From the IMG/VR virus record IMGVR_UViG_3300020037_002952, positions 1 through 64,000 of that record: a stretch of 64,000 nucleotides of DNA. One strand, given 5' to 3'. The position numbers and the translations under genes were made by a program. Positions 1-64,000 of the stretch are shown piece by piece. The DNA is from a virus. Lineage: Duplodnaviria; Caudoviricetes. The notes beneath the pieces are model-generated. The model did not search any database. It was given only the letters and a program-made list of their open reading frames with translations, and was not told the origin of the DNA. Positions within the stretch are counted from its first letter, which is position 1; each line of letters starts with the position of its first letter.

Positions 1-2143
1 ACGGTACCGCCCCATCTGTCCTACATAAACATCCAGCAGACCCGGCAAAAACGGTATGTCCACCATCTTTTGTCTTACGGTTCCCCCAAAGCATCTCTGC
101 TCGGTGTGTGTGGCCGTGAATTGTGGAGATACCTTTAGCAAGATACTTATTAGCTGTTCCACCTTTTGTCGAACTGTATAAATGCCCGTGAACAAAGCGC
201 AAGCCATCGTTCGCCCAGAATTCTGCGTCAGGATAACCTTCTAAATATTCCATTCCGTATTCTTCAAATCTGCATAGATATGAAACTGAGTTAACTGGCT
301 TGTCTTCACCCGAGCGAGCAAGGCCCACTAGATTTGGGAGTTTATCCGTCAAGACGTTTGTTATACGACAGTTGCCTGTGAGGAATGGATGATTATCCCT
401 TGACGCAAAGAATCTTTCGTTTTCGACAACCAAACACCATACCTTTCCGGTATACTCAACTTTTTTCATTGTGGACGCATCAAGCCTTGTTGCTGGAATA
501 TCTGATATATTCAATCTCCAATGAGTTGGGGCGTATTCAGTTAAGGTACAAGAATAACCATTAAAAGTAAACAACTCTTGTAACTCGAATCGAGTCTCCC
601 TAGAATGATAAATTACCCCTGACTTTGTGCCCCCGGTTGGCATTGTTCCATCAGTATATAGCATCTCTTTATAAAAGATATCAAATTGTCGGCGAGACAG
701 ATCTGCTAAAACTAAAGGAAGCTTTGTTTTATTATCAATAATAGCATTAATCTTAGGGGACGACTCTGCGGATACTCTAATATCAAGCGAAGTTTGTGGA
801 GCTTTAAGAAGTTCCTTCCCGCAAATTTCTGTTATATCTCTATCTCTTTCTGTAAAACCATAATTAATATCCAACCGATCAAGTAAACCGAGAATCCTTT
901 GAGCTTTAGACTTGGCTTGATAGAAGCACCATTTTCCAGTGCTGGAGACATAAGAGTCCGTTAAACACCAAGCTATAAGTCTGATTTCATCATCTGTTAT
1001 AGATGGGTCGTCCTTACTTGTGTTTACCACAGAGGTCGGGATTATAGTCCCTGTCATTTCTTCAGCATATGATTCTTTCCATGCGATTGTACCCTTACTA
1101 TATTTATTTGGTTCATAGCCGACAATTCTATGCCCAGGGGTGACTAGCATGTTAAGTCTCCCACCAGAAGAGTACATATCTCCAGAATAATCATAGGATA
1201 AGATTTGTTTGATCGGCAGCCATATTGGCTCTTGGTTATCATCACAGGATAACACAAGTTCGCCCTCAGCCAATTCGTCATAACTTTTTAATCCATTATA
1301 CGTCATTGCCAAAGTGTCTTCACTTAAGCACTCGTGATTTCCTTCTAGCCAAACATTTGTCGAGTTTGGCGCAAGTTCTCGCTGAATTTTTGCTTCAAGT
1401 CCACCACGATCAATGGTTAATTGTGTATTTTGTAGGTAGCCTGGAGCACTTCTATGTGTGCTGAATTCGGGAAAATCTAAGTTGTCTCCTTGATTAACAA
1501 TAAGATCAACTCCGTGTTGTTCTTCTAAGAATAGAATAATCTGGTGGGCTACATCAATAGCTGCTTCATCTTGAGTTGTCGTGAGAGTGCCCCGAGAGTC
1601 CCTGTGGAAGCCGATCTGCATATCCGGTAGTGATATGCCCAACTTCCATCCAGATGGCTTAGAGCGGCTCTTAGAGGGCTTAGAAACGATTTTAACATCA
1701 GGTATCGTTGCTCGTTCGTACTCAACGGCAATATCAGGAATAATCTCAATACTTTGTCTAACCGTTTCACGAGGAACCTGAGTATTGACTCCATCGATCT
1801 TTTCCCAACCCCAACCTTCAGTCTTCGTGAAGCTGGACTTAGAAGCCTTCATTCCTTTGGAAGCTAGCTCTGTGAGAACTTCTTCGATATAACCAAGTTC
1901 ATTATCTTTTAGTTCGAGGCGAACCTTGCCAGACCAATTGCGCTGCCCATACTTTGCGAGCGCAGTAACTTTCACTGGAGGCAAACCATGTTTGTCGAGA
2001 TATTCGACGATCTGTGTCGCCCGTAAACCCTCGCTCCACAATTGTTCTAGAAGAGCTAATTCTGGATGCTCTGAGGGATTTACTAATTTAGTCAATGATT
2101 TGCCTTCCGTAGGGCGACATGTCTCTATGTCGTTTATCGACAT
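1..2143 (-). CDS. Metallophosphoesterase (calcineurin-like) with one intein; 3' end lies outside the window
   Basis: Manual translation (absent from the ORF track because it is open at the edge): MSINDIETCRPT...LPDMQIG...NQGDNLDF...WLEGNHE|intein|CRIT...FVHG...IHGHTH. Canonical D-x-Q/H, GDxxD, GNHE, HG and GHxH motifs. ATG at 2143 overlaps the upstream stop (TAATG). Confidence 0.9.
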   Translation of the reverse strand, partial: MSINDIETCRPTEGKSLTKLVNPSEHPELALLEQLWSEGLRATQIVEYLDKHGLPPVKVTALAKYGQRNWSGKVRLELKDNELGYIEEVLTELASKGMKASKSSFTKTEGWGWEKIDGVNTQVPRETVRQSIEIIPDIAVEYERATIPDVKIVSKPSKSRSKPSGWKLGISLPDMQIGFHRDSRGTLTTTQDEAAIDVAHQIILFLEEQHGVDLIVNQGDNLDFPEFSTHRSAPGYLQNTQLTIDRGGLEAKIQRELAPNSTNVWLEGNHECLSEDTLAMTYNGLKSYDELAEGELVLSCDDNQEPIWLPIKQILSYDYSGDMYSSGGRLNMLVTPGHRIVGYEPNKYSKGTIAWKESYAEEMTGTIIPTSVVNTSKDDPSITDDEIRLIAWCLTDSYVSSTGKWCFYQAKSKAQRILGLLDRLDINYGFTERDRDITEICGKELLKAPQTSLDIRVSAESSPKINAIIDNKTKLPLVLADLSRRQFDIFYKEMLYTDGTMPTGGTKSGVIYHSRETRFELQELFTFNGYSCTLTEYAPTHWRLNISDIPATRLDASTMKKVEYTGKVWCLVVENERFFASRDNHPFLTGNCRITNVLTDKLPNLVGLARSGEDKPVNSVSYLCRFEEYGMEYLEGYPDAEFWANDGLRFVHGHLYSSTKGGTANKYLAKGISTIHGHTHRAEMLWGNRKTKDGGHTVFAGSAGCLCRTDGAVP
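371..1330 (-). mobile_element. Intein (320 aa) with LAGLIDADG endonuclease in the metallophosphoesterase
   Basis: Starts CLSEDTLAMTYNG, ends YTGKVWCLVVENERFFASRDNHPFLTGN, +1 Cys. LAGLIDADG-like helices LIAWCLTDS and EMLYTDG. Confidence 0.9.
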
Positions 2144-2301
2144 TATTCTTCATTTGAACGTCTTCTCGCCCAGAACTTGTTTGCTTTTTTCTTCTTGTCT
2201 TCAAAGCGAACTGAACGATTTGGATTAAACTTGCCGGGTCCATTATCTTCGGGAATCCCCCGAGACTTAAACTTAATATATTTACTTTTCTTTTTCTTCA
2301 T
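2143..2301 (-). CDS. Small highly basic hypothetical protein (52 aa, MKKKKSKYIKFK...)
   Basis: Overlaps both neighbours in operon fashion; start trimmed to the ATG at 2301. Confidence 0.6.
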   Translation of the reverse strand: MKKKKSKYIKFKSRGIPEDNGPGKFNPNRSVRFEDKKKKANKFWARRRSNEE

Positions 2302-2656
2302 GTAATGTTTCTTCTCCGCCATTGACCCATGGTCCGCCATCGACGTAGGCGCATCGTGGGTCATCTTGAAATCCCATTAAATTATGGCCTGCCATTTCGA
2401 CATGAGCGTTTTCGATTAATATTGCTTGATCATTTGCATCAAAGGCTGATAGAAAGCCAGCTATCTCAAAAGCGACATAAAGCGCTGACGGTGAGTAGCC
2501 TTGCATCCATTTCCATTCAATCCAATAATCAGGATCGCCGCCAACATTGCCATCATCAACAACAACGTGTAAAGGTCCACCAACGCCACACCCATCATGT
2601 CTATAAAGTCTTATCATGAGAGTATTAAAACGTTCTTGTTGTTGAAAATTAATCAT
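2282..2656 (-). CDS. Hypothetical protein
   Basis: 124-aa ORF abutting the upstream gene; GGPLHVVVDDGN motif recurrent in phage hypotheticals. Confidence 0.7.
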   Translation of the reverse strand: MINFQQQERFNTLMIRLYRHDGCGVGGPLHVVVDDGNVGGDPDYWIEWKWMQGYSPSALYVAFEIAGFLSAFDANDQAILIENAHVEMAGHNLMGFQDDPRCAYVDGGPWVNGGEETLHEEKEK

Positions 2657-2917
2657 TTAGATTGTAGTACCTTTTGGATCAGAGAAGAAATCAATAAACG
2701 GTTGTGCGTCAACAATCTCGCCACACCTCTCTCGAAGCTTGATGACTTCTTTCTCAAGGTCAGCTATTGTTCGCTTCTGTTGTGCAATGGTGGCATTTTG
2801 TTTCCACCCGATACCATAGTGCATTTCCTCTAACGCTAGATCGGTCAAATCTTTAACATCCGTTAGGATCTTTTTGACGTACTCTACGGAGATTGTTTCT
2901 TCGGTTTCTTTTTCCAT
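2657..2917 (-). CDS. Hypothetical coiled-coil protein, probably leaderless
   Basis: ATG at 2917 lies 7 nt after a TATACT -10 box; coiled-coil-like segment QQKRTIADLEKEVIKLRE. Confidence 0.65.
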   Translation of the reverse strand: MEKETEETISVEYVKKILTDVKDLTDLALEEMHYGIGWKQNATIAQQKRTIADLEKEVIKLRERCGEIVDAQPFIDFFSDPKGTTI

Positions 2918-2924
2918 GTTAACA

Positions 2925-2953
2925 AGTATACACATCTTTAGCCATCTTGTCAA
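2925..2953 (-). promoter_or_regulatory. Sigma70/SigA-type promoter (leaderless)
   Basis: TTGACA-N17-TATACT, then 7 nt to ATG. Confidence 0.8.
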
Positions 2954-3490
2954 GTTCTGCCTGTTTCTTCATGTTTTTGGGTACTCTAATGGTTTTTCCC
3001 GTAGACCTGTCGTACAGTTCCGGGCTTATGGGACCCCTCTAGAACTTTAGAACTGGAGACTTGGTTCGTCTTAGTTTTAAGAGTTCTTTGAAACTTCCAT
3101 AAGTAAGTTTCTTAGTTAGTGCCGAGAGGCTAGCTCAAACAAATCAAGTCCCAAAAGAAGCTATCTTTTTCACTTCTTTAAATCCCAGTCTTATCGCGAC
3201 TAACGCCTGCCTTACAGTTGGCCCGGTTGTTGTAAGCTTGTCTTCAAAACTTTACAACGTCGGCTCGTACTTCGTAACTGTATTTTCTCGCCCTGGTCAA
3301 AAAACAATTGAAGTTTGTTTAATGCAGCACAGCAAGAGAAGCACAAGGTTGTTTCACCTAAAGGTTCCACACACAGGTATCTCTAGCGGATTTACCCACC
3401 GAAATGATTTGTCTGTTGTTCTATGTCATCAGGGTATACCTGGATTACTTTTGTGCCATACTTGCTCCTGTTTGATTTAACGATACTTGT

Positions 3491-3519
3491 ATCGTATCAC
3501 ATATTTTTTCGTTTGTCAA
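3491..3519 (-). promoter_or_regulatory. Sigma70/SigA-type promoter, leftward
   Basis: TTGACA-N17-TACGAT with extended TG; divergent from the promoter at 3539. Confidence 0.7.
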
Positions 3520-3538
3520 GCTGCCTCTTTATTTCAAC

Positions 3539-3567
3539 TTGACAAAAGCTTTACAGTGTGCTATAAT
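3539..3567 (+). promoter_or_regulatory. Consensus sigma70/SigA promoter for the phage sigma factor
   Basis: TTGACA-N17-TATAAT with TGn extension. Confidence 0.85.
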
Positions 3568-3603
3568 TATATCTTAAGAAAGTGATTTGAGAAAGGTTTT
3601 ATT

Positions 3604-4377
3604 TTGCTGAAGAAGAGAAAAAAATACACCTCCGAAGAGAAGGTTCAACTGTTTACCCAGTACCGTGATGGTGATTCTTCTTGCTACACTGAGCTTCTGG
3701 AAGCATATGTCCCTTTGGTTGAAATTATCGCGACTAAAATAAAATCTAAAGTTGGACCTAGTGTTGAACTTGGCGATTTGATTAGTGATGGATTTTTTGG
3801 TTTAGCTGATGCTATCGAAAAATTTGATGAATCTAAAGGATATAAGTTTGAAACGTATGCATCGACTCGTGTGCGCGGGGCGATTTTTGATTCTTTGCGT
3901 GACTATGACTGGGTGTCAAGATATTCTCGCATCAAGTTTAAAACTTTGGATGCCGCTAAATTAGCTCTTTCCGAAAAGTTACAAAGAGAACCAACAGCAG
4001 ATGATATCGCAATCTTTTTAGATTGGTCTATTAATGAAGTTTCTAAAACTGAGGCAGCTTGGGTCCAGTCATTTCCTTTGGATATCGATGGCAGCAAAAG
4101 TGTATATGGAGACGAATCTTTTGATCTTAAAGAAATTATACCTGATACTACTCTAGGCGAACCTGATTTTGATTTTATATCAGAAACTATTTCTGCCGAA
4201 TTTGAAGTAGCTCTCAGTTCTTTATCAGAACAAGAATCTGTTGTGGTATATCTACACCATTATGAAAGTCTTCCATTTGTTCGAATTGCAGAAGAATTAA
4301 ACATTGGGGCAGCGAGAGTTTCGAGGATTTATTCTGGCGCTCTTGAAACCCTGAAATCTAAGCTCTTAGAGAGCTAA
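3604..4377 (+). CDS. RNA polymerase sigma factor, FliA/WhiG (sigma28) family
   Basis: DLISDGFFGLADAIEKFD..KGYKFETYASTRVRGAIFDSLR.YDWVSR (region 2), REPT (region 3), C-terminal HTH IAEELNIGAARVSRI (region 4). Confidence 0.93.
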   Translation: MLKKRKKYTSEEKVQLFTQYRDGDSSCYTELLEAYVPLVEIIATKIKSKVGPSVELGDLISDGFFGLADAIEKFDESKGYKFETYASTRVRGAIFDSLRDYDWVSRYSRIKFKTLDAAKLALSEKLQREPTADDIAIFLDWSINEVSKTEAAWVQSFPLDIDGSKSVYGDESFDLKEIIPDTTLGEPDFDFISETISAEFEVALSSLSEQESVVVYLHHYESLPFVRIAEELNIGAARVSRIYSGALETLKSKLLES

Positions 4378-4379
4378 AG

Positions 4380-4407
4380 TAAACTAAAAGCTCTCGTCTT
4401 ACGTTAT
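4380..4407 (+). promoter_or_regulatory. Putative sigma28-type promoter for nrdJ
   Basis: TAAA-N16-TACGTTAT; member of a recurring motif family. Confidence 0.5.
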
Positions 4408-4441
4408 ATATTTTACAAACAGATCTAAAGAAAGAAGTTAA

Positions 4442-6454
4442 ATGAGCGATTTTTTGTCCTTCCATTTGTCAGACGATTTCATTGAACCCTACAGCAAAAA
4501 GCGGCCAGACTGGGGCTTCCCCGTAGGCGGAAATAATTACCTATCAGAATTAATTTATGTAAACAAGTATTCCGCACTCAAATCAGATGGTACAAAAGAA
4601 CAGTGGTACGAGACTTGCAGGCGATGCATCGAAGGAATGTTTTCAATCCTAAAAGACCACTGTAAAGGTAACCGAACTATCTGGAATGACCTCAAGGCGC
4701 AGAAGTCAGCTAGAGATGCTTATGATAGAATGTTTCATTTCAAATGGATGCCACCGGGCCGAGGGTTACAACATATGGGTCGGGAAGCTATTCACGTCCG
4801 TCAGGACAGCAGCTTCTTGCAGAATTGCGGGTTTTTGACCACTGATAAACTTTCCAATCACTCTGTTTGGGAAGCTGTTGGACCTTTCTCCCGCATGATG
4901 GAAATGTCAATGTGCGGTGTCGGGATCGGCTTCGACACTCGTGGCGCAGGTAACCTTACAATTCATCAGCCGCTTGAAGAGACGAAATCTTATGTTGTGG
5001 AAGATAGTCGCGAAGGATGGGCTAAAGCTGTTGAAGTTCTCTTAGAGAGTTACTTCTTTAAGAATAGAAACTACGTAGACTTTGATTATTCTCTTATTCG
5101 TCCAGCAGGAGCACCACTTAAAAGCTTTGGTGGTCGAGCTAGTGGACCACAACCTCTGATAGATTGTGTTTTTAGGATTAGATTTCTTTTAGATAATCGT
5201 GATGGCGAAAAGATCTCTTCGAGAGATATCGTTGATGTTATGAACCTTATCGGCAAAGCGGTTGTTGCTGGTGGCGCTCGGAGATCGGCACAAATTGCTT
5301 TCGGAGATCCCACTGATATGGATTACGTTGGAATCAAAGACTGGACGCTTGCTAAAAATAGCCTTCGTACAGATCAAAAGTATGGTTGGGCGTGGAATAG
5401 TAATAACTCCGTCTTTGTTGATGATGTTATTTCCCCTGATCTTATTGAAAAAACAATTCTTAACGGAGAGCCAGGGTATATGTGGCTCGGCCTTGCTCAA
5501 CAGTACGGTAGGATGGCCGATCCAAAGAACGATAAAGACTACCGTGCCATGGGCGGGAACCCATGTTTAGAGCAGACACTTGAGGCAAATGAGTGCTGCA
5601 CACTAGTAGAGACTTTCCCCATTAAACATGACGACTACTCTGACTTCAGAAATACTTTGAAGGCAGCCTATCTTTACGGCAAGGCTGTTACACTACTTCC
5701 GACAGCATGGCCTGAAACCAATGAGGTTATGGCGAGAAACCGTCGCATCGGTTGTTCAATGTCAGGGCTTGCAGAATTTGTTGAAACAAGAGGATGGTTC
5801 GAGCTTTGTAACTGGATGAATGAAGGCTATGAATTCATTTGCCATCGTGACAAGAAGTATTCTGAATGGCTCGCCATTCGGGAGAGTATCAAAAATACAT
5901 CCATTAAACCGTCTGGCACCGTGAGTTTGGTGGCCGCTGTAACGGCGGGGGTGCATTGGCCAGTTAATGCTGGAAGTCACATTAGACGTGTGCGCTACTC
6001 GGTTAATGATCCGCTTGTTAAGGTTTTGGTTGACGCCGGTTACCCTTGCGAACCAATGCATGGTGATCCAGAAAATACCGTTGTCGTGACATTTGTGACA
6101 GAATCTGCCAACATTCGAGGTGAACGAGAAGTAAGCATCTGGGAAAAAGCAGAACTAGCTGTTCTCGCTCAGCGCTGGTGGGCTGATAATCAGGTGTCAG
6201 CAACTGTCACCTTTCTTCCATCGGAAGAGGACCAAATTGCCCCACTTTTAACATCAAAGATTGGCCAGATTAAAGGCATTTCGTTCTTACCTCTCCGAGA
6301 AGAAGAGGTTTACTCACAGGCCCCTTACGAAAGAATTGAACCAGAAGATGCAGCGGCTTTCTTAAAAGGAGTCAAGAAGCTAAAGAATCTATATGCCTCT
6401 GGAGCAGAGTCTGTTGGGGATAAGTTTTGTGACTCTGACGTTTGTACGATCTAA
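4442..6454 (+). CDS. nrdJ: Class II (B12-dependent) monomeric ribonucleotide reductase
   Basis: PPGRGL, NC, GVGIGFD, SGPQPL, VAGGARRSA, NPCLEQ.L...ECCTLVE, SIKPSGT, C-terminal FCDSDVC. Confidence 0.95.
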   Translation: MSDFLSFHLSDDFIEPYSKKRPDWGFPVGGNNYLSELIYVNKYSALKSDGTKEQWYETCRRCIEGMFSILKDHCKGNRTIWNDLKAQKSARDAYDRMFHFKWMPPGRGLQHMGREAIHVRQDSSFLQNCGFLTTDKLSNHSVWEAVGPFSRMMEMSMCGVGIGFDTRGAGNLTIHQPLEETKSYVVEDSREGWAKAVEVLLESYFFKNRNYVDFDYSLIRPAGAPLKSFGGRASGPQPLIDCVFRIRFLLDNRDGEKISSRDIVDVMNLIGKAVVAGGARRSAQIAFGDPTDMDYVGIKDWTLAKNSLRTDQKYGWAWNSNNSVFVDDVISPDLIEKTILNGEPGYMWLGLAQQYGRMADPKNDKDYRAMGGNPCLEQTLEANECCTLVETFPIKHDDYSDFRNTLKAAYLYGKAVTLLPTAWPETNEVMARNRRIGCSMSGLAEFVETRGWFELCNWMNEGYEFICHRDKKYSEWLAIRESIKNTSIKPSGTVSLVAAVTAGVHWPVNAGSHIRRVRYSVNDPLVKVLVDAGYPCEPMHGDPENTVVVTFVTESANIRGEREVSIWEKAELAVLAQRWWADNQVSATVTFLPSEEDQIAPLLTSKIGQIKGISFLPLREEEVYSQAPYERIEPEDAAAFLKGVKKLKNLYASGAESVGDKFCDSDVCTI

Positions 6455-6501
6455 TACGACCGTTAAATAAGGTAGAGATGTAATCCGATCTGGAGATAGA
6501 T

Positions 6502-6864
6502 ATGCAACAAAAACAATCTAGCGTAATAAGTAGGGAAGAATCACATGTTGTAGAAGGCTCTAGAGGCCAAAAACCCTATCGAGTAGATCAAATATACCAA
6601 TGGTTGTATGAGAATTCAGACTCTAGAGGTATTGTTATTTATGGGCAAAGAGAAATCGCTCAACTTATTGACATCACGTATCAGAGCATCTGTACCATTT
6701 TACAGGGATTAGTTAAAATAGGTTATCTAAAAAAACATGATGATCGATTTGAAGTCGTTTATGATCCAGATGATATAGTTTGGACAGACGAGGTTAAAAT
6801 GAAATTGCATGAAATCCGCAGAGAATTCGATCTCTCGGCTCACAAAAAAAGGAGAAAAGAATGA
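6502..6864 (+). CDS. Winged-helix DNA-binding protein
   Basis: QREIAQLIDITYQSICTILQGLVKIGYL pattern. Confidence 0.7.
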   Translation: MQQKQSSVISREESHVVEGSRGQKPYRVDQIYQWLYENSDSRGIVIYGQREIAQLIDITYQSICTILQGLVKIGYLKKHDDRFEVVYDPDDIVWTDEVKMKLHEIRREFDLSAHKKRRKE

Positions 6865-7157
6865 ATGAATTCCTAACACTAGCTGGAGGTTGGTTACCAA
6901 TTATCGTAGCGTTTTTGCCTCTAGTTATTGGTCTTGTTACAAAATCTACGGCCCCTCGATCGGTTAAATCAACAATCATGATTATCGTGACTGGTCTAAC
7001 TACTCTCGGTGCGCAGGTCGCTGATGGTGGAGGTATTCTCACTAAAGAAATGGTTACAGCTTGGGCCTTTTCTATTGTTGTTGCGGTAGCGTCGTACTAC
7101 GGCATTTGGTCGCCTTTGGGTGCTGGAAATATTGCTCCTGACCAGGGAATTGGTTAA
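6861..7157 (+). CDS. Putative holin (actinophage type)
   Basis: 98 aa with about 3 hydrophobic segments; LPLVIGLVTK...AVASYYGIW resembles actinobacteriophage holins. Confidence 0.65.
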   Translation: MNEFLTLAGGWLPIIVAFLPLVIGLVTKSTAPRSVKSTIMIIVTGLTTLGAQVADGGGILTKEMVTAWAFSIVVAVASYYGIWSPLGAGNIAPDQGIG

Positions 7158-7170
7158 TAACTAAAATCTT

Positions 7171-7216
7171 AGCAAGTCCAGTGTATACCCCAATGTTTGC
7201 ACTGGACTTGCTTTTT
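7171..7216 (+). terminator. Intrinsic terminator overlapping the next promoter
   Basis: AGCAAGTCCAGTG...CACTGGACTTGCT 13-bp stem followed by a T-run. Confidence 0.8.
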
Positions 7217-7236
7217 ATTTGAAAGTGTGATATAAT
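7208..7236 (+). promoter_or_regulatory. Sigma70/SigA-type promoter (leaderless) heading the resolvase/glycosylation operon
   Basis: TTGCTT-N17-TATAAT with TG extension, 6 nt to ATG 7243. Confidence 0.75.
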
Positions 7237-7242
7237 ATAGAT

Positions 7243-7473
7243 ATGATAGAAGAGGCCACGATAACAAGATTAGCGAGCGAATTTTCCACAAGATTAGAAG
7301 CTCTCGATGTCTTCGTTATGGACTATAATCTTTTTGTCTACGAAGTGGATAAGATTTACGCAGATTTCGAAGAGTTACGTAAAGATGTAATTGCTGGTAA
7401 GGTAAATATATTTTTTACTGTAGAATGTTTTCTTGGTGAAAATGTCTGGAACTTCTTAGATGAGGAAGAATGA
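7243..7473 (+). CDS. Hypothetical acidic protein
   Basis: First gene after the promoter; ATGA overlap with the next gene. Confidence 0.65.
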   Translation: MIEEATITRLASEFSTRLEALDVFVMDYNLFVYEVDKIYADFEELRKDVIAGKVNIFFTVECFLGENVWNFLDEEE

Positions 7474-7841
7474 AGCCAGGGACAGCAAAAGCTAAGGGAG
7501 CCCAGACCGAAATAATGTACGTTAAACATCTTGTTGAAAAATACAATTTGTGCAATGTTGAACGTCGGCATCTCGCCGGGGCTTTGGATAAAGGTGATCT
7601 TGCTGGATGGGTTAAGCAGGATGGTTCCAAATCAGTTTGTTGTGAAATAAAAAGCGGAGCATCCCTAAGTATTCCTAAGTGGCTCTCAGAACTTAAAGCT
7701 GAAAAGAAAAATAGTAACGCTGATGTAGGATTCGTTGTTGTACGACCTAAAGGAAAGCCTGCTGTAGAAGATTGGTTTGTTTTAATGCCCCATCCAGAGT
7801 TTATGGAACTAATGCGAGAAGCTGGATATTTACATGACTGA
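7470..7841 (+). CDS. Holliday junction resolvase (PD-(D/E)XK fold)
   Basis: AKAKG...E, VERR, DKGDL, CEIK, W..EL..EK motifs of the phage Hjc-like family. Confidence 0.8.
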   Translation: MKPGTAKAKGAQTEIMYVKHLVEKYNLCNVERRHLAGALDKGDLAGWVKQDGSKSVCCEIKSGASLSIPKWLSELKAEKKNSNADVGFVVVRPKGKPAVEDWFVLMPHPEFMELMREAGYLHD

Positions 7842-8541
7842 TATTATCGTTGGATGCCCCGTAGCTAATCGCAGTTGGATTTTACCTACATGGAAGAAAT
7901 ATGTAGATGCGGCTATCCCGGAGTCTTGGAATTTGCATTATATTTTTGCTGTTCCAATGTGGGACGAAGAAACTTTAGAACTTCTAGGATCTTGGGAAAA
8001 TACCCAGATTATTCCAACAGAAGAACCTCAAAGAAAAGACGTTAGAGATTGGGCTAATACAGATTCCTTTACTCGTATGGCTGATTTGAGAAACCATATT
8101 CTAAAGTTCGTTCGCCAGCATCATCCAGACTTTTATCTTTCTCTTGATTCTGACATCTTGCTCAGACAGCAAGCATTTGACGATATGTATGAAACGCTAA
8201 CTCAACAGAACTGCAATGCGGTAAGTAGCATAACCTATCTTGATCCTACTGACGCATCGGTAACCAACGCAGCGAATTGGCGTAACCCATCTACGTTCCA
8301 GCAATTCAAAAGAATAGCTCCGGGGACGGTTGTGCCTGCTGGAATTCTAATGGCAATTAATATGATGGATAATTTAGCTTACAACGTAAATTATGATTAT
8401 CATTATTATGGAGAAGATTTTGGCTGGAGCAAAAATGCAGCTAACGCTGGCTTGAAAATGTATATAGATGGAAGAACTTCAAGTAAGCACGTAATGTACC
8501 CAGAGTGGTTAGAAATAGAGGACAAAAGAGTTGGCTACTAA
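7834..8541 (+). CDS. Glycosyltransferase (GT-A fold)
   Basis: LRN..L, SLDSD (DxD), GEDFGW, H motifs. Confidence 0.8.
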   Translation: MTDIIVGCPVANRSWILPTWKKYVDAAIPESWNLHYIFAVPMWDEETLELLGSWENTQIIPTEEPQRKDVRDWANTDSFTRMADLRNHILKFVRQHHPDFYLSLDSDILLRQQAFDDMYETLTQQNCNAVSSITYLDPTDASVTNAANWRNPSTFQQFKRIAPGTVVPAGILMAINMMDNLAYNVNYDYHYYGEDFGWSKNAANAGLKMYIDGRTSSKHVMYPEWLEIEDKRVGY

Positions 8542-8731
8542 AAGACCAGTAAAAAAAACTGCACAAGAAATAGAAGTCGGAGATATACTTGACAACCAGT
8601 ATAAAGTTACTTGGATTTCTCAATTGACCTTAAGAGATGGAAGCTGTAGCTTTGATGTAAAAGATATTAGAGACAATGGACTCTGCAAAAAAGTTAAATG
8701 TCCTCCCGGCACAACGTTTGATGTCTCATGA
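8531..8731 (+). CDS. Small hypothetical protein (SH3/KOW-like)
   Basis: Fills the gap between coupled genes; AQEIEVGDIL..YKV. Confidence 0.55.
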   Translation: MATKRPVKKTAQEIEVGDILDNQYKVTWISQLTLRDGSCSFDVKDIRDNGLCKKVKCPPGTTFDVS

Positions 8732-9504
8732 GTAATCAGCTACTTTCAATAGTTATCAACTATAAGACGAATGATTTGCTATCCAATTTTATTGATTCTT
8801 ACATGGAGTACGTTCACGACGAAGGTCGGATTCTTGTTATTGGCGATGTAGATGGTGACTATCCAATTTCACTCGTCCCAGATGGAGTTGGGTTTATTGG
8901 TTGGAATGAAAATATAGGATATGCTCGGGCAGTAAACTATATTGCTAGAGCATATGAATCCTATAATTGTGAGAACATCGGGATCTTTAATGCCGACACA
9001 CGTTTCGTCAATTATGATTGTGTAGACTCATGTGTCAATCTTCTTCAGTCAGAGAAAGATATCGGCGTAGTTGGGCCACTGCAATATAATGGCCAAGGTC
9101 AAATTACTCATGCCGGAATTTTCGGAAGAAATTCTAAGCCGTTACATCGTGCATGGAAATCTAAAGATTTGGGAAGCGTTCGTGATGTTAAAGATGCTGT
9201 TACTGTTTCTGGGAGCGCTTATTTCGTTAAGCGTAGCGTATGGGATGAACTAGCTAATGATCCAGAATTTTTACTGATAGATCCAGAAGCAGAAGGCGCG
9301 TTCTTAACAACAAATCTTTATTACGAGGAAACCTTTTGTAGCTATTTTGCTCGTCATAAAGGGTATCGAGTTGTGTATAATGGATTAGCTGAAATGCTCC
9401 ATGAGCACGACTCAAGTCCTGAGTCAGAACTGGTTGGTAGATTGCCGGAAGCTAGAGAGAAATTTAGGGCCGCATGTGATGCCCTAGGGATTGAGAGAGA
9501 TTAA
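8728..9504 (+). CDS. Glycosyltransferase family 2
   Basis: IVINYKT, ENIGYARAVN, FNAD, VVGP, VSGS, LYYEE. Confidence 0.9.
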   Translation: MSNQLLSIVINYKTNDLLSNFIDSYMEYVHDEGRILVIGDVDGDYPISLVPDGVGFIGWNENIGYARAVNYIARAYESYNCENIGIFNADTRFVNYDCVDSCVNLLQSEKDIGVVGPLQYNGQGQITHAGIFGRNSKPLHRAWKSKDLGSVRDVKDAVTVSGSAYFVKRSVWDELANDPEFLLIDPEAEGAFLTTNLYYEETFCSYFARHKGYRVVYNGLAEMLHEHDSSPESELVGRLPEAREKFRAACDALGIERD

Positions 9505-9505
9505 T

Positions 9506-10210
9506 ATGATAGTCGGACACATGGTTATGCGTAACGAGGCTGATAGGTACCTTCAGGCGTCTCTCACGCAGCTTCTAAAATTTTGTGACGAAGTTGTTGT
9601 TGTTGACGATCAGTCCGATGACGATTCTGTTGAGATCGCTAGAGATCTTGGTTGCAAGGTTATTGTTAGACCTAATGAGATTCTATCTTTTTTACAAGAT
9701 GAAACTTATTTTCGCTCCTACGCTTGGTGGGCAATGACGAAGGAATTAAAACTTTCTAACAAAGATTGGATTATCGCTTTAGATGCGGACGAATATATTT
9801 ATGGAGGGCCTGACTTAATTTCTGAAGTCAAGAATTATGATTCTATTTCTGTTCCCATTAGAGAAGTGTGGGACGTTGATCCGATTCAGTTGAGGGTAGA
9901 TGGTTTTTGGGATACCAATTCTCATAATAGAATAGTCAAATACAATCCTTCCTTTAGGTTTGAGAACAGTGGGTCTGGCACCGGAAGTGTTCCCACTGGT
10001 AAGTATAATACAGAAATTCATGATAAACATAGTCCGCTAATGATTCTCCACTTTGGATATACCACCCCAGAAGATAGACAGACAAAATACGAAAGATATA
10101 CTGGTATGAAAAATCATGGACATAACGAAAAACATATTAGATCTATTATTGGTACTCCGACTTTAATTGAAGCTGGGACTTTAGTTAAATTTTGGCGAGG
10201 TAAACAATGA
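9506..10210 (+). CDS. Glycosyltransferase family 2
   Basis: MRNEADRYL, VVVDDQSDDDSVEIA, WIIALDADE, ILHFGY....RQTKYERY. Confidence 0.9.
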   Translation: MIVGHMVMRNEADRYLQASLTQLLKFCDEVVVVDDQSDDDSVEIARDLGCKVIVRPNEILSFLQDETYFRSYAWWAMTKELKLSNKDWIIALDADEYIYGGPDLISEVKNYDSISVPIREVWDVDPIQLRVDGFWDTNSHNRIVKYNPSFRFENSGSGTGSVPTGKYNTEIHDKHSPLMILHFGYTTPEDRQTKYERYTGMKNHGHNEKHIRSIIGTPTLIEAGTLVKFWRGKQ

Positions 10211-10875
10211 CCGTTTCAGTAATTATCCCATGGTACGATTCCGGTGAACCTTACAGACAGAAGGCTAAAGAGTATGTTATAAACTGGTGGACTTCTAATT
10301 TTCCCGGCTTTGAGGTTTTAGTGGGAGCCAATGTTGGTAAATTCAACCGTTCGGCTTCTAGAAACATGTTAATTAGCCAAGCATATAATGACTTGCTCAT
10401 TATCGCTGACGCTGATTCGGTTCCACAACTTGGAGCTATATATACTGCAATAAGGTACATCGATACTAATGAGGGCTGGGTCATCCCATATGATCTGTAT
10501 CAGAATCTTAGTCAAGAGTACACAGATTCTGTTTACGAACAACAGCTAGAAATTCTTGACCCCAAAGATGAGGACTGTGAACATCAGATCACTTCTTGGG
10601 CGGGAATTCTCATTGCTCCCAAAGATGCTGTAGTCGGTGTTGGCGGATATGACGAAAGATTTGTCGGCTGGGGGCACGAAGATGTTGCTTTCAGAATAAA
10701 ATTAGATGCCGAGTATGAAAAGCATACCAGAGTTGCAGAACAAAAGCTAAGACATTTGTGGCATCCAATTGCCAAAGAAGATCAGTTTAATTCTCCAAAT
10801 GAAATTAGAAATAGAATGCTATTTGACAAAGAGTATAAAATAAGGTATAATTGGAGAGACGAAAGGATCTCATGA
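10207..10875 (+). CDS. Glycosyltransferase with galactosyltransferase (GT7-like) C-terminal motif
   Basis: VSVIIPW, FNRSASRN, ADAD, GGYDERFVGWGHED, HLWH. Confidence 0.88.
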   Translation: MTVSVIIPWYDSGEPYRQKAKEYVINWWTSNFPGFEVLVGANVGKFNRSASRNMLISQAYNDLLIIADADSVPQLGAIYTAIRYIDTNEGWVIPYDLYQNLSQEYTDSVYEQQLEILDPKDEDCEHQITSWAGILIAPKDAVVGVGGYDERFVGWGHEDVAFRIKLDAEYEKHTRVAEQKLRHLWHPIAKEDQFNSPNEIRNRMLFDKEYKIRYNWRDERIS

Positions 10876-11678
10876 ATCTTTATACCTATGATTATTTAGA
10901 AAGAAACGGAAGACTTGGTAATCAGCTTTGGCAGATTGCGTGGCAATATGGTTCTGCTATAAAAAATGATGGCCGTCTTTACATTAAACCTGACTGGGAA
11001 TATCGCAAGTTTTTCTGTGTTCCGGATAGTTTCTTTGAACGCCCTATTACTCATCTTTCCGCTGTAGACGGTCAGACTGAATATTTTCAGGAGTTGCATT
11101 GGTGGAATGGATATGAGGATGGTATTAAATTTATGTTTTCCCCCTCAGACTATGCTCTAGAAGAAGTAAAGAGGACAACTCCAGTTGTGTCCCCAGCAGA
11201 TTCTTGCAGTATACATTATCGAAGAGGTGATTACGTTAAGCTCCCCCAACACTATCCAATCCCTAGTGAGAATTACTATAAAAATGCTATGGTTGAAATT
11301 TTAAAAGAAAATGCTGATACAACATTTTTTGTATTCTCAGATGACATCGATTACATCGAGCAGGTATATCATAAAGATTCTGGATTGTATAAAGAACTAC
11401 TTGATCACAATAAAGTTCATTTTGTTAAAGGCACTCCACGACCAGTCGAAGTAATTGATAGAATTGGAGAGCCGCAGGATTGGCTTGATTTGTTTTATAT
11501 GAGTTCCTGTAATTATCATATTATTGCTAACTCAACCTTTTCTTGGTGGGGAGCCTTTTTGGGTGAATCTAAAACAACTTACTATCCGTCAGTATGGTTT
11601 GGAAACCATGAAAGCGTTAGATATATCCCCTGGAGACAAGGTATTCCAGATTATTGGAAAGAAGGAAATGCATTATGA
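10872..11678 (+). CDS. Alpha-1,2-fucosyltransferase-like (GT11)
   Basis: GRLGNQL.Q, SIHYRRGDY, FVFSDD, DL..MSSC...IIANSTFSWWGAFL. Confidence 0.93.
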   Translation: MNLYTYDYLERNGRLGNQLWQIAWQYGSAIKNDGRLYIKPDWEYRKFFCVPDSFFERPITHLSAVDGQTEYFQELHWWNGYEDGIKFMFSPSDYALEEVKRTTPVVSPADSCSIHYRRGDYVKLPQHYPIPSENYYKNAMVEILKENADTTFFVFSDDIDYIEQVYHKDSGLYKELLDHNKVHFVKGTPRPVEVIDRIGEPQDWLDLFYMSSCNYHIIANSTFSWWGAFLGESKTTYYPSVWFGNHESVRYIPWRQGIPDYWKEGNAL

Positions 11679-12307
11679 TGATGGACTTTCAGGACTTAGT
11701 TCGGAAGTATAAGGTTGATGTCAAAGGGGTGCTCCATGTGGGAGCGCATTTGGCGGAAGAAGCTGAGGTATATGAATCAGTGAATTCTGGGACCGTATGG
11801 TGGGTCGAAGCTAACCCATCCGTATTGCCCAAGATTGAACAAAAAATTTCTAGATTTAGGGACCAGTGGTTAATTCACGCCCTAGTTTATTCAGAGGATG
11901 GCGCTGAATTAGAATTTAATGTTACGAACTATGACGGTATGTCTTCTTCTATTTATGAGTTTGGAACACATACCTCTTTCAGCCCAGACGTACTATTCAC
12001 GGATAAAATCAAATTAACTACCAAGACTCTTGATACTATTTGTAAGGCTAATAACATTACGGCTAATTTTCTAAATATGGATCTCCAAGGAGCGGAAGGC
12101 CCCGCTCTTCGGGGTGCTGAGAGTCTCATTAATCGTCTTGACTATATTATGACAGAAGTAAATAAAGATGAAGTGTATGTAGGCTGTACTCGAATTGAAG
12201 AGATCGACAAAATTCTAGAAGACTTCCAGAGAGTAGAAACGCTATGGGTATCAACTCAGGGATGGGGCGATGCCTTCTATATTAGAAAGACGGTTTTAAA
12301 TGGCTAA
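11675..12307 (+). CDS. FkbM-family methyltransferase
   Basis: VLHVGAH, VEANP, SSSI, FLNMDLQGAE, EVN..EVY.G, WGDAFY. Confidence 0.9.
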   Translation: MMMDFQDLVRKYKVDVKGVLHVGAHLAEEAEVYESVNSGTVWWVEANPSVLPKIEQKISRFRDQWLIHALVYSEDGAELEFNVTNYDGMSSSIYEFGTHTSFSPDVLFTDKIKLTTKTLDTICKANNITANFLNMDLQGAEGPALRGAESLINRLDYIMTEVNKDEVYVGCTRIEEIDKILEDFQRVETLWVSTQGWGDAFYIRKTVLNG

Positions 12308-13040
12308 AATTACTGTCCTTATTCCATCTTATAACTGCGAGGATTGGATCAAGAGATGTCTAGATTCCGTAAAGTCTCAAACGGTCCAGCCATCTAAGGT
12401 AGTCGTAATCGACGATGCCTCAACAGATCCTAGTTATGCCGAAAAAACTCTTAAGCTATGTAAGCAGTATGGTTATACATTTCTTAGAAATGATAAGAAT
12501 GAAAAATGTCCATACAATCTTTGGCTGGGCGTTAAGATTCTAAATCCAGATGAAAATGATATTATTTTCTTGCTTGATGGTGACGATTTCTTACCGCATC
12601 CTAACGTTTTTCAGAGGATTAAAGAAGTGTACCAAGATGAAAACTGTTGGATGACTTATGGGAACTATGAACCTTTCCCGCACAATACTGGGCAAACATT
12701 AGCTGCCGCTTACCCTGAGGAAGTGATTCAAACCCGCTCTTTCCGTACTTCCGGGAATGTTTTTAACCATCCGATTACTTTCAGAAGATTCTTATTTGAT
12801 CAAATCAAAGAAGATGAGCTTAAGTCAGATAACGGGAATTGGTTCCGTGGCGGTTATGATTTTGCGATTATGGTGCCAATGCTCGAAATGTGTGGCGGTG
12901 AACATTATCAATTTATTAACGAAACATTATATTCTTATAACGCCATTAATCCTATTTCTGATTCACAAATCAACGTTCCTTTAATTATGGAAACAGATCA
13001 GCTTATTACTCGACCAAAGAAGGACCTTCTTATCCGATGA
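12300..13040 (+). CDS. Glycosyltransferase family 2
   Basis: VLIPSYN, CLDSV, VIDDASTD, LDGDD. Confidence 0.9.
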   Translation: MAKITVLIPSYNCEDWIKRCLDSVKSQTVQPSKVVVIDDASTDPSYAEKTLKLCKQYGYTFLRNDKNEKCPYNLWLGVKILNPDENDIIFLLDGDDFLPHPNVFQRIKEVYQDENCWMTYGNYEPFPHNTGQTLAAAYPEEVIQTRSFRTSGNVFNHPITFRRFLFDQIKEDELKSDNGNWFRGGYDFAIMVPMLEMCGGEHYQFINETLYSYNAINPISDSQINVPLIMETDQLITRPKKDLLIR

Positions 13041-13753
13041 ACACTTTTCACGACTACGTAAAGAAAACGCATCAGAACTTTAATGCCTATTCACAAAATA
13101 GAGAAGATCGAATTATTAAAAGTATCTTTGATCTGATTGGTGACGGTAACAAAAGATGCATAGAATTTGGTGCTGCTGATGGTTTCTTTTGCAGTAATAC
13201 AGCATATCTTTGGCATGGTCTTTTTTGGCAGGCACACCTAGCTGAATCAAGCCCGGAACTTTACCAACAGTTAGTTGCGAATACTTCAAGTTATAAAAAT
13301 GTGACTACCACTTACGATACCGTCACATCCGTTGACGATTTAGCTGATGGTGAAATCCAAGATTTTGTATCCATTGATGTTGATGGAACAGATTATACGA
13401 TTTGGGAAAACACCACTCTCAAACATCGAGTTGTTTGTATTGAACATAACCCAACATATCCGCCTCATGTATTTTATCATGGCGGAGAATGGCAGGGAGC
13501 TTCAGCGGCATCCATAAATAGATTAGCAGAGACTAAAGGATATACTCTAGTTGCTTGCACTCGAACCAATTTAATATTTGTAGTTAATGAAGAAAATCAA
13601 TTTCTTGATAATTACGATACAAGTCTTGAGGCTAACTTTGATACAACTGACATAAGTTATGTAGTTACAGATTATCATGGTAATTTTGATATTGTTGGTA
13701 ACCCCCCATATAATATGGTAAATAAAACTAAGATTGGATTTTATTGTGAATAA
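13037..13753 (+). CDS. FkbM-like methyltransferase
   Basis: YSQNREDRII, IEFGAADG, SIDVDGTDY, VVCIEHN, GAS, KGY.LV. Confidence 0.85.
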   Translation: MNTFHDYVKKTHQNFNAYSQNREDRIIKSIFDLIGDGNKRCIEFGAADGFFCSNTAYLWHGLFWQAHLAESSPELYQQLVANTSSYKNVTTTYDTVTSVDDLADGEIQDFVSIDVDGTDYTIWENTTLKHRVVCIEHNPTYPPHVFYHGGEWQGASAASINRLAETKGYTLVACTRTNLIFVVNEENQFLDNYDTSLEANFDTTDISYVVTDYHGNFDIVGNPPYNMVNKTKIGFYCE

Positions 13754-14360
13754 CCCTTATAAAGTAAGTTTTGATGAATGGGAATCAGCCGGCGCTATTG
13801 TGCCTGGCCGTTCTGTACCGGAGGAAGTGAAATGGTTTGTTTTATTGAATGAAGCAGAAAAAAACAATCACGATACTCTTATTGAAACTGGCACAGCTAC
13901 TGGAGATACACTTCTCCATGTCTACAGCTTTTTTAACAAGATTTATTCTTTTGAATTGATGCAAACTTATTATGAAGTTGCCAAACGTAATACTCAAAAT
14001 ATAAGTCACATCACACTATTTAATGAGTCTTCTGCTGGAGAACAATTTGCTTCGCTCATTAATTCTCTCACAGGTCCCGCTCTCTTTTATCTTGATGCTC
14101 ACTTTTCTGGCGAGGGCACTGGACAAGATAATTCATTAGAAACTCCAGACGTTCCAGTCCGAGAAGAATTAACCATCATCCTTGAAAGTCCATATAAGCA
14201 TACTATCGTCATTGATGATGCAAGAGTATTCCAGGGGGAAGAGTTTCATTCAGAAGAGTATGCTCAGTACCCTTCTATGGAAGAAATAGCAAGATTTGTT
14301 AAATCAAAGTATACCGTTAGACATGAAGCCGACAGTTTTATTTTAACGCATAATGACTAA
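13734..14360 (+). CDS. Class I SAM-dependent methyltransferase-like protein
   Basis: LIETGT..GDT, YSFEL, FYLDAHFSG, IVIDDAR. Confidence 0.75.
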   Translation: MDFIVNNPYKVSFDEWESAGAIVPGRSVPEEVKWFVLLNEAEKNNHDTLIETGTATGDTLLHVYSFFNKIYSFELMQTYYEVAKRNTQNISHITLFNESSAGEQFASLINSLTGPALFYLDAHFSGEGTGQDNSLETPDVPVREELTIILESPYKHTIVIDDARVFQGEEFHSEEYAQYPSMEEIARFVKSKYTVRHEADSFILTHND

Positions 14361-14970
14361 AGTTGGAGTAGTTATCGGAACTTTCGGTTCAGAAGAATGG
14401 CGTCTCAAAGGATTGGAAACAAATGATTCTTTAGATGATCAGATTGTTGACAGAAAGTTTTTTAGGGTTCCAGTTCATAGTGAGCGTCTTTGTGATGCTA
14501 GAAATTTTGGCGCAGAGATCTTATGTGAAACAGCCGAAGTCGATCTTCTTATCTTTCTTGATGCCGATGATCGTTTAGATAATGGTTATGTTCAAGCTAT
14601 GATAGACGCCTACGAAAACTTGCCTTTCGGAGAGTATCTTATCCAGCCAGCTACAGCACTTATGAAAGATGGGATTCAATGCGAAGCTGAAGCAGTTATC
14701 CCACGCCGTGGAAAAATAACTGACGGGAATTGGATGGTCATTGGTACGGCAGTTACAGTTGATGCTTTTAACTATGTGGGCGGGTTTAAAGACTGGCCGA
14801 TCTATGAAGACTGGGATCTATGGCTAAGATGTCATAAGGATTACGATGCTCAGTTTGCTATTCAGCCTGAAGCGATATACTTAGTTGGGGATAATCCAGA
14901 TAGTAGAAATAAACAGCCAACAAAAATCCATAATGAAACATATCGAAAAATTCGAGCACCATATTTGTAA
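14353..14970 (+). CDS. Glycosyltransferase family 2
   Basis: ARNFG, IFLDADD, VGGF....YEDWDLWLR. Confidence 0.88.
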   Translation: MTKVGVVIGTFGSEEWRLKGLETNDSLDDQIVDRKFFRVPVHSERLCDARNFGAEILCETAEVDLLIFLDADDRLDNGYVQAMIDAYENLPFGEYLIQPATALMKDGIQCEAEAVIPRRGKITDGNWMVIGTAVTVDAFNYVGGFKDWPIYEDWDLWLRCHKDYDAQFAIQPEAIYLVGDNPDSRNKQPTKIHNETYRKIRAPYL

Positions 14971-14995
14971 CGGTTTTGGAATAAACAGCCGATAA
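14968..14995 (+). promoter_or_regulatory. Sigma28/WhiG-type promoter of the packaging operon
   Basis: TAAC-N16-GCCGATAA; the -10 is the exact FliA/WhiG consensus. Confidence 0.7.
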
Positions 14996-15029
14996 ATTTA
15001 GTTACAACCCTCTCACAAGAAAGATTTTA

Positions 15030-15719
15030 ATGCCAAAACCTAAAGGTTCTACCCCCAAACCTGGGGATTTTGATAGTTTCGACGATAGTTCTTCTGACGA
15101 TATTTTTAGCGCAGTTAAGAATCTTCCCACAGTTATTTCTCCTTCCGGAGCCGAAGTTCAAGTAATGAACAGTAAGGAAGTTGAGTTTTATAATAGTGTC
15201 TCAGAGAGATATCAACAAGATAACAAGTTCACTAATATTTCCGATCTAGCTGAACTTGATCGTCTTTTAACATACGAGATGATGTGTTTCCGCTGGGCCA
15301 ACTGGCTTCTTACTGGCTACGACTATGATGGTGGCCCAGTTATGAGTAGTCTTTCAAAAGATATTGCTGCTTATTCTAAAGAAATTCGTGACATTAAAGG
15401 TGGTCTTGGGATCGATAAAAAGACTCGCGATCGAGATAAAGGAGCTTCCACCGCAGAGTTTATGGATATGTTAGTTATCCGTGCGGGTGAATTTGGCGTT
15501 CACCGTGACGAACAGATCATAGCTGCTCACACAATCCTCAAAGAACTAGAAGCTTTATATACTCTTCATAAGAATTCTACTGCCACCGAACGGACAGAGT
15601 TTAAGTGTCATGAGGAAGATATCTTTAATTGGATGGAAGAGAAGTTTAGGGAGTTTGATAAAATTGACGATGCTTTCCGTGAAAATCAAAAGATCTGGTT
15701 GAGGGAGCTTAATTCATGA
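15030..15719 (+). CDS. Putative terminase small subunit
   Basis: Position upstream of TerL; helical, with LGID..TR oligomerisation-like motif. Confidence 0.55.
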   Translation: MPKPKGSTPKPGDFDSFDDSSSDDIFSAVKNLPTVISPSGAEVQVMNSKEVEFYNSVSERYQQDNKFTNISDLAELDRLLTYEMMCFRWANWLLTGYDYDGGPVMSSLSKDIAAYSKEIRDIKGGLGIDKKTRDRDKGASTAEFMDMLVIRAGEFGVHRDEQIIAAHTILKELEALYTLHKNSTATERTEFKCHEEDIFNWMEEKFREFDKIDDAFRENQKIWLRELNS

Positions 15720-16219
15720 GAAGCGATAAGTGGGATAAGAAACTTAACGTTCTAAGATCTAAGTATCCACAAATAACAAATATCAACTGGGGCGAAATCC
15801 TAAGAGATGAACCAGAAGTTTTTTGTGGAGTTGTTGGAAAAGTAACTGTTCCAGACAATACTAAGAAATCTGAAATTCAAACATTTCAAGGGAACGTACA
15901 GTTCGCTAGAGTATCCAACTCAGATTACTCTGAGCTAGAATTTAAAAAAGCTTTCACTATTATTTACAGCAGATATCATGACCCACTTATAGAGAAAACT
16001 AATCTCTCCGAGCGTCACTTGATCGCTCTTATGGAGGGGAGTATAACTCCTACATACGAAGACATGGAAGAGATAGCTCAAGCTATTGGCAGGAATCCAT
16101 CCTTCTTTATGGAGTATAGAATCGCTAAAATTTTAGCGTCTATTGATTCGTATCTTATGGTTAGTCCAGAAACTACTTCTGTTTGGTATAACAAAGTTTC
16201 AAAAAATGAGTCTTTATGA
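15716..16219 (+). CDS. XRE-like HTH protein
   Basis: KTNLSERHLIALMEGSITPTYEDMEEIAQAIG. Confidence 0.6.
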   Translation: MRSDKWDKKLNVLRSKYPQITNINWGEILRDEPEVFCGVVGKVTVPDNTKKSEIQTFQGNVQFARVSNSDYSELEFKKAFTIIYSRYHDPLIEKTNLSERHLIALMEGSITPTYEDMEEIAQAIGRNPSFFMEYRIAKILASIDSYLMVSPETTSVWYNKVSKNESL

Positions 16220-19200
16220 TTTATGAACAGTTAACAGATAATGAGTGTTACCTTTATGCTTTAACTCAAGATGAGTCTGGATTAGATCTGGCAGAGTTTT
16301 GTTATATTGACGAAACTTCTGAAGACGGCTGTTTCCGTGCTTGGCCGATCCAGTACGCTTGGTGGCGCAAAAAAGACCAAAAGCAAATTTCCGCTGGGTC
16401 TAGATCTGTAGGTAAGGCTCTCGCAGTAGATACCCCTATCTTTACTTTAGATGGCTGGAAGCTGATGGGTGATATTGAAGAAGGAGACTTTGTTCTTCAC
16501 CCCTCAGGTGCCCCTAATTGCGTTATAGAAACTCATGAAATTTATGACGATCGACCATGTTACCAGATTGATTTTAGTAATGGTGGTCGTATTACTGCTG
16601 ACTCGAATCACTTATGGGTTGTATGGGATGATTTAAATAACCCCCTCATGGTGACAACACACGCCTTATACAAAAACTATTCCACATATAAAATCCCAGA
16701 ACAACAAACAGCTTGGGCTGGACACATCGCTCCTAAGGCTGTTGAAAGCTGGATCACTATAGATTCAGTTATTAAAGTTGAGCCTCAGCCAACAAGGTGT
16801 ATTACAGTCGAGTCGGATGACGGGATGTTCCTCGCTGGCCAAGCTCTTATCCCTACACACAATAGTTTGAGTATTAAGTTCAGGGCTTTCGCCTTCCCAT
16901 TTTTGAATCCTGGCGAAGAAATGATTGTAACCGCTCCAGAGAATATCCACCTTGAAGCTGTTACAGACAATATCGAAACCCTTTATGTTAATAATAAGCT
17001 AGCAAGTGAGATGATCGTTGGTGGTCGAGGCGGCATCACGCACAGGCCATTCAGAATGAACTTTAGTAATGGTGCCCGTATTATGGGCCGCATCCCGCAA
17101 CTGGATGGATCAGGGATTAAAGGCTGTTTTGAAAAAGGAACCCTAGTGCTGACCCGTAGAGGCTGTATCCCGATTGAGGCCGTAGAGGTCGGGGACATCG
17201 TTTTTACCCATCTTGGTAATTGGAAAAAGGTTACACATACTTGGATTTTCCAAGAAGAAACTCCGGTTCGTGTGCAGGCAAATAGACTCTCCGAAGGGGT
17301 AGTGTGTAGCGGGATAGAACCATTTTGGGCTAGATATGGCAATACTTTGAATATGAAGCAAAATGAACCTGAATGGTGTTTTGCTAAAGATCTTGCAGTT
17401 CAAAAAAACCGCCGTCATCGCTGGAATTTACTCTCTCCAGCCGAGTTCCCCGAAGAAACTCAACCAGCATTTCCGTTTAAATATGACGAAAAGGAGGTAG
17501 AAACACTTTATTGGCTTTTTGGTCTATATCAAGCCGAGGGTTCTTCTTCTATTAAATCTGGGCAGGTTACATTTTCGGTACACGAAGAAGAAGTAGATTG
17601 CGTCAAATCTGCAATCAATCGCATTGGTTATAATGCCGGAGCAACGCGTAAAAAGGGTCTAGGTATGGACGTCTACTTTTCGTCACAGCCCTTTATAACA
17701 TTTCTCAGAGAGGAGTTCAAAGCCTGTAAAGAAAAAACTATTCCCGTATGGATGTATGGTGCCCCAAGAGAACTTAAGGAAGCTTTCTTCTCTGGCGCTC
17801 TCTATGGCGATGGATGCTGGCGACATGAAAGCCTAAACGAGTATATCACAGTGATACGCTCTCTAGCTTACGAAATGAAAATGTTCGCTCAATCCCTAGG
17901 GTATGTAGCCTCAGTACACAGAAATAATACTTCTACTAATTTTGGAGATAATGGTTGGTATAGAGTTTTGGTGAGCGACCAGCCAGAATCTAGTAATTTC
18001 ATCGATGGGCACATTATGAGTGGCGTTCAAAATGTCGAAGAGTTAGCCCCAATGACTGTCTATGACCTCACTGTTGAAGATGATCATAGCTTTACGGCCA
18101 ACAGTGTGTTTGCTAGAAATACTCACCCCATCTGGCTTGAGCAGGATGAGGCTTGTTTCCCAGGAGAGACTCTTGTTTTTACTCATAAAGGACATATAAG
18201 AATCGATGAGATTGAAATTGGGGATTATGTATTAACCCATAAAAACCGATGGAAAAAAGTCCTAAATGTTTGGGATCGTGGTGAGAGAGAAACTATTAAT
18301 GTTAAGGGATTTATAGTCCCGACGCCCACTAGACTCATCAGTAAAACTATTAGGGTCACACCTAATCACAGGTTCTACGCCAAAAAATCTCAATATAGTC
18401 CGACCGAATGGATTCGTGCTGATGAACTTAAGGGATGCCTATGGTCGTATTTTGTTGATGGCAGACTAGTTTTTGGTGCCGTTGGAAAAGAATATGAATT
18501 GGACCCAGAAATTTGTAGAGTTTACGATATCGAAGTTGAAGATGACCATTCATTCGTTGCTGAAGGAATTGTTGTTCATAACAGCGACTACCCAGAAAAG
18601 GGTTGGGACGAAATTGTCGAAACCGTAAAGGTTCAAAATCCTAAAGCTCGTTGGCGAGCCCATGGAGTAACAAGAGGCGTTGGAGATAAATTTGACGAGA
18701 AGATCTCTGGGTCAGAATCAGAGTGGGCAGTTATCCGTCTGCCAGCTATGTATAGACCAAACTGGACTGATAACGAACGTAAATCGAAGATCGAAGAGTA
18801 TCACGGTTATGATTCTCCTAACTACAGAAGAAACATTTTAGGTCTTCCTGGTGACAATAACTCGCCTATGTTTGTTTTGCATAGGATTATGGCTAATGTT
18901 GTTCTTGATCTTGAAGATAATTATAATGCTTTCGAATACTATAATACTTTTATTGATGAAGCGATGATTCGTGAAGTTGACGATATTTTAGAACTTATCG
19001 ATATACCAGCTTCTCATTCAAGTTACAGTAGATTTTGGATCGGAATGGACTTTGGCTGGACGCAAGCACCATCGGCTATTGCTGTTTTCGCTGAGATAAG
19101 AAATCCAAAGAAAGATGAAACTTCACTTAAACTGTTAACTAAAATTATTCTTAAAAGAGTAGCCCCTATTGATCAGTTTAAAGTTATCATGCACCTTATG

Positions 19201-19704
19201 GAAGTCTACCGACCTATTGCTTACGCAATGGACGGTACTGGTGCTGGACAACCGGTAGTTAGTCTTTTAGAAAATAAAGTTGAAGAAGATCCGTCTACTC
19301 AGCATATGTTTGATAGGATTAAGTCCTATAACTTCAGCCAGAAAGTTATTGTCGGCTTTGATAACACTATTAAAATTGATGAGCGTAAAGTTGATGGTTA
19401 TATGGATGCGGCTATTTATCGTCCATTTCTAGAGGCTTCCGCTGATGCCATGAGAGTTTTAATTGATAATACTAGATTTATGCTTCCATACGATAAGGAA
19501 GTTATTGGTGAGCTTCAGTCAACTCCTAAAAATACCCGCACAATGCCCGACGCCTATGGTAAATCTACTCATAAGAAGACTGGACAGCATACATTAGATG
19601 CTATGAGAATGGCGGTTATGGCTTATTCAACTACTCACATTGATGAGTTCATCGCCGCACACCAGAAGATCTGGGTCGCCCCTTCCATGATTTTCCTTGA
19701 CTAA
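16216..19704 (+). CDS. Terminase large subunit with three inteins (spliced about 538 aa)
   Basis: Walker A GSRSVGK|S, Walker B LEQDEA|S, nuclease IGMDFG, DGTGAG, HTLDAMR. Confidence 0.93.
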   Translation: MIYEQLTDNECYLYALTQDESGLDLAEFCYIDETSEDGCFRAWPIQYAWWRKKDQKQISAGSRSVGKALAVDTPIFTLDGWKLMGDIEEGDFVLHPSGAPNCVIETHEIYDDRPCYQIDFSNGGRITADSNHLWVVWDDLNNPLMVTTHALYKNYSTYKIPEQQTAWAGHIAPKAVESWITIDSVIKVEPQPTRCITVESDDGMFLAGQALIPTHNSLSIKFRAFAFPFLNPGEEMIVTAPENIHLEAVTDNIETLYVNNKLASEMIVGGRGGITHRPFRMNFSNGARIMGRIPQLDGSGIKGCFEKGTLVLTRRGCIPIEAVEVGDIVFTHLGNWKKVTHTWIFQEETPVRVQANRLSEGVVCSGIEPFWARYGNTLNMKQNEPEWCFAKDLAVQKNRRHRWNLLSPAEFPEETQPAFPFKYDEKEVETLYWLFGLYQAEGSSSIKSGQVTFSVHEEEVDCVKSAINRIGYNAGATRKKGLGMDVYFSSQPFITFLREEFKACKEKTIPVWMYGAPRELKEAFFSGALYGDGCWRHESLNEYITVIRSLAYEMKMFAQSLGYVASVHRNNTSTNFGDNGWYRVLVSDQPESSNFIDGHIMSGVQNVEELAPMTVYDLTVEDDHSFTANSVFARNTHPIWLEQDEACFPGETLVFTHKGHIRIDEIEIGDYVLTHKNRWKKVLNVWDRGERETINVKGFIVPTPTRLISKTIRVTPNHRFYAKKSQYSPTEWIRADELKGCLWSYFVDGRLVFGAVGKEYELDPEICRVYDIEVEDDHSFVAEGIVVHNSDYPEKGWDEIVETVKVQNPKARWRAHGVTRGVGDKFDEKISGSESEWAVIRLPAMYRPNWTDNERKSKIEEYHGYDSPNYRRNILGLPGDNNSPMFVLHRIMANVVLDLEDNYNAFEYYNTFIDEAMIREVDDILELIDIPASHSSYSRFWIGMDFGWTQAPSAIAVFAEIRNPKKDETSLKLLTKIILKRVAPIDQFKVIMHLMEVYRPIAYAMDGTGAGQPVVSLLENKVEEDPSTQHMFDRIKSYNFSQKVIVGFDNTIKIDERKVDGYMDAAIYRPFLEASADAMRVLIDNTRFMLPYDKEVIGELQSTPKNTRTMPDAYGKSTHKKTGQHTLDAMRMAVMAYSTTHIDEFIAAHQKIWVAPSMIFLD
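16417..16863 (+). mobile_element. Class 3 mini-intein (149 aa) in the TerL P-loop
   Basis: Starts with Ala (ALAVDTP); WCT triad: HLW, TRCITV, PTHN; +1 Ser. Confidence 0.88.
17125..18120 (+). mobile_element. Intein (332 aa) with LAGLIDADG endonuclease in TerL
   Basis: CFEKGTLVLT...VYDLTVEDDHSFTANSVFARN, +1 Thr; FGLYQAEG and FSGALYGDG helices. Confidence 0.9.
18154..18582 (+). mobile_element. Mini-intein (143 aa) in TerL
   Basis: CFPGETLVFT...VTPNHRF...VYDIEVEDDHSFVAEGIVVHN, +1 Ser. Confidence 0.92.
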
Positions 19705-19734
19705 GACGTTAAATAGACTAGAAAGAAGTTTAAA

Positions 19735-20040
19735 ATGAGTTTAGAACAGATTGATAATACATTACAAGAGTATCGAGATGAGTTGCTCAAATATCATAAA
19801 GAGATGTACGATTTTCATAAAGTTCGGGTTCCGTTAGAGATTCAAGCCAAATGTTCCGCCTTTCATGCACGAGCAGCTTGGATTAGAAACACAATTATAC
19901 GGTCACCACAACAGAAGGTTATTAGGTTCAGAATCGATGAACTTGACCCCTTTATCTCAGAAGTAAAAAATCAGCAAGCAATTTGGAGTAGATACTCTGC
20001 CATTCTAAAAGATGAGTATGAAATGACGAAAGGACTGTAA
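19735..20040 (+). CDS. Hypothetical protein between terminase and portal
   Basis: 101-aa ORF with RBS and an upstream GACGTTAA motif. Confidence 0.7.
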   Translation: MSLEQIDNTLQEYRDELLKYHKEMYDFHKVRVPLEIQAKCSAFHARAAWIRNTIIRSPQQKVIRFRIDELDPFISEVKNQQAIWSRYSAILKDEYEMTKGL

Positions 20041-20043
20041 GTT

Positions 20044-22758
20044 ATGGAAATGGGTAGCTTCTACGAAGACTTTGATTCTGGTACAGATGAGATTTTTTTA
20101 GTTAACCAATCTGGATTAGAAACAGCCGAGGTTATCCAGTCTCTCCAAGAAAACATCCCAGAACTTGCGAGAATCAACAAATGGATTGACTCGTGGTCTG
20201 GAAGCGCTACCCGATCCGGTGGAGTCCGAGAACAGAATAAGTTCGTTATTCCTGAGGGCGTGTTTAACCAGTTTAAGGTTGCGGCTGAAGCCGTCAAAGT
20301 TGACGACGTTGTTGGTAACGCTGTAGACACAACAGAACAGTTAGCTTTCAAAACCATCAAACTTGAGTGTGGCGAAGAAGAAGAAACGAATATTGCTAAT
20401 CAGATTTTAGATAATCTAGATTTAGAAAAAAGAATGAGAGAGATTTGGCGTGAACTTTTCACTATCTCTCAATGTTACCCTGCTGTCATTTGGGAGCGTA
20501 AAGACTTCAAAGTTAAAGGTAATTCGCCTTCTGGCAAAAAGAGCAAGAAGGTTTATAAGCAAGTTATGGTGCCGAAAGGTATCACTCTTTTAGATCCGTG
20601 TAAGATTATCCCCGTTGGGAATTTTATGTTCGGTCAAGAAAGATTAGCTTATATTGCTGACATAGGGGAGAAGGCTCAATTAGATAAGACTCTTGCTGGG
20701 GACAATAGTAGTGATCTTATTGTGAACCAACTGTTTGAAGGTCCGTATAATCCAGATATGCATGAACGCCAAGAAATCGCTAAGATTACTGGCGATACTA
20801 CTTCTAGCAGCCGAATGTTCCTTCTTAAAGAAGATGCTGTTTGGCGGATTACTTCATCTCGTCCGGCTTACCAAAGATTCGCTGATGTCAGAATGCTTTC
20901 CGTTTTCCCTCTTCTAGACATGAAGCATAATCTTCGAGCGTCCGATCGGGCGGATATTCTCGGTAACCTTAACTGCATTATTCTTGTGAAGAAGGGTAAC
21001 GATGACCACCCAGCGGAACAGCCTGAACTTGCCCAAGTGGCGCTTCAGATGAAAACTTCAGCTAAAGTCCCTATGATCATCTCTGACCATAGACTTGAGA
21101 TTGAGATTCTTACTCGTAAGACGGATAACGTATTGCGCCCGGAACGGTATAACACGTTGAACTCATCCATTGCATCACGCATGTATCAAACTTTAAATAC
21201 GGGAAACTATTGCGTAACTCCCGATACCGAAATTCTTACTCGTTCAGGGTGGAAAACGCATGACCAGTTAGTTAATGGCGAAGAGGTTTATACCCTTAAT
21301 ATTGATACGGAAAATGGTGAATGGCAGGAAATTAAAGCTGTAAATGTTTTCAATTATGAAGGCGAGATGCTTTCAATGGAATCTTATGGCCATTCATCTA
21401 TGTCAACCCCAAATCACCGTTGGTGGGTTCACGGTCAAATCCAAAAAGACTATAAGAAAACTCATGAGGGCACTTGGAGAACAAGTGAAAGTTTAAAACT
21501 TTTTGATCGCATCCCAATTTGTGCTCCAATGGAAGCTTTCCCAGCGGAAGCTAAATACACGGATGAATTGGTAGAATTAGCCGCCTGGTTTTGGATGGAA
21601 GGACATAGAATGGTCGGCTCACCCAATAGAATCTCTATTTCACAATCGCAAACACATAACCCAGATTACTGCGATAGAATTCGCCTTCTCTTAGAAAAAA
21701 CTTTTGGTCCAGAGGGCAAGGTTGCTGACGGAGGGGTATGGTATCAAAAAAATAACGGTCAAGAATTTCTTGTTAGCGCACATGTTACAGAGCCACTTTT
21801 CGACTTATTTGATCTTGGGCCATCTGGCGTCACCAGCCCAAAGCGTCCCAACTTAGATTTTCTTTATTCCTTAACTAGGGAACAAATGGTAATTTTTGTT
21901 GATACTTGCATTAAGGGCGACGGCCATACGGAGGCATCTGGCCGATCAAAATTAGTTCAAAAAGATTTAAAATCGGTCGAATTATTTGGCCTATGCTTAA
22001 CTATGCTTGGAATTCCCTCTAGAGCGAGGCTTGACAAAAGTAAAGAAGAGTCTGGCGTGTGGGTTGTTGAACTTCTGGAACGACAAACTACGTCTCCGTT
22101 GGCGGCGGCTAGAGAAGCATCTGCAAAAAATAGGAACTCAGCCTCAGTAGAATGGGTCCCTTATTCCGGCTTAGTTTGGTGTCCAACGACCGCTAATGGG
22201 ACTTGGTTTGCCCGTAGAAATGGCAAGGAGTATTTCACGGGCAATTCCTCTGGAACTGGCATGGATGATTCTAATAAGTTGTTTAAGGTAATCGCCTCTT
22301 CCATGGAAGCGAGACGAGACGAGATTCGTGATTCTATCATGACTCATATCATTAAGAAAATCTGGGAGAAGAATGCAGACAAGTTCAAGGGCGAACCAGA
22401 GATGGTTTTCAATCCAAGAAGAGTTGCCCTTGAGTTCAACCCTCAGTTCACTCAGATGATTTATGATCTTTTTATCCGTGGAGACATTTCTCGTGAGACG
22501 ATGCTTGCAGAGCTTGATATCTCCCAAGAACAAGAAGCTGCTAAACGACGTATTGAAGATGATTTATATGAAGATGATTTTGAGCCACGAGTTGACCCAG
22601 GAAAAGACAACATTGCCTTAACTGGAGATCCTAAGGCAGATGGTCGAGCGGGCGGCGGGAACAACAACGGCGGCGGCGGAAATGGTGATGCATTCTTACC
22701 TAATGATACTCAGCCAAAGGAAGACCCGAAAGACAAAAAGAAGAAAACTGACGATTAA
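20044..22758 (+). CDS. Portal protein with one intein (spliced about 559 aa)
   Basis: Position after TerL and before protease/scaffold/capsid; size; GDISRETML motif and acidic/Gly-rich tail. Confidence 0.8.
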   Translation: MEMGSFYEDFDSGTDEIFLVNQSGLETAEVIQSLQENIPELARINKWIDSWSGSATRSGGVREQNKFVIPEGVFNQFKVAAEAVKVDDVVGNAVDTTEQLAFKTIKLECGEEEETNIANQILDNLDLEKRMREIWRELFTISQCYPAVIWERKDFKVKGNSPSGKKSKKVYKQVMVPKGITLLDPCKIIPVGNFMFGQERLAYIADIGEKAQLDKTLAGDNSSDLIVNQLFEGPYNPDMHERQEIAKITGDTTSSSRMFLLKEDAVWRITSSRPAYQRFADVRMLSVFPLLDMKHNLRASDRADILGNLNCIILVKKGNDDHPAEQPELAQVALQMKTSAKVPMIISDHRLEIEILTRKTDNVLRPERYNTLNSSIASRMYQTLNTGNYCVTPDTEILTRSGWKTHDQLVNGEEVYTLNIDTENGEWQEIKAVNVFNYEGEMLSMESYGHSSMSTPNHRWWVHGQIQKDYKKTHEGTWRTSESLKLFDRIPICAPMEAFPAEAKYTDELVELAAWFWMEGHRMVGSPNRISISQSQTHNPDYCDRIRLLLEKTFGPEGKVADGGVWYQKNNGQEFLVSAHVTEPLFDLFDLGPSGVTSPKRPNLDFLYSLTREQMVIFVDTCIKGDGHTEASGRSKLVQKDLKSVELFGLCLTMLGIPSRARLDKSKEESGVWVVELLERQTTSPLAAAREASAKNRNSASVEWVPYSGLVWCPTTANGTWFARRNGKEYFTGNSSGTGMDDSNKLFKVIASSMEARRDEIRDSIMTHIIKKIWEKNADKFKGEPEMVFNPRRVALEFNPQFTQMIYDLFIRGDISRETMLAELDISQEQEAAKRRIEDDLYEDDFEPRVDPGKDNIALTGDPKADGRAGGGNNNGGGGNGDAFLPNDTQPKEDPKDKKKKTDD
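21211..22245 (+). mobile_element. Intein (345 aa) with LAGLIDADG endonuclease in the portal
   Basis: CVTPDTEILTRSGW...TPNHRW...LAAWFWMEG...TCIKGDG...VWCPTTANGTWFARRNGKEYFTGN, +1 Ser. Confidence 0.92.
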
Positions 22759-22780
22759 TTAAAGGTATAGGAGGTTTATT

Positions 22781-23539
22781 ATGACTATTTTAACTGAAGG
22801 CGAATCAAGCCTCTTTATTACTGCGCCAGCTACATTAATTGATGATGACCGGGATACTGCTGCTTGGGCTTCAAAACATATTATTTCTAACCCAAATATT
22901 AAATGGGTGTTAGGGAAGTATGTTGAAGCTGATAATGCTAACAGCAATGGGCAGTATTGGTCATACGAAGATCTTCAGATGACCCAACCGACGATCAGTC
23001 ATTCTCCCATGAACATTGATCACCACGCTTCAGAAATTGTTGGGACTTGGGTGGCTTCAGAAATGATGCATCCTACCGATAACGATAACGTAATCAATCC
23101 CTACATTGAAACTCTAGGAGCTTTCTGGAAATTCTATTTTCCAGATACGCTAAAAAAGATTGAGTCGGCTTATCAGACTGGCGAACTTTTTATTTCTATG
23201 GAATGCGTTTCAGAGACGGTCACCTGTGCTGGCGAGAATGGTTGCGGCGAAACATTCAAATATGCTGGACCGAACTCTTCTTCATACTGCGATCATATCA
23301 AGGAACGAGCTAGCGTTCGACAGTTAAATAATCCTAGTTGGCTTGGTGGAGCATTAATTATTCCTCCTACTCGCCCAGGCTGGAAAAACGCAGACGTAAC
23401 TGAAATATCTAAGAATACTAGCGACGAAACTAAAGATAAAATTCTTGTTGAAATTGCTAAAACAATGCCTCACCTTGGTCCTTCCGAATGGGAAAAAACG
23501 ATGTGGGCGATCCAAATGCAGGCACTTACTAAAAATTAA
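22781..23539 (+). CDS. Putative prohead protease
   Basis: NSNGQ, PMNIDH, ISMEC..CxxC/CDHI, GALI.P motifs; lies between portal and scaffold. Confidence 0.65.
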   Translation: MTILTEGESSLFITAPATLIDDDRDTAAWASKHIISNPNIKWVLGKYVEADNANSNGQYWSYEDLQMTQPTISHSPMNIDHHASEIVGTWVASEMMHPTDNDNVINPYIETLGAFWKFYFPDTLKKIESAYQTGELFISMECVSETVTCAGENGCGETFKYAGPNSSSYCDHIKERASVRQLNNPSWLGGALIIPPTRPGWKNADVTEISKNTSDETKDKILVEIAKTMPHLGPSEWEKTMWAIQMQALTKN

Positions 23540-23562
23540 ATGCTAAGGATATGTTAATAAAG

Positions 23563-23590
23563 TAAACATTTTTTCATAAGGTGCCGTTAT
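23563..23590 (+). promoter_or_regulatory. Sigma28/WhiG-type promoter for the scaffold-capsid operon
   Basis: TAAA-N16-GCCGTTAT. Confidence 0.7.
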
Positions 23591-23619
23591 GTTTGTTAGA
23601 CAGTCTAAAGGAGTTTTTT

Positions 23620-24324
23620 ATGGATAAACTTAAAGAAGCACATGACAAGCTTCTAGCGGAGAAATCTGATGAAGATACTCATGATGAAATTAGCTGTCCT
23701 TTTTGTAATCCTGAATTAAAACTAGACTCCGAAGAAGGGGGTAACGTGGAAACATTTACTAAAGAACAACTAGATGCAGCTATTGCGCTAGCAGTCGCCC
23801 CGCTTCAAGCGGAACTTGACTCACTTAAAAACGCTCAGGTAGAAGATGAAACAAGCGCTCAGATTGCTCAGGCTCAGGCCGAGGCAGATGCTCGTGTTGC
23901 TGAAGTCCAGACTGAACTTGATGCCAAGGTGCTCGAAGCTGCTGAAGCCACACGTAAGTTTGAAGAGCTTGAAGCTTTTCTTGCTGATTCAGCTGCTGCT
24001 GAACAGGCTGCGGCTCAGTTCGAGGCTCTTAAGACTGAACGTCTTGCAGCGATTAAAGAGGTTGCCTCTTTCCCCGCTGATCACATCGACAAGAATATCG
24101 AACGCTGGGTTGCGATGGATGAAGATTCCTTCGCTGATCAGCTTGAAACATGGAAGCTTCTGTCCACAGCGTCAGACGATTCCGACAGTGATGATGGCAA
24201 AGTCCCCGAGACAGCCATGAAACAGACTCGGAGCGAAAGCGGCAAACTTAGTTTCCGTGACACTCTTAGTAATATTAACAAGACTGCTAAAGCCTCAGGT
24301 ATTAGCATTAAGTCCCTAAACTAA
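23620..24324 (+). CDS. Capsid scaffolding protein
   Basis: Ala/Glu-rich coiled coil; AAGGAG RBS before ATG 23620; precedes the capsid genes. Confidence 0.75.
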   Translation: MDKLKEAHDKLLAEKSDEDTHDEISCPFCNPELKLDSEEGGNVETFTKEQLDAAIALAVAPLQAELDSLKNAQVEDETSAQIAQAQAEADARVAEVQTELDAKVLEAAEATRKFEELEAFLADSAAAEQAAAQFEALKTERLAAIKEVASFPADHIDKNIERWVAMDEDSFADQLETWKLLSTASDDSDSDDGKVPETAMKQTRSESGKLSFRDTLSNINKTAKASGISIKSLN

Positions 24325-24340
24325 GAAAGGGGGTTGAAGA

Positions 24341-24898
24341 ATGTCAACTCGTAACTTCGAATTTCGTGTAAGCCCCCGAGGTGGGGAACGTGGCGGAAGG
24401 TTTGTTCTTGGTGGTTCCACAACCTTGACTTCAGGTGTTCCTGTGGTCGTCAGTGGAGCGCCGGATGCAACCGGATGCGCAACAGTTGTTCTTGCAACTG
24501 GAGATCAGGTTAAGCCTAAGGCTGGTGCCGGTGGTGTGCTCGTCTATGAAAAGATTGATTTCGATGGTCTTGACCAAGTTATCAACACCTACTCTGACTC
24601 GGATACTGTGGCCCCAGGCCAGCGTGTCCAGGTTGTGACAGGTGAAAACAACGTGAAGGTTGCGCTTATTAATACTACAGCGACAACTTTCCTTAACCGG
24701 ACAAGCTATCCTACCGCCAGAATTATGGTGGCCGGTGTTAGCATCGCAACTCCAACTCTCGCAGTTAACGACTACCTTACCCCTGGTACTGGTAACGCTA
24801 CTGACGGGTATTGGGCGAAAACGTCCACTGCTGCCAACGGGTGGCTTGTCGTAACCGCAATCAACGGCGATGTCGTTGAAGCTAAGATGAACTTCTAA
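24341..24898 (+). CDS. Capsid decoration/cement protein
   Basis: Beta-rich 185 aa directly upstream of the MCP; strong RBS. Confidence 0.6.
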   Translation: MSTRNFEFRVSPRGGERGGRFVLGGSTTLTSGVPVVVSGAPDATGCATVVLATGDQVKPKAGAGGVLVYEKIDFDGLDQVINTYSDSDTVAPGQRVQVVTGENNVKVALINTTATTFLNRTSYPTARIMVAGVSIATPTLAVNDYLTPGTGNATDGYWAKTSTAANGWLVVTAINGDVVEAKMNF

Positions 24899-24911
24899 GG
24901 AGGGAATAACA

Positions 24912-25841
24912 ATGTTTAAAGAAACAAACGCTGAACTAAAGGCCCTCCAAGATCAGATCGACCAGCTTAATGCTGAAGCGGCTGATAAGGTTCGGGATCA
25001 GGCATGGCGCACGGAACGCTCACATGAAATCGCCGAAGAAATCTTCGAAGGTTTCATGAGTGAAAACCTCGTAGACCAGCTTACAACCACAGAGTATCTT
25101 CCACGTAACGGTCGGTCCACAATCCGCGAAACCCGCGGCCTAAAGGCTTTCCACGTTGCCCGTGGTGGTTACATCGAAGAGAGCTTCTTGCACTCAGAGG
25201 TCACAGAGATTGAACGAGATCAGATTGGTTTCCACGTTGTGGAGCACCTTGACCGTCTCGAAACCAATTTCGCAGTGACAGCTTCAGATCTTATTGATCT
25301 TGGCAAGAAACGTCTTGACGCAGAAATCAACCGGCGTGTGCTCGCAACCTTCCAGGCTGCGGTTCCGTCAAGCTCACCTTACTATACAGCAGCTTCCGGC
25401 GTTACTCTTACACAGATTAACACAGCCATTGCAGCAGTGCAGGATGAGACAGCGGTTGGCGAACTTCCGGTCATTATCGGTCGAGCACCGATGATCCGTA
25501 AGATCGAAGATGCGCTTACAGCGAACAACACCTACTCACTTTTTCTCCCGGAAACAAATGAGTCGCTTCTACGCTCAGGAGTCCTTGGCTCCTACCGTGG
25601 CTGCACCCTTGTTCAGTTGAAGAACTATCTTGATGAGGATGGCGATTCTTATTTCCCCGGAAATGAGCTTTGGTTCCTTGGTAAAGATGCTGGAAAGACA
25701 GCCTTCTTCGGTACTCCTCGTATCCATGATATGGTTGACTTCGAAGATTACTGGCACTATAGCTATCGTGCCGATTATGGTACGATCGTGACGCGGCCAG
25801 AACGGACTCGTAGAATCGTGGATTCAACAGTTTCCGCTTAA
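24912..25841 (+). CDS. Major capsid protein (HK97 fold)
   Basis: 309 aa, strong RBS, VARGGYI and GVLGSYRG..LV motifs, followed by a strong terminator. Confidence 0.85.
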   Translation: MFKETNAELKALQDQIDQLNAEAADKVRDQAWRTERSHEIAEEIFEGFMSENLVDQLTTTEYLPRNGRSTIRETRGLKAFHVARGGYIEESFLHSEVTEIERDQIGFHVVEHLDRLETNFAVTASDLIDLGKKRLDAEINRRVLATFQAAVPSSSPYYTAASGVTLTQINTAIAAVQDETAVGELPVIIGRAPMIRKIEDALTANNTYSLFLPETNESLLRSGVLGSYRGCTLVQLKNYLDEDGDSYFPGNELWFLGKDAGKTAFFGTPRIHDMVDFEDYWHYSYRADYGTIVTRPERTRRIVDSTVSA

Positions 25842-25869
25842 TGGCAATATTAACCTAAACGATTACCTA

Positions 25870-25901
25870 AAGATCCGCCCTTCGGGGCGGATCTTGCTTT
25901 T
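25870..25901 (+). terminator. Intrinsic terminator after the MCP
   Basis: AAGATCCGCCC-TTCG-GGGCGGATCTT followed by a T-rich tail (cUUCGg loop). Confidence 0.92.
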
Positions 25902-25906
25902 ATCGT

Positions 25907-25935
25907 TTGCTTTTTAAAAGAAAGTGTGATATACT
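25907..25935 (+). promoter_or_regulatory. Sigma70/SigA-type promoter (leaderless)
   Basis: TTGCTT-N17-TATACT with TG, 6 nt to ATG 25942; close copy of the promoter at 7208. Confidence 0.75.
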
Positions 25936-25941
25936 GGCATT

Positions 25942-27861
25942 ATGACTACAGCACAACTCTTTAAAGCTTTCGGCGAAGAAAAAACTATCATGGACTGGGC
26001 CAAAGATCCACGATGTGAGGTTTCGGCTGGTACACTTAGAATTCGTATTAAAAAAGGTATGACGCTAGAGGAAGCCATTTCTCAACCCAAGCTTCCACTA
26101 TGGGAGGCTTTTGGTGAATGTAAAACTTGGACCGAGTGGTGGAGCGATCCACGTAGAATTGTTGAAAACGAAAGAACTGTTCGCTCACGTCTAGATGCTG
26201 GCTGGTCATTTGAAGATGCTATTACTAAAAAGGTTGGCCAGGAACGACAATTATATCAAGCTTTTAATGAGTCTAAAACAGTCACCGAGTGGGCTGATGA
26301 TGAAAGATGTGTTGTTGGGTTTTCTACCTTATGGAGTCGGCTTCAAAAAGGATGGGAATTTTCAAGAGCATTAACAGAAAAATCCGAGGGAGTAACGGAA
26401 TACACTTTTGACAGCGAAACCAAAAGTCTAAGCAAATGGTCTATAGACGACAGATGTGTTGTTGCTTGGAATGTTTTACGGCGTAGAGTTGAGGATGAAA
26501 AATGGGATTTAAAAAAAGCTTTAACAACTCCCGTTCTTATTGAATTTGAAGCCTTTGGCGAAACTAAGTGCTTGGAACATTGGATTAAAGATGAAAGATG
26601 TTTAGTTTCGTGGCAAACAGTCCGCTATCGGGTGAATAATTTAGGTCTTCAGCCTGGCGACAATATTGAAACTGTTCTTACCGATCCAATAAAAGATTTG
26701 ACAATAACTACTCACGATGCTTTTGGTGAATCGAAAACTCTGACTGAGTGGTCGCTAGATGAAAGATGCGTTCACAATAATCGTGACTTATTAAGTTCGA
26801 GGCTTTACATTGGTTGGGATATCGAAAAAGCAATACAAGAAGATTATGTTACTAGGGACGCTAAAACATATAAAGCCTTTAATAAGGACTTGTCTCTCTA
26901 TCGTTGGGTTAATGAACCAGAATGTGTTGTTCAGCACCCCGTAACGATATACAGCCGAATTCAAGGCAATATGCCAGTAGAAGAAGCTTTAACTAGAGAG
27001 GTTGGCATGTCAAGCTCATATCCAGAACAAATGCTTGCCAACTATATTGAGTCTCTTGGATTTGATATTGTTCGTAATGACCGCACGGTAATCCCGCCGA
27101 AAGAGCTAGACATTTTCATTCCAGAAAAAAATGTTGCAATTGAGTTTAACGGACTGTACTGGCATTCAGAAAAATTCAATCATAAAAACTATCATTACAA
27201 CAAATATATCTCCTGTGAAGCTAAGAATGTCCGGCTTATCCAAATTTGGGAAGATGACTGGAATTTTAAACAAGATATTGTTTGCAAAATGCTCGCCCAA
27301 AAACTTGGAGTATTAAGCCAGCAATCTGTTTATGCTAGAAAATGTAAAATAGATTCTAGCGTTGGAGTTAATGAAGCGAAACAATTTCTCAATGAAAACC
27401 ATATACAAGGCTGGACTACTTCTTCATACTACTACGGGTTAAGATTTGAGGGTCTGCTCGTTGCATTGGTATGCATGAAGAAAGTTGATGATAAAAACGC
27501 TGTTTGGGATCTGGTCAGGTTCGCCACATCAGCAAATGTTCCGGGCGGGTTCTCCAAACTTCTCAAAGCTTTCAGAAAAGACCACGATGGAGCTATTAAA
27601 ACTTTCGCTGATCTCACTTTATCAGATGGTGGACTATATTATCAAACAGGATTTGTTATGGATAAGTTTATCTCACCAGACTATTTCTACGTAGAAACTG
27701 GGAATCCAATACGATCGCACAAGTTTAGCTACAGAAAAAAAAGATTTAAAAATGATCCTGAACTTTTCTATGACGAGAGCATGACTGAAGGCGAGCTTGC
27801 CGCTGCTAATGGTTTGTTGAAAATTTATGATGCCGGTAAGTTACGGTTTGTTTTAAAGTAG
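25942..27861 (+). CDS. Free-standing Hef-like endonuclease: 7 tandem ~50-aa repeats + PD-(D/E)XK (Vsr-like) nuclease + GNAT/Mom-like domain
   Basis: Repeats AFGExKTxxEWxxDxRC..TLxxR..GW..EEA; nuclease ELDIFIPEKNVAIEFNGLYWHS; C-terminal YARKC..FLNENHIQG..LVRFA..GGFSKLL..LYYQTGF. Confidence 0.8.
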   Translation: MTTAQLFKAFGEEKTIMDWAKDPRCEVSAGTLRIRIKKGMTLEEAISQPKLPLWEAFGECKTWTEWWSDPRRIVENERTVRSRLDAGWSFEDAITKKVGQERQLYQAFNESKTVTEWADDERCVVGFSTLWSRLQKGWEFSRALTEKSEGVTEYTFDSETKSLSKWSIDDRCVVAWNVLRRRVEDEKWDLKKALTTPVLIEFEAFGETKCLEHWIKDERCLVSWQTVRYRVNNLGLQPGDNIETVLTDPIKDLTITTHDAFGESKTLTEWSLDERCVHNNRDLLSSRLYIGWDIEKAIQEDYVTRDAKTYKAFNKDLSLYRWVNEPECVVQHPVTIYSRIQGNMPVEEALTREVGMSSSYPEQMLANYIESLGFDIVRNDRTVIPPKELDIFIPEKNVAIEFNGLYWHSEKFNHKNYHYNKYISCEAKNVRLIQIWEDDWNFKQDIVCKMLAQKLGVLSQQSVYARKCKIDSSVGVNEAKQFLNENHIQGWTTSSYYYGLRFEGLLVALVCMKKVDDKNAVWDLVRFATSANVPGGFSKLLKAFRKDHDGAIKTFADLTLSDGGLYYQTGFVMDKFISPDYFYVETGNPIRSHKFSYRKKRFKNDPELFYDESMTEGELAAANGLLKIYDAGKLRFVLK

Positions 27862-27907
27862 TCGATATATATTATAGTATACAGTTTATGGTTCAAAGGA
27901 GATAGAA

Positions 27908-28423
27908 ATGGCAGCAACAGATATTTACGAAGTGTGGATGAATCCGAATGCCGGTCTTGTTTATATTGATAAGACAGACCAGAATGGCAAAGTTCAGTCT
28001 ACTTGTATTCTACCAGGACAAAAGTTTAATATTACCCCTGATGATCGCCGGAACAACACCGAGCGAGCTTGGAAACCGGAGGCAGATTTGTTTAGTAATG
28101 GAACACTATCACAGGTAAAGCTTCTTGATACCGAGGCAGATTATGCTGACCTTACCGAAAACCCGAATATTATCGGCGAGTCAGAGATCAAAGATCTTTT
28201 CAATCTCAAAGCGGTTGAATTCAAGAAGCGCATTGCCGGGATTACTAATGATCGAGTCCTTACTCGCATTAAAGAGTATTCTGAGGATGAGAAGGCTGAA
28301 GCTACCGTTGCTCAGCAGAAAGCTGTTAAAGCCCGTCTAGAAGAACTTATCCCTGAAGATGATCCTTCACGTAGACTTCCAGATCGGACTAAGGGCGAGA
28401 TCACTCCAATTTATATGTCCTAA
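27908..28423 (+). CDS. Hypothetical protein (head morphogenesis region)
   Basis: 171-aa ORF with AAGGAG RBS and an upstream GTCGATAT motif. Confidence 0.7.
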   Translation: MAATDIYEVWMNPNAGLVYIDKTDQNGKVQSTCILPGQKFNITPDDRRNNTERAWKPEADLFSNGTLSQVKLLDTEADYADLTENPNIIGESEIKDLFNLKAVEFKKRIAGITNDRVLTRIKEYSEDEKAEATVAQQKAVKARLEELIPEDDPSRRLPDRTKGEITPIYMS

Positions 28424-28462
28424 GGACGTTATATTCATTAGAACATCTTTAAAGGAGTTATT

Positions 28463-28960
28463 ATGGCAACAGTAGATTTAGAAGACCTTGTACCAGATAT
28501 CATTGTTGCTTTAAATATTCCCGGCGAAGATTTATACGCAACAGTTGCCCCTGAAACATGGGTTGGATATCTAAAAGATGGTTTCTGGAATGCAGTCCTT
28601 GAAGGGCTGCTTTCTGGGTATACGGAATCAGACGGAGTGATTTCTTCAACCAGTGGCGATGAAGCAATGCCTCGTGATTTGCAACAGTTAATCATTATGT
28701 ATACTTCTATTGCCGTCTTGAGAAACAGACTCTTTAGTCTCCAAACCTTATTCCGAGCCAAGGCTGGTCCAGTTGAATACGAGGTTCAGCAATCGGCTCA
28801 GGTTATGAAAGCTCTACTTGATGAGTTTTCTGAACGCCGGAAGTTCATTCTTCAGAGGCTTTCAGATAGTGGAACAGCTACAGGCATTTACTATTTTGAC
28901 TCTTATCTTGCTCGTCAAGATTCTATCAATGATGGCTTAACTGCCTGGATTGGTTCGTAA
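28463..28960 (+). CDS. Putative head-tail adaptor
   Basis: Position; KAGPVEYE resembles adaptor beta-hairpin motifs. Confidence 0.55.
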   Translation: MATVDLEDLVPDIIVALNIPGEDLYATVAPETWVGYLKDGFWNAVLEGLLSGYTESDGVISSTSGDEAMPRDLQQLIIMYTSIAVLRNRLFSLQTLFRAKAGPVEYEVQQSAQVMKALLDEFSERRKFILQRLSDSGTATGIYYFDSYLARQDSINDGLTAWIGS

Positions 28961-29424
28961 TGGCGAAACCAACAGATCCTAATTTCGGCAAGAGCTTCAA
29001 TGCTGACGTAGTAAGACAGGCGCTAACAAGCGCTATGGAGATGGGCCTTGCCAATAAAGCTACAGATAAAGTTACTTTCTGCTGGAATGTTGCTCGATCA
29101 TATGATACATCATCAATAGCAATTGATGCTTCTGGGAAACCTTTTAGCTTTGACGCAACCCCTTCACAGGTGACGGAAAAAGAGAACGTCCAGATACCCG
29201 CTGCTGTAACATTCATTGAGCACCAGCCGAGAGGCACTGCCCTGGGTCAAATGGACAATCCACGTATTGAGCTTACGGTATTAGACACTTACTACCCATC
29301 AGTAAGCACTGCTGATAAAGTTCTCATAGGTGGTAGCGAATATATCATTGACTTCTGGAAGGTTGATGGTCTATTCGACATGGACGTATGGACATGCTTT
29401 GTTCATGCAACAGATGAGACGTAA
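28960..29424 (+). CDS. Putative head-tail stopper
   Basis: Position; DKVLIGGSEYII pattern. Confidence 0.55.
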   Translation: MAKPTDPNFGKSFNADVVRQALTSAMEMGLANKATDKVTFCWNVARSYDTSSIAIDASGKPFSFDATPSQVTEKENVQIPAAVTFIEHQPRGTALGQMDNPRIELTVLDTYYPSVSTADKVLIGGSEYIIDFWKVDGLFDMDVWTCFVHATDET

Positions 29425-29432
29425 GGTAAATC

Positions 29433-29954
29433 ATGACGAATTATGTTGGTGGGCTAAGACTCAGATTGATTAAGGAAAGTTACTTCAATATGGTTAAGGA
29501 TGGCTTAACAGACTTAGGATGGTTTGAATCTGGCCGGGGTCACTTGCCTGTATCGATTATCCCAGAACAAGCGGACAACTCAGTCGAGTTAAAAGCTAAC
29601 ATTATTGGAGTTTCTACTGAGGATATTTTTAGCGAAGAAGCTGAACTTGGCTCCAATCTTAGTAAAAACTCTTGGGAAGCTTTTATTGATATCCTGGCCG
29701 AGGATGAAGCGGTTGGAATACATTTAGCGGGGGATATTAGAGATCTTCTTTCTGGCAAAATTTCTTCAGTAGGAAGAACCCGCCCGAATTTAGAAGTGAA
29801 AGATTTAGCTCCCAGTAATGACATTGCTTTTACTTGTTCGCTTGAAAATATTGAAATGCAAAGGGTAAGAGATTGGGATAGTGGATCTTACGCAAGATAC
29901 TGGTGGATTGTTGCTTGCGAAATTGTTGATCATTACTACGACGATCAAGAGTAA
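29433..29954 (+). CDS. Putative tail terminator
   Basis: Position; IDILAE...LAGDIRDLL pattern. Confidence 0.5.
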   Translation: MTNYVGGLRLRLIKESYFNMVKDGLTDLGWFESGRGHLPVSIIPEQADNSVELKANIIGVSTEDIFSEEAELGSNLSKNSWEAFIDILAEDEAVGIHLAGDIRDLLSGKISSVGRTRPNLEVKDLAPSNDIAFTCSLENIEMQRVRDWDSGSYARYWWIVACEIVDHYYDDQE

Positions 29955-29999
29955 GAATCCAATGGACGATATATAAGATGATGGACCTAGGAGGTTATT

Positions 30000-30344
30000 G
30001 TGGCTACTGTGTATAACAATATTGATAAAGTTGCTGGCGATCCTCAGAAGGTGTCGATTAAAGTCGAACTTGTTTGGGACACAGAAGACTCTCCCGTTGC
30101 ATATGATGCCGACAATCTTACCATGATTCAAGGATACGTGGAGATTGACTCCGACGAATTGGGCGCATGGGAGCTTGATCTTGTTGCCAATGATAGTATC
30201 GCTCCGACTGATAATGCTTATAAAGTAACAGAAACATTAAAATCTAAAAATACTTCTGTGACTTATTACATGTACGTCCCTGACAGTGCAACCCCAACAT
30301 TTTGGGTAGGTAATCTTATTATTTCAGAGCCTGTGTGGGTGTAA
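30000..30344 (+). CDS. Putative virion fibre-attachment protein
   Basis: D..G.W.LDLVAND.IAP....YKVTE pattern; AGGAGG RBS. Confidence 0.5.
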   Translation: MATVYNNIDKVAGDPQKVSIKVELVWDTEDSPVAYDADNLTMIQGYVEIDSDELGAWELDLVANDSIAPTDNAYKVTETLKSKNTSVTYYMYVPDSATPTFWVGNLIISEPVWV

Positions 30345-30345
30345 T

Positions 30346-30717
30346 ATGACTGGGTTCTCAAGCGTTACACATAACATCACTATAGAATCTGACGTTACCT
30401 TAGAAGAAGTTTTGCGCTTTGAAGATGATAAGGGAAACATTGTTGATCTTACGGGCTTTACTGCTCGTATTGAAGTGCGTACTGCAAAGGGTGAAGACCC
30501 TGATGTCACTGATCCAATCCTTGTTCTTACAACGGAAAACGGTGGGATTACAATTGACCCTAATCTTGGTAAAATTACGATTCTTATTCCCGTGACAGAG
30601 GTTGGGTTTTCTGGGTATTATGATCTTCTTTTAGTAAGCGCCGACGATAAACAATACAAGCCTATTGTGCCGAGCAAACTGAAGGTCAAGCCGAGCGTGA
30701 CCAGTCTGCCAGCGTAA
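30346..30717 (+). CDS. Putative virion protein (BppU-like N-terminal domain)
   Basis: VDLTGFTARIEVR...LTTENGGITI...YYDL motif. Confidence 0.6.
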   Translation: MTGFSSVTHNITIESDVTLEEVLRFEDDKGNIVDLTGFTARIEVRTAKGEDPDVTDPILVLTTENGGITIDPNLGKITILIPVTEVGFSGYYDLLLVSADDKQYKPIVPSKLKVKPSVTSLPA

Positions 30718-30726
30718 GGTGTAACT

Positions 30727-31824
30727 ATGGTTAATTTTGATGATATCACAACTCTTATCATAACCGCTGAGAGCCCTTCTACCGTCATTAAGGTAGTAGA
30801 GCAGGGACCCCCCGGGCCACCCGGTGAACAAGGCCCTGAGGGCCCTGAGGGGCCCCCTGGTGATGGTTCTGGTGCTAGCGCCTCATTAACGGCGTCTGTT
30901 GTTTTATACTGCCCTGATAGAACTGCTTCTGATATTACTCCCATTGAAAACGAAACAATGTGGTGGGTATTCTATCGTGAGGGCCATGTTGGGGCCGGAG
31001 ATGGCCAGGCCGAACTCGACGACTGGTATTCTCTAACAAGTTTTGATTGGACCGAAGGCTGGTCAACAGATAACGATCCAACAAATGTTCTTCTCATGTT
31101 TCCTGGCGAAGAATGGCCAACTGTGCTCGCAGAAGTAGTCCCAACAGGATTTACAGCCATTGATGTTCTTGGCGGACAGCAAATCACGATTGGTTGTGGC
31201 GGAGCAGGTTTTGGTTGGCACTCTATTTGGGTTGCCTCAAATGATGCTGTGTCTGGTGGTATTGGAGCGCTTGATCCAACGGCTCCTGCAACATCGTTCC
31301 AACCGCAAGGTATCGATGCTGGAATGGTCGAAGTTGGTGGTGACGATTCAGGTTGGATAAGTCTTCGTCAATGGATGATCGACAATCCTATCGGGGCACC
31401 TACTATTTACTACGATTCATCAATAGCAGTACAACCGTGGGTGCAGACCGACGCTGACTTCGGGGTTTCGTCCACAGTAACTGCTCACGGACACGTTACT
31501 CGCACGAATCCGTATTGGGCTGAGGTCACTCTTACGTTCCATTCCGTGGTTGATGTGACTACTCCTGGTACTGGTGCCCCGCAGTTTCTTGTTAGAAAAC
31601 TACTCGGGTCATTCGACGCAGACTTTTCCAACTGGTATTGGGGCTGGAGCACTCCTAGCGATTTGCGCTGCTCTGTCTGGGGTCAAATCGCTGGGCTTCC
31701 GTTCACCGGATTCGTGAGCCGACAGGGCTATATTCTCGACGCCAACGGTGACACGATTACCCGTGTTCTCGTATCCGGCGATTACCTTAGAGGCACCGTG
31801 ACAGGAGTTTTCCAAAATGACTAA
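30727..31824 (+). CDS. Collagen-repeat fibre protein
   Basis: QGPPGPPGEQGPEGPEGPPG followed by beta-rich domains. Confidence 0.7.
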   Translation: MVNFDDITTLIITAESPSTVIKVVEQGPPGPPGEQGPEGPEGPPGDGSGASASLTASVVLYCPDRTASDITPIENETMWWVFYREGHVGAGDGQAELDDWYSLTSFDWTEGWSTDNDPTNVLLMFPGEEWPTVLAEVVPTGFTAIDVLGGQQITIGCGGAGFGWHSIWVASNDAVSGGIGALDPTAPATSFQPQGIDAGMVEVGGDDSGWISLRQWMIDNPIGAPTIYYDSSIAVQPWVQTDADFGVSSTVTAHGHVTRTNPYWAEVTLTFHSVVDVTTPGTGAPQFLVRKLLGSFDADFSNWYWGWSTPSDLRCSVWGQIAGLPFTGFVSRQGYILDANGDTITRVLVSGDYLRGTVTGVFQND

Positions 31825-34800
31825 TATTAAACCGATGCTTATAAAATTCCCATGGTTCACACTGTACGGAATGCCGTCTGCTCCAGGCCGACTCGCACGC
31901 CTTCGTTGTGGCATGGCGATGCTTGTCCATGAACTTGTAGAGCTTGTTGCTGGATCTACTACTGCTCACTCAATGCGCTCAGCCAACCGTTTCCAGATCG
32001 GCGCACCCACAATTACTGTCCCAGCATCAGAGCGAAACCGTCTTTTCTTCACTACTATTGCTGACGGGTACCCAGAAATCTATGGTGATCTTATAGATGG
32101 ACGCACTGGCGTCGAATGCCGGATGTTCGCCTCTGGTACTGTCGATTCTAACTTCGAGTTGATCTACAACCCTGGAGAGCTTATCGAAATCTCTATCTCT
32201 AATCCGGCTACTGGGAACTGGGAGAAGGTTGGGGGGAATCACGGTCACGGTTATGGACTTGGTTGGCCACAACGGATCAAAGAGGTTCTTCACGACTCAG
32301 CCCCGATAGCTGTCCTTAACTCTGGCGTTTGGGACTCTGATCTTGTTGAGTGCGGCCCAGTTCTTTGGGATGATGCGACCGAACAGTGGATTGCCACATG
32401 GACAGGCCGTGGGACGGTTCACGTAGATCCCCTTGTTGATGGGTTTCAAGGTTCCCGTATCGGAGCGGCGCTATCTGTAGATGGGTTCACTTGGACTCAG
32501 CATCCACAGAATCCGATCACTGGAGAAGAGCAGCGCACTGTTGGCGGAGAGGGACGTGGGGCCGAGGACCCATTCATAGCCAAAACTGTCGACGGGAAAG
32601 TGTGGCGTGACTCTGATGGTTGCGCTCACATGTATGTCGAGCAGAAGCTCATGGGCACCCAGATTGGCCTTTCGTGGTACAAGTCCGGGGTAAATACACT
32701 CAACGACTGGGTGTTTCAAGATCAAATAATCACAGCCGGAACCGTAGAGTGGAATGAGTATTTCTGCGCCTCTCCGGTAACCATTGTTGACGGCTCAACA
32801 ATGGTTATGGTCTACGAAGGACTTGATAATGTTCTCCACGGAGACATTGGGGTTGCCCTTTCAATGGATGAGGGTGTTACGTGGGACTTCGGGACTGAAA
32901 CGAAACTCATTGAGCGGGTGCCAGACACTTGGTACGAGAAATCCCTGGTGGCCGACGATGCGATTCTTGTCGATGACAAGTGGATTCTACTGTGTCATGG
33001 ATCTAATAACGGAGATATCTACAGGGTCGGGAGGTTTGTAACTACAGATTCCCCGGCAGATTGGGGACCCGGTTCGTTCACTCCGATGGATGAGACGTTT
33101 TTCTCCACGTCGAACACTGTGCATTGTTGGGGGAACGATCCCACAGCAGCTATTCGACTCAACGAGAATGACACAGAACTTCGACGTCTAATTATTGCAC
33201 CCATCGACTTTGTGACAACGCCCGAAGCAGCCGAAGCGTTCGATCCGTCCGCACTCGAATCGTCGATAGGCTCACTCGAAAGCCGTGCTGACGATCTCGA
33301 AACCGCTGACGTGGCGGTGGACGGGCGCATCCTCAACACCGAATCAGATATCATGCGAGCGTTCCTCGCTACCGGAAGAACTGCTCCGTCCACAACGATC
33401 GAAGCTTTTGCTGCTACAACTGGTGATTTTGGTGGTACCCCGCCAGATGCCGTAATACTTACTATTCCAGCTAGCCTTACAACACCAGCCTTACCGTGGA
33501 TTAATATTGGATCGCAATTGGTTTCACTTGCTAGTTCGTCTCCAACTGCTCCATCCTCTGAGCATCGTCTCACAGGTGTAAAGGTTCGCGTGACTGCTAC
33601 TGGCATTGATCAATTAACAGATATCCAGGCGACCATTCTGTTCGGTGGGGCGTACCCTTGCAAGGTCGGCTCGCTTGGGGCATGGGGATCGAATACTGAG
33701 AACGGGGCGAACCTCGACCCCGCTCACGCTGACGTGGCGGTCGAACAGGACGTGGTGCTTCTACTCGACGAACCAATTGCTTCTGGTGATCTTAGTTCAA
33801 TGCTGCTCGTTGCTGGGTTCGTCGTATCAGGAGAATCTCCGTCTATTGGCACAGGCGCAACGCTTGATTTCCCGACCGAACCGGAATGGTTGTGGGATAC
33901 CGACATCGCCAGTGGGAGCGCAACGCTCAACGAAGTAGTCGGTCTTGGTATCGCCGGAACACACACACTGACCGAAGCTGGCGCATACACGATTCAGGAT
34001 GGCGGTACGATCACGCTCCCTTCGGCTGCATCAATGCCGGGTGCCGAGGTTTCCGTTCAGCACATCACTTCCAGTGGTGGTGGCGGGACGCTGACCGTCA
34101 ACCCATTCTCCGGGGAGTACATGCAGCGAGGGTGGGGCAACGACAGCTTCACCACATCATCGCTAGTCATCGACACGGACGCCATGATGATTTGGCGAGC
34201 GGCCACCGCTGCTGGATTCGGGGTGGATGCATGGGTGCTCGTCTCGCTTGACTATCAAGGTGAAAGCGGAACTGTTGATGTAATTTCTAACGTGGCAACT
34301 GGCACTATTATTGGCCGAGCAACAGCAAGTAGCGGCGATTCAGAAGAATTATCTCCATCACAGGCTCGTACAGTTATGGAACTTGGTTCTGCTGCACTAG
34401 CAGACTCTGCTGATTTTGCTACTCCCTCTGAGGTTACTTCTGCCGCGAACGCCGCCGAAGCTGCTGCTATCGCTGCATCGCAACCTGTTGACTCAGATCT
34501 AACTAGCATTGCTGCATTAACAACAACGGCTTACGGTAGAGCATTTTTGGAACTAGCAAATCAGGCTGCTCTTCTTGCTCTACTACATGTTGTACCTCAG
34601 GTCCGAGGTTGCCCAAGGGCAGTGGCGGATGATTGGGTCCTCTTATCTACGCCATATGGCACTGGAAGTCAGAGTGTTGCTACCGGTGGTGCGGCATCGT
34701 CCTCATCTGGCAAAGCAATATATGTACCGTTTACAATCGATCGTGCCATCTCGATCACGGGACTCGGGATCGAAGTGAGCACTGGAAACGCCGGAGGATC

Positions 34801-35161
34801 AGCTGTACTCAGAATGGGCGTCCATTCCGATACTTCTGGTCGCCCTGGAGCAGTTGTGGTGGATACAACTACGACAGCTACGGCAGCGGCTAAAGAAGCA
34901 ACGTTTTCTTCAACGGCGCTTGCACCAGGAAATTACTGGGCTGTCCTTGCATTTCAATCGTTGGATACGGCTGGAACAAACCCCCTTATACGTGGAGCGC
35001 TAGCAATGACTAGCTCAGCGAATCGTTCGGCGGTTGTTACTGGAGCAAATCAGGCTGCCACATATACAGCAACAGTTTCAGGTGCTTTGGCTGCTAATCC
35101 AACTGTGTCACTTACAACACCGTTAGTTCCAAATATTTGGATGAAAGTAGGAACACCATGA
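31817..35161 (+). CDS. Large fibre/spike protein with a glycoside-hydrolase-like five-bladed propeller
   Basis: WD..VE..P, RIGAALSVDGFTW.QHPQNPI, AEDP, MVYEG, IGVALSMD.G.TW (GH43/32/130-clan-like); DSDLTSIAAL linker; C-terminal beta domain. Confidence 0.75.
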   Translation: MTNIKPMLIKFPWFTLYGMPSAPGRLARLRCGMAMLVHELVELVAGSTTAHSMRSANRFQIGAPTITVPASERNRLFFTTIADGYPEIYGDLIDGRTGVECRMFASGTVDSNFELIYNPGELIEISISNPATGNWEKVGGNHGHGYGLGWPQRIKEVLHDSAPIAVLNSGVWDSDLVECGPVLWDDATEQWIATWTGRGTVHVDPLVDGFQGSRIGAALSVDGFTWTQHPQNPITGEEQRTVGGEGRGAEDPFIAKTVDGKVWRDSDGCAHMYVEQKLMGTQIGLSWYKSGVNTLNDWVFQDQIITAGTVEWNEYFCASPVTIVDGSTMVMVYEGLDNVLHGDIGVALSMDEGVTWDFGTETKLIERVPDTWYEKSLVADDAILVDDKWILLCHGSNNGDIYRVGRFVTTDSPADWGPGSFTPMDETFFSTSNTVHCWGNDPTAAIRLNENDTELRRLIIAPIDFVTTPEAAEAFDPSALESSIGSLESRADDLETADVAVDGRILNTESDIMRAFLATGRTAPSTTIEAFAATTGDFGGTPPDAVILTIPASLTTPALPWINIGSQLVSLASSSPTAPSSEHRLTGVKVRVTATGIDQLTDIQATILFGGAYPCKVGSLGAWGSNTENGANLDPAHADVAVEQDVVLLLDEPIASGDLSSMLLVAGFVVSGESPSIGTGATLDFPTEPEWLWDTDIASGSATLNEVVGLGIAGTHTLTEAGAYTIQDGGTITLPSAASMPGAEVSVQHITSSGGGGTLTVNPFSGEYMQRGWGNDSFTTSSLVIDTDAMMIWRAATAAGFGVDAWVLVSLDYQGESGTVDVISNVATGTIIGRATASSGDSEELSPSQARTVMELGSAALADSADFATPSEVTSAANAAEAAAIAASQPVDSDLTSIAALTTTAYGRAFLELANQAALLALLHVVPQVRGCPRAVADDWVLLSTPYGTGSQSVATGGAASSSSGKAIYVPFTIDRAISITGLGIEVSTGNAGGSAVLRMGVHSDTSGRPGAVVVDTTTTATAAAKEATFSSTALAPGNYWAVLAFQSLDTAGTNPLIRGALAMTSSANRSAVVTGANQAATYTATVSGALAANPTVSLTTPLVPNIWMKVGTP

Positions 35162-35298
35162 TTCGTGAAATCTTTGTAGACGGAGTATTAGTTGAAACCA
35201 TCGAAGTGGAGACGCCAGTTGTCGACCTGACACCTGAAGAACGTATCGCCGAGCTTGAACAGACCCTCGAAACCTTACTAGCGCTCTTGGAAGGATGA
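35158..35298 (+). CDS. Small fibre-associated protein (46 aa)
   Basis: Below the track threshold: MIREIFVDGVLVETIEV...TPEERIAELEQTLETLLALLEG; ATGA overlap with the fibre gene. Confidence 0.65.
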   Translation: MIREIFVDGVLVETIEVETPVVDLTPEERIAELEQTLETLLALLEG

Positions 35299-35302
35299 GA
35301 CT

Positions 35303-35497
35303 ATGCCTAAACCAAAGAAACCAAATCGTGACAATTTGGCAAACATCCCAGCCACCGGGAATCTCAATGCTAATCAGTTAACGCCAATTGTTCGAGAACT
35401 TCAAAAAAGAGTTCAGCAACTTACGCAAGAACTCGAAGCAAGGTATGATAGGGATGACGAAATTGCTGCTATTGCCAAATCTTTAAGAAAGCAATAG
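35303..35497 (+). CDS. Hypothetical coiled-coil protein
   Basis: 64-aa ORF within the operon. Confidence 0.55.
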   Translation: MPKPKKPNRDNLANIPATGNLNANQLTPIVRELQKRVQQLTQELEARYDRDDEIAAIAKSLRKQ

Positions 35498-35516
35498 ATT
35501 AACCAAAGGAAAAGGG

Positions 35517-35765
35517 ATGAATGAAAAAGGGTTATTAGGTAAAAGAAGAAATAGATGTATTGCAACTATCTTAAGCTACAAGGAACAAAATTGTGATTTG
35601 ATGCTTTCGGATGAGGCTGCCATTGGTTTGCGCAAAGTCATTTTAGATGAGATAAATGATCTTTGTGAATTAGTGTTCGATATAGTAGATGAACAAGTTG
35701 TTTTTAATGAAAGTTTTTTTGCTATGTTCGAAGAGATGCATGAGATTATTGTAGACAAGGAGTAA
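35517..35765 (+). CDS. Hypothetical protein
   Basis: 82-aa ORF with RBS. Confidence 0.65.
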   Translation: MNEKGLLGKRRNRCIATILSYKEQNCDLMLSDEAAIGLRKVILDEINDLCELVFDIVDEQVVFNESFFAMFEEMHEIIVDKE

Positions 35766-35770
35766 GTCAC

Positions 35771-36658
35771 ATGGCTAGAGTGAACGGAACAAGATATCCA
35801 ATTCAAACAAACGCCAAAAAATTTGGTGGGGTTAACACCAGAGCCATCGTTAGAGAAGTAAGTAAGGGCGTTGAAAATGACATAGCTAAATATATGCGTA
35901 AATGGGCTAGAAACTTAGAAAAATCAACGCAACGCAAAAGCGAAATTAGTAATATAAATAAAGAAACTGCTGCCGAGGCAAGACAGACAGTCCAAAAAGC
36001 ATACGCATCTTCTGGAATTGGCAAACGTCCTTCATATCGTCAGAATGACTCAAGAAAACTTAAACGGTATTCTGCTGGAGCAATGGAAAGAGCTTTAGGA
36101 GACGAAAAAGTTATTTATGGTGACGCTAAAGGTATTTTCTTTATTGATAAAAAACGGTTAGACAGAACAGCTAAACAGTGGTATCGACTTAACTTCGGTG
36201 CTCAACCAAAAGGGCGTAAAGCTGTGACCACAACTCCGATGAGATTCTTTGGTCGCCCATCTTCTAAAAGGTTTAATTTAGATCGTTATAAAGCTTCTGA
36301 TCCTTTCTTAGTCCCAAGAGGGTTTTTCTCTCATTCATTCTTTGCTTCTTCTAGTCCCGGCAAAAACTTTGAGCCTGGTACTAAAAAGCCCATGGATGCG
36401 TTTTATCTTAAATCTAAAAAAACTGCCCATCGTCAATTCAAAGATCGTGATGGAGTAAAAGTCCGCCCGAACTTTAATAGAAGACAATATGCTGTTGGTA
36501 AAAATGGTCGTCCAGACGAGGATAAGCCGGTTCTGTCTAAAGGTATTAAAGGATATAGCTTCATTGACAAAGGTGCTCAGAAGATCAATACTGTGTATCC
36601 AAAGAAGATCGAGAAAGTATTTAGGGGCTGGGAGAAGAAAGCTCGCTTAGTTAAGTAA
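35771..36658 (+). CDS. Basic neck/tail-completion-like protein
   Basis: Very Lys/Arg-rich; WYRLNFG and GIKGYSFIDKG reminiscent of HK97 gp10-like proteins; upstream of the tail tube. Confidence 0.5.
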   Translation: MARVNGTRYPIQTNAKKFGGVNTRAIVREVSKGVENDIAKYMRKWARNLEKSTQRKSEISNINKETAAEARQTVQKAYASSGIGKRPSYRQNDSRKLKRYSAGAMERALGDEKVIYGDAKGIFFIDKKRLDRTAKQWYRLNFGAQPKGRKAVTTTPMRFFGRPSSKRFNLDRYKASDPFLVPRGFFSHSFFASSSPGKNFEPGTKKPMDAFYLKSKKTAHRQFKDRDGVKVRPNFNRRQYAVGKNGRPDEDKPVLSKGIKGYSFIDKGAQKINTVYPKKIEKVFRGWEKKARLVK

Positions 36659-36682
36659 ACTTTATACTCATAACTCCGTTAT
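36656..36682 (+). promoter_or_regulatory. Sigma28/WhiG-type promoter for the major tail protein
   Basis: TAAA-N15-TCCGTTAT. Confidence 0.65.
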
Positions 36683-36792
36683 ATACAATAGGAATCATAT
36701 CGCTTATGTTGTGCATATGATAGTATTCAAAAGGTTTTGCAGGTTAGTATTCATACAGGCGAAGAAAGCCTAACAAGAAAGAGGTATTAACG

Positions 36793-38055
36793 ATGTCCAT
36801 TCGCGGGGGTTCCATCCTAACACAAGCCGGAAAGTATGTTTTGGATCGTGTCCAAACTGCTGGTCCAGGCGACCTTAACATTACTCGTGATAAAGTTTAC
36901 GAGCTTGGTAACTATGAGTCAATTGGTACTACAACTGGTATCCCAGAGATTTCATATGACCTTGAATCATTCGACGTTTCGACAGAGTTTGAGGCTTTGC
37001 TTGTTGGCGAAAACCCAACAACTTTCTCCTCAACCGTTGGATCTAACGATATCGATTTCCGAAATGCTGTCCCGATTGACATCATCTCGCCAATCAAATC
37101 AACTCGTGGAGCTTTCGATATTGTGAAGGGTGCGGTTATTCCGTATCTTACACTCAGCAATGCTTCATATCGTTTCGGTGTTGGCGACAATGCTTCACAG
37201 TCATTCACCCTTACCGGCGATGCGATTTACTACACACAGGGCCAGCCTTATGTTGAAGAGTTTACTTTCACCTCGGGTACTCCAGAGTATACGCTAGCTA
37301 ATACAGCGGAAAAGTATGACCAGACCGGCGAAGACGTTTATGTGCTCAGCGTATGTCTTTTCCATACAACAACTCATGCATTCAAACGAGTATACTTTGA
37401 TTCAACTGGTGATGCTGGTTACACAAACACTACAACCACATTTACCCTTCCAACTTCACTTGCTACAGGGACAACCTATAACCGAGTTAAGGTGACTTAC
37501 GGTTCACAAACCCTAGGTTCCTACACCCAGCTTGGCAATAACCCTAGCGGTGAGCTTATCCACCAGACAACTTCAGTGAAGCCTGCTGCTGTTCGTTCAC
37601 AGGATTTGGACGTGTTCATTGGTACCGCTGGAGCGACTCCAGTATTTACCCGGTTCAACTCAGTTCAGAACATTGAAGCCACTTGGTCCGTTTCGCTAGA
37701 AAACGACGAAGAGCTTGGTAACAAGCACTATGTTGCTTCTGACTATGACGTTCCTGAGGTTTCTGGCTCGATTGGTGTGAAGCCGTTCGATCCTGCCGAT
37801 CTCTGGGCGAAGCTTAGCCAGATCACTGGCGTTCCTGATGATGAGGTTATTGGCCCCAACATCACACAGACGGTGCCTCTTGAGATGAGAATTTCTCATC
37901 CCGATACTGGCGCACGGCTTAAGACCATTTACATCCCAGATGCTCGGTTCAACGTGCCTGGCTATCAGGGTCAGGTTCAGTCCAAGATGGAGAACACTCT
38001 TAACTGGAGTTCTGAATCAGGTCAGATGTATGTCTTCAACGGATCAAGAATTTAG
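36793..38055 (+). CDS. Major tail (tube) protein
   Basis: VYELGN / EELGN duplicated tube motifs; Thr-rich; upstream of chaperones and TMP. Confidence 0.8.
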   Translation: MSIRGGSILTQAGKYVLDRVQTAGPGDLNITRDKVYELGNYESIGTTTGIPEISYDLESFDVSTEFEALLVGENPTTFSSTVGSNDIDFRNAVPIDIISPIKSTRGAFDIVKGAVIPYLTLSNASYRFGVGDNASQSFTLTGDAIYYTQGQPYVEEFTFTSGTPEYTLANTAEKYDQTGEDVYVLSVCLFHTTTHAFKRVYFDSTGDAGYTNTTTTFTLPTSLATGTTYNRVKVTYGSQTLGSYTQLGNNPSGELIHQTTSVKPAAVRSQDLDVFIGTAGATPVFTRFNSVQNIEATWSVSLENDEELGNKHYVASDYDVPEVSGSIGVKPFDPADLWAKLSQITGVPDDEVIGPNITQTVPLEMRISHPDTGARLKTIYIPDARFNVPGYQGQVQSKMENTLNWSSESGQMYVFNGSRI

Positions 38056-38057
38056 TC

Positions 38058-38690
38058 TTGAAAATTGACAATTTAGTGCAAGCTAAATTGTGTTCCATCG
38101 AGGCTTGCCCTAATAAAAACTATGGTCGTTCCTGGTGTTTTAGGCACTATGGAGCATGGCGAAAAACTGGAGATCCGTTAGGATTAGAGGATCAAAGAAA
38201 GGTTTTTCGTCGTGAAGGCTCTGGTGGTCCTCGGTGGAAAAATGAACCAGATGCTATAATTGATTTTGATAGAAAACTTTCAGGATCATGTTGCGTTGTT
38301 GATTGCGATAAAGAATATAAGCAAGCAAACTTCTGCTATATGCATTATAATAGGTATAGGTCCTATGGGAGAGTGGGACCTGCTTGCAGCGAAAAAGAAC
38401 TCTCTGATTCCAAGAAGGACAACGATGGATGGAGTATTCGAAACGGATATAAAATCAAATGGACTCCCGGTGGATCAAATTGCATCTATCAACATAGAGA
38501 AGTTTACGAAGAATTTCTTGGTCGCAAACTTGAATCGTTTGAAAATATTCATCATATTAATGGAATTAGAGATGATAACCGAATAGAAAATCTAGAGCTA
38601 TGGGTAGTTCCACAGCCGAACGGTCAAAGAGTTGAAGATTTGATAGACTTTCTCGTAGAGCATTATCCAGATAAAGTGGCACGGGTCTAA
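38058..38690 (+). CDS. Free-standing HNH homing endonuclease with two Cys/His zinc-finger repeats
   Basis: CSIEAC..WCFRHY, CCVVDC..FCYMHY, HREVYE..LGRKL...ENIHHINGIRDDNRIENLELW. Confidence 0.88.
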   Translation: MKIDNLVQAKLCSIEACPNKNYGRSWCFRHYGAWRKTGDPLGLEDQRKVFRREGSGGPRWKNEPDAIIDFDRKLSGSCCVVDCDKEYKQANFCYMHYNRYRSYGRVGPACSEKELSDSKKDNDGWSIRNGYKIKWTPGGSNCIYQHREVYEEFLGRKLESFENIHHINGIRDDNRIENLELWVVPQPNGQRVEDLIDFLVEHYPDKVARV

Positions 38691-38714
38691 CCATAGTCAT
38701 TAATACAAGAAGTT

Positions 38715-38750
38715 AAAAAGGTCGCCTTGGGGAGCTAGGGCGACCTTTTT
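38715..38750. terminator. Bidirectional intrinsic terminator
   Basis: AAAAAGGTCGCC...GGCGACCTTTTT. Confidence 0.85.
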
Positions 38751-38831
38751 ACGTTATGTGACGATATAATAAGTATAGGATTGTCCAACATTAGGCGTTG
38801 TGACTTATTGAGTGGTATGAAGGAGAAACAC

Positions 38832-39611
38832 ATGAGTGAAAAAGTTAAAAGCAATATTATTGCGCCTGTTCGTAAACGACTTCTTAATCTTTATGTTTTA
38901 GGTGAAGAAGTTAGCTTTCATGATGACGAGGGTGAATTCTCAGTATGGATTCAAAAGATTAATAGCTGGCAAGATCGTGATGCTATCCAAAAATCTAAGG
39001 TCGTGCGAGCTCCAATTATTGCCCTTATTAAAGATAAAGCTAATCCAGATAGATTAGCTTATATTGACCTTCTTTCTGAATGGGACTTTGATACGAAGGA
39101 AACTCAAATTCAGTTTCTTATCTCGCCGAAGGTTCAGCAGGCTCGGGAATCCGCAGAAGCTAGGATTGCATCAGAAGATGAGTGGGCGAAAGATGACTAT
39201 CTCATCACTCTCCAAGAAGCCTGGGTTAGCGGCCTTAGCGATACGTATGCGCTAAATCCAGATGACAAAGAAGCCAACAGAATCTACCTGGAACTTAGGC
39301 GATATACCGATCTAGTTGATTCTGCCGTCGAGCATGAAGCTAATGAATATGCTCTTGATATGGAAGACAAGTCTGAAGAAGCTATTCAAGATCAGATTGT
39401 AACAAAGCTTATTGAACATGAAGCAGACGTTGTTCAAATGGCTGAATACCATCGTTGGTGTATCTTTTATGCCATTAGAAATATTGATGATCATGATGAA
39501 CTCTTCTTTGAGACGCGAGAAGAGATTGACTATCTCGACCAAAGTGTTTACAATAGACTTCTAGAAGCATATCTTGAATTAGAGATCGCAGGCATGGAGG
39601 GAAAAGACTAG
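38832..39611 (+). CDS. Tail assembly chaperone (gpG-like)
   Basis: Between tube and TMP; AAGGAG RBS before ATG 38832; ends in slippery G GGA AAA. Confidence 0.8.
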   Translation: MSEKVKSNIIAPVRKRLLNLYVLGEEVSFHDDEGEFSVWIQKINSWQDRDAIQKSKVVRAPIIALIKDKANPDRLAYIDLLSEWDFDTKETQIQFLISPKVQQARESAEARIASEDEWAKDDYLITLQEAWVSGLSDTYALNPDDKEANRIYLELRRYTDLVDSAVEHEANEYALDMEDKSEEAIQDQIVTKLIEHEADVVQMAEYHRWCIFYAIRNIDDHDELFFETREEIDYLDQSVYNRLLEAYLELEIAGMEGKD

Positions 39612-39946
39612 CAGGCGATCCACAATTTTTGAGGATGGTCGCCGCCTCAAAGTCAACTGGTGCTGGAGCTTTAATTTGGCCTAAAGGTACTAATAGCGAA
39701 GATATACCTGCTAGCACTTTTAATTGCATTAGTCACGCACTGATGATTGTAGCATGGCAAGAAAATCTTCCATCTGAAGAGATCCCTCCCTATTGGAAGT
39801 GGCATTTAGATTGGGAGCTTGAATCTTGGTTTGATAAGATTTCAGATGATCGTAAAACTAAGTATGGCAGTGCATCCAATGAACTAGAGCCAATTCCAGA
39901 AGGTGGGGCGAACTCTTTGTTCGAGGAATTTAAGGCGTCGTTATGA
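39599..39946 (+). CDS. Tail assembly chaperone frameshift extension (gpGT-like)
   Basis: The -1 frame from GGGAAAA (39599-39605) is open into ORF 39629..39946. Confidence 0.82.
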   Translation, partial: GKRLAGDPQFLRMVAASKSTGAGALIWPKGTNSEDIPASTFNCISHALMIVAWQENLPSEEIPPYWKWHLDWELESWFDKISDDRKTKYGSASNELEPIPEGGANSLFEEFKASL

Positions 39947-39999
39947 CGATACATAATATGAGGTATTGGATTTAGTTTGATGGAAGGCGGTGAAAGACT

Positions 40000-42900
40000 A
40001 TGGCAGCAGATTTCCTAATTAAAGGTGGCTTAGATCTTTCCGGTATTCGCCAAGAATTGAAAGCTTTTGCTGCCGAACAAACAGCACTACAAAGTAAAGC
40101 GGCTGCCGTTGCGCCCGCAACCAAAATTCCAGTTCTTCCGCCATCTGTTCTTCAGCGTATTGATAAGCCTATCATTGGCCAGAAAGCTAGTCTAGGACAA
40201 AATACTGCTGAAATAAACAAGGCAATTACTGCCCAAGCGAAGCTTATTGCTCTTCAATCGGAAAGCAATCGAATTACAGCTCTTGCATCAGGACAAAAAT
40301 ATGACCCAATTAAAGGAACAGAACAACTTCGGCTAGGTACACAAGCTGCCTTCCGAGCTGGTGGGGTAGAGTTTGGTAAAACCCAAGCTAAGTTTTTAGA
40401 TGCTGAATTTCAGAGATTTATTACTCAGTTTGAAGCGGTATCATCTAGAACAGCTAAAGGTCAATTTGTCCCAGTTTCTCAACAGGCTGAAAGATTTGCG
40501 AAGCTAACTGCTAATCCAATTCTTCAGCAGCAGGGCTTATTGAATGCTAATGGCAACCCGAGGATTTTCACTCCTAGAGCAGATACTCAAGACTTTAGTA
40601 ATAGAAAAGATGCTTTAGCGATTGAAGCTGCCTATGACAAAGAGCGATTAGCGGCCAAGGCAGAACAACTTAAAGCTGAAGGTCAAGTTGCTGCCGAAAA
40701 GCTTAGAGCTGCTCAGGCCCAGCGAGTTGCTGACGGTAAATCAGAAGGTATTGATGCCGAAATTTTGGCGGCCAGACAAGCGCGTCTTGCTTCTGAAGCA
40801 TCATTGGCTGCTTCTGCTAGCGCTAGAGCTAGACTTGCTGCTCTAAATAAAGATGGCACACAGGCTCGTGTAGATCAAATTCCTCAAGCGGCTAGACTTG
40901 CTGGAGCTAATCAGTTTTTAGCAGATACAAGAGCTAAGCTAGAAGCGATGAAAAAGGGTACTGTTGGCGTAACGCAGTCACCGATACTAAACAGTAGTGG
41001 ACAGCAACCAGTAACGAATAATCTTTCTCCGGTGGCTCTACGTGGCACGCTTCGTCTTGAAGCTGCAATGGGACAGTTAATTCAATCAGCCGAAGGTGAA
41101 GTTGTACTTGGTCAAGAAAGATTCAAAAGAAGAGCAGCATATAACTCTAAGATGGCGGCCCTGGAATTAGCTATTGCAGAAGAAGTAGCTCTTGAAGCTG
41201 CTCAAAGAGCTACTTTGGCGGGCAGAGTTTCCCAAGCAAGCTTTGCTAATCCAAAAATAGGATTGGAACGAGGTATTGGAGAGGCAAACCTTATCGCTGG
41301 AGAGGCATCAGCTAAAGCTTTAAGGGGCGGGATTATCAATGCTAATCCAGAGCTTCAAGCACAATTAGCGAATGCAGAAGCTCGTTATATAGAAATAAGA
41401 TTACGTCAAGTTATCGAGGCGCAGAAAGAGCTTCTAGCTTCTGGTGTTTCAACTGAATTAGACCTAGAATTATCAACTCTCAAAAAGCAACTTGGAGCGA
41501 TGCTGCTCAGAGCGCAGGCTGGCGATGAAGCGTATCTTAGTGCTACGAATCAAGCCACTCTAGCAAAAGCCGAACAAGCAGCGGCAACTGCAAGACAACT
41601 CCTAACTACTCCTGGTGCAGTTTCTTCACTGGGTGGGGATCAAGCTGCGGTGACACGAACTAGAAATGCAGTTGCAGCTGCTGAACTAGCGCAACTTGAG
41701 TTAATGCCGGGGAATATAGAATCGCTTCGTCAAGCTACAACTTCCAGACTCCGTATGGCTTCTTCACTTAATCTTTCCATCATTGGAGATCAGGAAGCAT
41801 TAGAGGCTACTCTTGCTGCGGCAACAACGAATAGAAGAAAAGCTATAGCCACAAATGAACTGATTGTCGCTGATGCTGCTAGCGTCGAAGCTATTGCTTT
41901 AGAAACCGTTTCAAGAACTAAGGTATCTACAGCAGCAAATCAACTTTCTCTTACAATGCAATCAAGCATTGAAGCATTTGCTCTTGGTAAAATTACGCAA
42001 GACCAATTGAATCTCGCTATTAGACAAGAGGTCGCCGCCTCTCGGGTAGCCGCTAAAACAACCTATGATACCGCTCTTCTCAAAGCTGAAGCGACTGCTA
42101 ATCAAATTGCATTAGATCAAGCCAATGGAAATGCTTTGGCTTTACAGAGACAAGCTAATATTCGTGCAGTTAAATCACAGACCGCTGCATCAGGTATTGT
42201 TGGAGGGTTTAAAGCTACAGAAAATGCTGGTGGACGAGATGCGGGTGCTTTCTTGGGCGGGGGCTTAGCTACAACACTTAAATTCGCTCTTCCATCAGCA
42301 GTTCTATTTGGAGCTTTTGCTGGTATTAAAAACGCTGTCAAAGATACCGAAGAGTTGGCTATTACTTTCACTAAGCTTGAATCACAGCTTAATGGTTTAG
42401 ATGATGTGGATAGGTTAGCTAACCTTAAAAAACAGATTCTTGATATTTCTTCTGAAACAGGTATCGCTGCTGCTGAAATTGGCGATCTAGCCCTCCAAAT
42501 CCAAGGCGCTTTCGGTGACTTAGAATATGACCCTAATAAACTTAATGATGGGGGCCTTAAAGGATCGGATAACATCACTAGATATGGCGACGAGGTTGTA
42601 GCTAAGCAGATCGAAGCTGCCGGTAAACTTTCTGTAGTTACTGGTATTGCTCAAAAGGAACTTGTTGACGGTCTAACGGCTGCCTCATTCGCTTTCGGAA
42701 CTTCTGCTGATCGAATCGGTGACGTGGCCGCTAAGCTTGAAGTTTCAACAGGTGTTAAAGCAAAGGAAACAATTTCCTTCCTTGGTGATATTGGCCCCGT
42801 TGCCGAAGCTGCTGGCTTCTCTCTAGAAGAGTTCGCAGCTATTGCGGCTATTGCGCAGAAGCGTTCTGGCGCTACTGGTACCGTTCTTGCTGAGCAGTTC

Positions 42901-45900
42901 GGTCGTATTATCCCCGCCATTACAAAAAACAGTCAAGACTTCTTTAATATTGCCAACAAAAATCAGAGCCTATTTGAGCAGCTTGATGGGGGTAAGGGTT
43001 ATACTAACTTCATAAAAGCCATTCAGAATTCTGACACGAAAGAAATATTTAGGTCCTTATCAGGATCTTTTGACCAATTAGATAAAGGCTCTAGAGAATT
43101 TGTTATTCAACTTCTCGGTGGTAGAAGAGAAGCGAATGCCCTTCTTTCTGTTTTTAATGATACAAAAGGGCTAGACAAAGCAACGAAAGAAGCGGAAAAC
43201 AGCGCTGGTGTTTTGGATGAACGATTTGCAGCGCTTCAAAAAAGAATAACTGTTATCTTTAGGAAGCTTAGCGTTGAGTTCACAAAGCTGGCAAAAACTT
43301 TTGTTGATTCTGGGATAGGTAAAGCTATTGGTCTATCTCTAAAAGAACTAGAGGTAATGCTCAAAGTCACAAATGGTATTTTTTCAATTTTTACAAAAAT
43401 AGATAAGTTAACTGGAGGTTGGGCATCTAATCTTGCTGCTGTGGCAATCCAGATGAAGGTTATAACTACTGTTACAAAAGCATTAATTGGACAACAAGCT
43501 CTAGCTGCTGCTACTGCTGCCGGATCTACTGGTGGTAGCAGAGCTGGTGCCGCTATCAGTTCTATCCCACTAATTGCTGGCGTTAGATCTAAAGGATTTT
43601 TCCCCAATTCCAGAGAAGCTTATAGACAATCACTCCTTAAAACTAATATTCAAAAAGGGTTGTCCCCCACATTAAATTCTAAAAGCTCTTTTCTTGCTCA
43701 AGGGGCTGGGTCGCTTGGCGTAGCGAAGGCTTCTGGTCGGGGACTTTATACTGCTATTGGTGGGGCGACTGGAGTTGGATTCTTAGCTGCTGCTGGTATT
43801 TTCGGAGCGTATCAAACTTTCACAGATAAAGTTGAGAAAGATAAAACAGACATCACCAAGCTTCAGGTCAATTTATCCAAAGATAAAAGATCTACTAAAG
43901 ATATTTTTGAAGAAGCAAAGAAACTAAAAGTCAAAGAAAGTCTCTTCTATAGATTTTGGCGGGGACTAAATGATCTGTCTACCGACTCTGAATTAACAGA
44001 AATTGAAGCCTTGATTCGGGAGGCAAAATCTAAAACTGAAATTGGATCGAAAGTAGCTTCGTCTAAAACTGGTCAGAGACTTACGGCACAACTGGTTAGA
44101 GGAACGAAAAAAACTCCTAAAGAATCAGTTTTTTCTATCGCTGATGGAGAAAGTATTGATTTAACCAAAAAGTATACTAAGGGTAATTCAGCTAAAGACA
44201 ATTCTGCTCTTGCTCTCCAAAAAATAAGAGATAGAATTAATCTTAGAAATAAGACTGTTTCTGGTGAAGTGGCTAATGTACTCCTAAAAAGTGAAGATAT
44301 CTACGGAGACTTACAAGACTTAAGAGAGTCAAATAGTGCTGATCCAAAACTTGTAAAAGAAATTAACGCTGTGTTGGCGGCTATCCAATCCTCTGGTTTG
44401 ACTGATAGCGAATATTCTTCTTATGCTAATGATGTAACCCAGCCCATACGAGCCCTTGCAAAAAGTACAAGCGAAACTATTAATGGCGATCTTAAGGCAG
44501 CTAAAGAATTCTTTGAGGATAGACGAGTTTCTCTAGAAACTTATGTGGAAGTTCTAAGGAAAACTATAGCAGATCTGAAGAAGATCAAAATTAAAACACC
44601 TGGACAAGAAGAAGCAATAAGACAAGCAAACAAAGATATTAACTCTGCTGTCACTAGCACCCTTCTTGATCGACAAGAAAGAGATCTAGAAGTATTCAAG
44701 TTACTTGGTGCTTCAGACGAAGAGGTCAATCAAAAAGAATCTCTTAATGCTTTAAGTAACTTAAGAAACCCTGATTTTGTTAAAGACCCAGAAGCTCGCC
44801 GCAAGGCAGCTCTTTCACTTCTTGAAAATACGCGCGAATACTACGAAAATATCGTTAAAAATACTGATGACCTTGCCCTAGCTCAAAAACTTATTAATGA
44901 AGGATTTGATATACCTGAAGAGGTTAGATTTGCCATTCAAAAACTCAACATCGAAGATTCCAGCCAGTACCAAGATTTGGCAGAATCCGTTCGAGCCCTA
45001 AATAAGGGAGAAAAAACAAAGGGTCTTATTGGTAAGGGTCCTGGCGGGTTACTTGATAAAGTCTTAAAAGACTTTATGGACGATGGGATTGTATCCGAGG
45101 ATACGATTAAATATCTAGGCCAGAAGCAGGATGCTCTAAAGAGTAAGCTACAGGATAAATCTTTATCAGAAGCAGATAGAGCCAACATCGTCGCTACCAT
45201 GGAGCTTATTTCAGAACTTCTAAATCTGGCTCCAGATTCTTATACCGTTAGAACTGATGACAACGGCAAAAAAATTAAAGTCCCAACTAAAGGTGACGGT
45301 AAAGCCTTTGGCGTTGACATGATTGCTGAGAAAGCCAAGCTAGACAAAGAAGTAGCGAAAGAAGCAGCAGACGATGCACAAAGTGTTGCGGACTCTGCAT
45401 TCGAGTTGCAGAAAATTCGAATGAATGGAAATGCTAAAGCTATAGCTATTCTAGAAAAGGCTCAAGCAAATGCAAAATTGCTTAAAGCTCAGACAATTGA
45501 AGATGCGAATGAACGCGCAATAGCCATCAATGAAGCTTTGGGTGACATACTCCAAGCTGACCAAGCCTTTGCCGACGCTATTCAGGCTGAAACCGAAGCA
45601 AGATATGGACTAGCTAAAGCCAGAGCTACTGATGCTGGAGATACCGTGGGAGCCGCTCAAGCCAATTTAGCGGCTGCTCAGGCTGCGTTGAATGCGGCTA
45701 ATGCGAAAGATCCTAGTGGGGCTGATGCGTTGAATGCCCAGGCGGCTGTTATTTCTGCCAGGAGAGAAATATCTGACGCTCAGAAGGCACAACGAGATTC
45801 AGCGAGAGAATTATTTAGCTTCGTAGCAGCTGATGAAGATCCAGTTAAAGAAGCCCAATATGCTTTAGATGATGCTAAATTGGCCTTGAATGAGGCCAGA

Positions 45901-46761
45901 GGCCAAGAAGCCCGGAATAAAGCCGCTCTTGAAGTAAAACAACGAGAACGCGCTCTTAGAGATGCTCAAAGAGGGGTAAGAGACTCGATGGTGGCGCTAT
46001 TCCGTGCAGTAGTAACTGGTGAAGACCCAGTAGCACAAGCTAAATTTGATTTAAGTATAGCAAAATCTTTAGAAGGAGAAGCGAAAGGTAAGGCAGCGCA
46101 AGCTGACGCCGCATTAAGAACTCTTGAAGCCCAAAGAACTCTACGTGACGCAATGCAAGCTGCTCAGTATTCGGTCTACACCCTACGTCAAGCACAATTA
46201 CAGTCACTAGATGATGATGTTGGTGCTGCAAATGTGGCCGCCGCTCTTGCCCGCCAACAGTTGAAGGATGCCATAGCCTCGAAGTCCGGAACGGCAGAAA
46301 TTAACAGTCTTCGCGCTGCTTCTATTGCAGCGGATAAATCAGCTAGAGATACACTGTTCCAAACAAAACTTGATGATTACCAGTATCTACTTGATACAGG
46401 CAAGATCACTAAGACACAATACATCGCTTACCTTACTGCTTTACAGCAGACTCTTAGTCCTGCTTCTAAACAGTTCAAAGAACTTGAGAAGACTCTTAGA
46501 AACCTCAAGAATGATATTGGTTCAGATCTCCAGGCAAACCTTCCAACAACTCTTGCTCTGCCGACCCTTTATGAGGTTCGTAGACTTAACCAAACCGGCA
46601 AACAGCCTGGTGCAGGAACAAACCAAATTGGATATCAGGACAACCGTAAGATCGATCTTAAAATCGAGATTGGCCAGAATATGTCAGAAGCACAAATCGT
46701 TAGAGTTCTTTCAGATGCCCTCGGCGTTGGAAGAAATAGCAACACACCAAGCAGGTATTAA
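40000..46761 (+). CDS. Tape measure protein (2253 aa)
   Basis: Very long Ala-rich helical ORF after the chaperones; TP901-like core (~aa 780-1080). Confidence 0.92.
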   Translation: MAADFLIKGGLDLSGIRQELKAFAAEQTALQSKAAAVAPATKIPVLPPSVLQRIDKPIIGQKASLGQNTAEINKAITAQAKLIALQSESNRITALASGQKYDPIKGTEQLRLGTQAAFRAGGVEFGKTQAKFLDAEFQRFITQFEAVSSRTAKGQFVPVSQQAERFAKLTANPILQQQGLLNANGNPRIFTPRADTQDFSNRKDALAIEAAYDKERLAAKAEQLKAEGQVAAEKLRAAQAQRVADGKSEGIDAEILAARQARLASEASLAASASARARLAALNKDGTQARVDQIPQAARLAGANQFLADTRAKLEAMKKGTVGVTQSPILNSSGQQPVTNNLSPVALRGTLRLEAAMGQLIQSAEGEVVLGQERFKRRAAYNSKMAALELAIAEEVALEAAQRATLAGRVSQASFANPKIGLERGIGEANLIAGEASAKALRGGIINANPELQAQLANAEARYIEIRLRQVIEAQKELLASGVSTELDLELSTLKKQLGAMLLRAQAGDEAYLSATNQATLAKAEQAAATARQLLTTPGAVSSLGGDQAAVTRTRNAVAAAELAQLELMPGNIESLRQATTSRLRMASSLNLSIIGDQEALEATLAAATTNRRKAIATNELIVADAASVEAIALETVSRTKVSTAANQLSLTMQSSIEAFALGKITQDQLNLAIRQEVAASRVAAKTTYDTALLKAEATANQIALDQANGNALALQRQANIRAVKSQTAASGIVGGFKATENAGGRDAGAFLGGGLATTLKFALPSAVLFGAFAGIKNAVKDTEELAITFTKLESQLNGLDDVDRLANLKKQILDISSETGIAAAEIGDLALQIQGAFGDLEYDPNKLNDGGLKGSDNITRYGDEVVAKQIEAAGKLSVVTGIAQKELVDGLTAASFAFGTSADRIGDVAAKLEVSTGVKAKETISFLGDIGPVAEAAGFSLEEFAAIAAIAQKRSGATGTVLAEQFGRIIPAITKNSQDFFNIANKNQSLFEQLDGGKGYTNFIKAIQNSDTKEIFRSLSGSFDQLDKGSREFVIQLLGGRREANALLSVFNDTKGLDKATKEAENSAGVLDERFAALQKRITVIFRKLSVEFTKLAKTFVDSGIGKAIGLSLKELEVMLKVTNGIFSIFTKIDKLTGGWASNLAAVAIQMKVITTVTKALIGQQALAAATAAGSTGGSRAGAAISSIPLIAGVRSKGFFPNSREAYRQSLLKTNIQKGLSPTLNSKSSFLAQGAGSLGVAKASGRGLYTAIGGATGVGFLAAAGIFGAYQTFTDKVEKDKTDITKLQVNLSKDKRSTKDIFEEAKKLKVKESLFYRFWRGLNDLSTDSELTEIEALIREAKSKTEIGSKVASSKTGQRLTAQLVRGTKKTPKESVFSIADGESIDLTKKYTKGNSAKDNSALALQKIRDRINLRNKTVSGEVANVLLKSEDIYGDLQDLRESNSADPKLVKEINAVLAAIQSSGLTDSEYSSYANDVTQPIRALAKSTSETINGDLKAAKEFFEDRRVSLETYVEVLRKTIADLKKIKIKTPGQEEAIRQANKDINSAVTSTLLDRQERDLEVFKLLGASDEEVNQKESLNALSNLRNPDFVKDPEARRKAALSLLENTREYYENIVKNTDDLALAQKLINEGFDIPEEVRFAIQKLNIEDSSQYQDLAESVRALNKGEKTKGLIGKGPGGLLDKVLKDFMDDGIVSEDTIKYLGQKQDALKSKLQDKSLSEADRANIVATMELISELLNLAPDSYTVRTDDNGKKIKVPTKGDGKAFGVDMIAEKAKLDKEVAKEAADDAQSVADSAFELQKIRMNGNAKAIAILEKAQANAKLLKAQTIEDANERAIAINEALGDILQADQAFADAIQAETEARYGLAKARATDAGDTVGAAQANLAAAQAALNAANAKDPSGADALNAQAAVISARREISDAQKAQRDSARELFSFVAADEDPVKEAQYALDDAKLALNEARGQEARNKAALEVKQRERALRDAQRGVRDSMVALFRAVVTGEDPVAQAKFDLSIAKSLEGEAKGKAAQADAALRTLEAQRTLRDAMQAAQYSVYTLRQAQLQSLDDDVGAANVAAALARQQLKDAIASKSGTAEINSLRAASIAADKSARDTLFQTKLDDYQYLLDTGKITKTQYIAYLTALQQTLSPASKQFKELEKTLRNLKNDIGSDLQANLPTTLALPTLYEVRRLNQTGKQPGAGTNQIGYQDNRKIDLKIEIGQNMSEAQIVRVLSDALGVGRNSNTPSRY

Positions 46762-46763
46762 TC

Positions 46764-47180
46764 ATGGTAGATAGAATTGCCTGGAGATTTTATGACCCAG
46801 TTACACTAGATGAGTATTTTATGGAAGTAAACCCTGCCGAAGATTCAGGGTCACATGCTATAGTAAAAAATACTCGTTATGAAGCTGCTGTCAGCACATA
46901 CAAAACTTCCGCTAATGCTCTTCAAGTAAACGCTGTTGTAGCTCATGCTGCCCCAAAAGAGCAAGAAACGTTTGCCTATAATGGCAAGGTTTATACTTTA
47001 GAACAGTATTATACTTTAATTTTGTGGTTTAATAAGGACTATCCGTTCCAAATCAGAGATGACTTGGGCCGAGAACATTTATGCTTTGTCGATACATTTA
47101 CTGTAGAGAGAGTTCGTTCACGTCAACATCGTTGGAAACATTCTTATTCAGTTTCCGGTATAATTTTGGAAGAGGTTTAA
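46764..47180 (+). CDS. Distal-tail-like protein (copy 1)
   Basis: Immediately after TMP; RIAWRF..VNP...IRDDLG. Confidence 0.6.
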   Translation: MVDRIAWRFYDPVTLDEYFMEVNPAEDSGSHAIVKNTRYEAAVSTYKTSANALQVNAVVAHAAPKEQETFAYNGKVYTLEQYYTLILWFNKDYPFQIRDDLGREHLCFVDTFTVERVRSRQHRWKHSYSVSGIILEEV

Positions 47181-47184
47181 TATT

Positions 47185-48174
47185 ATGGCCTGGCCACCTA
47201 CTGACTATCCTTACATAGACAACGAAGATACGGTTCTCGCTGCCACAGTGAATGATACTATTGCAAAGATCATCGCTCACCTTGAAGATGAAACTGCGGT
47301 ACACGGTATCACCGATACGTCAGACTTAGTATTGTCTTCAGGACTAGCGGAACTTGTTCAAGATTATGTTGCCGCAATGTTCTCTGACGGCACCCAGACA
47401 GGGGCGACCGTCACGTACAACGACACCACAGGATCTATAAGCATAGAAGTGACCGCGACGGGCGCTCAGGGCGCTCAGGGTATCCAGGGGCCGATTGGGC
47501 TGACTGGACCACCGGGGCCGAGGGGGGCCGCTGGGGACTCTTTAGCCGCCTTCTCTGGAGGTATCACTGAAACTGTTTTCGTTGACTCTGGTTCGTATAT
47601 TTTAACTGGCAAAAGTGTTGGTATCGGGGCAGTCACGGCTGAAATTCCTGAAACTGTTGATGAAAAATTCTACTTCTTTCCGTTCTCACTTTCAGAAACT
47701 ATTACAGTAGATGCTTGGGATGTTCCGCTAGAGTCTCCCACATCTCATACAGGTTCTCCGAATATGAGAATTGGTATTTATTCTGATGACGGTTCCGGTA
47801 TGCCTACGGGCGTTCCGTTACTTGACAGTGTTGCAGATATCACTACTGGCGAAGTTACTGTTCCAGTCACATTTTCTGCTCTTGGTTTAACTGCTGGTCG
47901 CTATTGGTTATGCTGGGGATTTCAGGGATTAGCTGAGCCGACTTCACTAGTATTTTTTGATAGAGTTACCCAAATTGCTCCACAGGCAGCGGTGCCAGCA
48001 AATGAAACTGACTATTGGACTATCTATACTTTAGATAATATCACCTCGACTCTTCCAACAAACCCAATTACAAACGGTGGTTGGGCGATTGAGACTTATG
48101 GGTCCGCTGATGTACCAACAGAATTCACTAATACCTCTCCGATGGTCCCTCATATCTGGTTGAGGATTGACTAA
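47185..48174 (+). CDS. Collagen-containing tail fibre
   Basis: VHGITDTSDL, GAQGAQGIQGPIGLTGPPGPRG, C-terminal RIGIYSD...GRYWL domain. Confidence 0.75.
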   Translation: MAWPPTDYPYIDNEDTVLAATVNDTIAKIIAHLEDETAVHGITDTSDLVLSSGLAELVQDYVAAMFSDGTQTGATVTYNDTTGSISIEVTATGAQGAQGIQGPIGLTGPPGPRGAAGDSLAAFSGGITETVFVDSGSYILTGKSVGIGAVTAEIPETVDEKFYFFPFSLSETITVDAWDVPLESPTSHTGSPNMRIGIYSDDGSGMPTGVPLLDSVADITTGEVTVPVTFSALGLTAGRYWLCWGFQGLAEPTSLVFFDRVTQIAPQAAVPANETDYWTIYTLDNITSTLPTNPITNGGWAIETYGSADVPTEFTNTSPMVPHIWLRID

Positions 48175-48626
48175 TGGCAAAGTTCGGTCAGTTTCAGTAT
48201 GGCGAAGAAGAATATGGAGCGGTAGAGACAAGTTTTGACGCTCCTCTTTTAGAGAGAGTTGCTTGGACTTTCTTTGATGGTACCACAACGTATCAACTTC
48301 CGGTAAATCCAGATTCAGCTTCGATGCCCAGTCACTTTGCTCAGAGAAAAATAACCTATCAAGCTACATGTGCAGGAGCGCAAGTTATTTATGAAGGTCG
48401 CCGGGAACCACATAAAGTTAGCTTTTCTGGCGTTATATTAGAGGAAGCACAATACAATTCATTTAAAACATGGGTAAATAAAAGCAAACAGATACGTATT
48501 ACAGATGATCTAGGACAGAAATTCTGGGTGTATTTAAAGAGCTTTTCTCCCACTAGACGCAAAGATAGCGTTTATGATTGGTTGATGGATTATTCTGCTG
48601 AAGGTTTTGTTTTGGATAGAGGTTAA
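48174..48626 (+). CDS. Distal-tail-like protein (copy 2)
   Basis: RVAWTF..VNP...ITDDLG; paralogous to 46764..47180. Confidence 0.6.
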   Translation: MAKFGQFQYGEEEYGAVETSFDAPLLERVAWTFFDGTTTYQLPVNPDSASMPSHFAQRKITYQATCAGAQVIYEGRREPHKVSFSGVILEEAQYNSFKTWVNKSKQIRITDDLGQKFWVYLKSFSPTRRKDSVYDWLMDYSAEGFVLDRG

Positions 48627-48643
48627 AGGGATTAAGGTGATGT

Positions 48644-51600
48644 ATGAGATTTTATCCAGATATGTTCGAGAAGGTAAAATCTGGTCACTTCTTTGGCCAA
48701 GATAAGCCAAATGGACGAGTTACTGTTGAGCCATTGTGGGAGTTAAATTCTACTGGGGCAGTTTACGGCAATAGCGTAAGAGGTCCTTATAGATGGTTCC
48801 AGGACGTTACCGATAGTGGCGTTGAATGGGAAGTCCCAAATATTAAGAACATTTCTTGGGATCGTTCCGAAGGCCAAGATATTGCTTCTTGTACTATCAC
48901 GCTTTATAACACTTGGCACGAAGATAATCTTCAGGCTCCAGAGTTGGCGGGACAACTCGGCAAGCCCGGTTTCTTTTGGCCCAAACGTGGACTGGAAGTA
49001 AACCGCTGGAATCAGGTAGCTGGCAAAGGTTCATTTCGCAAAGACGGATTCTGGGACCCCAACTTTAGCTGGCAGAATGTTTTAGTTCCTTATGGTTTAA
49101 TTCGTTGCCTTGATACCGACACCGAGATCCTAACACGGCGCGGCTGGCTACGCTGGGACGAGGTGCTGGAAGGTGACTATGCGCTAGGCATCAACCCCGA
49201 AACCGGATTGTCCGAGTGGCAAGAAATTATAGAGGTCTTTAAAGCCCCATTCAAAGGGCAACTTACTAACCTAAAGACTAAAACACACGACTCGCTTACA
49301 ACAGCAAACCATAGATGGTTAGTAAAAAACCACAAAGACGAATATGAATGGCGCACCACAGAGACTCTTAATGGTCACTCTGAAATCCCGCTAGCAGCGA
49401 CCTATGGTGAAGCTCCCATTGAGAAGGTTTATAGTGATGAATTTGTAGAACTTGCTGCTTGGTACTACACTGAAGGCAGTTCAGATAGACGTGCAATCAA
49501 CGGTGGATATTACAATATTTCACAGTCACCATCAGCCAATCCTAAAACAACACAAAGAATCAGAACTGTCCTCACCGCCCTATATGGCGACCCAGGCCCA
49601 TTAGCGCGAGGAAAAAAGCTTGACCAAGATGCTGTAGACAAAGCGGTCGCATTGTTAAGTAATGGCTCACCAATCAAGAAAATTGCCTTGATAACAGGGA
49701 TATCTCTAGAAACCATTCGACGATGGAAAGTGGGAAAACGTACCCCCCCAACAAAGACGCACGCATGGACTGAACAGACCTACGAATCTGGCAAGTCTAC
49801 TTTTGTTCTGGAAAAATCTATTGGTTTGAAACTCCAAGAGGTAATTCAGACTTATGATAAAATCCCTAGTGCTGAGTTTCTCCTTTCTCTCACGGCTGGT
49901 CAGCTTGATCTTTTTATTGATACATGCCTAAATGGTGATGGCTCACGCTACCAAAATTCAAGCGGCAATATACAAGAAGTTTTTATTCAAAAACACCATG
50001 AACGAATTGCTGCATTTGAGTTCGCCTGCGTTCTGGCCGGACGAGCTTTCCACACTAGAGAACGTTCTGATTCTAGTGTTACAAGTTTACTTCGGACAAG
50101 TTCTACTAGTCCGGTTTCAGCTGCGAAACAGAGTGGGCGTCCCATTAAACAAGTTGACTATGACGATGTTGTTTGGTGCCCTCGCGTAAAACACGCCAAC
50201 TTCTATGCTCGTCGGAATGGTACTGGCTTTTTTACTGGAAACACCTATGAAGGTTACGGCGGACACTCTAACGCATTTACTTTTAAGTCTGTCCAAGAAA
50301 ACCTCGACGATGAATATATTCTTCAAACTGGTACTTGGTTGATTGAATCAATCTCTGCCGGATCAGGTGGCGAACTTGTCTTAAATTGCAAAGACATGGG
50401 CAAACTTCTTATGGATCAGATTTGCTTTCCACCAACCGTTCCTGATGGTCTTTATCCATTAACACATTATCCAGAAGGCAAGTCAGTATTCGACTCTTTC
50501 TTCGGTGCTGTTCCAAAGGCTAGCATCTATGTCTCGCCAGGTTCTATGGGTGAAATTCGTGTAGGTTATGAAAACTCTTCTTTGGACGAAGAGTTTGGCG
50601 TATATAACAAGAGCATCAATGGACATAAACCGGCACATATTAAAGACGGCAACTGGACTACCTATGGATTATCTGAAGCCTATGAAGGTCCGGATGATGA
50701 AACTGTTTGGTGGGAATTTAACGTTGAACAGGAAGTCAGCAAGCTAGTTATTAAGGGCTGGGCTGGTGGCTACGATTGTTGGATTTCCATGTCTAATGCT
50801 GATGATGAATGGCTTGGCACAACGAATGTTCCTGGTACTGGTGACGCCGTTATTCCGGCTGTCCAACACGTAAATATCCCGGTAGCTGTGCCGGATAATC
50901 AGGAACCACTTGTTAATATTGAGATCCCTCACAGATTTAAAGATTTGCCAGCTGGACCAGTCACAAAAACAAAGCTCTTCATTAATAAGATTAGAATTTC
51001 ATTTAGACATCTCTATTACTCAGGTATCCCAGATGCTGATGACCATCAATATCGTGGTGGTATTCGAGATCTTCAATTATTCCGTGAAGGGAATAAAGTC
51101 GATGAGTTTACCGCAGGACCAGATAGCGTTCCTTGGACTTTTGCTATGGGAGCACACCCAACAAGAGGTTATTGGATTATTGATTATAACGGTACCGTTT
51201 ATGGTTTCGGTGACGCCGCTGACTACGATTCTTCAGCATGGGGTCCGGTTCCAATTCATACTGCCCACGCTAGAAATCAAGCCATTGCCATCGAAGGCCA
51301 TCCATCTGGTAAAGGTTATTGGGTCTTAGACCGAATGGGTAATGTTTATGCTTTTGGTTTAGCAGAACATCACGGTGACTATGAAATTGCTTGGCCTGGC
51401 GGTGAAATTTGGGGCGAGTATAGCACTATTGCCGTTGGTCTAGCTGTTACTCATACTGGTGAAGGTTACTGGATTTGTTTCTCTAATGGCACAATCAAAG
51501 GCTTTGGCGATGCTGTAACTTCTGGCACCCCAGCAACAATCCATCTTCCAACAACAACTCTCACACAATATATGGATGCGTATACTGCCGACAGAGAACC

Positions 51601-53500
51601 ATACAATTATTCAGTTCAACATAAAGCAAGAGCCATTGCTGCCCACCCAACTAAAATTGGCTTCTGGGTGACTTCCGGTTCTGGTGAAATCTTTACTTAT
51701 GGCACCGACATGCATCAGTATGGTCAATTAAAGAACCGTGTTTACAATAAGGGTATGGCCAACACTTTCGAGCTCGGATCTGAAGAGTTCGCTACAGCGC
51801 TTGAGTCAACAAAAACTGGTAATGGTTATTGGATTACTTTTGGTTCTGGTCATATTGCGGCATTCGGTGATGCTGTTAAACAGGGGCCGACTTATATTTG
51901 GCCAGTAAACAATGCAAACTTTGATGTGGCTATTGATGAAACAAATATCTTTGATTGGAGTTTCTATAAAGCTATCGTTTGGAGTATGGCAAGAGATCCT
52001 GATGGAACTGGTTTCTGGGTTCTTCTGGCGAGCGGTGACATTAAATGGTATAACGCAGAATTCTGGGGACAACCAGGATACACTGGGTTGACTGGCTATC
52101 GTTGGCATGATGGTTCGTTCGACGGAGACTATACGAAAATTATCAAAGAGCTACTTATGTGGTCTGGCTTTACTTTCTATGATGCAACACTAGAAGACGA
52201 TGAAGCTCCATCAGTTTATGGCGCTCTTGAATCAACTGGCATTAAAACCGACACTTATCTTGAAGCTGATAAATTCGATAAGCGCCCCATTCTTGACATC
52301 ATTAAAGAGTTGTGTGAAGTTGTGGCGTACAGATTTAGAATTCAAGAAGATGGATCGGCTTACTTAAGTTCGCCCAATCTTTGGAGCGCCGGTAACTTCG
52401 ATATTGATGGACAAAGAATCTACGTTGAAGAAGGTACTTACAATAGGGTGGATAAGACTGATCCTGATGCCATCCCATTTATTCCCGTAATTGACGAAGA
52501 GGTTGACCTGTTTAACTACGATACAACCCTTGGCTCAGAATCAATGCGATCTGAGATTATCATTGGCACCGATCAACCAGATCCCAAAAACCCAAAGATC
52601 ACTGGTTTCGTCCGCCATACTCCAAGATCTGGTAGTGAAGAAATCCGGCCAGGAATCAAAACTCTCCGCAACATTCCTCGGGTGGGTCTATGGATTAGCC
52701 AACTCTTCACGAACAAAGAAGAAGCGAAACTTATGGCTGAACTTATCAGCATTAACGCATGGTTTGCTGAGCGAACTTCTTCGGCAACAATTGTAGCCAA
52801 CCCTGCACTATCGCTTGGAGATCAAGTGAAGTTCATTGAACGAAACACTGGGGAGTTCAACATTCACTATATCAGCGGACTTAACTCAAATAACGATCTT
52901 GACTCTGGCGTTTGGACAATGAACACAACGTCACATTGGCTTGGAGACAAAGATAACTGGGTTATTACAGCAAACAACTCTGATGCACCAGGGCCGACTC
53001 GTAGATGGCTGGAAGTCTCAGAACGTGTTGACCGTTGGCAAATCGCCACTAATAGAGAACTAGATAAGGGAGCGAAAGCGAACGGATCTGTCTCTAATAT
53101 TGCTGAGTTTGATGGTGAGTTTGAGGGTGGTTCAATTATTGAAAAAGAAAGTTGGACATTTACTGGCAACCTGACTCTACGTAAACGTCTATTACAAACA
53201 CCAATAACAATCGAGGCGTTGTCACCACCTCTTGGTACCGAGATATTTGTTCTCATCCACGATGTAACAGACTTAGCTAATCCTGTTATTTTCCAAAGAC
53301 TCAATAGCGTTAGTGAAATTACTTATCTTCCAGCACTTGGAGTTAACGGTCAAACTAAAGAATATGTAGTTAAAATACTTGGGACAACAGTTTCCCCTGG
53401 CAACGGAATTTTAAGATTCTATATCACAATTGATAACGAAATTGAACTGTCTGCTGCCGATACATTACTTGTGATCAAAGAACCTCCCGAGCTAACCTAA
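48644..53500 (+). CDS. Tail-tip/hub protein with an intein and a six-repeat GYW beta-propeller (spliced about 1239 aa)
   Basis: Hub-like motifs (CKDMGKLL; IIKELCEVVAY; ANPALSLGDQV); intein blocks; six [TP]xGxG[YF]W....G....FG repeats. Confidence 0.8.
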   Translation: MRFYPDMFEKVKSGHFFGQDKPNGRVTVEPLWELNSTGAVYGNSVRGPYRWFQDVTDSGVEWEVPNIKNISWDRSEGQDIASCTITLYNTWHEDNLQAPELAGQLGKPGFFWPKRGLEVNRWNQVAGKGSFRKDGFWDPNFSWQNVLVPYGLIRCLDTDTEILTRRGWLRWDEVLEGDYALGINPETGLSEWQEIIEVFKAPFKGQLTNLKTKTHDSLTTANHRWLVKNHKDEYEWRTTETLNGHSEIPLAATYGEAPIEKVYSDEFVELAAWYYTEGSSDRRAINGGYYNISQSPSANPKTTQRIRTVLTALYGDPGPLARGKKLDQDAVDKAVALLSNGSPIKKIALITGISLETIRRWKVGKRTPPTKTHAWTEQTYESGKSTFVLEKSIGLKLQEVIQTYDKIPSAEFLLSLTAGQLDLFIDTCLNGDGSRYQNSSGNIQEVFIQKHHERIAAFEFACVLAGRAFHTRERSDSSVTSLLRTSSTSPVSAAKQSGRPIKQVDYDDVVWCPRVKHANFYARRNGTGFFTGNTYEGYGGHSNAFTFKSVQENLDDEYILQTGTWLIESISAGSGGELVLNCKDMGKLLMDQICFPPTVPDGLYPLTHYPEGKSVFDSFFGAVPKASIYVSPGSMGEIRVGYENSSLDEEFGVYNKSINGHKPAHIKDGNWTTYGLSEAYEGPDDETVWWEFNVEQEVSKLVIKGWAGGYDCWISMSNADDEWLGTTNVPGTGDAVIPAVQHVNIPVAVPDNQEPLVNIEIPHRFKDLPAGPVTKTKLFINKIRISFRHLYYSGIPDADDHQYRGGIRDLQLFREGNKVDEFTAGPDSVPWTFAMGAHPTRGYWIIDYNGTVYGFGDAADYDSSAWGPVPIHTAHARNQAIAIEGHPSGKGYWVLDRMGNVYAFGLAEHHGDYEIAWPGGEIWGEYSTIAVGLAVTHTGEGYWICFSNGTIKGFGDAVTSGTPATIHLPTTTLTQYMDAYTADREPYNYSVQHKARAIAAHPTKIGFWVTSGSGEIFTYGTDMHQYGQLKNRVYNKGMANTFELGSEEFATALESTKTGNGYWITFGSGHIAAFGDAVKQGPTYIWPVNNANFDVAIDETNIFDWSFYKAIVWSMARDPDGTGFWVLLASGDIKWYNAEFWGQPGYTGLTGYRWHDGSFDGDYTKIIKELLMWSGFTFYDATLEDDEAPSVYGALESTGIKTDTYLEADKFDKRPILDIIKELCEVVAYRFRIQEDGSAYLSSPNLWSAGNFDIDGQRIYVEEGTYNRVDKTDPDAIPFIPVIDEEVDLFNYDTTLGSESMRSEIIIGTDQPDPKNPKITGFVRHTPRSGSEEIRPGIKTLRNIPRVGLWISQLFTNKEEAKLMAELISINAWFAERTSSATIVANPALSLGDQVKFIERNTGEFNIHYISGLNSNNDLDSGVWTMNTTSHWLGDKDNWVITANNSDAPGPTRRWLEVSERVDRWQIATNRELDKGAKANGSVSNIAEFDGEFEGGSIIEKESWTFTGNLTLRKRLLQTPITIEALSPPLGTEIFVLIHDVTDLANPVIFQRLNSVSEITYLPALGVNGQTKEYVVKILGTTVSPGNGILRFYITIDNEIELSAADTLLVIKEPPELT
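49106..50242 (+). mobile_element. Intein (379 aa) with LAGLIDADG endonuclease and inserted HTH in the tail-tip protein
   Basis: CLDTDTEILTRRGW...TANHRW...LAAWYYTEG...TCLNGDG...VWCPRVKHANFYARRNGTGFFTGN, +1 Thr. Confidence 0.92.
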
Positions 53501-53509
53501 GGAAAACTT

Positions 53510-53905
53510 ATGCAAAACATTAATCAATTCCGCAAGGTTCTTGCCAATGAGCAAACGAGAGCGGCTGATCTTCAGACTGTAAAAAGTGATGTAGCTGTAG
53601 TCCCTGGAAGAGTCATGATTAACAATGCTGGTGAGGCATATGTTGATGTAAACTTTCCGGTAAGGTTTATTACTCTCCCAAATTTCACGGCAGGGTTCGA
53701 AATCTTAGAGGGACAAGGAATTATTGAAGGCCAGATGCCGACAGCTTCGGCTCACGTTTCTGAATGGAAAACTATCGAGCGCCTTCCATTAAGCGTGTTT
53801 TATACTGGAGCAAAAATTCAAGTCGTAACAATCGGCCAGTTCTATCAGAAAATGATTCTCAATTTTTCTTTCACTGGAACCTCTATCACGAATCCGAGTC
53901 TTTAA
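53510..53905 (+). CDS. Minor tail protein (putative)
   Basis: VNFPVRFITLP H-type-lectin-like pattern; follows the hub gene. Confidence 0.55.
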   Translation: MQNINQFRKVLANEQTRAADLQTVKSDVAVVPGRVMINNAGEAYVDVNFPVRFITLPNFTAGFEILEGQGIIEGQMPTASAHVSEWKTIERLPLSVFYTGAKIQVVTIGQFYQKMILNFSFTGTSITNPSL

Positions 53906-53906
53906 T

Positions 53907-54338
53907 ATGAAGGTATATCCAACCAACAATCTCGTTCCTGTCAACTCAAAACAGAGACAACCAGAATCAATAACTATCCCTGTATTCAACTTTATGGGGA
54001 TTCTAGATGATTCCTCGTTGTCGGATAAATGGTACCCTTCCACAAACATCAAAATTACTGGTGGTTACGTTGCTACTACATCAACAGGGATTGATAACAA
54101 CGAGTTCTATATTCTCCGAGGCAACATCTTTGAACAGAATATTGAGATAGGTGTTGCAACAATGGCTGCTGGCGATAACAAATCTACGTTTCAAATGAAC
54201 AACATTGATTACCAGACAACTCCGCCTTATCCTCAGGCAAACATTATGACGCCTTTTGATTACTTAACTATCTGGGCGGCTTTTCCATCAGAGCATGGTG
54301 GCATCACTGTTCAAATCTTTGGAGAGAAAGTTAATTAA
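53907..54338 (+). CDS. Minor tail protein (putative)
   Basis: Last gene of the tail operon; beta-rich. Confidence 0.5.
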   Translation: MKVYPTNNLVPVNSKQRQPESITIPVFNFMGILDDSSLSDKWYPSTNIKITGGYVATTSTGIDNNEFYILRGNIFEQNIEIGVATMAAGDNKSTFQMNNIDYQTTPPYPQANIMTPFDYLTIWAAFPSEHGGITVQIFGEKVN

Positions 54339-54345
54339 AAGCGAG

Positions 54346-54374
54346 TTGACAAATTACATTTCATATGATATACT
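54346..54374 (+). promoter_or_regulatory. Sigma70/SigA-type promoter (leaderless) of the replication operon
   Basis: TTGACA-N17-TATACT with TG, 6 nt to ATG 54381. Confidence 0.85.
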
Positions 54375-54380
54375 ATTTTC

Positions 54381-54839
54381 ATGACTGAAATAGTAGAGCG
54401 TTTAGAAAAGAGGTTGCCTCAAGCTCCTCGTGAAGAAATTATTGGTATCGCCAATATTCTTGAACGCTATGAGATTACTCCGACAATCGAAGCTCTTGAT
54501 GGAAAAGGGTACTTGTTTACTGACTTAAGAGGAAGAACTGCAAGAGTTCGTGCTGGAAGTTACAGAGGCCAAACTCTATATATAGAAGATCCACTGTCAG
54601 ACGTAGCTGTTATAATGACTGAAGGACTTATGGCTGGCTGGATCGAAACAGAAAAGTTAGAAAATTTAGATGACAGATTCGCCGTTAAGCTAGGGAACTT
54701 ATACCCACTCCCAGATATATTTTCATTTGATCAACAATGTGGACATCTTCAGATTCACGGAGGGTTTTATAACGGCATCGATTGGATTTGTTTTGGATGC
54801 GAAAGAGAGTTAGTATTTAATGACAAACGCAGAGTTTAG
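54381..54839 (+). CDS. Hypothetical protein with C-terminal Cys/His cluster
   Basis: CGH...WICFGC. Confidence 0.65.
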   Translation: MTEIVERLEKRLPQAPREEIIGIANILERYEITPTIEALDGKGYLFTDLRGRTARVRAGSYRGQTLYIEDPLSDVAVIMTEGLMAGWIETEKLENLDDRFAVKLGNLYPLPDIFSFDQQCGHLQIHGGFYNGIDWICFGCERELVFNDKRRV

Positions 54840-55053
54840 CTTCTTGATGAAATTCTTAAGAGAAAGATCTGAAATTTCCGCTAGAGAATTATCTTCAAGA
54901 GCGGGACTTTCTGCAAGTTACGTGAGTAAGGTCGAATCTGGTTCAGTCCTTCCTACGATAGAATCCTTCTCTAAGCTTATCTCAGAACTAAATGTAACAG
55001 ATATGGAAATAGTTTATTTGATTAAACTTTTAACGAAAAAGGATATCTCTTGA
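54820..55053 (+). CDS. XRE-family HTH regulator
   Basis: LRERSEISARELSSRAGLSASYVSKVESG..LPT. Confidence 0.9.
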   Translation: MTNAEFSFLMKFLRERSEISARELSSRAGLSASYVSKVESGSVLPTIESFSKLISELNVTDMEIVYLIKLLTKKDIS

Positions 55054-55865
55054 AAATAAGTCCATCTCAAGCGAAGCGTTGGGGCTCATGCTCACTCAGC
55101 GCTAAATACACTTATGTTGACAAGATCGGCGAATGGTCAACTGGATCTAGCGCTCACTTTGGCTCATCGGTTCACTCTGGTCTTGAGCTATTTCACAAGG
55201 GAGGAACTGAAGAAGAAGCGATCGAAGAGTTTTCAAGATACTTTAATTCAATCGAACCTGATTACTGGAACAGAACAACATCTTACACAAAGTTTAAAGA
55301 TGCTGGTCCTAAGATGATTAAGGAGTATATTGAATCTTATAAATGGACAACTAAAGTTACTCTTGGTGTTGAGCTTAGATTTATGGTTGACTTTGGCGAG
55401 CATCAGCTTAGCGGGATCGTCGATCATCTTTATACTGACCCAGATTATTCCAAGCTTGTAATTTCAGATTTGAAAACTGCCGCCAAACCAAATATGGATA
55501 CATTACATCTTGATGTCCAGTGGACTTCTTATGATTGGGCTAGTCGTCAAAAAGAATTTTGGTGCGGCTATCCCGGCGAGGAAGAAAAATATACTGGTAT
55601 AGAAAATGGCGAAGAACTCTGGGAGATATTTAAAGACAAGCCAAGAGAAAACATTTGGTATGATCTCAGAAAGAATAAACCAATTAACGTAGGTGATCGA
55701 GGTGATCTTGATTATGGTAGACTTTACAGGTTGGTTGAACAGATTGCTAGAGCCATAGAGTTTGAAGTCTATGTTCCAAGTATTAGTCCGGATAATTGTT
55801 TGTGGTGTGACCATAAACCAATTTGTCCAGTCTATTTTGAGAAGCCAGTAGAAATAAATAAATAA
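55050..55865 (+). CDS. Cas4/RecB-like PD-(D/E)XK exonuclease
   Basis: ISPSQ...C, FGSSVH..LE, GIVD, ISDLKT, C-terminal CLWC....C (four-Cys Fe-S arrangement). Confidence 0.88.
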   Translation: MKISPSQAKRWGSCSLSAKYTYVDKIGEWSTGSSAHFGSSVHSGLELFHKGGTEEEAIEEFSRYFNSIEPDYWNRTTSYTKFKDAGPKMIKEYIESYKWTTKVTLGVELRFMVDFGEHQLSGIVDHLYTDPDYSKLVISDLKTAAKPNMDTLHLDVQWTSYDWASRQKEFWCGYPGEEEKYTGIENGEELWEIFKDKPRENIWYDLRKNKPINVGDRGDLDYGRLYRLVEQIARAIEFEVYVPSISPDNCLWCDHKPICPVYFEKPVEINK

Positions 55866-55881
55866 CACAGAAAGAAGATAT

Positions 55882-56853
55882 ATGACAGTTACAATTCATA
55901 AAGCAGGGATAGATGATGCACCCAAAGGCGTTAGAGCCGTTTTGGGGACGGTTTCAGGGCTCGAAGCCACTAAGTGGGGGCTTGGTAGCAAGAATGCTCT
56001 TTGGGCCGTTACAGGGGCTGTGAGCACCCAATTAGCAAAGGCTGGAGCTAAGTATGTAAAGATCAATGATGAAATGGATCTTTATCGCCTTAAAGTGGCC
56101 TTAACTGGAAATGCCGAAGAAAGAGAAAAGAAATTTGGCTTCCCGGTCGATACATTAATTATCAGTAATCTCAGCGTTCTCCAAAGAACGTTGTTATCGA
56201 ATCGCCTCGAAAACCAAAAGAGAGCAGAAACAAACTACGATGATTGGTCGTGGCTAAGCTCTCGGCTCAAGGCAGTCTACGAAGGGATTAATGAACTAGA
56301 AGTAAACATCCTTACTATTTGTGACGTGACAAATGTTCACGAAAGTACAGAGGTTAAACTTGACATCCAAGGAGAGTTTTGCAATCGGATTCATGAACAT
56401 GTTGACTATAGTTTGTATCTTGGGATTGGTGAAGAGTATGCGTTGTTGCCTGAGGAAGTTAAAACAAGCATGGAGGGTAACGAGCTTATCATTGATGCCA
56501 GCCAGATAACTGGTTATACTTATATTTCTACACGACCAACTAGAAATATTCCTTGGGTCCAAGATGACACAGAAACTTTGAATGAAACCATCGACTTGAC
56601 AAATAGTGGATCATTTGATACACTTATTGAAGCAAGAAAAAATCTAACTCTAGCGGACTCATCAATTTTAGAAATTGAAGAGTCTGAACCAGAGGAAGAA
56701 ACAGTAGCTGAGACAGAAGAAGTTGAAGCGCCTCTAAAAGAGGAAACACCTGTAGAAGTGAAAAAAGATGAAACTGTTCCCGGTATGACATCGACAACAG
56801 ACATCAAAGCACTTCTAGCCCAAAAAAGAAATAGCATGAAAGGAAATAACTAA
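55882..56853 (+). CDS. Sak4/AAA_24-like protein with degenerate Walker motifs
   Basis: Sits between exonuclease and SSB; TLII..L..LQ, DDW..L, DIQG...I...VD pattern; no GKT. Confidence 0.55.
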   Translation: MTVTIHKAGIDDAPKGVRAVLGTVSGLEATKWGLGSKNALWAVTGAVSTQLAKAGAKYVKINDEMDLYRLKVALTGNAEEREKKFGFPVDTLIISNLSVLQRTLLSNRLENQKRAETNYDDWSWLSSRLKAVYEGINELEVNILTICDVTNVHESTEVKLDIQGEFCNRIHEHVDYSLYLGIGEEYALLPEEVKTSMEGNELIIDASQITGYTYISTRPTRNIPWVQDDTETLNETIDLTNSGSFDTLIEARKNLTLADSSILEIEESEPEEETVAETEEVEAPLKEETPVEVKKDETVPGMTSTTDIKALLAQKRNSMKGNN

Positions 56854-56854
56854 T

Positions 56855-57337
56855 ATGGCAGCAATTGGATTTTCACAGCCAACACAAACAAACGATGAGG
56901 AAAAGGAGAAGAAGGAATTCAAGCCTATTCCCGAGGGAACTTATAACGCTCAGGTGTTATCTGTCGAACATCGTTTCGTTGATAAGGAAGTTTGTTATTG
57001 GAAGAAGTATGACGAGGAAATCGTTTTCGAGTTTGTAATCACTGATGGTGACTACGCTAAGAGACGTTTCTGGAAAGATGTCCCGGCCTATTTGACCGAG
57101 GATTCCAACAATCGTCTTCGACTGTATCTACAGGAAATCATTGGGATTAATAAGCTTCCCGATGACTTCATGTTCGATCCAGAAGAGGGTGAGCTTGTCG
57201 ATGCTCTTTGTCGCATCAGAATCAACCAGTACAAAACAAAGAAAGGCGAAACCAGGAACGGCGTTGAAGATGTTCTAGGTGCGCTCGCTAGTCAGTATAA
57301 AGGGTCCTCAATCCAAGAGGCTGACGATTCGTTTTAA
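56855..57337 (+). CDS. Single-stranded DNA-binding protein (DUF669-like)
   Basis: FKPIPEGTYNAQV, FVITDGDYAKRRFW, acidic C-terminus EADDSF. Confidence 0.8.
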   Translation: MAAIGFSQPTQTNDEEKEKKEFKPIPEGTYNAQVLSVEHRFVDKEVCYWKKYDEEIVFEFVITDGDYAKRRFWKDVPAYLTEDSNNRLRLYLQEIIGINKLPDDFMFDPEEGELVDALCRIRINQYKTKKGETRNGVEDVLGALASQYKGSSIQEADDSF

Positions 57338-57367
57338 ACGATCCCTATAGTAAGATGAGTAAGTAGA

Positions 57368-57403
57368 TAAGTGGGTCTTGGGTTTAGATCCAAGACCCAC
57401 TTA
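57368..57403 (+). terminator. 14-bp perfect hairpin (terminator or processing/regulatory stem) between ssb and primase-helicase
   Basis: TAAGTGGGTCTTGG-8nt-CCAAGACCCACTTA; weak T-tract. Confidence 0.6.
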
Positions 57404-57428
57404 CGTTTAAAAGGGAGAGTGTAAAAAG

Positions 57429-60400
57429 TTGGATATCGTAGAATATCTAGAGGAAAAAGGTTGCGAAGTCCGTCCAGCCGGTTCCGGAAACGTAAGAACT
57501 AAATGTTTTTTCCACGGAGAAGAAGGAACGAATCAAGGCAGACTATACATCAACATAGAAGACCCTGACAAAGAAGGATTATTTTTCTGTTTTAGATGTC
57601 AAGAACGTGGTAACATCAATAAGATTCGTCAGCACTTTGGCGATCCAGCAATCAAAACCACTGCGGTTGAGTCAGATAATCCAATCTATGAAACAGCAGC
57701 AAAGTATTATCATGAAAGACTTTTCGAAAATCCAGAGGCTTATAGATACCTCACAATGGAACGTGGCCTAACTGATGAAACAATTATTCAGGCAAGACTC
57801 GGCTGCGCTGATGGGGGCCTCTCCAATCATCTTCTGGCACAAGGATATGTTCCGGAACTTATCAAGGACAGCGGTCTTGTAAACGCTTATGGACAGGATT
57901 ACTTTCACGACAAAGAGATCATTTTCCCATACTTAAAATTTGGACGTGCGGTTCAATTACGTGGCAAAAAGATCGGCGGCATAACAAAGGGTCTACAGGG
58001 CGTACAGACAATGCTGTACGGTACAGACTCAATGATTGGCGAACAAACCGTGATGCTGGCGGAAGGCGAATGCTTTCCTGGCGACGCCCAAGTTCTCACT
58101 AGGGATGGATGGGTATCTTTTGAAGATCTCGGAGATCAGGAAGTTGCTCAAGTCGATGAATCGCTACAAACAACATTTGTAAAGCCAATAGCAAAAATTG
58201 AAAAAGAATTTAATGGCGATCTGGTTGAATACAGCAACTCTCAACGTTTTTACTCCTTGACAACCCCCAAACACAATATGGTCGGATGGCGAAAAGTAAA
58301 TGGCAAAAGGGCATGGGCGAAACGAACCGCAGAAGAAGGGTTCCCCCATAACTACTCTACCCCAAGAATTGGTCTTATTGATGGGCCAGGGGTTCCAATT
58401 TCTAATACACAAATCCGATTTGCTCTTGCCGTAGCGGCTGACTTTTCTATTCGAGAAGGGGTAGGGTCACGCTATGTCCATGCTGGATTCCAAAAAGAGC
58501 GGAAGATTCTAGCAATCCAAGAAATATTGGAAGAGTTGGGGATTCCGTATAAAACTGCACCATACAAAACGAAAAAGGGAATCTATATACATTTCCGTTT
58601 ACCAGACAGTTACTCAGACCCAGAAAGTCCGCTTTATGTAAGCAAATTACTGTCTTGGTCTTGGATCTCAGAAATGAGTTTAGAGCAAAAAGAATTTGTT
58701 ATTCGGGAACAGGCTTTTTGGGACGGGAACCATGTACGAGATCGCAATCAATTAGAATTTTCTTCAAAACATTACTCTGAGGCAGAGTGGATGCAGGCAA
58801 TGTCTTCAACCGCTGGCTACTGTTCAACAATCATGCCCCGTTCTAACCAATTTGGCGATTGGTATAAGGTTAGCATTCTTCTGGACAAGCAAACCACTAA
58901 CTGGTTATCGCTTAACAAATCTAAAAAGTACGTTCCCTACAGCGGACAGGTGTATTGTGTGACGGTCCCATCAGGAATGATTTTAGTTAGACAGGATGAA
59001 TGTGTTAGCGTTTCCGGCAATTGCGATACGCTCACTCTTCATCAAATGGGATTTACTGCGGTAGGCTTACCGGGAGTTCATACTTGGAAAGACGAGTGGA
59101 CCGAAGACTTTGAAGATGTTAAACGAGCGTATATTATCTTTGATCAGGATGCTGCCGGTCGTTCTGGCGCAGAAAAACTTGCTGGCAAACTCGGCCCCAA
59201 AGCAAGAATTGTCGAACTTCCCAAAAAAGGAATTGATATTAACGATTGGTATGTTAAGTACGGTAAGCAATCAGAAGATTTTGAGTTCCTGTTCAGCAAA
59301 GCAAAAGGCGGGATGCTTATTACTGTAGAGATGTCTTATGATCGTTGGCTAGAAGTAGAAGGCAATGATCATTTAGCTGGATTAAGATTCAATATCGCTC
59401 CTCTAGATAAAGCTATGGGCTATGGAATGCTCCCTGGGCAAGTCCTAACAATCATGAGTCGTACAGGTTCTGGAAAGGGCCACCCACTAGACACTAGGGT
59501 GGTCACACCTAATGGTGTACGTTATTGGGGAGATCTTAAGGAGGGTGATTATATCTATGGCAGTCAAGGTCAGCCTACTCAAATAACAAATATCTATGAT
59601 CGAGGAATCTTACCAACTTATAGGGTTTCGTTTACAGATGGAACCAATGTTTTATGTGATGGAGATCATATCTGGAATGTCCACAAAGATACTTGGAAAG
59701 ATCGGTTCGATTTCCGAAATAAAACAACCTCAGAAATCTTAAAAGAGGGTATTTTGACCATCAAACATGGTGACAGAAATTCCTATAGGTTTAATATTCC
59801 GCTTACTCAGCCTATCCAATTTCCCAAAAAAGATTTGAAAATCGGGCCGTATACGATGGGAACTCTTTTGGCTAACGGGCATTTGAGTGGGACTTCTACT
59901 GACTTCAGAACTCCAGACGCAGAAGTTGTCGAACGCATTATTAAAGAAGGTCACGAAGTCAACTCAACTAAGCAATATGAAAATACTTGTCAAGGATATA
60001 GAGTTATTGGAGTAAGAGATTTTGTCCGTCAATACAAAGTTGACGTTAAGTCTGCGGATAAGTTTATCCCAGAGGACTATCTTTTTTCCTCGGTGGACGA
60101 TCGGATAGCTTTACTACAAGGACTTATGGATGGAGATGGGACTAATTTAGGAGTCACTCAAAAGGTTGCGTACTGCACTACTTCTCATCAATTGGCGTTG
60201 GATGTTATTCAATTAGTAAGATCCTTGGGCGGGACAGGAAGATATACTTGTTTGAATAGAGTCGGGGATAATGGTAAAGCATACAAAGATATTCATGTAT
60301 CAATTATGATGTCAGAAAATATTCCACCTTTTAGTACCTCAAGAAAAGCCTTTGTTCCAAAAATCATACGCAAGCATCTTCCACGAAGAGCAATAGTTTC

Positions 60401-61250
60401 TATCGAAAGAGTAAAAGATCAAGAAATTCGTTGTATCACAGTTGATGCGAAAGACAGCTTGTATCTTATTGGCGAAGAAATGATTGTAACACATAATACG
60501 GTGTGGAGCATCAACATGTTCCATCGCATGAGAATGGCGGACCCGAACTTTAATGTGCTCTTTGTTTCTTTGGAACAAACAAGAAATGAATGGTTCGAGC
60601 GTGCTCATAGAATCCATTCATTTTATGAACCGGGCGTTACGATTATTGATACAGTTAATTACTGGAAAAATAATCTACTTCTCATAGATAAGAACAAGAT
60701 TACCGAAGCTCAATTAATTGATTCGCTAGACCAATATACTTACGAGATGGGCAAAGGCCCAGATTTCACTCTCGTTGATTATGTTGGATACTATGCTCGC
60801 TCATTCAAAGGCAACAGCAAAGAACAAACGCAAGATGCCATCATGGGCATTAAAGAAATAGCTAAAGATTTTGAGACTGTCGTCGGTGCTCCTGCTCAGG
60901 CTAACAGAACTGGGGACATTGGAGAAGAGCTAACGCTAGAGATGTTTAAAGATGCCGCCAGTATCGAAGAGACTTCTGATATCGTTCTTAGCCTCTGGAA
61001 TCCAGACATGAGAGTCAAACAGGATTCTAATGAAGAAAATGCTGGAGTAGTTATGCAAAGACTTCTAAAGTCTAGAAATGGTGGAGTTGGAACTTTATTG
61101 AAATACCAATTTGCTCCACTTACTTTAGCTATGGTTTCTCATGATGATCCTCTTTACGATAGGGCAGTCAGAGAAAGAAGTTATGCTATGGCTGGCGATA
61201 GTTGGAAGGTTGCCGTTCAACGGCACTTGACAAACTCTACAGAACTGTGA
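57429..61250 (+). CDS. Fused DNA primase (CHC2 zinc finger + TOPRIM)-DnaB-like helicase with two inteins (spliced about 616 aa)
   Basis: CFFH..CFRC; AEGE|CD; FDQDAAG; SRTGSGK|T; VSLEQ; VDY; AQANR; KSRNG. Confidence 0.93.
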   Translation: MDIVEYLEEKGCEVRPAGSGNVRTKCFFHGEEGTNQGRLYINIEDPDKEGLFFCFRCQERGNINKIRQHFGDPAIKTTAVESDNPIYETAAKYYHERLFENPEAYRYLTMERGLTDETIIQARLGCADGGLSNHLLAQGYVPELIKDSGLVNAYGQDYFHDKEIIFPYLKFGRAVQLRGKKIGGITKGLQGVQTMLYGTDSMIGEQTVMLAEGECFPGDAQVLTRDGWVSFEDLGDQEVAQVDESLQTTFVKPIAKIEKEFNGDLVEYSNSQRFYSLTTPKHNMVGWRKVNGKRAWAKRTAEEGFPHNYSTPRIGLIDGPGVPISNTQIRFALAVAADFSIREGVGSRYVHAGFQKERKILAIQEILEELGIPYKTAPYKTKKGIYIHFRLPDSYSDPESPLYVSKLLSWSWISEMSLEQKEFVIREQAFWDGNHVRDRNQLEFSSKHYSEAEWMQAMSSTAGYCSTIMPRSNQFGDWYKVSILLDKQTTNWLSLNKSKKYVPYSGQVYCVTVPSGMILVRQDECVSVSGNCDTLTLHQMGFTAVGLPGVHTWKDEWTEDFEDVKRAYIIFDQDAAGRSGAEKLAGKLGPKARIVELPKKGIDINDWYVKYGKQSEDFEFLFSKAKGGMLITVEMSYDRWLEVEGNDHLAGLRFNIAPLDKAMGYGMLPGQVLTIMSRTGSGKGHPLDTRVVTPNGVRYWGDLKEGDYIYGSQGQPTQITNIYDRGILPTYRVSFTDGTNVLCDGDHIWNVHKDTWKDRFDFRNKTTSEILKEGILTIKHGDRNSYRFNIPLTQPIQFPKKDLKIGPYTMGTLLANGHLSGTSTDFRTPDAEVVERIIKEGHEVNSTKQYENTCQGYRVIGVRDFVRQYKVDVKSADKFIPEDYLFSSVDDRIALLQGLMDGDGTNLGVTQKVAYCTTSHQLALDVIQLVRSLGGTGRYTCLNRVGDNGKAYKDIHVSIMMSENIPPFSTSRKAFVPKIIRKHLPRRAIVSIERVKDQEIRCITVDAKDSLYLIGEEMIVTHNTVWSINMFHRMRMADPNFNVLFVSLEQTRNEWFERAHRIHSFYEPGVTIIDTVNYWKNNLLLIDKNKITEAQLIDSLDQYTYEMGKGPDFTLVDYVGYYARSFKGNSKEQTQDAIMGIKEIAKDFETVVGAPAQANRTGDIGEELTLEMFKDAASIEETSDIVLSLWNPDMRVKQDSNEENAGVVMQRLLKSRNGGVGTLLKYQFAPLTLAMVSHDDPLYDRAVRERSYAMAGDSWKVAVQRHLTNSTEL
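58071..59021 (+). mobile_element. Intein (317 aa) in the TOPRIM EGExD motif
   Basis: CFPGDAQVLTRDGW...TPKH...FWDG...YSGQVYCVTVPSGMILVRQDECVSVSGN, +1 Cys. Confidence 0.9.
59478..60497 (+). mobile_element. Class 3 intein (340 aa, Gly1) with LAGLIDADG endonuclease in the helicase P-loop
   Basis: GHPLDTRVVTPNG...HIW...LLQGLMDGDG...IRCITVD...IVTHN, +1 Thr. Confidence 0.9.
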
Positions 61251-61262
61251 TAGGATGATATT

Positions 61263-61637
61263 ATGAAAAATCTCACCGAAGACGGTATTGAAACAGTAGA
61301 TGGTAGACCAGTTGAGGTCTATGAAGCTAAGATTATCAATGCCTTTGAAATGGAATGTGATGATGCTATTGGGATTTCTGATGGCGACCTTATGACATTC
61401 ATTGTCACTGTTCGTGCTGAAACGCCCAAGTTTATCAGCGTCAAAAAATCCGGCATTCTTAAACGCCAGAATCAGTTTAGAGTTCAGGAAGTAAAAGTTA
61501 TGGACTCTGATGTAGCAAAACTCGTATATGATACCGCCGAGGTAGCAGTCAGCGGAGTTAATGCCGACCTCGTGAAAGTCTCACATATGAATACTAATGC
61601 ACAACTTGGATTTAACCCAGAGGATGGAAAGCTATGA
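61263..61637 (+). CDS. Hypothetical protein
   Basis: 124-aa ORF within the operon. Confidence 0.7.
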   Translation: MKNLTEDGIETVDGRPVEVYEAKIINAFEMECDDAIGISDGDLMTFIVTVRAETPKFISVKKSGILKRQNQFRVQEVKVMDSDVAKLVYDTAEVAVSGVNADLVKVSHMNTNAQLGFNPEDGKL

Positions 61638-61921
61638 CAGAAGAAGAAGCACCAGAAGAAGCACCAGATAAAATAAGCCTTCTACAAGAGGCGCTAGAAT
61701 CAGATATGTTTATTTCTTCTATCTCTTTTGATACAGAGAGTTTACAATTTGATCTCGTTGACGATACTAAGCAATCCGAATCCGTTTTTGTCGGAGAAAC
61801 AATGGTCCTTAAAGTCAAAGGAAACGAAGAGCTTGAAGAAGCATATTATCACTTGCAGGATTTGGCGCAGATTCTCGTGAGAGATGCTCATGTAACACGG
61901 AGAGAAGAATTAAATGGCTAG
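61634..61921 (+). CDS. Hypothetical acidic protein
   Basis: ATGA overlap with the upstream gene. Confidence 0.65.
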   Translation: MTEEEAPEEAPDKISLLQEALESDMFISSISFDTESLQFDLVDDTKQSESVFVGETMVLKVKGNEELEEAYYHLQDLAQILVRDAHVTRREELNG

Positions 61922-62078
61922 TAGACCACTGAAAGAACAACTCATTACATATCTTGAAGCAAATACGACAAACCTTAACTTAAACGAGGTAGAGCGGACG
62001 GCAGATCAGATTATTGCGATTGTTTTACAGCACCTTGACGGCACACAACTTACTCTTCCAAACACATCTGATGACTGA
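61914..62078 (+). CDS. Hypothetical protein (54 aa, MASRPLKEQL...)
   Basis: Below the track threshold; fills the gap exactly between neighbours. Confidence 0.55.
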   Translation: MASRPLKEQLITYLEANTTNLNLNEVERTADQIIAIVLQHLDGTQLTLPNTSDD

Positions 62079-62552
62079 ATGGCCAACGTCAGATGTGGTT
62101 TTTGTAAAACTTTCATACCTAAGGAGAGTGCTATTCCTTACGGCTTATCTCATTTCTGTAATTCAGATTGTCTTACGAGTAAGCGTTTTCAAAAACCACC
62201 CCCCCAAAAGTCGGTGAAAAAAAATGTTAAAAAGAAAACCAAAGCTCCAGGTCTTACAGCAGAAACGAGAGAGCAAGTATTACACAGAGACTCATACAGA
62301 TGCAGGTTCTGCGGTACTCATCAAGATTTATGTGTTCATCATGTGGTGTATAAGAGTGACCCAAAAAATAGACCGTGGGAAAATCAAACCTCGAATCTGA
62401 TCACACTTTGCAACCAAATTTGCCACCTAAACAAGGTGCATGGCAACAAGAAGAAGTATCAAAAACTTTGCCTACAAATTATTTGGCTGGCAGAAGTTAT
62501 GAATGATAAGCATACAACAATACAACAATTGGAAAAACAAAATGATAATTAG
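62079..62552 (+). CDS. HNH endonuclease with N-terminal zinc finger (NinG-like)
   Basis: CGFC..FCNSDC; RDSYRCRFCG..LCVHH..NLITLC..CH. Confidence 0.82.
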   Translation: MANVRCGFCKTFIPKESAIPYGLSHFCNSDCLTSKRFQKPPPQKSVKKNVKKKTKAPGLTAETREQVLHRDSYRCRFCGTHQDLCVHHVVYKSDPKNRPWENQTSNLITLCNQICHLNKVHGNKKKYQKLCLQIIWLAEVMNDKHTTIQQLEKQNDN

Positions 62553-62790
62553 TACACGAGAATATACGATAGTTACCACTAGGCGTACTCCACATTCTAA
62601 TGTAGACTGGTCAATTAGGGGTACAGTTGGAGAAGAAATCGCTCAATCTAGTTCTTGGTTCGGATGTCCTACACATAGAAGCGCTCGAAAAGCGGCTAAG
62701 CGTTGGCTGAAGCAGAATGCTGCACCAGTCGATCAAAGGCCAGCTAAAGTAAAGACAACTAAATACACAATGAAATTTGAGGACAAATGA
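62542..62790 (+). CDS. Hypothetical basic protein
   Basis: Overlapping operon gene. Confidence 0.55.
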   Translation: MIISTREYTIVTTRRTPHSNVDWSIRGTVGEEIAQSSSWFGCPTHRSARKAAKRWLKQNAAPVDQRPAKVKTTKYTMKFEDK

Positions 62791-63050
62791 GAATTAAGAA
62801 CATATCTTTAGACGATGAGGAAATGCCGGAGATAATTCTGGCAGAGCTAACCATAAAAGAGCTTGCTCTGATTCACTTTTTAGTTGGAGGATTACGACCA
62901 GATCAACTTAACGAAGCATTGGGATTCGATTATAAAATTTCGTCTGATATTTTCAACGGGGCTTGTCAGGTTTTTAATCGATTTTGGGATGACGGAGTGA
63001 ACGAATATGCTTCTTGTAAATCGCCAACCGTTACTTTATCAAGGGGATAA
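62787..63050 (+). CDS. Hypothetical protein
   Basis: ATGA overlap; 87 aa. Confidence 0.65.
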   Translation: MRIKNISLDDEEMPEIILAELTIKELALIHFLVGGLRPDQLNEALGFDYKISSDIFNGACQVFNRFWDDGVNEYASCKSPTVTLSRG

Positions 63051-63052
63051 TA

Positions 63053-63247
63053 ATGCATCATAAATTGGAAGACGTTAAGAAAGAAAGATCTTTGCCAGAA
63101 CGATTAAGACGGGCGGCTGAGTTACATTCAGAGACTAAAGATTTACTTTTAGAAGCTGCTAATGAAATTGAAAGACTCAGACCACGAGTGGCCGCATCTG
63201 GTCCGAATCATTACAGTTTTCATAAAGATATGTGGGAGAACGACTGA
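63053..63247 (+). CDS. Hypothetical protein
   Basis: LPERLR...LLEAANEIERLR motif common in phage small ORFs. Confidence 0.65.
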   Translation: MHHKLEDVKKERSLPERLRRAAELHSETKDLLLEAANEIERLRPRVAASGPNHYSFHKDMWEND

Positions 63248-63546
63248 TGAAGTCAATTCAAGATATGGTTATCGACGACATTGAAGAACGTAAGAAGATT
63301 GGCATCGAAACGTATGGCGAAGAACTTTTTCAGAATCGTCACGGAAGAAATATGCTTGTTGAAGCGTATGCCGAAGCGATGGATTTGGTGATTTATTTAA
63401 AGTGTGCTATAGTTGAACAAGAAGAAAATGAGAAAGCTAAGGAATTTGGTGTGCCTACAGAAACCTCGATTCGTCACAGTGATGGATCGAAAGAAAATGT
63501 CATGCGAATTCCGCTAAGAGATATCTATACGCCACCGACCTCTTGA
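63247..63546 (+). CDS. Putative MazG-like nucleotide pyrophosphohydrolase-fold protein
   Basis: ERKKIG.ETYG..L....GR..LVEAYAEAMDLVIYL. Confidence 0.5.
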   Translation: MKSIQDMVIDDIEERKKIGIETYGEELFQNRHGRNMLVEAYAEAMDLVIYLKCAIVEQEENEKAKEFGVPTETSIRHSDGSKENVMRIPLRDIYTPPTS

Positions 63547-63556
63547 AAAGAGTCAA

Positions 63557-64000
63557 GTGAAACAATTTGTTAACCTTCACGCACATTCATCTTACAGTCA
63601 ATTAGATGGTGCTTCTAAAATCTCAGAATATGTAGCAAGAGTTAAAGAACTTGGTATGCCGAGCGCTGGTATCAGCGATCACGGGAACTTAAGTGGCATC
63701 ATTGACTTCTATAAAGAATGTAAAAAACAAGAAGTAAGACCTGTACTTGGTATTGAGGCATATTTTACTGACAATAGATTCCTCCGGGAAGGCGTGAAAC
63801 AAGAAGATGCTAATGGCGAAATCACTGGTAGTGATAAACGATATTATCATCTTAGTGTTTATGCTGAGAACAACGAAGGCTACCACAATCTTCTAAAGCT
63901 CTCTAGCGACTCTTACTTAAATGGCTTCTATCATAAAGCTAGGGCTGACTATTCTTCGCTGGCACAGTATTCAAAAGGGCTTATTGTTGGCTCGGGCTGT
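63557..64000 (+). CDS. dnaE: DNA polymerase III alpha subunit (PHP domain), truncated by the window end
   Basis: Manual translation MKQFVNLHAHSSYSQLDGASKI...ISDHGN...VLGIEAY...YYHL..YAENNEGYHNLLKLSS. Confidence 0.95.
   Translation, partial: MKQFVNLHAHSSYSQLDGASKISEYVARVKELGMPSAGISDHGNLSGIIDFYKECKKQEVRPVLGIEAYFTDNRFLREGVKQEDANGEITGSDKRYYHLSVYAENNEGYHNLLKLSSDSYLNGFYHKARADYSSLAQYSKGLIVGSGC

Follow-up and report, generated by a model that had tools for sequence, protein, structure and literature searches.

What does a phage build with seven glycosyltransferases and three methyltransferases encoded in a single run of genes, and onto which acceptor? The question is posed by a 64,000-nucleotide window (positions 1 to 64,000 of IMG/VR record IMGVR_UViG_3300020037_002952, Caudoviricetes), in which an earlier note had marked a ten-enzyme island; the record searched spans 113 kb, ~56% of the genome by CheckV. 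At a probability of roughly one half, we read it as a cytoplasmic, membrane-independent, two-tier phage glycan-assembly locus that would make a strain-specific methylated glycan, most likely on virion proteins.

Ten coupled, soluble enzymes

All ten genes proposed for positions 7834-14970 (g1-g10) were found there on the + strand, co-directional and translationally coupled (Table 1). Six are glycosyltransferases of GT-A/GT2 type and a seventh is a GT11 enzyme of fucosyltransferase type; of the three methyltransferases, two are FkbM-type and the third is a class I O-methyltransferase of cation-dependent type. Pfam, PHROG, NCBIfam and structural matches return the same division into seven and three that the earlier note had made. 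Comparison with homologs found the catalytic motifs (DxD, HxRRGD, SAM motifs), whose loss would have counted against that note, intact in every enzyme, and comparison of the ten genes detected no recent paralogy among them. Neighbouring genes abut or overlap by 4 or 8 nt, except across a 187-nt gap between g1 and g2; the orphan ORF in this gap is probably not a real island component, because g1 and g2 abut in relatives.

Table 1. Features of the island and its flanks (window coordinates).
Feature	Position	Strand	Assignment and basis
Intrinsic terminator	7171-7220 (element 7171..7242)	+	Hairpin and U-run; dG -26.6, z -8.2
Extended -10 TGTGATATAAT	7226-7236	+	Sigma70-type, sequence-level; ends 6 nt before the operon's first ATG
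76-aa ORF and RusA	7243..7841	+	RusA-like Holliday junction resolvase; phrog_244 2.8e-19; synteny
g1	7834..8541	+	GT-A glycosyltransferase, GT25-N-terminal/Anp1-like; heads the island throughout; base set
Orphan 66-aa ORF	8531..8731	+	In the g1-g2 gap
g2	8728..9504	+	GT2, via homologs with PF00535; base set
g3	9491..10210 (likely ATG 9506)	+	GT2, PF00535 2.6e-9; invariant DADE motif; base set
g4	10207..10875	+	Glyco_transf_7C/GT2 'galactosyltransferase-type', phrog_1721 1e-24; opens accessory cassette
g5	10851..11678 (likely ATG 10872, overlapping the g4 stop)	+	GT11 alpha-1,2-fucosyltransferase-type, 8e-17; HxRRGD and NSTFSWW motifs
g6	11654..12307 (likely ATG 11675)	+	FkbM methyltransferase; over cut-off in Pfam and TIGR01444
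g7	12300..13040	+	GT2, PF00535 6e-17
g8	13037..13753	+	FkbM-like, via homologs with PF05050; EFGAxDG SAM motif, SIDVDG motif
g9	13734..14360 (likely GTG 13746)	+	Class I SAM-dependent O-methyltransferase fold, COMT/CCoAOMT/TrmR type; closes cassette
g10	14353..14970	+	GT2 fold, Atlas TM 0.82, NCBIfam 1.8e-5; base set
Motif GCCGATAAAT	14988-14998	+	Directly past the island, ahead of g11; differs from TGTGATATAAT
Gap with GCCGATAAAT, then g11 (229 aa) and g12 (167 aa)	14971..16219	+	Synteny

That membrane anchors, a flippase and nucleotide-sugar genes are missing, as first proposed, was borne out: g1-g10 contain no TM helix, no 19-residue window being hydrophobic enough (maximum Kyte-Doolittle 1.32), and the 113 kb (~56% of the genome) yielded neither Epimerase, NTP_transferase, Bac_transf or GT1 family members nor a polyprenyl-phosphate priming transferase or flippase.

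The 76-aa ORF and RusA are conserved upstream neighbours in the same predicted operon, which is preceded by the terminator hairpin and the extended -10 TGTGATATAAT; the second motif, GCCGATAAAT, follows the island. At the sequence level this agrees with the earlier description of a SigA-type promoter shared with a resolvase in place of the late motif. Expression of the island may not be late, since it shares a sigma70-type promoter with RusA and does not carry the virion-gene motif. Downstream, the conserved g11 and g12, which may be packaging accessory proteins or a small terminase, separate the island from TerL.

An island that adjoins terminase genes and shares an operon with the DNA enzyme RusA could serve DNA hypermodification, its transferases decorating a modified phage base against restriction near packaging, and phage DNA glycosylation with several sugars has a precedent (Pyle et al. 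2024, as cited in PMC12619734). The searches speak against it: neither a thymidylate-synthase-type hydroxymethylase nor ParB turned up in the 113 kb (~56% of the genome), and Tet/JBP gave no match in a search run without a positive control. Seven glycosyltransferases with a GT11 plus three sugar-type O-methyltransferases exceed any DNA glycan known to us, and FkbM and COMT-type enzymes are, to our knowledge, not DNA methyltransferases. DNA modification, one of two alternatives in the earlier note, is therefore very improbable on what this ~56% of the genome shows.

A conserved base and a swappable cassette

Some 27 related contigs from uncultured phages, as well as GenBank MK557849, show one fixed order of RusA, island, g11, g12, TerL and portal, the kind of synteny across relatives to which the earlier note had pointed. 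Within this frame, g1, g2, g3 and g10, four GT-A enzymes, form a base set retained at this site across a deep clade of uncultured phages, and the six genes g4-g9 an accessory cassette inserted here between g3 and g10. The cassette is patchily distributed on the g11+g12 tree, and near-identical relatives carry other glycan genes in its place. Two of them, L058 and L059, share flanks of 89-94% nt identity, whereas their cassettes (4.8 kb and 5.5 kb) hold different genes, that of L058 with five GT2-like genes and another SDR epimerase. L065 carries a TOD1/MUCI70-like GT and a Methyltransf_23 gene. The one fixed ten-enzyme pathway first envisaged thus gives way to a two-tier locus, a conserved base with a swappable cassette, like a bacterial serotype locus.

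The head of the base, g1, adopts a GT-A fold (AF2 pLDDT 96.8; VIA Z 20.9 to the COLGALT1 N-terminal GT-A domain), with D105/D107/H219 invariant across 56 homologs; in g10, the motifs LDADD and EDW are likewise invariant. The top structural matches of g1 are the COLGALT1 N-terminal domain and the LH3 accessory domain, both reported in structure papers to be non-catalytic. Since Z declines smoothly from there through ordinary GT-A enzymes, the fold is uninformative on the acceptor. The g1 family is large and almost purely viral: clustering at 50% identity gives 454 clusters, 84-100% of its Atlas neighbours are viral, and a search of 185,579 species genomes of bacteria and archaea gave only 5 matches, all on MAG contigs, the two closest of which (both inspected) display phage synteny. 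A second phage group encodes a lone g1 homolog in the order portal, 102 aa, g1, 635 aa, 255 aa, major head protein; all 17 long loci have g1 behind the portal and the 102-aa gene, and the major-head-protein family lies within 14 of these 17, the remaining loci ending earlier. GX15bay is without g1.

Within the cassette, g7 is the most conserved gene (63-70% identity in the nearest relatives), g4 is homologous to Corndog gp37 and Yoshi gp115 (E 1e-11 to 1e-16), and g5 has a short nucleotide match to the GT11 genes of P-SSM2 and P-SSM5. The predicted structure of g9 (pLDDT 85.7) matches TrmR/CCoAOMT in Foldseek at 4e-8; methyltransferases of this type occur in many unrelated viral contigs, giant-virus MAGs included. 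Of 10 related contigs with the g4-g9 cassette, at least 9 also have, placed after g9, a gene for a GDP-mannose 3,5-epimerase (E 3e-90 to solved GMEs); this usual companion is absent from the window. The earlier view that the glycan is built from host nucleotide sugars therefore fails for the lineage. The GT11 enzyme may transfer L-galactose instead of, or besides, L-fucose, because the relatives' cassette brings its own epimerase.

The acceptor of the glycan

What the enzymes act on, in which order, with which sugars and to what biological end we infer as follows. g1 would transfer the first sugar onto an acceptor, most likely the phage's own virion protein(s), in the cytoplasm before or during assembly; the remaining GT-A enzymes would lengthen the chain sugar by sugar using host nucleotide sugars, the GT11 enzyme would add alpha-1,2-linked L-fucose or L-galactose, and the three methyltransferases would O-methylate sugars of the chain. 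The product would be a strain-specific surface glycan under diversifying selection, the phage counterpart of a bacterial serotype locus, as suggested by the different cassettes that close relatives hold at the same site.

Four indirect points favour virion proteins as the putative target: the homology of g4 to a gene of the Corndog/Che8-type virion-glycosylation cassettes, the large and almost purely viral g1 family, the position of the second group's g1 alone between portal and major head protein, and the failure to find lipid-carrier, export or DNA-base-preparing genes in the 113 kb. Corndog/Che8-type cassettes are reported to glycosylate capsid and tail tube (Freeman et al. 2023, as cited in PMC11600133 and PMC12363180), and the Corndog cassette of an O-MT and three GTs has portal-side genes on one flank and the major head protein on the other. 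The fucosylated, O-methylated virion glycan of the earlier note thus gains indirect support from g4 homology, the viral g1 family and g1 beside head genes, while its acceptor is still one that we infer. Against virion proteins, g4 is the only one of the ten enzymes with a detectable relation to the mycobacteriophage cassette; g1, g9 and g10 gave no match to Corndog gp36, gp35 and gp38, and sequon-like tripeptides are not enriched in virion proteins. The sigma70-type promoter shared with RusA, GX15bay without g1 and the window without the cassette's usual epimerase are further observations on that side.

Assembly of LPS, LOS and O-antigen on lipid carriers, at the inner membrane face, likewise typically employs peripheral GT2/GT11/GT25-type enzymes that lack TM helices, so the missing membrane parts are also compatible with a host-glycan target. 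Remodelling of the host surface glycan, the other alternative in the earlier note, remains a serious rival, if a less probable one. Soluble enzymes at the inner face would act on lipid-linked intermediates of the host (Und-PP-O-unit, lipid A-core, or precursors of teichoic acid or capsule) and alter the infected cell's surface glycan, blocking superinfection by competing phages or keeping progeny off cell debris. The enzymes usually encoded in bacterial O-antigen and LOS loci are of the GT2, GT11, GT25-like and FkbM kinds; cassette swapping suits any exposed glycan, a sigma70-type promoter common to non-virion genes would permit early expression, and published work reads the hypervariable, GT-rich clusters of pelagimyophages and cyanomyophages in the same way (PMC7029224, PMC12801897). 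Host remodelling fits less well with the searches, which found no priming transferase, flippase, polymerase or ligase in the record and no TM segment in g1-g10, or with the near-absence of the g1 family from the 185,579 species genomes, odd for a specialist of host lipid-linked acceptors. The embedding of g1 in the head-gene module of the second phage group and the island's fixed place beside packaging and head genes across a deep clade also weigh against it.

The same solubility, a promoter outside the virion-gene class, an acceptor that sequence does not fix and the wide spread of g9-type methyltransferases in unrelated viral contigs, including giant-virus MAGs, would suit another cytoplasmic product: a free or small-molecule-linked methylated oligosaccharide, or a glycosylated non-virion phage or host protein, serving in nucleotide-sugar sequestration, as a decoy, or in altering a receptor or defence protein of the host from within. 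We regard this as unlikely, as seven ordered glycosyltransferases with rapid cassette exchange point to an exposed, recognised structure and this reading would not account for the association with head and packaging genes seen in both phage groups; we also know of no phage precedent.

Comparison with known systems

Bacterial O-antigen and capsule serotype loci resemble the phage locus in their conserved flanks around interchangeable GT2, GT11 and methyltransferase cassettes, in dedicated nucleotide-sugar enzymes and in near-identical backbones with differing cassettes. Unlike them, the island is virus-encoded, and Wzx/Wzy/ABC export, a priming transferase and a ligase were not found in the record. 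The 'LPS'/host-recognition clusters of T4-like cyanomyophages and pelagimyophages, which are lytic (P-SSM2, S-SCSM2R; PMC12801897, PMC7029224), also hold many soluble GTs including GT11, are hypervariable among relatives and have putative targets. Those clusters lie among the tail-fibre genes of T4-like myoviruses, usually with several nucleotide-sugar enzymes, whereas the island belongs to an unrelated clade, lies between RusA and terminase and opens with a gene of the virus-specific g1 family.

Mycobacteriophage cassettes (Corndog gp35-gp38; Che8 gp108-110, whose cluster F relatives include Yoshi gp114-116) share with the island tandem soluble GTs with an O-methyltransferase, placement with head/packaging genes and the lack of export machinery, and g4 is truly homologous to Corndog gp37 and Yoshi gp115. 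They have three or four enzymes against ten here, nine of which show no detectable relation to them; GT11, FkbM enzymes, the relatives' GDP-mannose 3,5-epimerase and the base-plus-swappable-cassette architecture are the island's own. Its phage clade (~40% GC) is unrelated to mycobacteriophages, and the glycoproteins that it would make are putative. The closest functional analogy to the proposed product is capsid glycosylation in chlorovirus PBCV-1. There the virus's own cytoplasmic GTs, including a fucosyltransferase, and sugar O-methyltransferase (A064R, A111/114R and others) furnish the major capsid protein, independently of host organelles, with an unusual glycan that is methylated and contains fucose (PMC7826918). 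PBCV-1 is a eukaryotic giant virus with fused multidomain enzymes and N-linked glycans, and the likeness drawn here is one of function.

Gene order and transcription signals

The 64-kb window opens an IMG/VR record of 113,329 bp, rated ~56% complete by CheckV, with a GC content of ~40% and nearly all genes on the + strand. Its landmarks are compiled in the table below.

Positions of landmark genes and promoter-like motifs in the 113,329-bp phage record
Feature	Position	Strand	Remark
Sigma factor gene	3604-4377		phrog_351
Class II RNR	4442		
RusA resolvase	7470		phrog_244; after small genes
Glycosylation island	7834-14970	+	
g11, g12	between island and TerL		conserved, no assigned function
Large terminase (TerL)	16216		with intein
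Portal	20044		head and tail genes then follow
CGWTATAT	4402, 27863, 28427, 29967, 36677, 41383, 48431, 72121, 96901	+	

The sole GenBank relative is Caudovirales GX15bay (MK557849), a metagenome-assembled phage from mangrove soil whose portal and major capsid protein (MCP) are 40% and 45% identical to those of this phage, the MCP of the latter being encoded at 24912-25841. In print, the glycan genes of GX15bay were described simply as carbohydrate 'auxiliary metabolic genes' (PMC6460857). The MK557849 CDS at 14971-17793, annotated 'PhoH', is a homolog of our portal protein. It aligns as two tblastn pieces ~1 kb apart, which may mark an insertion such as an intein, and the downstream CDS labelled 'portal protein' is something else. 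Moraphages (PMC12619734) were considered as the lineage and set aside, as nothing connects them to this clade. A 185-aa candidate virion protein is encoded at 24341-24898. Two further proteins of the window stand out. A 365-aa protein (30727-31824) starts with a short collagen-like run (GPPGPPGEQGPEGPEGPPG) and has weak tail-fibre PHROG matches. A 420-aa virion-region protein (36793-38055), with 21% Ser+Thr, a Thr-rich patch (TNTTTTFTLPTSLATGTTYN) and no PHROG match, is a possible major tail or surface protein.

The unit upstream of the island operon is closed by a 15-bp-stem hairpin followed by a U-run (dG -26.6 kcal/mol, z -8.2). Behind it, TGTGATATAAT at 7226-7236 stands 6 bases upstream of the ATG of a 76-aa ORF that heads the RusA-island operon, and a homing-endonuclease gene at 25942 is preceded by the same motif at the same distance. 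The sigma70-like extended -10 elements TGTGATATAAT, TGTGATATACT and TATGATATACT (7226-7245, 25925-25944 and 54364-54383) each end exactly 6 nt ahead of an ATG, the first two preceded by strong terminator hairpins. Such spacing is what would be expected of leaderless mRNAs; leaderless starts are common in some phyla and may offer a clue to the host. A second motif, CGWTATAT, occurs nine times in the 113 kb, always on the + strand and mostly in intergenic stretches upstream of RNR or virion genes. It probably represents a promoter class of the phage itself, possibly recognised by the phage sigma factor encoded at 3604-4377. Between the island and g11, where no terminator was found, a variant of this motif (GCCGATAAAT) occupies 14988-14998. 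The earlier note had placed the operon, together with a resolvase, under a SigA-type promoter and not the late motif; this is correct at the sequence level, and timing is not deducible from a motif. Among sequencing runs, four DNA data sets contained the phage, each at a small share, and no RNA data set was listed. The sigma28 pattern TAAA-N14-16-CCGATA had no matches, and a generic sigma70 scan showed no enrichment, with 41 hits where shuffled sequences gave an expectation of 43. A perfect TTGACA-17-TATAAT at 10823-10851, in the 3' end of g4 and 21 nt upstream of the g5 ATG, was rejected as a promoter because it is not kept in relatives; it falls on the conserved g4 peptide LFDKEY..RYNW and is probably a coding coincidence.

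Enzyme identities

All ten ORFs (g1-g10) are present as originally described, and the count of seven glycosyltransferases (GTs) and three methyltransferases stands in full. Every catalytic signature is retained across ortholog alignments, and the reported lack of membrane anchors holds for all ten proteins: no 19-mer exceeds a hydrophobicity of 1.32, and there is no TM helix. Six proteins (g1, g2, g3, g4, g7 and g10) combine a GT-A fold or PF00535-type match with a DxD-type motif and are assigned to the inverting GTs of GT-A/GT2 type. PF00535 matches g3 (2.6e-9) and g7 (5.9e-17), whose DADE and DGDD motifs, respectively, are kept among orthologs; GtrB-like PHROG matches of g7 are weak (1e-5). 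For g2, the majority of 525 homologs carry PF00535 and some are labelled 'GT2 family glycosyltransferase'. The g4 protein matches Glyco_transf_7C (1.9e-6), Glyco_tranf_2_2 and phrog_1721 'galactosyl transferase' (1.3e-24), with ADAD and WGxED retained in orthologs. An Atlas model of g10 superposes on GT2 clusters (TM 0.82-0.84), and its LDADD and EDW motifs are invariant across 15 orthologs. The seventh GT, g5, belongs to the GT11 alpha-1,2-fucosyltransferase family (GT11 8e-17; phrog_2644 3.9e-33; PF01531 at 61.8 bits against a cut-off of 23.9), and its motifs HxRRGD(Y), FSDD and NSTFSWW are retained in at least 90% of 10 orthologs.

Among the methyltransferases, g6 is an FkbM enzyme (FkbM 1.2e-12, TIGR01444 4.2e-15; 48.7 and 56.5 bits, both over the PF05050 and TIGR01444 cut-offs). 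The g8 protein has no direct PF05050 or TIGR01444 match and can be placed in the FkbM family by transitive homology: two of its 28 homologs (44% identity) carry PF05050, and EFGAxDG and SIDVDG are conserved in the family. No member of the g9 family matches Pfam. An AlphaFold model of g9 from a 13-member alignment (pLDDT 85.7) found cation-dependent O-methyltransferases as its best Foldseek matches (TrmR, CCoAOMT-like, COMT; E 4e-8, TM ~0.6), and a g9 profile retrieved TrmR from the PDB at 7.5e-5. The predicted fold is thus that of the COMT/CCoAOMT/TrmR-type class I O-methyltransferases. Its invariant residues are ETGT, D121, D161 and D162, of which the acidic ones would by analogy serve as metal ligands. 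Single-sequence PDB searches with g2, g8 and g9 returned nothing, and a g8-family profile nothing significant. Homologs of g9 (30-36% identity) also occur on giant-virus MAG contigs (IMG/VR GVMAG; L015, L020, L028, L031, L034). Numerous unrelated phage contigs have g9 homologs too, in some cases with GT11 and FkbM genes next to them as here (L006, L013).

The closest pair within the island is g3/g7 (E 0.007), and the ten genes are not recent duplicates of each other. With the likely starts (g3 ATG 9506, g5 ATG 10872, g6 ATG 11675, g9 GTG 13746), most junctions become ATGA or 8-nt overlaps, suggesting translational coupling. A 66-aa ORF at 8531-8731, with no homolog in any fetched locus, occupies the 187-nt gap between g1 and g2, genes that abut or overlap in all relatives. 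Against GenBank phages, a nucleotide search with the island gave matches of only 60-70 nt, in the GT11 gene, and g2 matched MK557849 alone.

A fixed slot with exchangeable cassettes

Relatives were collected by IMG/VR scans with the g9 and g1 families and by tblastn of window proteins; a single-protein locus search with g11 found no loci. The placement of the island ahead of the packaging genes, pointed out previously, recurs in ~27 contigs that share the order RNR ... RusA, g1 ..., g11, g12, TerL, h101 (the gene between TerL and portal), portal. Two of these, L131 (RXKC01000010.1, a Candidatus Saccharibacteria MAG) and L132 (CAZUVD010000006.1, an uncultured Coxiellaceae MAG), have the complete phage synteny from RNR and RusA through g1 to TerL; both represent phage DNA placed in MAG bins and provide no evidence of host.

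Minimal islands consist of g1-g2, g1-g2-g3, g1-g2-g10 or g1-g2-g3-g10. Extended islands add g4-g5-g6-g7-(g8)-g9 and one further gene, for a GDP-mannose 3,5-epimerase. The insertion point of the added cassette varies: in the window it lies between g3 and g10, in L056, L059 and L066 it follows g10, and in L002, L004 and L005 it separates g2 from g10. On a g11+g12 tree its distribution is patchy: the nearest relative, L131, has the plain base g1-g2-g3-g10, and the sister pairs L058/L059 (branch lengths ~0.01) and L065/L066 differ. L058 and L059 share flanks of 89-94% nucleotide identity around a g3-g11 interval of 4.8 kb versus 5.5 kb of unrelated sequence, the L058 cassette encoding five GT2-like proteins and a different SDR epimerase/dehydratase. 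L065 carries a TOD1/MUCI70-like GT and a Methyltransf_23 enzyme, and GX15bay another mix (annotated rhamnosyltransferase, methyltransferase, galactosyltransferase and GT2). With interchangeable glycan cassettes set in conserved flanks and base, the island follows the pattern of a serotype locus. Judged from sequence, it is a real, intact and selectively maintained glycan-building locus.

The epimerase assignment comes from the protein encoded at L003:10618-11589, which matches the solved GDP-mannose 3,5-epimerases (GMEs) 8sg0 and 2c59 at E 3.3e-90 and 1.8e-87, against only 9e-29 for the next class, GDP-fucose synthase. The gene is present in at least nine of ten related contigs with the g4-g9 cassette, and the tenth, L082, ends soon after the island. 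In the window, g9 and g10 overlap by 8 nt, and the 113 kb (~56% of the genome) yielded neither a PF01370 match nor a tblastn remnant. Either the epimerase lies in the remaining part of the genome, or the phage depends on host GDP-L-fucose/GDP-L-galactose. GT11, FkbM and epimerase genes are constantly linked in relatives, suggesting an ancestral cassette that attaches L-galactose or L-gulose derived from GDP-mannose and methylates the sugar afterwards; g5 of the window may transfer L-fucose. The FkbM-family enzyme NoeI 2-O-methylates fucose in Nod factors.

Candidate targets, the g1 family and known systems

The invariant leader g1 belongs to a family of 454 cluster representatives (E <= 1e-3; clusters at 50% identity). 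This family is nearly virus-only: the Atlas neighbour clusters are 84-100% viral, and 185,579 species genomes gave only five matches, all on MAG contigs, the two closest with the phage synteny. Among 50,697 phage records, g1 had no tblastn match. Its model (pLDDT 96.8) adopts a GT-A fold with invariant D105, D107 and H219. It best matches COLGALT1 residues 51-319 (VIA Z 20.9 over 225 residues), followed by Mnn9, the LH3 accessory domain, B4GALNT1, mimivirus R699, RmlT and TarP, and is nearer to GT25-N-terminal/Anp1 (GT62)-like enzymes than to canonical GT2. The protein-GT flavour of these top matches was discarded as acceptor evidence: the neighbours are uninformative on this point because Z slides smoothly from 20.9 to ~16 through ordinary GT-A enzymes. 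The best-matched COLGALT1 and LH3 domains are those reported as non-catalytic.

A g1 homolog (28-31% identical) is the only GT found in a second phage group of at least 50 contigs, in the order portal (phrog_9232, 2.6e-54), 102-aa gene, g1, 635-aa gene, 255-aa gene, major head protein (phrog_3922, 4.8e-27). The portal and 102-aa gene precede g1 in 17/17 long loci, and the major-head-protein family lies inside 14 of them, the other three stopping short of that gene. The two g1-bearing groups are unrelated, as are their h101 proteins and MCPs.

We put the probability that the glycan is built on virion proteins at about 0.5. The near-exclusive occurrence of the g1 family in viruses and the lone homolog between portal and major head protein count in favour. 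So does g4: of its 148 tblastn matches in GenBank phages, 127 are in mycobacteriophages, including Corndog gp37 and Yoshi gp115 (29% identity, E 1e-11 to 1e-16), and in Corndog, portal-side genes flank the cassette (O-methyltransferase gp35, GTs gp36-38) on one side and the major head protein gp41 flanks it on the other. According to PMC11600133 and PMC12363180, both citing Freeman et al. 2023, the Corndog/Che8 cassette enzymes modify capsid and tail-tube proteins, with Che8 gp110 and Corndog gp38 essential for this modification. Against a virion target count the promoter class, which differs from that of the virion genes, the nine of ten enzymes with no detected relation to the mycobacteriophage set, the lack of g1 in GX15bay, and the virion proteins themselves, in which no sequon-like tripeptide is over-represented (DTG, 2 versus 4.5 expected). 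No acceptor candidate is named, because PHROG scans of ten virion proteins identified neither a tail tube nor a decoration protein.

Remodelling of the host envelope is a lesser but serious possibility. GTs without TM helices are normal in LPS and O-antigen assembly, which counts for this alternative and against a virion target; the features of a Gtr-type or lipid-carrier system are nonetheless missing, with no TM protein or flippase in the island and no priming phosphoglycosyl transferase (PF02397) in the 113 kb, a result we count towards the virion. Another cytoplasmic product is improbable. DNA modification is very unlikely: phage DNA glycosylation goes with a base-preparing enzyme and/or a ParB-like partner, and the 113 kb (~56% of the genome) yielded no thymidylate-synthase-type hydroxymethylase, Tet/JBP dioxygenase or ParB (PF00303, PF12851, PF02195; the PF12851 search had no positive control), again counted for the virion. 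The interpretation offered in the earlier note, a glycan on the virion, is supported in part, the virion being the favoured, putative target.

For virion glycosylation we tentatively propose, as an idea we hold rather doubtful, that g1 founds an undescribed, virus-specific family of protein-priming GTs which, in two unrelated groups of environmental phages, initiate glycans on virion proteins of the head or elsewhere. Interchangeable cassettes would extend the primer in this clade, one of them (here and in relatives) making an O-methylated L-galactose/L-fucose cap from phage-made GDP-L-galactose, so that these would be 'serotype loci' for the phages' own particles. Showing virion glycosylation and the priming role of g1 would matter considerably. 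If the locus coats the particle, environmental phages would commonly carry glycan coats, specified by serotype-like loci whose cassettes are exchanged among near-identical genomes, with the large virus-only g1 family as the likely entry point of the pathway. This would bear on how phages evade recognition by host defences, grazers, or antibodies in therapy, and on the habit of calling such genes 'auxiliary carbohydrate metabolism' or 'LPS', as for MK557849. Were the host envelope the target instead, the locus would be an equally compact superinfection-exclusion system. The epimerase, GT11 and methyltransferase module is also a compact enzyme source for rare L-sugar, O-methylated glycans.

By its genomic context, the island is a phage-encoded soluble glycosylation cassette, a class with precedents in the literature. 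To our knowledge, only a few actinobacteriophages have been shown to date to glycosylate their virions with enzymes of their own. Functionally, the closest analogues would be the mycobacteriophage virion-glycosylation cassettes and chlorovirus capsid glycosylation. With the former (Corndog gp35-38/Che8 gp108-110) the island has in common tandem soluble GTs, an O-methyltransferase, head/packaging placement and one homologous GT, the gp37/gp109-type 'galactosyltransferase' matched by g4 (phrog_1721); when the g10, g1 and g9 profiles were aligned by hhalign to Corndog gp38, gp36 and gp35, probabilities were <1%, with sensitivity limited by single-sequence templates. Chloroviruses offer the analogy of virus-encoded GTs working in the cytoplasm, together with a fucosyltransferase and a sugar O-methyltransferase (PMC7826918). 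Gtr-type/lipid-carrier O-antigen systems have membrane components (GtrA flippase, GtrC, Wzx/Wzy) or a polyprenyl-phosphate priming transferase; the island proteins have no TM helix, and the 113 kb has no PF02397 match. Hypervariability is shared with the GT-rich clusters of marine T4-like phages, which their authors read as host O-chain modification (PMC7029224; PMC12801897); the T4-like 'host recognition cluster', however, is a non-syntenic island that combines tail-fibre genes with GTs in the structural region, whereas this island has no tail-fibre genes and lies between RusA and terminase. Specific to the present system are the cassette of GT11, two FkbM enzymes, O-methyltransferase and GDP-mannose 3,5-epimerase (the last absent from this 113 kb), the clade itself, its fixed RusA-to-terminase slot, the virus-only g1 as invariant leader and the lone portal/head g1 elsewhere.

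Follow-up and report, generated by a model that had tools for sequence, protein, structure and literature searches.

Two independent intein lineages at neighboring sites flank the Walker B motif of a phage large terminase

In the phage large terminase (TerL), inteins cluster in the ATPase motifs, Walker B among them, and the ones examined experimentally splice (PMC5050341). In mycobacteriophage terminases, seven insertion sites are spread over three terminase types, with TerL1-a and TerL1-b in the P-loop and TerL1-e at Walker B (Kelley et al. 2016, PMC5050341). The TerL described here resembles those proteins in that its inteins also lie in ATPase motifs, comprise class 1 and possibly class 3 types, include a predicted LAGLIDADG endonuclease and are sporadically distributed, and in that splicing is presumed to be essential to the assembly of the motor. 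However, the mycobacteriophage survey mentions no TerL with two inteins, and here there are three, two of them only 11 residues apart. The terminase family is also a different one, with at least 14 insertion positions mapped by profile among the matches listed, far denser than the seven of the mycobacteriophages.

A second comparable system is archaeal. In the MCM-a/MCM-d inteins of the Haloferacales and in other multi-intein archaeal genes, several homing sites share one ATPase domain, and the MCM-d and MCM-e sites also lie around Walker B (Turgeman-Grott et al. 2023, PMC10643990; Novikova et al. 2016, PMC4760082). Independent invasions are common to the MCM genes and to the present locus, and the same question of co-homing and mini-intein hitch-hiking arises in both. 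Unlike the archaeal case, the host here is a phage, the Walker B strand stands alone between the inteins, and one of the two partners has most likely already lost its endonuclease. Our search of the literature found no paper on two inteins that bracket Walker B, nor on micro-exteins so small. In this work we address the anatomy, relationships and likely origin of this arrangement, in which two neighboring sites are occupied by two independent, site-specific intein lineages.

The window, which is the whole stretch of DNA that was analyzed, covers positions 1 to 64,000 of an IMG/VR record of 113,329 bp with a CheckV completeness of ~56%. On its plus strand, an open reading frame of 1162 codons (16216-19704) encodes a TerL precursor with a mature extein of 538 aa, and this gene is the single TerL-profile match in the 113-kb record. 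The N-extein (16216-16416, aa 1-67) ends with the Walker A sequence GSRSVGK (16396-16416), and G72/K73 are invariant among intein-free homologs. The second extein segment (16864-17124, aa 217-303; profile domain at hmm 68-156) ends in GSGIKG, and the C-extein (18583-19701, aa 790-1162) contains the remainder of the ATPase domain together with the nuclease domain and matches the PHROG family phrog_2, terminase large subunit (E 4e-11). After removal of the inteins, the 538-aa extein and the TerL of Caudovirales GX15bay, which has no inteins, are 38% identical (E 4e-140), and their alignment is gapless at every intein junction (KG-IHPIWLELDEA-QDFP). The nearest kin in the extein tree, P0125 and P0126, are without inteins, and the C-extein is 67-69% identical to the intein-free TerLs P0124-P0126. 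GX15bay was the one TerL homolog in the phage collection, where a further 341 records were hit because of inteins inside methylases, reductases and helicases; a scan of IMG/VR with the C-extein gave no confirmed relative. Predicted structures were used because a sequence search of the PDB with intein 2 returned no match and the TerL profile gave a weak match there, to the P-loop of P74-26 TerL. The AlphaFold model of the intein-free homolog P0125 (pLDDT 79.6) matches T4 gp17 (E 1e-15) and also the HK97, D6E, Sf6 and P74-26 TerL proteins. Excision of the inteins restores GSRSVGK-S and IWLEQDE, which with the phrog_2 and TerL-fold matches identifies the gene as a large terminase, a protein recognized by Walker A and Walker B motifs, a C-terminal RNase-H-like nuclease and the TerL fold.

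The first intein (16417-16863, aa 68-216) is a mini-intein of 149 aa that interrupts the P-loop between GK and Ser, as delimited by the gapless extein alignment, and it matches the intein N-terminal profile (iE 5e-13). Its first residue is Ala, a Trp follows the His of block B by two residues, block F contains a Cys, and the C-terminus reads THN. Class 3 inteins are recognized by the absence of Cys or Ser at position 1 and by a triplet of Trp (B:12), Cys (F:4) and Thr (G:5). By eye, these features can be traced in Ala1, SNHLW, RCITVE and PTHN before Ser, with the Cys falling one residue off F:4 in an ungapped alignment. Located at the classic P-loop position, intein 1 is a candidate class 3 mini-intein. 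In three relatives (P0116, P0021 and P0022), two inteins lie 4-6 extein residues apart at Walker A, and the micro-exteins between them (SLGK, SVGK and SRSVGK) carry the Walker A lysine. Close packing of inteins around the most conserved motifs is thus common in this TerL family. The second intein of each of these pairs begins with Ala, as does intein 1 of the window.

The second intein (17125-18120, aa 304-635) occupies the site after KG, named site b, and is 332 aa long. Its boundaries follow from the gapless extein alignment. It begins with Cys (C1), ends in FARN and is followed by Thr at +1; these residues, together with a Hint fold and a precise in-frame insertion, make it a class 1 intein. 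Pfam recognizes Hint_2 at 28.5 bits (cut-off 28.4) and LAGLIDADG_3 at 29 bits (cut-off 22.5). The AF2 model (pLDDT 93.6) places LAGLIDADG helices at residues 122-138 and 215-229, and the corresponding motifs, LFGLYQAEG (17515-17541) and SGALYGDG (17791-17814), retain their acidic residues; motifs and fold together are those of a predicted double-motif LAGLIDADG endonuclease, a type with two such helices, each closed by an acidic residue, in an alpha-beta-beta-alpha-beta-beta-alpha fold. Foldseek matches the model to PI-SceI (E 5e-19) and the TliVMA intein (TM 0.74), as well as to the PhoVMA intein, PI-PfuI and I-DmoI, so that the Hint and double LAGLIDADG fold is shared with PI-SceI and other VMA-type inteins.

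Two histidines normally assist the first and third steps of protein splicing. Intein 2 has neither, as Glu65 stands at the expected His (B:10) in its block B (CSGIEPFW, 17305-17328) and Arg is its penultimate residue (G:6). Of 80 family inteins, 77 have His in the block B column, and the exceptions (Glu, Glu and Gln) are found in the three-member clade of intein 2 alone, in which the penultimate residues are Arg, Arg and Ser. The other two members are same-site orthologs, P0007 (68% identity) and P0005 (60%), neither of which has a site-c intein, and a region-limited search added no further member to the three. The assisting histidines are usual in inteins and not obligatory (PMC4031507, PMC6333167); inteins that splice without one or the other are cited there, namely the Tko CDC21-1 group (in PMC6333167) and those of Chen, Benner and Perler 2000 (in PMC4031507). 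As in intein 2, the block B His is absent from the Tko CDC21-1 group. Intein 2 differs from that group in that its penultimate His is missing as well and its block B residue is Glu. Given the absence of both histidines from its sequence, splicing of intein 2 may be slow, conditional or context-dependent.

The replacement of both histidines, together with the fragmentary state of the record, could be read to mean that intein 2 no longer splices and that the TerL allele is decaying within a genome that is defective or fragmentary. We consider this quite improbable. The frame of 1162 codons is open, the fold of intein 2 is predicted with confidence, and the three orthologs, at 60-68% identity, all keep C1, the terminal Asn and the +1 Thr while sharing the same His-less block B; moreover, the natural inteins cited above splice without one or the other histidine. 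Splicing of all the inteins in this gene can instead be inferred from the intact frame, from the conserved termini, and from the fact that TerL is essential and only a single copy was seen, although the missing ~44% of the genome could hold a second TerL.

Between the second intein and the third lies the micro-extein THPIWLEQDEA (18121-18153, aa 636-646), which gives a weak but separate profile domain (hmm 154-166). Its Asp and Glu are invariant in a 30-sequence alignment of intein-free homologs, and in the P0125 model they are preceded by a predicted beta-strand at IWLE. Since a strand followed by an invariant Asp-Glu pair occurs in a model that matches terminases, the segment represents the Walker B strand and the catalytic pair. 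The original prediction had placed three inteins in TerL, with Walker B alone on an 11-residue extein between an intein of 332 aa ending in FARN and one of 143 aa; the translation agrees exactly, and this anatomy is correct.

The third intein (18154-18582, aa 647-789) sits at the site after DEA, named site c, and is a canonical class 1 mini-intein of 143 aa without an endonuclease. It matches Pfam Intein_splicing (36.1 bits, cut-off 35.8) and Hint_2, and every expected feature is present: C1, the TxxH of block B (VTPNHRF, 18355-18375), the VVHN end, Ser at +1 and restoration of the host protein upon removal. Among solved inteins, that of Spl DnaX (7CFV) is matched at E 1e-7, and the CDC21-1 intein aligns with intein 3 across block B. 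Like the class 1 mini-inteins of Spl DnaX, Mtu RecA and gp41-1, with which it shares C1, TxxH, HN and the +1 Ser, it is an ordinary mini-intein, here derived from endonuclease-bearing site-c inteins of ~360 aa. Its sister is the 361-aa endonuclease-bearing site-c intein of P0006 (72% identity), and the presence of the endonuclease domain in that sister means that intein 3 most likely lost its own.

The splicing domains of inteins 2 and 3 are similar, and the original prediction took this similarity for a sign of local duplication. In that case intein 3 would be a shortened derivative of intein 2, or intein 2 would derive from intein 3. The similarity itself stands: the two share motifs at both ends (CF..GTLV.T and VYD..VEDDHSF.A) and are matched by BLASTP over 52 aa (42% identity, E 2e-11) and over 46 aa (46%, E 4e-8). 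A recent duplication within this genome is nevertheless extremely improbable. In a maximum likelihood tree of 80 inteins over 114 splicing-domain columns, each groups with same-site inteins of other genomes, with intein 2 joining P0007 and P0005 in a site-b clade (support 100/99) and intein 3 being sister to the site-c intein of P0006 (80/85); forcing inteins 2 and 3 into one clade costs 119 lnL units and is rejected (AU p 0.001). All 20 other site-c and site-c' inteins score higher against intein 3 (86-162 bits) than intein 2 does (84 bits). By tree, AU test and BLAST ranking, then, the two are not each other's closest relatives. Their identity on splicing-domain columns (37.6%) falls at the 84th percentile of the site-b/site-c pairs of the family, and a DNA repeat search between them found no long repeat, the best likeness being 30-nt stretches at 67-73% identity. 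Duplication is further opposed by the 60-68% orthologs of intein 2 at the same site in other genomes and by the unlike catalytic make-up of the two, since intein 2 has ARN and no block B His whereas intein 3 has TxxH and HN. Among the ten resolved tandem pairs, site-b and site-c inteins of the same protein are 33.0% identical, and those of different proteins 33.1%, which gives no sign of duplication, nor of selection for dissimilar neighbors.

An older connection between the two lineages deserves separate mention. The clade of intein 2 could descend from a site-c or site-c' intein that moved 11 codons upstream, which would make inteins 2 and 3 distant paralogs whose divergence predates this genome. 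Intein 2 has a mean identity of 39.5% to the c/c' inteins and 29.7% to other site-b inteins, although the short c/c' branches inflate this identity. The inteins nearest to its clade from outside are likewise c' and c inteins, and a branch of the free tree unites the clade with both, but at a support of just 33/85, and constraining the 56 site-b inteins to a single group gives a tree of equal or slightly better fit (AU p 0.545). In addition, inteins of the same type as intein 2 occur in P0005 and P0007, neither of which has a c intein. This ancient site switch is therefore a possibility to be kept in mind, although we think it rather unlikely.

The wider family was surveyed with the best 120 of 218 longer homologs (680-2007 aa) and with 120 shorter homologs of ~540 aa, mostly intein-free, from a second search. 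Among the matches listed, one intein is present in 69 proteins, two in 30, three in 17 and four in 2. Site b and site c, the latter with its variant c' directly after DE, are recurrent insertion sites, and wherever b and c are both filled a micro-extein of 10-11 residues remains. Across these 118 intein-bearing homologs among the matches listed, site b alone is occupied in 46, site c alone in 12, and both in 10, with two more resolved later. The extein tree (215 TerLs of metagenomic origin, 376 columns) was confined to C-terminal profile columns because hmmalign of whole precursors dropped the short extein pieces between inteins. On this tree, occupancy requires 43 changes at site b and 20 at site c, and the 11 doubly occupied proteins require 11. 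The survey of empty, single and double occupancy that the original prediction had proposed thus shows that b, c and both recur, the double state through 11 separate changes. No association between b and c was found on the extein tree (sign test, median p 0.51). Mini-inteins make up 17 of 111 inteins in multi-intein TerLs and 3 of 69 in single-intein TerLs (Fisher p 0.027, with relatedness ignored).

Several observations concern the residues around these sites. Among the empty alleles P0125-P0234, site b is followed by Thr in 26 of 95 and site c by Ser in 38 of 95, so the nucleophile needed by an incoming intein is often already present. These residues could be either footprints of past occupancy or standing variation. 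Canonical splicing requires Cys, Ser or Thr at +1. Among the matches listed, 45 site-b inteins end in Ser-His-Asn (P0009, P0016, P0020, P0025, P0026, P0037, P0040 and P0057 include such inteins), and in 34 of the 45 the +1 residue is not a nucleophile: Ile in 18, Gln in 6, Val in 4, Leu in 3, Met in 2 and Ala in 1. The +1 residue is Thr in all 11 other site-b inteins, and Ser or Cys in all 22 site-c/c' inteins. Shifted boundaries were tried for the Ser-His-Asn inteins of the homologs and rejected, as the agreement with the KG-xHP of intein-free alleles is lost with any displacement. To our knowledge, type A bacterial intein-like domains are the only precedent for ligation without a +1 nucleophile. 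These domains ligate through aminolysis (PMC4031507).

Intein sequences are also found elsewhere in the record. The intein N-terminal profile has eight matches, all within the window, whereas the other 49 kb of the record have none. TerL accounts for three of the eight, a portal gene for one, a primase-helicase gene for two and other reading frames for two. Just 3' of TerL, a portal-like frame of 904 aa (20044-22758), for whose host protein Pfam returned no family, contains an intein of 345 aa (21211-22245; CVTPDTEIL...FTGN, followed by Ser; iE 9e-11). The Toprim/DnaB-like primase-helicase (57429-61250) has intein N-terminal matches near 58071 and 59487 and a LAGLIDADG_3 match. The last two lie near 49106, in a frame of 1618 aa with a resolvase-type HTH (48644-53500), and near 1330, in a minus-strand frame at the start of the window (2-2143).

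Taken together, sites b and c are probably separate, recurrent homing sites that were invaded independently and whose inteins splice independently, their spacing being a by-product of homing and not a regulatory device. The sites, after KG and between DEA and Ser, are 33 bp apart and flank the Walker B codons, and each has its own intein lineages. In the window allele, intein 2 is a LAGLIDADG-bearing member of the small site-b clade, and intein 3 is a site-c intein whose endonuclease has most likely since been lost. Each Hint domain would fold and excise alone, probably in N-to-C order during translation, and with intein 1 the three splicing reactions would yield one 538-aa TerL with Walker A and Walker B intact. 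The tight spacing would arise as homing endonucleases aim at the most conserved DNA of the gene.

The anatomy alone could suggest a functional switch, as a catalytic motif is isolated between two Hint domains that are ~38-44% identical, and the unusual active site of intein 2 could slow its splicing. Pairing of the N-terminal part of intein 2 with the C-terminal part of intein 3, as the original prediction supposed, would excise Walker B from the product, or an obligatory order of splicing would gate TerL maturation. We regard such a switch as very improbable. The tandem of b and c arose ~11 times with unrelated pairs and at a frequency as expected by chance, so no special function is needed to explain it, and the similarity of neighbors is unbiased in either direction. 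Translation of intein 2 is complete, and its folding possible, before the C-terminal part of intein 3 has been made; P0005 and P0007 have the same intein without a c neighbor; and a Walker-B-less subunit would probably be harmful in a pentameric motor. It is just as improbable, in our judgment, that the His-less intein 2 splices conditionally and gates TerL by joining Walker B last, or that cross-pairing releases a Walker-B-less TerL as a dominant negative.

Under independent invasion of the two sites, the persistence of intein 3 may be tied to its neighbor. The predicted endonuclease of intein 2 would drive homing at site b, and because the sites are just 33 bp apart, intein 3 would usually be copied along when intein 2 homes into an empty allele. 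A mini-intein beside an endonuclease-bearing intein must depend on co-homing, if it homes at all, and in Haloferax two neighboring endonuclease-bearing inteins homed together poorly (PMC10643990). Hitch-hiking of the endonuclease-less intein 3 on the homing of intein 2, as the original prediction proposed, is plausible, with weak statistical support from the higher share of mini-inteins in multi-intein TerLs.

In this phage, two Hint domains that lie 11 residues apart, or 4-6 at Walker A in its relatives, must fold and splice without mutual interference. The tandem cassette accordingly offers a naturally occurring test of how orthogonal inteins are and of minimum extein length, with relevance to multi-fragment protein ligation, and the clade of intein 2 is a further case from nature in which both assisting histidines are missing. 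The TerL family as a whole, with its many insertion positions, its roughly 11 independent double occupancies around Walker B and its enrichment of mini-inteins in multi-intein genes, represents a ready data set on whether endonuclease-less inteins persist through co-homing with a neighbor.

Follow-up and report, generated by a model that had tools for sequence, protein, structure and literature searches.

Homing endonucleases of the Hef type are encoded by free-standing genes that lie between other phage genes, as in U5 Hef and in the Hef-like proteins of Campylobacter phages of the CP81/CPX type, Bacillus phages AR9/PBS1 and Pseudomonas phage PA5oct, and they have a variable N-terminal DNA-binding part. 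Hef-type enzymes were assigned to the EDxHD family by Taylor et al. 2011 (PMC3239194), and the prototype of this family, I-Bth0305I (3r3p), has its DNA-binding part at the N-terminus and the nuclease after it (PMC3239194). I-Bth0305I is intron-encoded, carries two NUMOD2-like N-terminal motifs, and its reading frame of ~270 aa stops soon after the nuclease and therefore holds no Mom-like domain. Mom of phage Mu (PF25680; 8bv8), a Gly-tRNA-dependent DNA adenine modifier with a GNAT fold, needs H58, Y59, R111, S124, D149, R151 and Y159 for momylation (PMC13219725). Neither the fusion of a nuclease with Mom nor the cut-and-protect idea is new to the literature (Iyer et al. 2021; Taylor et al. 2011), the latter having been proposed by Iyer et al. 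for Mom + REase fusions of jumbo phages (PMC7824862). Small modules strung beside phage nucleases of different families are also known, as the NUMODs and HTH tails of I-TevI- and I-HmuI-type enzymes. Conserved scaffolds with variable surface residues, repeated in tandem in a varying number of units, make up the TALE, zinc-finger, PUF and PPR arrays.

The gene analysed here, P0001, comes from an uncultured large phage and is contained in the window, i.e. the whole stretch of 64,000 nucleotides that was analysed, which belongs to a 113-kb record. Its product is very probably a free-standing homing endonuclease of the Hef type, composed of a seven-module arm (aa 5-354), a Vsr-like nuclease and a GNAT domain of the Mom family. 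The gene is located between the terminator of a YonB-family (putative capsid) gene at 24912-25841 and the next structural gene, with the following features:

25942-27861, + strand: probable Hef-type homing endonuclease gene P0001, a single ORF of 639 aa
27001-27330, + strand: Vsr-like (EDxHD family) nuclease domain, aa ~354-463, from sequence and structure comparison
27331-27858, + strand: Mom-related GNAT-fold domain, aa ~464-639, from sequence and structure comparison
25870-25895, + strand: intrinsic terminator hairpin with an 11-bp stem, TTCG loop and T-rich tail, ending the YonB-family gene, from terminator scan and sequence
25907-25935, + strand: sigma-70-type promoter-like element, with -35-like TTGCTT at 25907-25912, a 17-nt spacer and the extended -10 TGATATACT at 25927-25935, read from the sequence

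The C-terminal half of P0001 matches 417 phage records, many of which are annotated as Hef-like homing endonuclease. Residues 351-638 match PHROG 3339 'homing endonuclease' (E 9.4e-100), P0001 also matches PHROG 559 (E 7.7e-72), and annotated Hef-like genes share 36-38% identity with the core (aa ~318-639) in tblastn. In contrast, none of the 417 records covers the N-terminal half, and the seven-repeat arm is without counterpart in these annotated proteins. The P0001 copy is intact and belongs to a known type of selfish phage gene, and it is unusual only in this arm. Close relatives of the locus were absent from 50,697 phage records searched with megablast, and neither the repeat nor the gene recurs elsewhere in the window or in the 113-kb record.

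The relatives of the capsid-like protein encoded upstream were found by protein search, and their capsid-like proteins are 52-66% identical to it; peptide patterns retrieved no capsid-like relatives from IMG/VR. The insertion site is occupied by orthologous genes at the same spot in the window (7 repeats), in L003 (3 repeats) and in L004 (6 repeats), and it is empty in L006 and L007, where the terminator leads directly to the next gene, while L005 and L008 carry unrelated cargo there. The terminator hairpin is found at the aligned position in all five of the window, L003, L004, L006 and L007. This is the pattern of presence and absence expected of a free-standing homing endonuclease gene, and it supports the suggestion, made in the initial annotation, of a homing element. 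The G+C content is 0.38-0.40 within the gene, as compared with 0.49 in the flanking capsid region.

The same annotation had placed a leaderless promoter of the gene's own right behind the capsid-gene terminator, which agrees with our reading of the sequence. The TGATATACT box ends 6 nt before the P0001 ATG and no Shine-Dalgarno was seen, so the P0001 mRNA is probably leaderless and made from its own extended -10 promoter. Alignment of the orthologs from L003 and L004 reveals the same geometry as in the window (TGGTATAAT + 6 nt + ATG). A simple consensus promoter scan did not list the element at 25907-25935.

The AlphaFold model used for the nuclease has a pLDDT of 96.9, and VIA structural comparison of the nuclease gives matches to 3hrl (Z 12.6), to I-Bth0305I (3r3p; Z 11.6, rmsd 2.5, 94 of 97 residues aligned) and to Vsr (1cw0; Z 11.3), which confirms the Vsr-like fold proposed from the sequence. 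The 3r3p structure is also matched by sequence, at E 0.012, and the order of the DNA-binding part and nuclease is the same in I-Bth0305I and P0001. Nine residues of the domain do not vary among 114 homologues: E388, D390, E401, G404, H408, H418, K421, W436 and D438. They include the conserved acidic and histidine residues of the composite EDxHD motif (E388, D390, E401, H408, H418 and D438), with putative catalytic roles, and all of these are present in P0001.

The Mom-like GNAT tail also held up in structural comparison. The top Foldseek match of the C-terminal domain is Mu Mom 8bv8 (E 8.5e-6), with acetyltransferases next. By VIA, Mom gives the longest alignment (141 residues, 16% identity), with a Z of 9.4 that is tied with ordinary acetyltransferases (Z 9.3-10.3 for other GNATs). 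Besides the fold, the tail shares with Mom the H, R, FAD and G..Y motifs, and the family profile aligns with Mu Mom at E 0.012 in hhalign. The Pfam Mom model does not match P0001 at E <= 10; it matches the paralogue P0114 with 31.5 bits (cut-off 27.1), and the paralogues P0058 and P0061 are slightly under the cut-off (the paralogue cores are 44-49% identical). Invariant or near-invariant residues of the domain are H487, G490, R526, G535, G536, D557, S561, G563, Y566, K594, N623, G632 and K633. Of the Mom residues, H58, R111, D149 and Y159 align with the conserved H487, R526, D557 and Y566, and the glycine-rich beta4-alpha3 loop is kept. The momylation set is, however, incomplete in P0001, with the S124 loop absent, R151 aligned with T559 and Y59 with I488, in an alignment of a profile with a single sequence in which loop positions could shift. 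Unlike Mom, the P0001 domain is fused to a nuclease, it is conserved as strongly as that nuclease, and sequence comparison places it in the core of the family. Its most probable role would be the binding of DNA or a cofactor, or a modification other than that of Mu momylation.

The same nuclease + Mom core is found in other homologues fused to zinc ribbons (PF14311), classical HTHs or DUF723 instead of the repeat. In P0001 the arm that precedes the core was located at aa 5-354, in seven tandem units of ~47 aa that carry the consensus given by the initial annotation. Their boundaries, obtained from alignment and the AlphaFold model, are:

25954-26094, + strand: repeat 1, aa 5-51
26095-26235, + strand: repeat 2, aa 52-98
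26248-26388, + strand: repeat 3, aa 103-149
26392-26532, + strand: repeat 4, aa 151-197, with the most diverged hairpin (TFDSETKS)
26539-26679, + strand: repeat 5, aa 200-246, with helix 3 altered
26707-26847, + strand: repeat 6, aa 256-302
26863-27003, + strand: repeat 7, aa 308-354

The AlphaFold model contains a beta-hairpin followed by three helices, recurring seven times with a pLDDT of 91, and several stretches of the arm are matched by PHROG families (phrog_1065, E 2.5e-25; phrog_3377 'HNH endonuclease', E 3.5e-19). As the PHROG matches, the modelled units and a profile search agree, independently of our own alignment, the repeats are real. They are repeats of the protein only, with no tandem repeat at the DNA level, and their mean identity within P0001 is 34.6%. 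The predicted geometry between repeats is not fixed (AlphaFold pTM 0.49). Charge is polarised within the repeat, with a mean of +2.0 for helix 2 and of about -1.1 each for helices 1 and 3. The array as a whole has a pI of 5.3 and a net charge of -10, and a net acidic array is unusual in a DNA-binding arm. We also looked for positional orthology of the repeats between the same-site orthologs, and did not retain it: the signals are weak and limited to repeat 2, which is 61-63% identical to the first repeat of P0013/P0002, and repeat 7, which is closest to the last repeat of the L004 ortholog P0004 (51% identity).

Outside this locus, the repeat profile matches 10,008 protein clusters (at 50% identity, from a library of 1.84 billion proteins), with 1-28 copies per protein. 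The 47-residue repeat is a widespread module, and it is absent from Pfam: single repeats match no Pfam family at E <= 10, including the NUMOD1, NUMOD3, NUMOD4 and HTH models, and the NUMOD models do not match the whole of P0001 at E <= 1. Most repeat-bearing proteins consist of nothing but repeats, up to 28 in stand-alone proteins, among which is a protein of Armatimonadota with 11 repeats; others are fused to Hef or HNH-annotated nucleases, the Hef-type core being preceded by 1-8 repeats. GIY-YIG-type Pfam matches are single cases, and the N-terminal domains of other repeat proteins are mostly without a Pfam assignment. That phage nucleases carry similar modules as tails, as stated in the initial annotation, is borne out by phrog_3377, by Spock_163, annotated as 'HNH endonuclease', whose C-terminal tail consists of two repeat copies (i-E 3e-8), and by the best viral structure matches in BFVD, which are annotated as HNH, GIY-YIG, 'NUMOD1' and 'HTH homing endonuclease'. 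No Pfam HNH model matches Spock_163, and a tblastn search of phages with the repeat arm gave just 3 weak matches, to Bacillus phages Spock and Anthos.

The fold of the unit is less clearly placed. Foldseek of the repeat array against the PDB gives nothing below E 0.07, and VIA comparison of the repeat gives Z-scores of 3.5 to 2.5 to MerR-type HTHs, I-TevI 1t2t (Z 2.9) and pSK1 Par, so the assignment of the predicted unit to the HTHs is tentative. ESM Atlas look-alikes score below 0.9 and were taken as leads only, and there are faint links to PVL_ORF50 PF07768. Like the NUMODs and HTH tails, the P0001 repeat is a small module strung beside phage nucleases, but it carries an additional beta-hairpin at its N-terminus and forms far longer arrays, of up to 28 copies. 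The NUMOD2-like motifs of I-Bth0305I were also considered as counterparts of the repeat, and this identity was rejected because the repeat profile scores them below 0.

The scaffold of the repeat is nearly invariant at W15, D18, R20, R31 and A41 (>= 96% in 958 repeats), and basic and polar residues are frequent on the exposed, variable face of helix 2. The initial annotation had singled out the stretch from C-x-V to R as variable. In the profile its positions 24-26 and 29-30 are indeed among the most variable (3.0-3.9 bits, 958 repeats), and positions 13, 22, 33 and 34 vary equally. Of the 46 positions in all, 13 are above 3 bits in Hef-linked repeats and 8 above 3.5 bits in the 958 repeats. 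The units are spaced 46-73 aa apart, most often 50 aa.

The initial annotation had seen in the arm a zinc-finger- or TALE-like reader, in which residues of helix 2 would read a few bp per repeat and the order of the repeats would spell a long, re-programmable target. A conserved scaffold bearing a variable, basic and polar helix 2 face, and copy numbers from one to eight before the core and beyond it in stand-alone proteins, are what such a reader would have, but several observations make it improbable. Unlike TALE, zinc-finger, PUF and PPR arrays, the P0001 arm has no fixed period, its repeats are diverged (~35% identity) with little orthology by position across same-site orthologs, and specificity positions do not stand out as a small group; highly variable positions number 8-13 of 46, and many sites outside helix 2 vary as much as those within it. 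The inter-repeat geometry is predicted to be flexible, the HTH matches do not exceed Z 3.5, and the array is acidic. Among the near-identical alleles of two 90% clusters no diversifying change was seen in helix 2: in one cluster the array varies by 9.5% and the core by 3.5%, at scattered positions, and the array of the other cluster shows no variation. The flanking modules of I-Bth0305I, in turn, touch DNA largely non-specifically (PMC3239194). The combination of irregular spacing, low identity and a net acidic array with a helix 2 that is basic and variable within a conserved scaffold favours HTH-like modules strung together for anchoring over a TALE- or zinc-finger-like code. Extended to the whole family, the coding idea would make the hairpin + three-helix unit, in its 1-28 copies, a concatenable DNA-reading module in which helix 2 specifies a few bp, with the Mom-like domain of Hef proteins marking the enzyme's own site; we give this little credence.

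For P0001 as a whole, homing is the explanation that we favour. Family match, nuclease fold, site polymorphism, composition, expression signals, modular architecture, the occurrence of the repeat beside other nucleases and the polarised charge of the repeat are all consistent with it, whereas the acidity of the array and the weak HTH matches of the repeat (best Z 3.5) speak against it, and one long target common to same-site orthologs would be hard to reconcile with their 3, 6 and 7 repeats. In such a cycle, P0001 would be expressed as a leaderless transcript from its own extended -10 promoter, and the enzyme would be anchored by its seven-repeat arm over an extended DNA stretch. Cleavage by the nuclease, which by analogy with I-Bth0305I may act as a dimer supplying the central specificity, would take place close to the empty site of co-infecting relatives, and recombinational repair would then copy the gene together with its flanking DNA into the broken genome. 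A single-chain weapon for restriction and protection, in which the Mom-like domain would modify the phage's own adenines and the nuclease degrade unmodified DNA of host or competitors, would correspond to the prediction of Iyer et al. 2021 (PMC7824862). The strong conservation of the GNAT domain, the counterparts of four Mom residues that are invariant or nearly so, the retained glycine-rich loop and the paralogue score above the Pfam cut-off would fit it as well. We nevertheless hold it to be unlikely, as S124 and R151, both essential in Mu Mom, have no aligned counterpart, P0001 itself does not reach the Pfam Mom model, and an anchoring arm together with presence/absence at a single locus are more in keeping with site-specific homing than with bulk restriction. 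In addition, U5 Hef reportedly cleaves the DNA of its own genome too (Sandegren et al. 2005). An acidic array, and relatives that lack the gene or have other cargo at the site, could also be found if this copy had lost homing, and were either domesticated for another role (e.g. as a DNA-binding regulator) or on its way out. This is very hard to accept for an intact ORF that has every residue invariant in the 114 homologues and a promoter geometry common to the window, L003 and L004.

P0001 alone adds little, as Hef, the Vsr-like cutter and the Mom-like tail are known from experiment and computation. To our knowledge, the DNA target and binding mode of the repeat module have never been asked about. 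The same-site orthologs with 3, 6 and 7 repeats, beside empty sites, form a natural series for relating repeat number to target length and homing. The module would be of interest to nuclease engineers if it is sequence-specific, and a true DNA-reading module would be a new programmable DNA-binding scaffold.

The 3' end of P0001 carries a further candidate signal, identified from the sequence and its alignment with L003, L004 and L006:

27842-27868, + strand: candidate sigma-28-type promoter of the downstream gene, TACGGTTT, 11 nt, GTCGATAT, overlapping the last codons and stop of P0001

The TACGGTTT/GTCGATAT pair is taken by us to be a possible sigma-28-type promoter by comparison with the FliA consensus. 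The spacer of the 'empty' locus L006 and the L003 gene, at its 3' end, share an exact match of 16 nt. It could be a deletion scar or, equally, a conserved promoter, and because of the latter it is not clean proof of gain or loss, and we dropped it as proof of a gene remnant. In the window, GTCGATAT is followed by AAGGAG at 27896-27901 and then by the ATG of the downstream gene at 27908.

The endonuclease gene is present once in the 113-kb IMG/VR virus record (CheckV completeness 56%) whose first 64 kb make up the window, and has a G+C content of 0.38-0.40, against 0.49 in the capsid region directly upstream. Its 639-aa product is a Hef-type homing endonuclease, which is a known kind; what is new here is a 47-aa repeat family, together with a natural series of zero, three, six and seven repeats at one locus. 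The gene and the corresponding site in loci of related uncultured phages (L003-L008), which we retrieved via the capsid-like protein, are arranged as follows:

Window 25870-25895: terminator of the YonB-family (putative capsid) gene, upstream of the endonuclease gene
Window 25942-27861, + strand: Hef-type homing endonuclease gene, one intact ORF, 639 aa, between that terminator and the next structural gene
L003: capsid-like protein of 66% identity, then an ortholog with three repeats (429 aa)
L004: capsid-like protein of 63% identity, then an ortholog with six repeats (582 aa)
L006 and L007: capsid-like protein of 59% identity, site empty, next gene directly after the terminator
L005:7017-12734: capsid-like protein of 57% identity, then glycosyl- and methyltransferase genes
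L008:6023-8584: capsid-like protein of 52% identity, then an 853-aa pectate-lyase-like beta-helix protein

The unrelated cargo in L005 and L008 indicates that the gap after the capsid-like gene is a general insertion hot spot, and the pattern of occupied sites, empty sites and other cargo is the one shown by homing endonuclease genes that stand free at such a hot spot, in agreement with the homing element proposed in the initial annotation. What that annotation observed is confirmed, and its interpretation is partly supported. As for the promoter placed right after the terminator, 6 nt separate an extended -10 box, TGATATACT, from the ATG, which no Shine-Dalgarno sequence precedes. Since the L003 and L004 orthologs keep TGGTATAAT, 6 nt and ATG, the leaderless message also claimed is plausible.

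At the other end of the gene, L006 (6000-6040), which lacks the endonuclease gene, has 16 nt in exact identity with the final codons of the L003 gene (8285-8330), and this stretch may be a deletion scar. It also resembles a sigma-28-type -35 box, TAAAGTTT, and lies 11 nt before a GTCG.T.. box. In the window, a conserved TAAAGTTT-like box and, 11 nt further on, a GTCGATAT-like box overlap the last codons and stop of the endonuclease gene (27842-27868); such boxes precede the next gene in the window, L003 and L006, and are a possible late promoter of sigma-28 type.

The seven tandem repeats recognized in the arm span aa 5-354, with about 47 aa each, and AlphaFold (pLDDT 91) predicts the same structure for every unit: a two-stranded hairpin (AFGE.KT) comes first, then a short helix (.EW..D) and a loop (PRC.V), followed by a helix of nine residues (..TL..RL..) and a third helix that is again short (W..E.AI). 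Low confidence is confined to some linkers, and with a pTM of 0.49 the array is modelled as beads on a string, not as a fixed superhelix. The units share on average 34.6% identity (range 19-50%), and no tandem repeat is left at the DNA level in the array, which makes the duplications old. Across 958 repeats taken from 173 proteins, near-invariant scaffold positions are G7, W15, D18, R20, R31 and A41 (each at least 95%), and variability is highest at positions 13, 22, 25, 26, 29, 30, 33 and 34. These take in the exposed face of helix 2, as the proposed variable helix segment would have it, yet extend beyond this helix. The mean charge is +2.0 in helix 2, +1.0 in the preceding loop and about -1.1 and -1.2 in helices 1 and 3, a polarity that fits a DNA-facing helix 2, yet the array of the 639-aa protein itself is net acidic (pI 5.3).

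A programmable reader of the TALE or zinc-finger kind is opposed by the strong divergence of the repeats, by the many variable positions and by an irregular period, the unit-to-unit spacing being 46-73 aa (mode 50). Positional orthology of repeats is weak between same-site orthologs, and near-identical alleles did not consistently vary more in helix 2 than elsewhere. This evidence against a TALE-like code is compatible with sequence-specific contacts by individual units. The arm fits the "string of small modules" of I-TevI, I-HmuI and I-Bth0305I, in the last of which the DNA contacts of the flanking modules are largely non-specific and core specificity comes from the nuclease dimer (PMC3239194). 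In the 12 near-identical alleles of the cluster (90%) named after homologue P0002 (586 aa, six repeats), the repeat array is invariant and the nuclease and Mom-like core has 30 variable sites (10.5%), the reverse of the P0028 cluster; recombination within the core may account for the P0002 pattern.

The core is common to 3,266 homologues. When the repeat profile was compared across homologues, as had been proposed, the repeat was found before the core in 38 of the 120 best, in 1-8 copies. Treble-clef zinc ribbons (PF14311), classical HTHs or DUF723 are the alternatives, and since the core is thus preceded by different domains, the arm is an exchangeable DNA-binding part.

A single repeat matched no Pfam model, even at E 10, and showed only faint links to PVL_ORF50 (PF07768); the PHROG families that it matches either have no known function or carry the annotation "HNH endonuclease". 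Gene 163 of Bacillus phage Spock, so annotated, ends in two repeat copies, as expected from the claim that a similar module forms the tail of phage nucleases, and its protein matched no Pfam HNH model. Predicted viral structures that it matches best are annotated as HNH endonuclease (E 1.2e-6), intron-associated endonuclease, GIY-YIG endonuclease, NUMOD1, PVL ORF-50-like and HTH homing endonuclease. Solved structures gave only weak matches (Z 3.5-2.5), to MerR-type HTH domains, to the DNA-binding domain of I-TevI and to pSK1 Par, and Foldseek found nothing in the PDB. By profile comparison, the NUMOD2-like repeats of I-Bth0305I are unrelated to it. The repeat is widespread, and we did not find it described in the literature: a profile built from 16 repeats matches 10,008 representative proteins in a library of 1.84 billion (E <= 1e-3), with up to 28 copies per chain, and 92 of the 131 best new matches are repeat-only proteins. 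Stand-alone arrays without a nuclease occur in two adjacent genes (1537 aa with 28 repeats, and 1202 aa) adjoining a ResIII helicase gene at L011:5001-13258 (ENA contig k141_893084), and an 11-repeat protein, likewise without a nuclease, lies in ordinary chromosomal surroundings at L012:5001-7190 (Armatimonadota MAG, GCA_018268395.1).

The fold of the C-terminal 286 aa was predicted with a pLDDT of 96.9. Over model residues 1-104, there are structural matches to the NGO0050 endonuclease-like protein (Z 12.6), to I-Bth0305I (Z 11.6) and to Vsr (Z 11.3), which upholds the assignment as a Vsr-like nuclease; the sequence matches 3r3p (E 0.012), and 114 homologues all keep E388, D390, E401, H408, H418 and D438. 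The EDxHD family already includes Hef-type enzymes (Taylor et al. 2011, PMC3239194).

Model residues 111-286 adopt a GNAT fold with Mu Mom as the top Foldseek match (E 8.5e-6), as anticipated for a GNAT/Mom-like domain. By VIA, Mu Mom gives the longest alignment (141 residues, Z 9.4), with a Z tied with ordinary acetyltransferases; on sequence evidence, the domain is tied specifically to Mom. Paralogues of the core match Pfam PF25680 (31.5 bits, cut-off 27.1), and the family profile matches Mu Mom (E 0.012), pairing H487, R526, D557 and Y566 with Mom H58, R111, D149 and Y159. In contrast to Mu Mom, the 639-aa protein has no counterparts of S124 and R151, which are essential in Mom (PMC13219725). 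Mom domains of jumbo phages are fused to REase-fold nucleases, five of them in PA5oct (Iyer et al. 2021, PMC7824862), and these are presumably the five Hef-like matches to the 639-aa protein that we found in this phage.

Selfish elements of several kinds occur in the phage group, as inteins are also present: a 1162-aa ORF at window 16216-19704 has Hint/intein-splicing and LAGLIDADG domains, and the corresponding upstream genes of L003 and L004 also contain inteins. The window further encodes a class II (B12-dependent) ribonucleotide reductase (4442-6454), whose L005 homologue has an intein that includes a LAGLIDADG domain.
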